DNA of 25,275 bases from Planctomycetia bacterium (GCA_041497795.1 JBGQHD010000001.1:1-25275); one strand, 5' to 3'. Positions 1-25,275 are shown, numbered from the stretch's first letter. Translations and numbers: made by a program. The notes: a model not told the origin generated them from the letters alone.

Positions 1-924
1 ACAACTCCCGCCGCCGGAAAGGTCGCTGCCGGTCTGCGCGATCTGCTGCGGCAGCTTCAAAAAGACTCGGATGCGACCTTCGATCGGGATGAGATGGAGC
101 GGCTGATGTTCGCCCACCGGCTGCTGCTCCAGCACCGCGACCGGTTTGACCTGGATCGGTTTGAAACGGCCAATCACGCCGACCAGTTGCTGCGACTCTG
201 CCGTCAGGCCCTGCGCCACGCCGGGGCGCCGGGAGAAATGGACCTGGATTTCTTGCAGTATCTGCGTCTCTATTACGACACGGCCTTCGACGCCAAGGTG
301 GCCCTGGCGCCCAAGCACGCCAAGGAGCTGATCGAGATCGCCTGGGAGGCGACCCAAGGCTCGTCGTATCGCAAGAGCGAGGACGTGACTCCTGTGCTCG
401 TGCTGTACCAATCCTCCGGACAGTTCCATTTCTTGCTGGATGTCCCCGCCACGCGATCGCGGCCCGGCGCCAGCAGCTTCTTCGCCTTGCGCAAGGAGTG
501 GAACGACGAGCGGCTGATCCGCGAGGCCTGCCAGAAGGGGCCGCTGCTGCCGCTGCCCGAAGAGGTGCGGCAGGCGCTGTCGCGCCTCGGCGAGGGCGAG
601 AAGGTGGTGCTCCAGTGGCGCGACCCCGTGCTATCGTTCGGGCTTCAATCGCGATCGCCCGCTTCGTATGCCACGTACTACCCGCCGCCGGCTGTCAGCT
701 CCAGCGACGGTCCCCCGAGCGTGCCGCTCCGCACCACGGCCAAACCGCCCGAGGGTGAGTTTCGATTTCCCTTCGACGTGCAATCGCTCTCACGGCGATT
801 TAACCTCTGGGAGCCTGGCTCGGAAGAGAGAACGTTCCGGCAGGCACAGGAAACAGGCTCCACGTTTCGGCAGCGCGACGAGCTCCCGCCGGTCGCCAAA
901 CCGGGGCTCGAGCGCGCACCGTAG
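1..924 (+). CDS. Hypothetical protein, 5'-truncated (C-terminal ~307 aa)
   Basis: Frame 1 is open from base 1 (TTPAAGKVAAGLRDLL...) into the listed 94..924 ORF. Helical-looking first part, Pro-rich tail, no motif recognised. Confidence 0.75.
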   Translation, partial: TTPAAGKVAAGLRDLLRQLQKDSDATFDRDEMERLMFAHRLLLQHRDRFDLDRFETANHADQLLRLCRQALRHAGAPGEMDLDFLQYLRLYYDTAFDAKVALAPKHAKELIEIAWEATQGSSYRKSEDVTPVLVLYQSSGQFHFLLDVPATRSRPGASSFFALRKEWNDERLIREACQKGPLLPLPEEVRQALSRLGEGEKVVLQWRDPVLSFGLQSRSPASYATYYPPPAVSSSDGPPSVPLRTTAKPPEGEFRFPFDVQSLSRRFNLWEPGSEERTFRQAQETGSTFRQRDELPPVAKPGLERAP

Positions 925-943
925 GCCTTAACGGACGGCATCG

Positions 944-1438
944 ATGCAAACCACGGAACTGCGCGCCATCCTGGGTGAGCTGCAATTCACCGCCGAGCTG
1001 CACGATCCGACGTTGCAGCGCCTGGTCGAAGTCTCGTCGCTGAAGCAATACCCGCGCGGCACGGTCCTCTTCCGGGAAGGCTCACAAAACGGCGATCTGT
1101 TTCTTCTCCGCGCGGGCCGGGTGATGCTCGAAATGAACGTGCCCGGCCGCGGCAAGCTGGCCATCCTGACGCTGGGGCCGGGCGAGATGGCGGCCTGGTC
1201 GGCGCTCCTCGGCGAAGGGGAGATGACCGCCACGGCCGTAACGCTGGACGACGTGCAGGCCGTCGTGGCTTCCGGCGCGAAGTTGCGGGAGATGTGCGAG
1301 CAGGATCACGAGTTCGGCTATCATCTGATGCGGACGATGGCCACGGCCCTGTCGCGGCGGCTGCTGGCCACGCGGCTACAGCTCTTGGACCTGTTCGCTG
1401 ACACGCCGCCGGCCATCCAACCCGACGTTTCAGCCTGA
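944..1438 (+). CDS. Stand-alone cyclic nucleotide-binding (Crp/Fnr-type sensor) domain protein, no HTH
   Basis: 164 aa; YPRGTVLFREG...LFLLRAGRV...ILTLGPGEMAAWSALL...TATAVT is the cNMP beta-barrel pattern, followed by a C-helix and then the stop. Confidence 0.9.
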   Translation: MQTTELRAILGELQFTAELHDPTLQRLVEVSSLKQYPRGTVLFREGSQNGDLFLLRAGRVMLEMNVPGRGKLAILTLGPGEMAAWSALLGEGEMTATAVTLDDVQAVVASGAKLREMCEQDHEFGYHLMRTMATALSRRLLATRLQLLDLFADTPPAIQPDVSA

Positions 1439-1450
1439 GGGAGCTACCGC

Positions 1451-2644
1451 ATGAGCGGCGGAACGGACAACGCCACGATCGGCCAGGACCGTCAGGAAAC
1501 TGTCGGCTCCAGGCTCTTCCTGCCCAAGCACGAATTGCCGGCCCTGTTTCGTGAATTGACGACCCGCGGCTACGAAATCATCGGACCGACGATCGACCAG
1601 CAGGCCATCGTCTACGACCGCATCGCCTCCGTGGACGATCTGCCCAAGGGATGGACCGACTCGCAGGAGCCGGGCAAGTATCGCTTGGCCCGCCGCGACG
1701 ACGAGGCGCTGTTCGGCTACGTGGTCGGCCCGCATTCCTGGAAACGCTACCTCTTTCCGCCCGAGGCGAAACTGGCCGCGGCCGAGCGCACGGCCTCCGG
1801 CTGGAAGTTCGCCGAGGCGGAGGACACCGCGCCCAAGTTCGCCTTCCTCGGCGTGCGGGCCTGCGACCTGGCCGCCCTGGCGGTGCAGGACCGCGTGTTC
1901 TTGACGGGGCCGTACGTCGATCCGATCTATCAACGCCGCCGCTCGCAGGCGTTCATCATCGCCGCCAACTGCACGCAGGCCGCGTCCACGTGCTTCTGCA
2001 CGTCGATGGGCACGGGACCGCGCTGCACGGCCGGGTTCGACGTGGCATTGACCGAGCTGCCCACGGGATTCTTGGTCGAAGTGGCCACGGCCCAAGGCGG
2101 CGACGTCGTCGCGGCCTTGCCGACGCAGCCCGCCACCATCGCGCAGCAGCAAGAGGCCGCCACCGCCCGCCAGCGTGCCGTCGATCAAATCCAGCGGCAC
2201 ATGAATACCGAGGGCATCCGCGACTTGCTGTTGACGAACCTCGAACACCCGCGCTGGGACGAAGTGGCGACGCGCTGCCTCTCGTGCACCAACTGCACGA
2301 TGGTCTGCCCCACGTGCTTTTGCAGCTCGGTGGAGGAAGTGAGCGACCTGACCGGCGACCACGTCGAGCGCCGCCGCCGCTGGGACTCGTGCTTCAACGT
2401 GGACTTCAGCTACATGAACGGCGGCAACGTCCGCAACAGCATCCGCTCGCGCTATCGCCAGTGGCTGACGCACAAGCTGGCTTCGTGGATCGACCAGTTC
2501 GACACCTCCGGTTGCGTGGGCTGCGGGCGGTGCATCACCTGGTGCCCCGTGGGCATCGACCTGACGGAAGAAGTGGCCGCAATCCGCAGCAGCCCGGCTG
2601 TTGTCGAGCAGCCGGGCCGCGTGGCCCGCGGGGAGGCCACATGA
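1451..2644 (+). CDS. hydB: Group 3b [NiFe]-hydrogenase beta subunit (Fe-S protein, AsrA-like)
   Basis: [32 protein letters not shown] and [16 protein letters not shown] Fe-S motifs; GAGGGAG RBS upstream. Confidence 0.92.
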
Positions 2645-3504
2645 CTGCCGCCGCGTGCGCCGCCCAGCCGGCCGCCCATCCCTGGCTGGCCCAAACGGTG
2701 GCCATCCGCGAAATCACGGCGGAAATCGACGGCGTGGCCACCTATCACCTCACGTTCCAGGATCAGGCCGCCGCGGAGCGCTACCGCTTCGCGCCGGGGC
2801 AATTCAACATGCTGTACCTGCCCGGGGCGGGCGAGATTCCGATTTCACTGAGCGAAGACCCGCGGGCCGAGCAAAGCTGGGCGCACACGGTGCGCGAGGC
2901 GGGCAACGTCACGCGCACGCTGGCCCGGTTGCGAGCGGGCGAGACGCTGGGTCTGCGCGGCCCCTTTGGCACCTGCTGGCCGATGGACGATTGCCAAGGC
3001 CGCGACGTGGTGCTGGTCGCAGGCGGCATCGGTCTGGCCCCCTTGCGTCCGGCCGTCTATCAGCTCCTGCACGAGCCGGGCCGCTACGGCCGGCTGCACC
3101 TCTTGTACGGCGCTCGATCCCCCAACACGCTGTTGTACACGCGGGAATTCGACGATTGGACCAGCCGCGGGCTGCGCATTCAGACCACCGTGGACCGCGC
3201 GGCGCCCGGCTGGGACGGCAACGTGGGCGTCGTGCCGCTGCTCTTGGAACGCCTGCGCGACTTCGACCCGGCGAGCGCCATCCTGCTGGCCTGCGGGCCG
3301 GAAGTGATGATGCGGTTCACCGTCAAAGCCGCCCGGCAGCGCGGCATGACGCCCGGTCAGATCTGGGTCAGTCTGGAACGCAATATGCACTGTGCCGTGG
3401 GGCTGTGCGGCCACTGCCAGTTGGGTCCGGAGTTCATCTGCAAGGACGGCCCGGTGTTCCGCTATGATCGCCTTGCGCCGTTTCTCAACGTGGAGGCGTT
3501 GTAG
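2641..3504 (+). CDS. hydG: Group 3b hydrogenase gamma subunit (FAD/NAD(P)-binding, 2Fe-2S)
   Basis: ATG at 2641 overlaps the hydB stop (ATGA). Motifs [44 protein letters not shown]...CKDGPVF. The listed ORF start at 1651 is an upstream extension. Confidence 0.92.
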
Positions 3505-3576
3505 GTGCCGCCTGCCGGGCGGCACAAACGTCTTGTCTTGCGGCGCTTCTTGTTCCGCCCGGCAGGCGGAACCTAC
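3501..3576. repeat. Inverted doublet of GTAG-type REP-like elements, class A
   Basis: GTAGGTGCCGCCTGCCGGGCGGCACAA (3501-3527, +) and GTAGGTTCCGCCTGCCGGGCGGAACAA (3550-3576, -); each has an 8-bp internal stem. Confidence 0.85.
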
Positions 3577-3603
3577 TGGCCGCCAGGCCGCGTTTAACAG
3601 AAC

Positions 3604-4416
3604 ATGTCCCAACCCACTCGCAAGCCCAAGCTCGGCGTGTTCAAGTTTGCCTCTTGCGACGGCTGCCAGTTGTCGCTGCTGGACGCGGAGGACCAACTGT
3701 TGGCGGTGGCCGGGGCGTTGGACATTGCCTACTTTCTCGAAGCCAGCAGCCGCATCGACGTTGGGCCGTACGACGTCGCCCTGGTCGAAGGCTCGATCAC
3801 CACACCGGACGACGCGGAGCGAATCCAGGAAGTCCGCCGCAAGAGCAAGTTCCTGATCACGATCGGCGCCTGCGCCACGGCTGGCGGCATTCAGGCCCTG
3901 CGGAACTGGGCCAACGTCGAGGAGTTCATGAAGGCCGTCTACGCCTCGCCTGAGTACATTCGCGTGCTGGAGACTTCGACGCCGATCTCCCAGCACGTGC
4001 CGGTCGATTTCGAGCTTCGCGGCTGCCCCATCAACCAGTATCAGTTAATCGAAGTCATTGCCGCGATTTTGGCCGGTCGCAGGCCGCGCACGCCGGCGCA
4101 CAGCGTCTGCCTGGACTGCAAGCGCCGCGGCACGGTGTGCGTGATGGTCGCGCACGGGACGCCATGCCTGGGTCCGGTGACGCACTTTGGTTGCGGGGCG
4201 ATCTGCCCCGCCTACGACCGCGGCTGCTACGGCTGTTACGGGCCGGCGGCGGAGCCGAACCTGGTGAGCCTGACGAACCGCTTTCAAGCGGACGGCATGC
4301 CGCGGGATCGCGTCGTGCAAAGCCTCCGCGGCTTCAACGGCTATGCGCCCGAATTTCGCAACGAGAGCGATCGGCTGGAATCCGTAGCCGAAGTCGCCAG
4401 ACTTCGGGGAGACTGA
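3604..4416 (+). CDS. hydD: Group 3b hydrogenase delta (small) subunit
   Basis: [37 protein letters not shown]...GCYGCYG; no Tat signal, consistent with a cytoplasmic enzyme. Confidence 0.93.
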
Positions 4417-4450
4417 ACCTCGGACGCTGAACTCTGGCGAGTTCAGCTAC
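4384..4450. repeat. Inverted doublet of GTAG-type REP-like elements, class B
   Basis: GTAGCCGAAGTCGCCAGACTTCGG (4384-4407, +) and GTAGCTGAACTCGCCAGAGTTCAGC (4426-4450, -); 8-bp stems with the same GCCA loop. Confidence 0.88.
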
Positions 4451-4475
4451 GCCACACTCACAGCGGACGCCCACC

Positions 4476-5774
4476 ATGCCCGCGCCACGGACGATCAAGG
4501 TTGCCGCGCTGACTCGCGTGGAGGGCGAAGGGGGTCTGCACATCCGCCTGAGTGGCGAAACCATCGACGAGGTACGTCTCGAGATTTACGAGCCGCCGCG
4601 GCTGTTCGAGGCCTTTCTGCGCGGCCGGCCGCTGGAAGACGTGCCCGACATCACCGCCCGCATCTGCGGCATCTGCCCGGTGGCCTACCAGATGAGCTCC
4701 GTGCACGCCCTGGAGCGAGCGTTGGGCGTTGTCATCACGCCGGAGATTCGCCGGCTGCGGCGGTTGCTGTACTGCGGCGAATGGATCGAAAGCCACGTGC
4801 TGCACATGTTCCTGCTGCACGCGCCGGACTTCCTCGGCTACGACAGCGGATTGCAGATGGCCGAAAAGCACCCCACCGAGGTCCACCGCGCGCTGCGGCT
4901 GAAGAAGCACGGCAACCAGTTGTTGGAAATGCTCGGCGGCCGGGCGATCCACCCGATCAACGTCGCCGTCGGCGGCTTCTACCGCTGCCCGCGACGAGAG
5001 GAAATCCAGCGGCTGATTCCCGACTTCGAGTGGGGCCTGCAAGCGGCCGTGGAAGCAACGCGGTGGGTGGCGGGGCTCGACTTTCCCGACTTTGACGGGC
5101 AGTACGAGTTCGTCGCCCTGGCACATCCCGATGAGTACCCCATGAACGAGGGGCCGATCACCACCAGCAGCGGCGAGGCGTTCTCGGCCGATCAATTTGC
5201 CGCGGCATTTGAAGAGCGGCACGTTCCCCATTCCACCGCCCTGCATTCGCTTCGCAAAGCAACCGGCAAGCCGTACCTCGTGGGGCCACTGTCGCGCGTG
5301 AATCTGAACTTGGAGCGGCTCTCGCCCACCGCGCGCCGGCTGGCCGACGAGGTGAGCATCGACTGGCCCTGTGCCAACCCGTTCAAAAGCATCGTGGCCC
5401 GCGGTCTGGAGGTCGTGCACGCCTACGAGGAATCGCTGGACATCCTGCGAAACTATCGGCCGTCCCGCCCGCCGCGCGTGGCGTACGAATACCGCGCGGG
5501 CGAAGGCGCCGCCGCAACCGAGGCCCCACGGGGCACGCTTTATCATCGGTACGTCGTGGACGGCCAGGGCAAGGTTCGCGAGGCCCAGATCGTGCCCCCC
5601 ACCTCGCAAAACCAGGCGCAGATCGAGGCCGATTTGCGCCGCTGGGTGGCCCGCGTGCTGTCCGACGACGAGGCCCACACCGCCCGGCAATGCGAGAACT
5701 TGGTGCGTAGCTACGATCCGTGCATCAGTTGCTCCACACACTTTTTGAAGGTCGCGATCGAGCGAGGGACATGA
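4476..5774 (+). CDS. hydA: Group 3b [NiFe]-hydrogenase alpha (large, catalytic) subunit
   Basis: N-terminal TRVEGEG, L1 ARICGICPVAY, L2 YDPCISCSTH, then a 10-aa cleavable extension (FLKVAIERGT). Cys, not Sec, at the active site. Confidence 0.95.
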   Translation: MPAPRTIKVAALTRVEGEGGLHIRLSGETIDEVRLEIYEPPRLFEAFLRGRPLEDVPDITARICGICPVAYQMSSVHALERALGVVITPEIRRLRRLLYCGEWIESHVLHMFLLHAPDFLGYDSGLQMAEKHPTEVHRALRLKKHGNQLLEMLGGRAIHPINVAVGGFYRCPRREEIQRLIPDFEWGLQAAVEATRWVAGLDFPDFDGQYEFVALAHPDEYPMNEGPITTSSGEAFSADQFAAAFEERHVPHSTALHSLRKATGKPYLVGPLSRVNLNLERLSPTARRLADEVSIDWPCANPFKSIVARGLEVVHAYEESLDILRNYRPSRPPRVAYEYRAGEGAAATEAPRGTLYHRYVVDGQGKVREAQIVPPTSQNQAQIEADLRRWVARVLSDDEAHTARQCENLVRSYDPCISCSTHFLKVAIERGT

Positions 5775-5790
5775 CAATCAAGGCACAGTC

Positions 5791-5898
5791 CTCGTCGTGC
5801 TCGTGCTCTTAAACGTGCGCGATAAGAGCGTCCATTAGAGCACGATTAAGAGCACCAGCACGAGCACGATGACAAGCACGATGACCAGCACGATGACG
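5791..5898. repeat. AGCACG-based tandem and inverted repeat element
   Basis: Perfect 13-bp inverted repeat TCGTGCTCGTGCT (5795-5807) / AGCACGAGCACGA (5857-5869); three tandem 12-mers AGCACGATGACN (5863-5898). Confidence 0.8.
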
Positions 5899-5909
5899 AG
5901 AGACCGAGA

Positions 5910-6389
5910 ATGACATCAACGCGGCTCGCCGTAGGCATCGGCTCTCATCACGGCGACGACCAGGTCGGCTGGCGCGTCGCGGAAGAGCTTGCGCGCCACG
6001 GGCCGGCTGAGGTTTCCGTGCGACTGGCCCGGGCGCCGGCCGACCTGCTCGACTGGCTGCCCGCGGACTCGCTGATCCTTTGCGACGGCTGCCGCGGCTC
6101 CGGCCCGGTTGGCTGCGTGCGCGGCTGGTCGTGGCCCGACGCGCCTCCGTCGGATGGGCTGCGATGGAGCGGGACGCATCAGTTTGGCTTGGGGGAAGTC
6201 CTCCTGCTTGCCGACCGGATGGGCCTGCTCCCTTCGCGCATCGCCATTTGGACGGTCGAAGTGGATTCGGTTGTCCCTGGCGCGCCTCTGTCCGCACAAG
6301 TGGCTGCCGCGGTGCCCGTGGTCGTGGCCGCGATGCAGCACGAACTTACACGTCAGGATGGCCCCTCCTTGATCGCCCAACATGCATGA
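5910..6389 (+). CDS. Hydrogenase maturation endopeptidase (HycI/HybD family)
   Basis: AVGIGSHHGDDQVG, ILCDG and SGTHQFGL motifs; lies directly after the large subunit, which has a cleavable tail. Confidence 0.88.
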   Translation: MTSTRLAVGIGSHHGDDQVGWRVAEELARHGPAEVSVRLARAPADLLDWLPADSLILCDGCRGSGPVGCVRGWSWPDAPPSDGLRWSGTHQFGLGEVLLLADRMGLLPSRIAIWTVEVDSVVPGAPLSAQVAAAVPVVVAAMQHELTRQDGPSLIAQHA

Positions 6390-6762
6390 GACCTCGCTAG
6401 TCGCCGCGTTGCTGCGCCAGGTGGACCGCGTTCGTGCTGACCACTCTGCGTCGGCCGTCACGGAAGTCCACGTCCAGGTCGGTCCGCTGTCGGGCGTCGA
6501 ACCCCTGCTCGTGGCGGCAGCTTTTGAGCGGCTGAAGGCGGGCACTTCAGCCGCCGCCGCGCGGCTCATGATTGAGGAAGTTCCGCTGGAAGCCCTCTGT
6601 TCGCGCTGCGGCCTGGAGAGCGAAGTCCTCGATTTTCGATTTCGCTGCGCCCACTGTGGCCATGACGACGTGCGCGTCGTTCGCGGCGACGAATTCCAGC
6701 TTGTCAGCCTGACCGTTGATTCCGCCGACTCCTGCCCCTGCCCCGAGACGGCCGACGTGTGA
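6382..6762 (+). CDS. hypA: Nickel metallochaperone HypA
   Basis: MHE N-terminus, GPLSGVEP, two CxxC Zn motifs (CSRC, CAHC), GDEF. Confidence 0.95.
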   Translation: MHETSLVAALLRQVDRVRADHSASAVTEVHVQVGPLSGVEPLLVAAAFERLKAGTSAAAARLMIEEVPLEALCSRCGLESEVLDFRFRCAHCGHDDVRVVRGDEFQLVSLTVDSADSCPCPETADV

Positions 6763-6766
6763 TGCC

Positions 6767-7439
<673 letters not shown>

Positions 7440-7456
<17 letters not shown>

Positions 7457-9755
7457 ACAACACGTGACGTTGCGTGCTTTGTGCATCACGCTGGTTGGGC
7501 GTGTGCAAGGGATCGGCCTGCGCCCCGCGGTGGCTCGCTGGGCGCACGAGCTGCACCTGGCCGGCAGGATCAGCAACACGCAGCGCGGCGTGCAAATTCA
7601 TGTGGAAGGGTCGGAGAGCGCAGTGGATTGCTTCGTGGCGGGCTTGAGAGATCACCTACCGCCTACCGCCCAGGTTGAACAACTGGAAACGCAAGACTTG
7701 CCGCCGCAGGGCATGGCTGGTTTCGCGATTGCCAGCGGCGCCGGCGCCGGAGCGCTCGCCGCGCGTGTGCCAACGGACCAGGTCGTGTGCTCCGCGTGCC
7801 TGGCCGACACGGAAGCCCTCGACGACCGCCGGGCCGGCTACGCGCTGACAAGCTGCGCCGACTGCGGGCCGCGCTATTCGATTATCGACGCCATGCCCTA
7901 CGAGCGAGCGCAAACCGGCATGGCCGAGTTTGCCCTGTGCCCAGCGTGCCGGGACGAATACGAGTCATCCGCCGACCGCCGCTTCCACGCGCAGACGACC
8001 GCCTGTCCTCTCTGCGGGCCGCAGTTGTGGTGCCGCGACCGCTCCGGCAACAGCGTCGCTTCGGCCGATCAGGCGATTCAAGCGGCCGTCGGCGCGATCC
8101 AGCGTGGACAGATCGTGGCCGCGCGGGGCCTGGGAGGTTACCAGTTCGTGGTCGACGCTTCGTCGCAGGCTGCGGTCGAACGTCTCCGTCAGCGCAAGGG
8201 GCGCCACGGCAAGCCGCTGGCCGTCATGGTGGCATCGCTCGAAGAGGCTCGCAAACTGGTTTGGCTCGACACGTCGGAGCAAGAGCTGCTGACGAGCGCC
8301 GCGGGTCCGATCGTCGTTGCACGGGCGCGCGATGGCTCTTCGCTGGCCCGGGCAATTCATCCCGGTCTGGACACCGTGGGCGTGATGCTGCCGACGACGC
8401 CGTTGCATTGGCTGCTGCTGCGAGAATGCCGTTGTCCGCTCGTGGTCACCAGCGGCAACCTGGAGGGTGAACCGCTTGCTTATCGGCACGAAGAGGCGAT
8501 TCGCCAGTTGCGCGACGTGGCCGACCTCTGGCTGGAACACGACCGGCCCATCCGGCGGCCGATCGACGACAGTGTGGTCCGCGTCATGGCCGGCCGCGCG
8601 ACGACCATTCGCCTCGCCCGCGGATACGCCCCGCTGCCGCTGGCCCTGGACGCCCGGCACCCCATGTTGGCACTAGGCGGGCACCAGAAAGCGGCCCTGG
8701 CCCTGGCCAACGGCGCTCAGGCCGTGCTCGGCCCGCACCTTGGCGACCTGGATACGCTCGCCAGTCGCGACAGGCTATTGGAACAAATCGCAGCGCTGGC
8801 CCAGTTGTACGGCGTACGACCCGGCCGGTGGGCCGTGGACGAGCACCCGGACTACTTCTCGAGGCAGTGGGCACTCAGCCAGCCCGGAACGGTCGAGCCG
8901 GTCCAACATCATCACGCGCACATCGCAGCGGGAATGCTGGAGCACGGCTGGCTGGGCCGCGAGGTCCTGGGCGTCGCCTTCGATGGGACCGGCTACGGCC
9001 CCGACGGCACGATCTGGGGCGGCGAGTTCCTGCGGGCGACCGCGGCAGGTTTCAGCCGTGTCGCCCACCTGCGTCGGTTCCGCCTGCCCGGCGGCGAGCG
9101 GGCCGTGCGCGAGCCGTGGCGCGTGGGCGTGGCCTTAGTCGAGCAGGCGGCAGGCGCCGAAGAGGCGTCTCGCCTCGATTTTCCTCTCGGCAACGACGAC
9201 CGAGACGGTGACTGCTCCCGATTGCTCCGGGTCATCCATTCGCACCGTTTTTCGCCTATCACCTCGAGTGCCGGGCGACTGTTCGACGGCGTCGCCGCGC
9301 TGGCCCTCGGCGTGAGCCATTGCCAATTCGAAGGGCAGGCAGCCATGATGTTGGAGGCCGTCTGCCAGCGGGATGAGGCCGGAAGTTACTTCATCCCGGT
9401 GCGCGGCGAGCCATCCGGCGAATTGGATTGGCGGGAGATGATTGCTGCCGTGCTGCGCGAGCGGGCGGAAGGCGTTGCCCCCGGGATCATGGCCATGCGG
9501 TTTCATCGGGGATTGGCGCGGGCCATTGGATCACTGTGCCGTGCCTACGCGCCCTTGCCGGTCGTGTTGGGCGGCGGCGTGTTCCAAAATCGCGTACTCG
9601 TGGAACTCTTGGCGGAAGAACTCGGCGGCTCGGGTCAACCGCTCGGCCTGCCGGGGCTGATTCCCGTCAACGATGGCGGCCTGGCGGCGGGGCAGCTCGC
9701 CGTGGCAGGGGCGCGATCGCAACGAGACGCATCGGCCGTTAGCGCGGAGAACTGA
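7440..9755 (+). CDS. hypF: Carbamoyltransferase HypF
   Basis: Acylphosphatase domain (GRVQGIGLRP), four CxxC motifs, GLGGY, KPLAVM, HHHAH, DGTGYG.DGTIWGGE, SSAGRLFD, GGVFQN, NDGG. Confidence 0.96.
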
Positions 9756-9758
9756 AAC

Positions 9759-10049
9759 GTGTGCCTTGGCATTCCCGGCAAAGTTGTTCGTTGGCTCGGG
9801 CGGGAAGGCCCGTTCGCGCAAGCGGAAGTCGAGTTCGACGGACTGCGGCGGATCTGTCACATGGCCTGCGTGCCGGAAGCCGACGAGGGAGACTACGTGA
9901 TCGTCCACGCCGGGATCGCCATCAGCCGCATCGACTCACGGGAAGCACAACGCGTCTTCGAGACGTTGGCGGAGCTCAAGGACCATGACGGCTGGCTGCC
10001 AAATTCAGCGACTGACGCCGATGAGCGGGCGACGCGTGCTCGGCCTTAG
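9759..10049 (+). CDS. hypC: Hydrogenase maturation chaperone HypC
   Basis: GTG start; MCLGIPG with Cys2; GDYVIVHAGIAI. Confidence 0.95.
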   Translation: MCLGIPGKVVRWLGREGPFAQAEVEFDGLRRICHMACVPEADEGDYVIVHAGIAISRIDSREAQRVFETLAELKDHDGWLPNSATDADERATRARP

Positions 10050-10103
10050 CGACATCGAGCACGTCGGATTCACGAACTACATCCTGGCCGCGGTAGCGTG
10101 GGC

Positions 10104-11198
10104 ATGAAATACCTGGACGAATATCGCGACCCTGTCGCTGCACGCCGTCTGTTGGCGGAAATCCGCCGCCAGGCGACCCGCCCGTGGACGCTGATGGAGG
10201 TCTGCGGCGGGCAAACGCACAGCCTGCTTCGATACGGAATCGAAGTCGATCTGGAGGACGCGATCGAGTTGATCCACGGACCCGGTTGCCCGGTGTGCGT
10301 GACGCCGCTGGAGGCCGTGGACCTGGCCCAACAGTTGGCCCTCCGCGGCGACGTCGTGCTGGCCAGTTTCGGCGACATGTTGCGAGTACCGGGCAGCCGG
10401 CGAACCTTGCTGGACGTGCAGACGGAAGGCGGCCGCGTGCGGGCGGTGTATTCGCCGTTGGACGCGCTGGCCTGGGCGCAGCGCCATCCCAGCGAGCAGG
10501 TCGTGTTCTTCGCCGTGGGCTTTGAAACCACGGCCCCGGCGACGGCGTTGGCCGTGAAGCAGGCCGCCCACGAAGGCGTCGAGAATTTCAGCTTGCTCGT
10601 GGCTCACGTGCGCGTGTTGCCGGCGATGGAAGCGATCGTTCGATCGCCGGAGAATCGGGTCCAGGGTTTTCTGGCCGCCGGCCATGTCTGCACGGTCATG
10701 GGCTATGAGGCGTACGAGCCGTTTGTCGGAGCTTTCGGGCTGCCGGTCGTCGTGACTGGCTTTGAGCCGCTGGATCTGCTGGAGGGAATCCTGGCCTGCG
10801 TCCGCCAACTGGAACGCGGCGAACAGCGCGTGGAAAACCAGTACGCTCGCAGCGTGCGGCGCGAGGGCAATCCCGAGGCCAGGGACCTGGTCGAGGAGAT
10901 CTATCAGGTCTGCGATCGGCCGTGGCGTGGGCTGGGCGTGATCCCCCAAGGCGGCTTGGAACTGCGTCCAGCCTGGCAGCGGTTTGATGCCCAGCGGCGT
11001 TTTGCTTTGGAGCCGCTCCCCATCGTTGAGTCTGCCGTCTGCCGCAGCGCGGACGTGCTGGCCGGGCGAATGAAACCGCCGCAGTGCGAGAGCTTCGGCA
11101 CGCGCTGCACGCCGGACTCGCCGTTAGGAGCGCCGATGGTTTCTTCGGAGGGTGCCTGCGCCGCTTATTTCCGCTATCGGCTCGTGCCCACGGGATGA
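10104..11198 (+). CDS. hypD: Hydrogenase maturation protein HypD
   Basis: [34 protein letters not shown]-terminal C...C...[19 protein letters not shown] 10098 is an alternative start. Confidence 0.96.
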
Positions 11199-12313
11199 AA
11201 TCGAGGGTCCCTCGAGAGCTGGATGTGCGCATGGAACCGTCAAACACTTTACTCGCCGCGTCTCTGCCGGCCTGGCAACGCTCGTGCCCTGTACCGATTC
11301 CGCCGCACGACGGCCGCATCACGCTGGCTCACGGAGACGGCGGACGTCTCTCGCGCCAACTGTTGCGAGACTTGATTCTACCGGCGCTCGGAAACGAGCA
11401 CCTCGCGGCCCTCGACGACGCGGCGCGGCTGCCGCGGATCGAGGGCCGCCTGGCCTTCACGACCGACAGCTTTGTGGTTTCGCCGCTGTTCTTCCCCGGC
11501 GGCGACATCGGTTCGCTGGCCGTCTTCGGCACGGTCAACGACCTGGCGGTCAACGGGGCCCGTCCGCGCTGGCTGACGCTGTCGTTGATCCTCGAAGAGG
11601 GCCTGCCGCGGGCCGTCCTCCGCTGCGTGCTGCAAAGCGTCGCGCGGGCCGCCCGTCAGGCCGAGGTGCAAGTGGTCGCCGGGGATACCAAAGTGGTTCC
11701 TCGCGGCGCGGCCGACGGTCTGTTCATCAACACGGCCGGAATCGGCGAACTGATCGAACCTTTTCCGCCGGGGCCAGCGCACTTGCAAGTGGGGGACGAG
11801 CTGATCGTCAGCGGCCCGATCGGTCGGCATGGGATCGCCGTATTGGCGGCGCGAGAAGATCTGGCCGTGGACCCGCCGAAGAGCGACGCAGCTCCCTTGC
11901 TGCCGGCCGTCGAATCGCTGCGCCGCGCCCTGGGGGGCCGGGTGCGGGCCATGCGCGACGCCACCCGCGGCGGGGTCGCGGCCGTATTGCACGAATGGTC
12001 CGCCGCTTGCGGCCATACGCTGAGCGTGCTCGAGCCTAGCATACCGGTTCCGCCAGAGGTCCGTGGCGCTTGCGAGTTGTTGGGGCTCGACCCTCTGCAC
12101 GTGGCCAACGAGGGAACCATGCTGGTGGCGGTCGAAGCCGGCGCCGGCGAGGCGGCCCTGAGCGCCTTGAAGGCCGTGCCCGGGGCCGCCGGCGCCGCAC
12201 TCATCGGCCACGTTCGTCCGCGCGGCGTGGCAGCCGTCACGGTGCGGCGCGCCTTGGGACGCGAACAGCCGCTGGACGATCCGTTGGGCGCGCCGCTGCC
12301 GCGGATTTGCTGA
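11195..12313 (+). CDS. hypE: Carbamoyl dehydratase HypE
   Basis: [50 protein letters not shown]-terminal PRIC. ATG 11195 overlaps the hypD stop; 11231 is an alternative start. Confidence 0.96.
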
Positions 12314-12340
12314 GGCACAAGGAAGCTGAGGCACAAGGAA
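12309..12340 (+). repeat. Perfect 16-bp tandem duplication GCTGAGGCACAAGGAA x2
   Basis: Copies at 12309-12324 and 12325-12340; they span the hypE stop and the fpr RBS. Confidence 0.95.
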
Positions 12341-12345
12341 TCTGC

Positions 12346-13323
12346 ATGACCCAACCAAGCGTTACCGCGCAGGCTGGCGTCCAGCGACGGGCTGACATCG
12401 ATCATCTTCGCGCGAGCTACAACGCGCGCGTAACCGAGATCACGCGCTGTCACGACGACCTGCTGCTGCTGCGCGTTCGCCCGGACCGCGGACTTTCCCC
12501 GTTCGTGGCGGGGCAATACACGGTGCTCGGTCTCGGGTATTGGGAACCGCGCGTGCGCGGCGTGCAAGACGAGGGCATGACCGACGCAGACTATGGGAAA
12601 TTGATCAAGCGGGCCTATTCGATCTCCTGCCCGATGCTCGACGAGCACGGCCAGCTTGTGCGGGCGGCGGCACTGGCGTTCTTCGAGTTCTACATAGCAC
12701 TCGTGCGTTTCGCGGAGGCGAATCATCCGCCCGCCTTGACGCCCCGGCTGTTCGCCCTGCAACCAGGCGACGGCATCTTCTGCGGACCCCACATTCACGG
12801 CTCGTACACGCTGCGGCAGGTGCGGCGAGACCAAAACGTGGTGTTCGTGGCCACGGGAACCGGCGAGGCCCCCCACAACGCCATGCTCTCCGAGCTGCTC
12901 GTCGGCGGTCATCGCGGAAGGATCGTCTCCGTGACGTGCGTTCGCTACCGAAAGGACCTGGCCTACCTCGCCGCCCATCGACGCTTGGAAGAGCGGTTTC
13001 CCAACTACCGCTATCTGCCGCTGACCACTCGGGAGGCGGAGAACACAAACCCGGCAGCTCCCGGTTATGTGGGCAAGCGCTATCTTCAAGACTACGTCGC
13101 CGCCGGCGACCTGGAACGCGACGGCAGTTTGCAACTCGCGCCGGAATCGACGCACGTGTTCCTGTGCGGCAGTCCGGCCATGATCGGCGTTCCGCGCCAC
13201 ACGCACGACTCGCGGCTGCGATATCCGCAACCCCTCGGAATGATCGAGCTGTTGGAGCGGCGCGGTTTCCGCATCGATCAGCCCCACGAGCCAGGGAACA
13301 TTCACTTCGAGAAGTATTGGTGA
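12346..13323 (+). CDS. fpr: Ferredoxin/flavodoxin-NADP+ reductase, bacterial FPR type
   Basis: GQY, RAYSI, ATGTGEAP, VFLCGSPAMI and C-terminal EKYW (E. coli Fpr ends EHYW); AAGGA RBS 6 nt before ATG 12346. Confidence 0.88.
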   Translation: MTQPSVTAQAGVQRRADIDHLRASYNARVTEITRCHDDLLLLRVRPDRGLSPFVAGQYTVLGLGYWEPRVRGVQDEGMTDADYGKLIKRAYSISCPMLDEHGQLVRAAALAFFEFYIALVRFAEANHPPALTPRLFALQPGDGIFCGPHIHGSYTLRQVRRDQNVVFVATGTGEAPHNAMLSELLVGGHRGRIVSVTCVRYRKDLAYLAAHRRLEERFPNYRYLPLTTREAENTNPAAPGYVGKRYLQDYVAAGDLERDGSLQLAPESTHVFLCGSPAMIGVPRHTHDSRLRYPQPLGMIELLERRGFRIDQPHEPGNIHFEKYW

Positions 13324-13336
13324 CTCTTGCACGGTC

Positions 13337-14140
13337 CTACTTCTTTTTCAGTTCGGACGAGACCGGGTAAGCGGTGTCTCCCGTGGCGGCCCACTCCACG
13401 CAGCGGATGAGCAGCGTCTGAAATCCGGCGCCCTTCATCGCTTCCGCATCGTGGCCCAACGCGTTCTGCACGACTCGGCCCTTGCCGAATTGGTTCACCC
13501 ACACCATCGGCTCGTCCTTGCCGGTGTTCTTGGGGTCCTTGCTCTTGTCGGACTGGGCGGTCACCAGAGTTTCGCTGCCCGACGTGACCAACGAGTTTTG
13601 GTACAGCTCATCCCGGCCGTGCTCGAATTGCGTCAGCCCTCGCGTGATGGGGTGCTCCTTGCGGACCTCGACCGTGAAGACGTGCATCTTCCCGTGGTTT
13701 CCCTGCTTTCGCCACCCACCGGCGGTGATCTTCTCGAAATCCTGATCCCAGCCGGAGCCGCTGGTGAAGGCCGACGATGCGTGATGGTACACCACGAGTC
13801 CCACGCCGCCGTGGATGGCGTCGGCAAACGCCCGTTGGTTGTCTTCGGTCCACACGCTCTTGGGGTTATCCATCGCACCCTTCTTCGTATCCTTGTAGTT
13901 GAGCAGGAGCACGTCGTAGGTCTTCAGCTTTTCGGGGACGAGATCTACCGAGGGCGTTTCGGTCACCTCGACCTTGTGGCCGGCTCTTTCCAGGGCCTTC
14001 TTCAGAAATGGCGTCGTTTCCCGCCAGTTGTGGCCATGGTCGCCGGTGATGATGAGCACCTTGACCGACTTCGCGTCGGCAGCCAGCCCCGCGCCGCCCC
14101 ACAGCAGCATGGCGGTAAGCGTCAAAAGCAACGTCTTCAT
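13337..14140 (-). CDS. Exported ThuA-like domain protein
   Basis: Signal peptide (MKTLLLTLTAMLLWGGAGLA), KVLIITGDHGHNW, GLVVYHHA, HPIT, DELY, EPMVW...GKGRV...LGHD; GAGGAG RBS. Confidence 0.85.
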   Translation of the reverse strand: MKTLLLTLTAMLLWGGAGLAADAKSVKVLIITGDHGHNWRETTPFLKKALERAGHKVEVTETPSVDLVPEKLKTYDVLLLNYKDTKKGAMDNPKSVWTEDNQRAFADAIHGGVGLVVYHHASSAFTSGSGWDQDFEKITAGGWRKQGNHGKMHVFTVEVRKEHPITRGLTQFEHGRDELYQNSLVTSGSETLVTAQSDKSKDPKNTGKDEPMVWVNQFGKGRVVQNALGHDAEAMKGAGFQTLLIRCVEWAATGDTAYPVSSELKKK

Positions 14141-14184
14141 GTCACTTCTCCTCGCGGACGGACGAAACAGGAATACGAACCAGC

Positions 14185-14215
14185 ATTATTACACCGCCAG
14201 CAGAATATCGGTCAA
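14185..14215 (-). promoter_or_regulatory. Candidate sigma70-type promoter for the ThuA-like gene
   Basis: Minus strand TTGACC-N18-TAATAAT, about 45 nt upstream of the ATG; AT-rich patch in GC-rich DNA. Confidence 0.4.
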
Positions 14216-14343
14216 ACTCGTTACGCGATTTCACCTCTTACCGCGGTCCAGGCTCCGAGCAACCGCGTTCCAACAAGGGCGCGCCGTTCTGGGTGGACCC
14301 CAACCGCCCACGTGGAGCGACCCGCAGACGGTGTCGTTGCGGG

Positions 14344-15303
14344 CTATTTGTCGGCTTCGGGCAGAATCCTCAGCCCCTTCACGCCCAAATCCAGCCGGAA
14401 CAGCCCGCCCTTGCCGGCTTCCTTGCCCAACCCACCGGTTACGAAGAGCTGGTCCATCTTCGGCCCGCCGAAGGCCACGTTGCTGGTGGTGACGTTGCCG
14501 CCGGCGTAGCGGGCGATCAGCTCGCCCTGGGGGTTGAGCACCTGCACTTGCTTCATGCCGTAGTGGGCCACGTAGAGGTTGCCGTCGGCGTCCAGGCACA
14601 TGCCGTCGGGCTGGTTGTCGATCTGGCCGGTGGACGTGTCTTTCTTCGGCAGGTTGGCGAAGACCTTGCTCTGGCCGACTTTGCCGGGCGACGTGACGTC
14701 GTAGACCATGACGCGGTTCTGCTGGCTTTCGGCGACGTACAGCTTCTTGCCGTTGGGCGTGAGAACGATGCCGTTGGAGTAGGCGTAGCCGCTGTCCACG
14801 AGGTGCGTCTTGCCGGATTTATCGACGTAGTGAACCGTGCCGGTGGGGTCCTTGATGCCGCTCTCGCCCGGGTCGGTGAAGTAGAAGCCGCCGTTCGCCG
14901 TATCCAGGCACAAGTCGTTGGGCCCGCGGAGCGGCTTGCCGTCGCACTCCTTCGAGGCCGGCTCGAGCAGCTTACCGTCGGCCGACAGGTGCAGCACGGC
15001 GTGGCGGCCGGCGTCGCACACCAAGTGGGTGCCGTCGGCCAGGATCTTGTGGCCGTTTGGGGCGCCGGTCTCCGCCCAGACGGAGTTGGTGCCGTCGAGG
15101 GCGAACTTCACGATCACCTTGCCGTGCGAAATGTAGCCGTTGCCGTGGTGGTCGAAGACGACCCCCTCGCAGTAGTTATCGACGGTGAAAAGCTGCGTCG
15201 GCTTGGTCTTCGCCGGGTCGGGCAGATCGGCGGCGACAGCCGGCCCGGCCGCGAGGACCAAAATCGTTAGGAAAGCCGCGAATCGGGGAAGGCGAGACGT
15301 CAT
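14344..15303 (-). CDS. Exported SMP-30/gluconolactonase/LRE-family beta-propeller
   Basis: CEG, GPNDL, SNGI, PDGM, TSNVAFGG metal-site motifs; signal peptide from ATG 15303, which has a GGGAG RBS. Confidence 0.92.
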   Translation of the reverse strand: MTSRLPRFAAFLTILVLAAGPAVAADLPDPAKTKPTQLFTVDNYCEGVVFDHHGNGYISHGKVIVKFALDGTNSVWAETGAPNGHKILADGTHLVCDAGRHAVLHLSADGKLLEPASKECDGKPLRGPNDLCLDTANGGFYFTDPGESGIKDPTGTVHYVDKSGKTHLVDSGYAYSNGIVLTPNGKKLYVAESQQNRVMVYDVTSPGKVGQSKVFANLPKKDTSTGQIDNQPDGMCLDADGNLYVAHYGMKQVQVLNPQGELIARYAGGNVTTSNVAFGGPKMDQLFVTGGLGKEAGKGGLFRLDLGVKGLRILPEADK

Positions 15304-15362
15304 GGCGAACTCCCAGTGGTCGGATCTGACGAGCATCGGATCACGAGACGACATTTTTTGTG

Positions 15363-15425
15363 AACAGAAGGCGACGAAGGCAACGAAGCAAACGAAGGCG
15401 GGCAGCACTTCCTGGGTTGCCTTCG
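15363..15425. repeat. 9-bp tandem repeat with a partial inverted copy
   Basis: AACAGAAGG CGACGAAGG CAACGAAGC AAACGAAGG (15363-15398); TTGCCTTCG (15417-15425) complements 15375-15383. Confidence 0.65.
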
Positions 15426-15573
15426 CTAACACCGGTCGGAAACTCCTGGAAAAGTCCTCGCAACTTACCCTGCCCGGAAGGTGTTCTCAAGCCGTTTGGC
15501 CGATACAGCCGCTCCATGTTACTCCAGGGCGGCTTGCCGGAACTGCGGCAGTCGGGGGAAGTTCCGGCACACG

Positions 15574-15602
15574 TTGGAATACTTGTTCACTTCCGATAAA
15601 TT
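15574..15602 (+). promoter_or_regulatory. Candidate sigma70-type promoter for the cyanophycinase gene
   Basis: TTGGAA-N17-TAAATT in an AT-rich intergenic patch; 4/6 match at each hexamer. Confidence 0.3.
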
Positions 15603-15695
15603 GTTGGTTATGTTTGCCGCTACGTGAGTGGCCGCTGTCTGGCGGAACGGTTCGCCACACGCAGGACGCGATTCCCCTCCAAGAGAAGTCGAACC

Positions 15696-17108
15696 ATGCG
15701 AGCTGGACGGTTACGACGACCTTTTTGCTCGCAGGCGGGCCGCGCAGCGCTGCCCTTGCTGACCTTGACGCTGACCGGCTGGATCGCAGTCGCTTCGCCT
15801 GCCGACGGTCAGGTGCCCGCCGCGACGGCCGGCGCCGTGACGACGAGTGCCGCCGCAACCATCACCGCCAAAGCCGCCCAGCCGCTGGGCACCCTCGTGA
15901 TCGCTGGCGGAGCGCTCCGCTTCGACAACGAAGCCATCTGGTCGCGCATCGTCCGCAGCGCCACCGAATACGCCCGCGGCAAGACCGCGCCGATGACCGT
16001 GGCCGCCGTGCGGCCGGCGAGGGGGATGGATTTGCGGCCGAGGATCGCCGTCTTCGCCACGGCTTCGGGCGATCCGCAGCGGGCCGGCCAGCGGATCATC
16101 GACGCCTTGGAGAAATACGGGGCCGCGGGCTTCCTCGTCCCGGTGGCCATCGACAAGCTGCCGGTCGATTACCATCAAGCCGTGAACGACGCTCAGCTTG
16201 CCGCCCAGGTCGAGGCGGCCCACGGCGTCTTCTTTTGCGGCGGTTCGCAGTCCCGGCTGCTGACGGCCCTGCGCGCGGCCGACGGCAAGCCCACGCCGGT
16301 GCTCACCGCCGTCGGCAGAGTGTACGCCCGGGGCGGCGTGGTGGCCGGCACCAGCGCCGGGGCGGCGGTCATGAGCCACGTCATGTGCCGCGACGCCAAG
16401 TACCTGCTCCAGGTGCTCCGCAACGGCGTCACCAAGGGCAAGGAAGTCGATGAGGGCTTCGGCTTCCTCGATGCCAACTGGTTCGTCGATCAGCACTTCC
16501 TGGTCCGCGGGCGGATCGCGCGGGCGCTGGTCATCATGCGGCAGTTCGGCGTCCGCTACGGCCTGGGTATCGACGAAGAGACGGCGGTGGTTGTGCGCGG
16601 CGGCCAGGCCGAGGTGGTCGGCCAGCGGGGGGCCATGCTCATCGACCTGTCGCGGGCCACGCAGGACCCGAAGCTCGCCGGCTTCAACGTGTCCGACGCT
16701 CGGGTGAGCTACCTCGACGGGGGCGACTCCGTGGATCTGGCTTCCCTGCGCGTCACCCCGGCCGCCGACAAGTTGGCCGAGCAAGCGATCGACCCGGCCA
16801 GCCCGGCCTTTCACCCCACGACGAACGAGCCGATCGTGGCCAACGACATCCTGGCCAACTCCACCTTGTTCGACGTGATGAAGCGACTGATGGACAATCG
16901 GCCCCCCGACGCTTTGGGTTTGGCCTTCGACGGCAGCGCCGCCAAGACGGGGCCAACGCTGGGGTTCGAGTTCCACATCTCCCGCGCGCCGGGCACCGTC
17001 GCCTGGGCAAGCTCGAAATCGGGCGCCGAAGACTGGACCATCACCGGCATTCGACTGGACGTGCGGCCGGTGACCACCCGCTGGCCGATCGTCGGCAGCG
17101 GCAAGTAG
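15696..17108 (+). CDS. cphB: Exported cyanophycinase (peptidase S51, CphE-like)
   Basis: VIAGG, FFCGGSQSRL, nucleophile GTSAG, DQHF..RGR and GIDE motifs; hydrophobic N-terminal leader. ATG 15696 is preferred over 15624. Confidence 0.88.
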   Translation: MRAGRLRRPFCSQAGRAALPLLTLTLTGWIAVASPADGQVPAATAGAVTTSAAATITAKAAQPLGTLVIAGGALRFDNEAIWSRIVRSATEYARGKTAPMTVAAVRPARGMDLRPRIAVFATASGDPQRAGQRIIDALEKYGAAGFLVPVAIDKLPVDYHQAVNDAQLAAQVEAAHGVFFCGGSQSRLLTALRAADGKPTPVLTAVGRVYARGGVVAGTSAGAAVMSHVMCRDAKYLLQVLRNGVTKGKEVDEGFGFLDANWFVDQHFLVRGRIARALVIMRQFGVRYGLGIDEETAVVVRGGQAEVVGQRGAMLIDLSRATQDPKLAGFNVSDARVSYLDGGDSVDLASLRVTPAADKLAEQAIDPASPAFHPTTNEPIVANDILANSTLFDVMKRLMDNRPPDALGLAFDGSAAKTGPTLGFEFHISRAPGTVAWASSKSGAEDWTITGIRLDVRPVTTRWPIVGSGK

Positions 17109-17215
17109 GACGCCAGGCGCGTCGGGGTTGCCGTCGCTGCACCGCAAACTGCGGCTGAAACCGAATCGTACTTCGGTAGGCCTAAGCCTTGACCTGGGAT
17201 GTCTTGGTGCGGTCT

Positions 17216-17374
17216 CCGCTGGGCTTGTCCCAGCGGAACCACGACTGGTAGCTACCACGGGCCCCACCCGATATTCTTTTTCCCACCGCCGGAGGCGGCG
17301 GGAGAAGAAGAAAAGAAGACGGGGCGGCGCGGAGTAGCTGGCCAGTCATCGCTCCGCTGGGGCAAGCCCAGCGG
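17216..17374. repeat. Composite palindromic element: ~40-bp inverted arms around a central hairpin
   Basis: Arms 17216-17255 and 17334-17374 each contain a CCGCTGGG-N5-CCCAGCGG hairpin; central stem TCCCACCGCC-GGA-GGCGGCGGGA (17281-17303). Confidence 0.8.
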
Positions 17375-17440
17375 TGGTAAGGTTAAGAGTCAACCAAGTG
17401 CCATTTTGGTGGAGGCGGCACTACGAGCGGCGACGTCCAC

Positions 17441-18157
17441 CTACGAGTGCTGAAGGGCGACTCTCGGCCAGTAGTCGGGCAGCGGCGCCTCGCATTCGAC
17501 CGTCACCCCCTGCCTCACCGGATGCGGCACCACAAGGCGGCGGGCGTGCAGGGCGATCCCCCGAGCGAACTTACTCCGGCTGCCGTACTTCGCGTCGCCC
17601 AGAATGGGATGCCCCCGCGAGGCAAGCTGCACCCGGATCTGATGTTTGCGGCCGGTCTCCAGGTCGATCTCCAGCAGCGAGTCGCCGCCGACGGACGCGA
17701 GCAGCCGGTACGACAGATGGGCCTCGCGCGCCCCGGGCGTGCCCGCGCGGCAAACGCAGACCCGGCGGCGGGCCTCGTCCTTGACGAGCCAGTCGCGGCA
17801 CGGGCCGACTTGCGGCTCCAGCCGCCCCTCGACGAGCGCCCAGTAGGTTTTCCGGACCTCTCGCTCGCGGAATCGCTCGGCCAGCCTGGCGGCCGCCTTC
17901 GACGTGCGGGCCAGCAGCACCACGCCGCTGACGGCCGCATCCAGCCGGCTGACGACCCCCAGATAGACGTTGCCCGGCTTGGCGTACTTGCGTTTGATAT
18001 ACTCCTTGGCGGCGGCGAGCAGCGTGGGCTCGCCCGGGAACCGCCCCATGGTCGCCAGGCCGGCCGGCTTGGCCAGCGCCAGCAGGTGATTGTCCTCGTA
18101 CAGGACGTCCAAGGCTTCGCCGTGGGACATGGGAAGGGAGGTCTCGCGGAACAGCAT
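17441..18157 (-). CDS. RluA-family RNA pseudouridine synthase
   Basis: VLYEDNHLLALAKPAGL, SRLD (catalytic Asp), SGVVLLA, KTYWALV, LETGRKHQIRV, PILGDAKYG, LHA. Confidence 0.93.
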   Translation of the reverse strand: MLFRETSLPMSHGEALDVLYEDNHLLALAKPAGLATMGRFPGEPTLLAAAKEYIKRKYAKPGNVYLGVVSRLDAAVSGVVLLARTSKAAARLAERFREREVRKTYWALVEGRLEPQVGPCRDWLVKDEARRRVCVCRAGTPGAREAHLSYRLLASVGGDSLLEIDLETGRKHQIRVQLASRGHPILGDAKYGSRSKFARGIALHARRLVVPHPVRQGVTVECEAPLPDYWPRVALQHS

Positions 18158-18222
18158 GGGTAACTATCCTAACCCAGCGGCGAGCAGCCCGCAGTCCCGG
18201 ATCATTTGAGGCCAGACGTTCC

Positions 18223-18825
18223 ATGATGCGGAGCTCTTCGCAGCCGCAGTTGATCTTGGCCAGCGCGTCGCCTCGGCGGCGCGAGCTGCTCGCCGAAGCC
18301 GGGTTCATTTTCGACGTCCGGCCGCCCTCGCCCGAAGCGGAAGGATCCGCCCACCCGGGAGAACCCGCGGCCGATCTCGTGCTGCGCCTGGCAGTACAGA
18401 AGGCGCGCGACGTAGCGCAGCGTGCCTCGGCGGGCGACCGGGGCAAACTGATCGTGGCCTGCGACACGGTGGCCGCGTGCGACGGCGAGATTCTGGGCAA
18501 GCCGACGGACGAGGCCGACGCCCGGGCCATGCTGCGGCTGCTCAGCGGGCGCACGCACGAGGTCTACAGCGGCCTGTGTCTCTACCCGCTCGACGGCCGG
18601 GCGGCCGACGTGCGGCTGGCGCGCACTACGCTGCTGATGGACCCCCTCAGCGACCACGACATCGACGACTACCTCGCCGGCGGCGGCTGGCAAGGGAAGG
18701 CCGGCGGCTTCGGCTACCAGGACCGCTTGGGATGGATTCATATCCTCGAGGGAAGCGAGTCGAACGTCGTGGGACTCCCGATCGAGCTGCTGGGGGAAAT
18801 GCTCGGCTCGATAATGCTCGGTTGA
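18223..18825 (+). CDS. maf: Maf-family nucleoside triphosphate pyrophosphatase
   Basis: LILASASPRRRELL, A..KA, DTV, ILGKP, LSGRTHEV, GKAGG, NVVGLP. Confidence 0.93.
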   Translation: MMRSSSQPQLILASASPRRRELLAEAGFIFDVRPPSPEAEGSAHPGEPAADLVLRLAVQKARDVAQRASAGDRGKLIVACDTVAACDGEILGKPTDEADARAMLRLLSGRTHEVYSGLCLYPLDGRAADVRLARTTLLMDPLSDHDIDDYLAGGGWQGKAGGFGYQDRLGWIHILEGSESNVVGLPIELLGEMLGSIMLG

Positions 18826-18889
18826 TAATGCTCCGTTCGATGCGGCTCGGCTAGCAGTCTGTCTCGCTCGGATCGAGAGGCGGCAAGCC

Positions 18890-18943
18890 GTAGCCGGACT
18901 CGCCCGAGTTCAGCTACTTCCGAAGTCTGGCGACTTCGGCTAC
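18890..18943. repeat. Class B GTAG REP-like cluster, second locus
   Basis: 18920-18943 is the exact reverse complement of 4384-4407 (24/24). 18890-18917 (GTAGCCGGACTCGCCCGAGTTCAGCTAC) is a degenerate variant with GTAG at both ends. Confidence 0.9.
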
Positions 18944-18999
18944 AGAAGCAGGTGACAAGCCGATCAATCAGCTCGCGTGCCCTGCGCCGCCTACGCAAC

Positions 19000-19032
19000 A
19001 AAAAACCCCAGCCTTCGCAGAGAAGGCTGGGG
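19000..19032 (-). terminator. Rho-independent terminator of the large vWA gene
   Basis: Minus strand CCCCAGCCTTC-TCTGC-GAAGGCTGGGG (11-bp stem) followed by TTTTTT, 36 nt after the stop. Confidence 0.88.
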
Positions 19033-19068
19033 AAGAAGCGTAAAACCAACACTTGGTTGGGCCAAGAT

Positions 19069-22000
19069 CTAGAATTGGCCACCACCACCTCCTCCTCCTC
19101 CTCCTCCACCTCCTCCTCCGGAGAACCCGCCACCGCCAAAGCCGCCCTGGCTGCCACCGCCGCCTTGGCCGCCGCCGTTGAAGGTCTGGCTGCCGGCGCC
19201 GGTGGCGAAGTTGAAGATGTTCACCTCGGAAATCTGCGAGAACTGCGGTCGCACCTGGGTACGGACGAAGCGGCGGTCGCCCGAGATCACGGCGCTAATG
19301 AACAACTGGGCCCCTTCCGGGATGATCACGATCACCGGCTGGTAGCCCACGGCCCGGTTGCGGCCCGGGCGCGGGGCCATGGCCACGCGCTGGTTGGCCG
19401 CGTCCATCGCTCGAGCGTAGGAGTCCCCGTCGGTGGCTTCCCAGAGCAGGCGACGGATTTCGTCGCGCGTCTGCTGAGCCCGCTCCACGGAGTGGACGAT
19501 TTCCTCGTCATTCAGCGCCCGAACCCTACGGCCCCCGTCGAACTCGAAGGCCAGCATCACGTCCTTGTCCTTGATATCGATCCAATTCTCGGACGACTCG
19601 GGAGACCGCTCGACCAGGTTCTGCCGGCGGGCCTTGTAGTGCTTGACGATCTCGACCTTGACCTTGTCGGCCGAGGGCCGGCCGAACACCCGCCGCAACA
19701 CCAGGCGGTACTTGCCGTTGAAGGCCAGCGGACAAACGTAGGCCTCGGTCTGGCGGCCCTGAAGCTTTTCGTCCGCGCCCGGGAAATCGCTGCTGAGCAG
19801 CGTTCCGCCCGACGTGGTGCGGGGGTTCTGCGCCGTGCACCAGGTGCCGGCGGGCTCCTCGACCAAGAGGTCGATGTCGGCCTCGCCGGTCCACGACACC
19901 ATCACCATCACGTCGCGCCGCAGCGCGTCGGTGACGGCATCCTCAAACTCCTGGGCTTCCTTGAGGCGTTTCTCGCTGCGCAGCTTCTGGATCGTCGCCT
20001 TGGCGATGCGCGAGGCCGAGTCGGCCACGGCGCGGTCCTCGCTGCTCCAGGCCTGACTCATCAGGCCGACGGTCGCCCAGCGGATGCCCGCCATGTCGTC
20101 CAGCGTCTTGGCCACGGTCAGGCCGTGCACGTAGGCATCGACGGCCGTGGGGTCCAACTGGGCGACCTGGCGGAAGATCTTCAGCGCCCGGGCCTGGAAC
20201 CGCTGGCGCGCCTTCTGGTCCGCGTAGAACGTCGAGCGGTAGATGTATTGACCGAGGTACATCAGGTCGGTGGTATTGTTCGCGAAATCTGCCGCCGACA
20301 TCAAGGTCCGCTCGATCTCCTCCGGCGGGTCGTTGGCGGCGAACATCGCCAAAGCCATGGCCTCGTACATCCAAGGCTGGGCCTGCCCGTTGCGCAGGGC
20401 CGCCTGGATCACCGAGACAATCTCCTGGTACTGCTTGGCCTCGCGCAGACCGCGGAGGGTGGCGCGAATCTCGTCGGTCGTCACGTCTTTGCGGCCGGCG
20501 AAGTACCGGTTCCAGGCCTCGGCCACGGCTTCGCCCGCCTGAGGCTTCAGGTCGATCGGCTTGGCCGCCTTGGCCGGGGCCGCCGCCGCGGGAGCGGCGG
20601 GCCGCACGTCCCGCTTGGGCGAATCGAGCTTGATCGGAGCGCGCTGCGGGTTGTAGGCCTTGAGCGGGCTGGACGGCACGCTGAAGAATCCGCCGCCGCC
20701 GCCGCCGCCCTGGCCACCACCACCGCCGCCGCCGAATTGGCCGCCACCTTGGCCGCCGCCACCTTGGCCGCCGCCAAAGCCGCCGCCTTGGCCGCCGCCC
20801 CCCCCCTGTTGGCCGAAGCCGCCCTGTTGGCCGCCGCCAAAACTTTGCGGAGGCAGGATCGGCATCACCAGGTCGCCCACCGGGTAGACCTTCGTCACCA
20901 GGAAGGTGTCCGCATCCTCCTTCGAGGTGATCAGCAGCACCTCGTCGCGAACGATGTAGGACAGGCCCAAATCGCTGAGAATCAGCCGTAGGGCCGACTT
21001 CAGGGTCACGTTCTTGAGCACCTTGGTGACGGGCGTATCGAGCGTGACGTTGGCCTCTTCCAGCTTTTTCTGGCTGACTTCGATGTTGATGCCGTGGACA
21101 TCGGTGAAATACTTCACGACATCCCGCAGCGGAGTTTCATTGAACTCGACCTGCGTCGGCTTCTTCAGCTCCTCCATGATCTTCTTTTCGGCATCCGACG
21201 TGCTGGCCAGCGACACGGCCTTGTATTCCTCGCGGCGCTTGGTCATCGCTTCCCACCACTCTTTGGGCGGGAAGACCACGGGCGGCTCGTCCGGCGTGGG
21301 AATGTGCGAGTATTCCACTTCCCGCAGGGTGAGCAGCACGCCGCGAATCCGCTCGCGGCGGAGGAAGATGCCATCCTCGATCGCCCGCCCCATGGTGGCA
21401 TTCATGCCCGCGGCGACGATCTCCGGATTCCCCGGCGCCACCGACATGGCCAGGTCGGCCACGCTTTCGGCCTGGGTGAACTTCTTCTCATCCATCAAGG
21501 AATCGAACTTCGCCATCCACTGCGAGATGCGCTTTTCCCTGTCCACCAGCTCTCGGCTGATCCGCTGGTTTTCCGCTTGAATCGCCGCAGTCTCGGCATG
21601 GGTCAGGTTCTTGGTCTCGGCCAAGGCCTGCACCCGGCTAATCTGGGTCATTTGCGCTTCGATCCGGCTCACCAAGCCGTCCTTCAATTCCGGCGAAATG
21701 ATGGTGTCGCCTTGAACGCTCTGCTTGAGGAGCTTCAGGTTGTCCAGCGCCCCCTGCGGGTTCGACGTCATCAGCTTGCCGGCCCGGTCGAGATCCAAGC
21801 CGACCTGGCTCTGCAGCCGCTCTTCGTGAATCTTCTTGTCTTGGATCGCCTTGCCGAGCAAGCCGTCCGCCTGATCGGCGGGCTGCTTGGCTCCCGGCAC
21901 GTCCACCACGACGTCCGGCGGGGCCTTGCCCCCCGGGTTCTGCTGGAAAACCAGCAACCGATCGCCGGCGACATCCGGATCGATCTCGGCCGCCTGCTTG

Positions 22001-23238
22001 CCGAGCCGCTGAGCGAGACGTGGGTCGAGCTGCCGGACCTGGCCGGCGAGCTGGCGGAGCGCTTCGGCCTGGAACAACGTCAAGCGGCGCACTTCCATCA
22101 GGCCGGCCGATCCGACCGTGGCCAGCGATTCGCCGTCATCCCTCTGGGCCGCTTCGACGACCTTGGCCAGGTAGGCGTTGTCGTCGGTCGGCGCCGAGGG
22201 GGTGATCGTCCACGAGAACTCCTGCTTGGCGCCCCTCACCGTGCCGGTGAGGTGCACTTGGATGGCGGCCACGGCTTTGCCCTGGCCCACCAGGATCGTG
22301 TCGCGATCGGCCCGCAGGGGCGGAGTCCGCTTGGGATAGACCTCGCTCAGGCCCTCGGGAAGCTGCAGCTTCTCGGGCCACACCACAACTTCGGTCGCGG
22401 CGGCGGCCAACGACTCGCCGGCGGCCGGATCGCCCGGCTTCGTGTCGGCGTTGTCGAAGCCGACCACGCCGCCCGTGTGATTGGCGAACCGGGCCAGCAG
22501 GCCGGCAGCGACGCGGGGGCCGACGGCGTAGCTGGAGACCGGGATCCGCTCGCTGACCAGCAGCTCGACGACTTGCCTCATCTCCGTGGCATCCACCGAG
22601 CCGCCGATGTTCATGCCGTCGCCGATGTAGACGATGGCCCGCGGGTTGGCGGCGGCCTGGTTCTTCAGGCCCTGGAGCGCGGCCGCGGCGGTGGTCATGG
22701 CCAGCGGCATGTCGGTCGAGCCCAGCGGCACGCGCTGAACCAGCTTCTCGAGCGCCGCGTCAATTCCCTTGCCCGCCGGGGCCACGAAAGTGGCGCGGGT
22801 CTTTCCGGCCGCCTCGTTGGCCGTCATCGCGGCCACGGAGGTATCGGCCGCCAGCAGGCAGACGCGGTCGCCGGGGTTCAGCTTGCCGAGGAAGGCCCGC
22901 AGCGTGGCCAAGCCGCGCGTGCGGAATTCGCCGTTCTGGCTGGCCGACGTGTCGAAGATCACCACGATGTCGTGCGCGTCGGCCTTGTGCGGCAACGCGG
23001 CAGCGTCGGGCTTGACGCTGAGTGCAAAGAACTTGTCGAATTGATCCAGCCGCGGGGTTTTCAGCAGCGGGGTTTTCAGCAGCGGGGTCTTGAGCGCGAC
23101 CGTTTTTGGCGCCGTGGTTTTTGGCGGAAGCGCGCCTGCCTCTTGGCCGCGCTCGTCGCCGGGGAGACTCGCCGCCACGGCCATCGTCAAGACGGCCGCC
23201 GACAACGAAGCCACCACCAGAGGACGTGGTCTGAACAT
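19069..23238 (-). CDS. Large exported multidomain protein (1389 aa): vWA, STN-like, Gly/Gln linker, helical region, YfaP/DUF2135-like, secretin-like tail
   Basis: Signal peptide after ATG 23238 (GGGAG RBS); MIDAS DTSAS (22939-22953) and VYIGDG; TQVEFNETPLRDV...LKSALRLIL...LSYIVRDEVLLIT; VSWTGEADIDLLVEEP; own terminator. The CDS is secure; domain names are from recall. Confidence 0.88.
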   Translation of the reverse strand: MFRPRPLVVASLSAAVLTMAVAASLPGDERGQEAGALPPKTTAPKTVALKTPLLKTPLLKTPRLDQFDKFFALSVKPDAAALPHKADAHDIVVIFDTSASQNGEFRTRGLATLRAFLGKLNPGDRVCLLAADTSVAAMTANEAAGKTRATFVAPAGKGIDAALEKLVQRVPLGSTDMPLAMTTAAAALQGLKNQAAANPRAIVYIGDGMNIGGSVDATEMRQVVELLVSERIPVSSYAVGPRVAAGLLARFANHTGGVVGFDNADTKPGDPAAGESLAAAATEVVVWPEKLQLPEGLSEVYPKRTPPLRADRDTILVGQGKAVAAIQVHLTGTVRGAKQEFSWTITPSAPTDDNAYLAKVVEAAQRDDGESLATVGSAGLMEVRRLTLFQAEALRQLAGQVRQLDPRLAQRLGKQAAEIDPDVAGDRLLVFQQNPGGKAPPDVVVDVPGAKQPADQADGLLGKAIQDKKIHEERLQSQVGLDLDRAGKLMTSNPQGALDNLKLLKQSVQGDTIISPELKDGLVSRIEAQMTQISRVQALAETKNLTHAETAAIQAENQRISRELVDREKRISQWMAKFDSLMDEKKFTQAESVADLAMSVAPGNPEIVAAGMNATMGRAIEDGIFLRRERIRGVLLTLREVEYSHIPTPDEPPVVFPPKEWWEAMTKRREEYKAVSLASTSDAEKKIMEELKKPTQVEFNETPLRDVVKYFTDVHGINIEVSQKKLEEANVTLDTPVTKVLKNVTLKSALRLILSDLGLSYIVRDEVLLITSKEDADTFLVTKVYPVGDLVMPILPPQSFGGGQQGGFGQQGGGGGQGGGFGGGQGGGGQGGGQFGGGGGGGQGGGGGGGFFSVPSSPLKAYNPQRAPIKLDSPKRDVRPAAPAAAAPAKAAKPIDLKPQAGEAVAEAWNRYFAGRKDVTTDEIRATLRGLREAKQYQEIVSVIQAALRNGQAQPWMYEAMALAMFAANDPPEEIERTLMSAADFANNTTDLMYLGQYIYRSTFYADQKARQRFQARALKIFRQVAQLDPTAVDAYVHGLTVAKTLDDMAGIRWATVGLMSQAWSSEDRAVADSASRIAKATIQKLRSEKRLKEAQEFEDAVTDALRRDVMVMVSWTGEADIDLLVEEPAGTWCTAQNPRTTSGGTLLSSDFPGADEKLQGRQTEAYVCPLAFNGKYRLVLRRVFGRPSADKVKVEIVKHYKARRQNLVERSPESSENWIDIKDKDVMLAFEFDGGRRVRALNDEEIVHSVERAQQTRDEIRRLLWEATDGDSYARAMDAANQRVAMAPRPGRNRAVGYQPVIVIIPEGAQLFISAVISGDRRFVRTQVRPQFSQISEVNIFNFATGAGSQTFNGGGQGGGGSQGGFGGGGFSGGGGGGGGGGGGGGQF

Positions 23239-23352
23239 GGTTCCAACTCCCAGAGTGGTTGCTGCGCCCATTACAGCAGATCTGTTCCGAAGAGGGGGCT
23301 CTTGTTCCTAACCGCGGGACGGCGTAACGCGCGCAGCCCACAGTCACGGCTC

Positions 23353-23382
23353 ATTGTATTTAGCCGCCGCCATCCCTGCCAA
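23353..23382 (-). promoter_or_regulatory. Candidate sigma70 promoter for the large vWA gene
   Basis: Minus strand TTGGCA-N18-TACAAT (5/6 and 5/6 matches), about 115 nt upstream of ATG 23238. Confidence 0.5.
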
Positions 23383-23458
23383 CCAAATTTTGGGATTTTC
23401 CGGCACAGCCGGCAGGACCGCCCGGCGGGTGGACAGTCCGCCATGGCAGGTGGTCCAA

Positions 23459-23587
23459 GTCCACACAAGGAAGAACACCGAACGTCCACACAAGGAATGG
23501 ACACCGAACGTCCAACATCGAACGTCGAAACGTCGAACCAAAGACCTGTTCGATGTTGGACGTTGGACGTTGGACGTTGGATGTTCG
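23459..23587. repeat. Direct repeat pair plus heptamer-based palindrome
   Basis: GTCCACACAAGGAA(GA/TGG)ACACCGAAC x2 (23459-23509); perfect 17-bp inverted repeat 23507-23523 / 23548-23564; (GGACGTT)3 with degenerate flanking heptamers. Confidence 0.85.
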
Positions 23588-23605
23588 CTGCCGACTGGGG
23601 CCGGC

Positions 23606-23645
23606 AAACGAAGAAAGCCCTGGCGGCCGGAGGGCCGTCAGGGCT
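23606..23645 (-). terminator. Probable Rho-independent terminator of the acidic protein gene
   Basis: Minus strand AGCCCTGACGGCC-CTCC-GGCCGCCAGGGCT (13-bp stem, one mismatch) followed by TTCTTCGTTT. Confidence 0.65.
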
Positions 23646-23697
23646 GTGAATACCGCGGTCTTGACCTCAAAACCAGCGACGGAGCGAGGGGATTCGT

Positions 23698-25032
23698 CTA
23701 GAGATCGCCATCCCACGGAGAGCCAAACGCGGGCAGGAAGTAATCCGGCAGCGGCGGCCGGGTCGCCTCGGTTTGGGGTTTCGTGCCATTGTCCGTTTCG
23801 TCATGGCCCGCTTCGTCATGGCCCGCTTCCTGGTCGCCGGGCGTCGTCGGCGCGGCCAGGACTTCCTCCGACAACTGCCCGAGCCGACGTGACACATCCT
23901 GGGCCGCGCTGCGCAGCGCGCCCCACACGTGGCCGCACCATTGACGCAGGCGACCGGGCTGGCACGGCTCGTCGTTCACATCCCACGAGTTCGGGCGAAC
24001 GTCGCAGCCATCGCCGCGGCACTCATCGTGAGAGCGATCGACGGTTTGAGGATCGACGGCTTGAGGATCGACGACGCCGGGTTCGACGATGCCGGGTTCG
24101 ACCTCTTGCCGGCCTTCCCAGCGATGGTAGGGGCCGTGATACGTATCGTCCTCGTCCGCTGGCGGGGGTTGCACCGGCGGCACGCTGTCCCGGTCGCGGC
24201 GGCGAGGGCTGAACCAGTCGCCGTCTTTGCCGTCGGCGTCCTCTTCGTCCTTCGACTCTCGACTGCCGTCGCCCGTGCGCTCGGCGGCGTCTGCCGCGCC
24301 CTTGACGCTCCCGGCGGCCTCATGGCCCTCCATTTGGCTGGCGATGGCGGCCCAATCCAGTTCGCCGGCCTCGGTTTCGTCCAGACCGTCGCTCTCGGCG
24401 TTGAGATGCTGGACGACAAATTGTCCGGCGCTATGCCGCCAATCGGCCAGCGATTCCTCGAGGCTGCGCAGCGGAGAGTCCCCGTCGGCCGGCATTTCGC
24501 AAAATGGCTCGGTCTCGCACGGTTCCTCGCCGCGGCACGCCGCGTGGTTCTGCGCCGTGTCCTCCGCCGCGTTTGGCGCTGCGCTGGGCGTTGCGTTGGG
24601 GGTTGCGTCCTGCGCCGCATCCTCCGTCGCGGCAGCGGGCGGCTCGCGGAGTTGGGGGCGGTCGAAGTTGCTGCCGTCGACGTCGTCGTAGAAGTCACGT
24701 GGGGGAGTCTGCGTCCCCACGGCCGACCGCGTCTCATCCACGACGAAGGGCCGCGGCGCTGCCGCTCTGGGCGACGCATCCTCGCCATCGCGGTGCACGG
24801 AATCGCCGTTCACGGCATCGCCGTTCATAGCATCGCCATACACAGAGTCGCCATACACAGAGCGGTGGGGACGGCCCTGCCATTGGCCCAATCCGTAAGG
24901 ACAGCAATACCCGTCCAGTGGGTAGAGCGCCACCGTGGGGCGGTCGGCGACGCGGGTGTGGGCAGCGGCTGCCGTCAGGGAGCAACACGCCGCGACACTC
25001 CAAGCTAACCCCAGGAAACGCATACGTTGCAT
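23698..25032 (-). CDS. Hypothetical exported acidic low-complexity protein (~444 aa)
   Basis: MQRMRFLGLAWSVAACCSLTAAAA signal-like N-terminus with AGGA upstream; D/E/A/P-rich; in-frame repeats; downstream terminator. The extension to 25275 is probably non-coding. Confidence 0.72.
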   Translation of the reverse strand: MQRMRFLGLAWSVAACCSLTAAAAHTRVADRPTVALYPLDGYCCPYGLGQWQGRPHRSVYGDSVYGDAMNGDAVNGDSVHRDGEDASPRAAAPRPFVVDETRSAVGTQTPPRDFYDDVDGSNFDRPQLREPPAAATEDAAQDATPNATPSAAPNAAEDTAQNHAACRGEEPCETEPFCEMPADGDSPLRSLEESLADWRHSAGQFVVQHLNAESDGLDETEAGELDWAAIASQMEGHEAAGSVKGAADAAERTGDGSRESKDEEDADGKDGDWFSPRRRDRDSVPPVQPPPADEDDTYHGPYHRWEGRQEVEPGIVEPGVVDPQAVDPQTVDRSHDECRGDGCDVRPNSWDVNDEPCQPGRLRQWCGHVWGALRSAAQDVSRRLGQLSEEVLAAPTTPGDQEAGHDEAGHDETDNGTKPQTEATRPPLPDYFLPAFGSPWDGDL

Positions 25033-25275
25033 GCCAGGATTCCTACGGGATGGTCGGGAATAGGAGCGGCAGGCAGGAGGGAGCCGCGCTAGGCGGGAGC
25101 AAAGTGCGGCGGCTGCCTGCTCGACGATGCAGTCCCCGGGAGGCCGCTCCCACTCAAGGGAGCGCGAGGACTGCCAGCGTGTAAAAAGGTATCGGTGGCA
25201 CGCGCCGCGGACCGTAAGGCAAAGGGCGGGCACTGGCGAGGGTTTGCCGGCGGTGCCCGCGCAGAGGCCGCGCAC

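Follow-up and report, generated by a model that had tools for sequence, protein, structure and literature searches.

Secretins form rings of 12-15 subunits in the outer membrane, and in these proteins an N0 domain comes before the secretin domain. N0/STN and PDZ domains are periplasmic in known systems; to our knowledge, every characterised N0/STN context is periplasmic. VWA heads with a MIDAS are classic adhesion modules, and the ITIH (inter-alpha-trypsin-inhibitor) type of VWA is extracellular in animals. YfaS we take to be an alpha-2-macroglobulin-type protein. We compared these systems with a protein encoded in a 25,275-nucleotide stretch of DNA from a Planctomycetia bacterium (GCA_041497795.1, JBGQHD010000001.1:1-25275; the window). 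It is a real, widely conserved, uncharacterised exported planctomycete protein, to which no function has been assigned in print. Its sequence has the look of three fused cassettes, of which two also exist as separate exported proteins. Its features, with residues numbered along the whole ORF, are as follows.

23353..23382, minus strand, sigma-70-like promoter match (TTGGCA, 18-nt spacer, TACAAT; 10/12), by consensus match alone
19069..23271, minus strand, whole ORF of 1400 codons plus stop, from the ORF call and translation
23161..23238, minus strand, signal-peptide-like N-terminus (basic start, hydrophobic core, AVA-AS), residues 12-37, read from the translation
22252..22986, minus strand, ITIH-type VWA head with MIDAS and conserved post-VWA stretch, residues ~96-340, from Pfam and profile search
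21307..22236, minus strand, helical spacer with a TPR-like repeat near its start, residues ~346-655, from Pfam in homologues and AF2 helices
20902..21159, minus strand, N0/STN-fold domain, residues ~705-790, from Pfam in the family, AF2 and Foldseek
20857..20895, minus strand, near-invariant strand motif K-V-Y-P-V-x-D-L-V-x-P-I, residues 793-805, from the family alignment
20683..20841, minus strand, Gly/Gln/Phe-rich low-complexity linker, residues 811-863, from composition
20560..20682, minus strand, Pro/Ala/Lys-rich linker, residues 864-904, read from the sequence and poorly conserved in the alignment
19927..20559, minus strand, TPR-like helical block, residues 905-1115, from profile search
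19534..19917, minus strand, DUF2135/YfaP-like beta-sandwich with conserved Cys pair, residues 1119-1246, from AF2 and hhalign
19384..19509, minus strand, two-helix hairpin, residues 1255-1296, from AF2 helices at 144-169 and 171-185 of the module
19207..19350, minus strand, tail beta module of ~48 residues with an S-x-D-R-R-[YF]-V-R motif, residues 1308-1355, from alignment, profile and AF2
19072..19206, minus strand, Gly-rich C-terminal extension ending in Phe, residues 1356-1400, from composition
19006..19032, minus strand, terminator-like hairpin of 11 pairs (8 G-C) followed by TTTTTTGTTG, 37 nt past the stop codon

The gene is real far beyond chance, because 751 proteins among the 8000 candidates scored reached E<=1e-3 and, in the genomes, 589 of 722 matches to the pattern lie in genes for relatives. 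The family spans Pirellulales and some other Planctomycetia. Translation probably starts at the ATG at 23238 (Met12), as the earlier note had it, since a GGGAG lies 8 nt 5' of this codon and homologue N-termini line up from Met12 in the family alignment; none precedes 23271, and the resulting product has 1389 aa. The gene is monocistronic, having a promoter-like site and a strong terminator-like hairpin to itself, and the promoter search returned one site in the real sequence versus a mean of 0.1 in shuffled sequence. The gene and its relatives are flanked by housekeeping genes (Maf and an RluA-like gene in the window, TsaD and HtrA-like genes at other loci), so we see neither an operon nor a system. 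Of the window's other genes, Maf, the S51-like, SGL and ThuA genes and the upstream ORF recur at 0/76 loci, the RluA-like gene at 2/76. The proposal that the protein belongs to an undescribed system finds no support here, for we found a monocistronic gene whose housekeeping neighbours are not conserved with it.

Cassette A is a VWA head of the ITIH type whose MIDAS is intact. VWA_3 (PF13768) matches residues 101-270 with 36.1 bits against a cutoff of 27 (E 8.6e-9) and was found in 35/35 family members. All five MIDAS residues are present: D107, S109, S111, T186 and D218 are conserved in 36, 37, 33, 38 and 35 of the 38 aligned members, respectively, in agreement with the intact DxSxS noted earlier. 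A profile of the head matches residues 271-521 of ITIH4 (9c4f, E 1.4e-9) and ITIH1 (E 3.8e-6), a likeness that takes in the post-VWA stretch. The head is preceded by the signal peptide recognised previously, which we likewise read by eye from the sequence; this segment contains no Cys and therefore no lipobox.

Cassette B comprises the helical spacer, an N0/STN docking domain, the near-invariant strand motif and a Gly-rich disordered stretch. TPR_14 matches 17/35 homologues, at residues ~350-400 in all three of the three checked, and the AF2 model has helices at residues 641-702. The STN-like module of the earlier note holds as a fold, although the protein's own Pfam score is sub-threshold: STN (PF07660) scores 13 bits for the whole protein (E 0.094) and 16.7 bits for the excised region, versus a cutoff of 28.4, while the best family member reaches E 1.2e-5 and STN and FecR_C each match 32/40 members. 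The core is modelled with pLDDT 85-89. Its best Foldseek matches are the N0 domain of PilQ (4ar0, E 2.2e-4) and a FecR-like anti-sigma factor (4m0n, E 2.9e-4), followed at lower rank by the N0 domains of GspD, XcpQ, EscC and InvG and the STN domains of PupA and PupB. The probability is 1.0 for PilQ, GspD and EscC N0 and for PupA/PupB STN, and the compact matches cover 79-88 aligned columns at an rmsd of 2.2-4.3. In the strand motif, Y796, V798, D800 and L801 are kept in 38/38 members, and the motif is unfolded in the monomer AF2 model (pLDDT ~50). The GGGQ linker reported before is the following Gly/Gln/Phe segment, with 38 Gly, 9 Gln and 6 Phe among 53 residues; the family median Gly fraction is 0.40 across the 90 residues past the strand motif.

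Cassette C contains the TPR-like block, a disulfide-bearing DUF2135-like beta-sandwich, the beta module of ~50 residues and another Gly-rich stretch. The overall domain reading of the earlier note stands, at the positions given there, for the VWA head, the N0/STN domain, the linkers and the conserved tail, and weakly for the YfaP-like block. Its TPR-like helices also find weak confirmation: the profile of the block matches consensus TPR designs (E 7.4e-4), YrrB and the OGT TPR region (E range 7e-4 to 0.07), but Pfam gives no TPR match within residues 905-1115 of this protein. The beta-sandwich is modelled mostly with pLDDT >90, and its Cys pair is conserved (C1145 in 37/38, C1180 in 35/38 members). 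It aligns by hhalign with E. coli YfaP residues 143-246 over 101 columns (E 7e-4, probability 26%), but DUF2135 (PF09906) matches only 3/40 members (best E 0.01) and not this protein's own copy; a Foldseek search of the PDB with the module gave nothing at E<=1e-3.

The ~50-residue tail beta module is undescribed and autonomous. The conserved tail singled out previously carries the S-A-D-R-R-Y-V-R motif in 112/121 family proteins, with D1332, R1333, V1336, R1337 and P1342 invariant in the alignment. A profile of the tail retrieved 1917 cluster representatives at E<=1e-3, and a small exported protein of 241 aa (P0125) has two tandem copies. AF2 predicts four short strands (pLDDT 50-77). The C-terminal extension has 29 Gly among its 45 residues, varies from 3 to 98 aa across the family and ends in Phe, as had been pointed out, both here and in 78/121 family proteins. 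We considered an outer-membrane beta-barrel C-terminal beta-signal and rejected it: the terminal Phe is present, but the extension is 29/45 Gly, variable in length and has no terminal strand.

The cassettes are also found apart. At 5/76 loci (L027, L044, L060, L066, L076) cassette B stands alone behind a signal peptide, and so does cassette C in the proteins P0234, P0258 and P0145. P0226 and P0197 lack the VWA domain, and P0248 the N0 motif. A PDZ domain follows the tail in two relatives, P0145 (by Pfam) and P0154 (by eye). The five short paralogue loci share no consistent secretion-gene context: a GspD-type secretin lies near L027 only, which is 2.4 kb downstream of it, and a prepilin-peptidase domain is present at L060 only.

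We favor, with a probability of roughly 40%, a periplasmic tether or adaptor: a single-gene, exported, non-membrane-spanning envelope protein fused from three cassettes. An extracytoplasmic location is suggested by the signal-peptide-like N-terminus, the Cys pair, the N0/STN contexts and the PDZ domain in two relatives. The protein would act in the enlarged periplasm, where the N0 domain and adjacent strand could dock by pairing edge strands with a partner, the way N0/STN domains of secretins and TonB-dependent transducers do, and the tail module might offer another point of attachment or mediate self-association. Through its bound metal the MIDAS head may capture an acidic residue of a ligand, either a protein or a polymer, and the Gly-rich and Pro/Ala-rich segments would give reach. 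The data show what the domains are, how they are conserved, that they are modular and that the layout is monocistronic; compartment, partners and ligand are in each case what we infer. The strand motif and the tail are candidate interaction sites that may fold on a partner, because they combine the highest conservation with poor folding in monomer models, as segments that fold on a partner typically do. A secreted or surface location is also possible, the localisation given here being predicted.

Unlikely, in our estimation, is the idea of a secreted or surface adhesin, in which the VWA head, borne on a flexible stalk made of the helical and Gly-rich parts, would stick to surfaces, to proteins associated with polysaccharide or to host material. 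The ITIH-type match of the MIDAS head, the signal peptide read by eye, the long linkers and the lack of a membrane anchor are consistent with this, and planctomycetes live attached, according to the part of the literature available to us. However, the N0/STN domain and the PDZ domains of the variants belong to the periplasm in known systems, and the protein has neither repeated Ig-like stalk domains nor a known sorting or anchoring signal, nor do secretion genes adjoin it.

Less probable still is a minimal secretin relative, in which N0 and a four-strand, secretin-derived module would form a gate-less outer-membrane ring or barrel wall, or add strands to a true secretin. N0 does lie upstream of the four predicted strands of the tail, in the N-to-C order of secretins, and one short paralogue is encoded near a secretin gene. 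In a language-model look-alike search with the tail, Secretin (PF00263) fragments came first among named clusters (0.90, 169/256 features shared), as they did with P0125 (0.93, 178 features shared, 19/30 matches in that family set), although 4-10% of shuffled proteins reach such Atlas scores of 0.9, which are uncalibrated for protein parts and are rated as leads by the tool. The Atlas structure rows for P0125 include one Secretin cluster at TM 0.45. These leads could mean that the tail builds a barrel wall; the tether reading does not assume so. The resemblance between tail and secretins, which the earlier note had pointed to, failed every alignment test. Pfam gave no Secretin match for the whole protein at E<=1 and matched 0/40 C-terminal modules at E<=10; hhalign of the tail yielded probabilities of 0.18% against 120 planctomycete secretin domains and 0.14% against E. 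coli GspD. The tail profile found nothing among PDB sequences at E<=10, and Foldseek of the C-terminal module had no match at E<=1e-3, none of the matches listed being a secretin. Run on every ORF in the window and at the 76 loci, a secretin-domain HMM matched the L027 secretin alone and no family ORF. Sliding profile windows peaked at z 3.9, with no top match on the secretin-domain hairpin that is most tail-like by eye. Secretin_N (PF03958) was found in 120/120 true planctomycete secretins; it gave no match in this protein at E<=1 and is absent from the families listed (25 of 27) for 35 members at E<=0.1. The absence of a full secretin domain, already remarked upon, is thereby borne out: the protein itself is not a secretin and has no recognisable pore domain. 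Nor does N0 make it secretin-related, since FecR-type anti-sigma C-termini, the signalling domains of TonB transducers, DotD and phage baseplate hubs share this fold just as much. Of the proposed secretin-related envelope component with a metal-dependent head, the VWA head and the N0 fold remain; the secretin relationship is unsupported, as N0 is not secretin-specific and the tail could not be linked with PF00263 by alignment.

Least probable is a protective factor of the periplasm, comparable to the yfa genes associated with alpha-2-macroglobulin, that would help to trap or neutralise proteases or other attack proteins coming in: the head resembles inter-alpha-trypsin-inhibitor heavy chains and the sandwich is weakly YfaP-like, with E. 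coli K-12 yfaP lying beside a yfaS alpha-2-macroglobulin-type pseudogene, but the YfaP link is weak (probability 26%, 3/40 Pfam matches), neither the window nor the loci have an alpha-2-macroglobulin or other yfa homologue close by, no mechanism is established in bacteria for either ITIH or YfaP, and the available part of the DUF2135/YfaP literature gives no function.

The proposed tether or adaptor shares parts with each of the known systems. It has the fold of FecR-type anti-sigma C-termini and TonB-transducer STN domains, with FecR_C in 32/40 members and 4m0n, PupA, PupB, FoxA and FpvA among the Foldseek matches of the N0/STN model; unlike these proteins it has no transmembrane anti-sigma part, no TonB-dependent barrel and no sigma-factor gene nearby. 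YfaP is a stand-alone protein of 258 aa without the tail module, and our sandwich is below Pfam significance; the two share the pattern W-x-x-x-x-D-[VL]-D-L ... G-x-Y of YfaP/DUF2135, and a Planctomycetota cluster matching P0125 by structure (TM 0.43) carries the automatic label 'YfaP family protein'. In contrast to ITIH heavy chains, no VIT domain was detected by Pfam (none in the protein at E<=1, absent among the families listed for 35 members) and everything past residue ~340 is unrelated; in common with them and with bacterial VWA_3 proteins, a VWA_3 domain with MIDAS is followed by a conserved stretch, and ITIH4 and ITIH1 match over ~250 residues. Secretins differ in having PF00263 and Secretin_N, a secretin domain of ~270 residues with no alignable similarity to our tail of ~48, and an N-terminal N0 rather than one at residues ~705-790, and the planctomycete protein carries VWA, TPR-like and beta-sandwich domains in addition. 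Like the secretins, it is exported, its N0/STN fold matches the N0 domains of PilQ, GspD, XcpQ, EscC and InvG, and this domain precedes a conserved C-terminal beta module.

The giant gene corresponds to a 1400-codon ORF on the minus strand (window 19069..23271), in whose frame residues are numbered here. Translation more likely starts at the ATG at 23238 (Met12), as the earlier note had it, than at 23271, because a GGGAG sequence is found 8 nt 5' of this ATG, with nothing comparable before 23271, and because the N termini of homologues align from Met12. One promoter-like feature precedes the gene:

23382-23353, minus strand, sigma-70-like site TTGGCA-18-TACAAT, a consensus match resembling a promoter of the giant gene

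An 11-pair hairpin with a T-run is located 37 nt past the stop codon, Maf (18223-18825, Pfam E 2e-50) lies downstream in convergent orientation, and the same-strand ORF upstream (23698-25275, minus strand) is without any Pfam match. Given its own promoter-like site, this terminator-like hairpin and the nature of the two flanking reading frames, the giant gene looks monocistronic. The upstream ORF, listed with 525 codons, is a putative gene, acidic and repeat-rich, that was found in none of the 76 genomic loci encoding relatives. Between it and the promoter-like site, the segment 23459-23584 is repetitive. Its short direct repeats comprise 14-nt units and, on the minus strand, CCAACGT heptamers in a run; it also has an inverted repeat of 29 nt with imperfect pairing (83% complementary). 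Such a segment might act as an operator, terminate the upstream gene or represent a small repeat element. Two other long ORFs, 18738-19157 (minus strand, without Pfam match) and 18952-20991 (plus strand), run into the 3' end of the giant gene or lie antisense to it; both arise from the G+C content of 66%. In 72 of the 76 loci, the giant gene is likewise overlapped by antisense ORFs.

The giant gene belongs to a large database family without described function. A whole-length protein search scored 8000 candidates, of which 751 reached E <= 1e-3; the 120 matches listed are 1271-1457 amino acids long, share at most 56% identity with the giant protein, are named 'hypothetical' or 'VWA domain-containing' and originate mostly from Pirellulales. 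Among contigs from one genome per species, 589 of 722 pattern matches encode relatives. Genera with members include Blastopirellula, Anatilimnocola, Bremerella, Botrimarina, Novipirellula and Rhodopirellula, with a further member in Kolteria (order Kolteriales) at 28% identity, and 39 of the 76 loci kept contain an uninterrupted full-length copy. Homologues also occur in a cultured species, Blastopirellula marina. One full-length member (L050, CAXMSB010000096.1) lies on a contig of a metagenome-assembled genome labelled Granulosicoccus, a gammaproteobacterium; mis-binning seems likelier here than true occurrence beyond Planctomycetota. Our literature search found no function assigned to this architecture, which consists of known folds and one undescribed module.

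The earlier note regarded the gene as a candidate for an undescribed system, a view that the genomic context speaks against: no operon or system is seen around the giant gene in the window or the 76 loci. The other window genes ([NiFe]-hydrogenase and maturation genes; ThuA-, SGL- and S51-like genes; an RluA-like gene; Maf) accompany homologues in 0 of 76 loci, except for the RluA-like gene in 2. The hydrogenase cluster (1451-12313, plus strand), with Pfam matches to subunits (Fer4_22, NAD_binding_1/DHODB Fe-S, Oxidored_q6, NiFeSe_Hases) followed by maturation factors (HycI, HypA, HypB, HypF, HypD, HypE-like), is unrelated to the giant gene. Two neighbors recur elsewhere: TsaD (36 loci), mostly downstream on the opposite strand, and an HtrA-like protease (27 loci), for which 25 of 27 ORFs are upstream on the opposite strand; we rejected both as functional partners.

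The N-terminal head of the protein matches VWA_3 (residues 101-270) above the Pfam cutoff, and VWA_3 is found in 35 of 35 aligned members. It has the residues of a metal ion-dependent adhesion site (MIDAS), each conserved in 33-38 of 38 members, bearing out the intact metal site reported earlier. A profile of residues 90-362 matches the inter-α-trypsin-inhibitor heavy chains ITIH4 (9c4f, 271-521) at E 1.4e-9 and ITIH1 at E 3.8e-6, in an alignment that spans ~250 positions and includes the conserved post-VWA stretch. No VIT domain was detected.

A helical spacer, with TPR_14 matches at residues ~350-400 in 17 of 35 homologues, leads to a region that had been read as STN-like. In the giant protein alone, matches in this region are sub-threshold (FecR_C 0.035, STN E 0.094, PilQ N terminus 0.012). 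Among PDB sequences, the best match falls in the N0 region of PilQ (6w6m, E 0.1). Of 40 family members, 32 match FecR_C and as many match STN, and the AF2 model (residues ~705-790, pLDDT 85-89) finds PilQ N0 (4ar0, E 2.2e-4) and a FecR-like anti-sigma factor (4m0n, 2.9e-4) as its top Foldseek matches. The predicted structure and the family-wide matches thus confirm an STN/N0 fold. This fold is not specific to secretins, as the lower matches comprise, besides the N0 domains of GspD, XcpQ, EscC and InvG, the PupA/PupB signalling domains, DotD and phage baseplate hubs. Directly after it, the near-invariant motif K-V-Y-P-V-x-D-L-V-x-P-I (Y796, V798, D800 and L801 in 38 of 38 members) is unfolded in the AF2 monomer model. 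Next come a 53-residue linker containing 38 Gly, 9 Gln and 6 Phe and, beyond it, a stretch rich in Pro, Ala and Lys.

Residues 905-1115 have weak profile matches to consensus TPR proteins (E 7.4e-4 and weaker) and precede a beta-sandwich (1119-1246; AF2 pLDDT mostly >90) with a Cys pair conserved in 37 and 35 of 38 members. Near the C terminus, a ~50-residue beta module with the motif S-x-D-R-R-[YF]-V-R, here called the tail, is the most conserved part of the family. Its motif, singled out in the earlier note, is present in 112 of 121 proteins and has five invariant residues (D1332, R1333, V1336, R1337, P1342). Of 1.84 billion cluster representatives, 1917 match a 68-position tail profile at E <= 1e-3 and 1001 do so at E <= 1e-10; the best 150 of the 1917 are the family itself and fragments. 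A search for shorter tail-carrying proteins gave 3 matches from only 13 candidates, since the tail of the window copy has few exact words in common with the consensus. P0125 (241 amino acids) has its own signal peptide, a helical stretch and two tandem tail copies; the tail occurs once in P0257, another small exported protein. Judged by this profile reach and by these two proteins, the tail behaves as an autonomous module. P0125 is also a handy minimal construct for it. A complex model of four tail copies (alignment A2) scored 0.01, with a mark of 0.42 and without controls, and is uninformative either way. The terminal Phe was rejected as a beta-barrel signal.

The giant protein reads as a fusion of three cassettes: the VWA head (A), the spacer-to-linker part (B) and the C-terminal part (C). 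Cassette B alone, with signal peptide, helical region, N0, strand motif and Gly-rich end, is a 270-540-amino acid ORF in 5 of 76 loci, often closing in Phe, and in two genomes it lies beside a full-length copy. Cassette C alone, from TPR-like block through sandwich and tail to a Gly-rich end, carries its own signal peptide in P0234, P0258 and P0145; in P0145, the tail and Gly-rich stretch are followed by a PDZ domain (Pfam). P0154, whose C-terminal stretch is very similar to that of P0145 by eye, seems from its sequence to end in a PDZ likewise. P0226 and P0197 are without VWA and P0248 is without the N0 motif. P0226 and L063:289-4323 have an extra conserved module of ~50 residues (L-I-D-L ... 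W ... G-G-x-G-S) between Gly-rich linker and TPR-like block, not found in the window's copy. That cassettes fused here are separate exported proteins elsewhere suggests that they act together. The neighbors of the five short cassette-B paralogues are heterogeneous; at one locus, L027, a GspD-type secretin ORF (L027:968-5377, 1470 codons) lies 2.4 kb upstream of the paralogue L027:7794-9083 on the same strand, the sole such pairing among the five.

We tentatively propose, with a probability of about 40%, that the giant protein acts in the periplasm as a tether or adaptor, with a ligand held by its MIDAS head. A periplasmic location is suggested by its signal peptide and N0 fold, by the conserved Cys pair and by the PDZ of variants. 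In known systems, edge-strand pairing is how N0/STN domains bind their partners, examples being GspC or PilP on secretin N0 and FecR on the signalling domains of transducers. Since the invariant strand and the tail are conserved yet unfolded in monomer models, we regard both as candidate interaction elements. Beyond the domain identities, conservation, modularity and layout, which the analysis shows, these periplasmic signs, the docking analogy and the candidate elements favor a mechanism, which we infer, in which the N0/STN domain would dock a partner by edge-strand pairing, strand and tail would serve as interaction elements and the MIDAS head would hold the ligand. The giant protein could instead be a surface adhesin, a reading that we consider unlikely.

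The earlier note compared the tail to secretins, and alignment did not bear this out. The Pfam Secretin domain has no match in the giant protein nor in any of 40 C-terminal modules at E <= 10, the tail has no PDB sequence match at E <= 10, and no secretin appears in the Foldseek rows listed for the C-terminal module. Compared with the secretin domains of the planctomycete L027 secretin and 120 relatives, all with PF00263, the tail reached an hhalign probability of 0.18%, versus 99.9% for the family's own alignment as positive control; with Escherichia coli GspD it reached 0.14%. A secretin-domain HMM, run over every ORF in the window and the 76 loci, matched the L027 secretin only. Ungapped profile windows peaked at z 3.9, with no top match on the secretin-domain hairpin most similar by eye. 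Language-model look-alikes alone point the other way: PF00263 fragment clusters rank first among named matches both for the window tail (score 0.90, 169 of 256 features in common) and for both P0125 tails (0.93, 178 features, 19 of 30 matches in the Secretin set), and the structure rows of the P0125 search include a Secretin cluster at TM 0.45. By the tool's own rating such scores are leads, uncalibrated for protein parts. Weighing both, true descent of the tail from a secretin is improbable but retains a substantial minority chance. A ring or pore is less probable than that, and a minimal secretin-like ring former is quite unlikely. More doubtful still is a joint reading in which the tail would be a pared-down secretin barrel wall, the giant protein and its stand-alone cassette relatives would form a large gate-less outer-envelope ring, and the Gly/Phe-rich stretches would fill it with a cohesive FG-like mesh; such a ring could contribute protein to the crateriform pits or fibre portals through which macromolecules are proposed to be taken up. 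For planctomycetes, a 2025 review (PMC12673574) describes the mechanisms and players of this uptake as still unknown.

The sandwich had been called YfaP/DUF2135-like. hhalign places 101 columns onto residues 143-246 of E. coli YfaP, annotated as DUF2135 domain-containing, at E 7e-4 and a probability of 26%; DUF2135 is matched in 3 of 40 members (best E 0.01), the window's own copy being without match, and Foldseek with the C-terminal module gave no PDB match at E <= 1e-3, the rows listed being generic beta-sandwiches. A weak but consistent kinship to YfaP may thus be kept, and a yfa-like protective factor is very improbable.

The envelope of Pirellulales and their relatives is unusual in its enlarged periplasm and in its crateriform pits and fibres, and, to our knowledge, hardly any of its protein components are known. 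The family joins a ligand-binding head and a docking fold of the secretin type to an undescribed beta module of very wide occurrence; its spread across Pirellulales, strong conservation and domain combination make it a concrete, testable envelope-scaffold candidate. Defining the tail would name part of more than 1000 unannotated proteins. If the ordinary reading as a tether or adaptor holds, the protein is one more modular periplasmic adaptor.

We compared the giant protein to known systems. The VWA proteins described in PMC12204202 have a transmembrane helix and tolQ/tolR neighbors; the giant protein has neither, and a motor-coupled VWA force transducer of that kind was rejected. With ITIH heavy chains it shares the VWA domain and the post-VWA stretch, whereas their VIT domain is not detected. 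Although the PF00263 domain is likewise not detected, the giant protein has the N0 fold in common with secretins such as GspD and PilQ.
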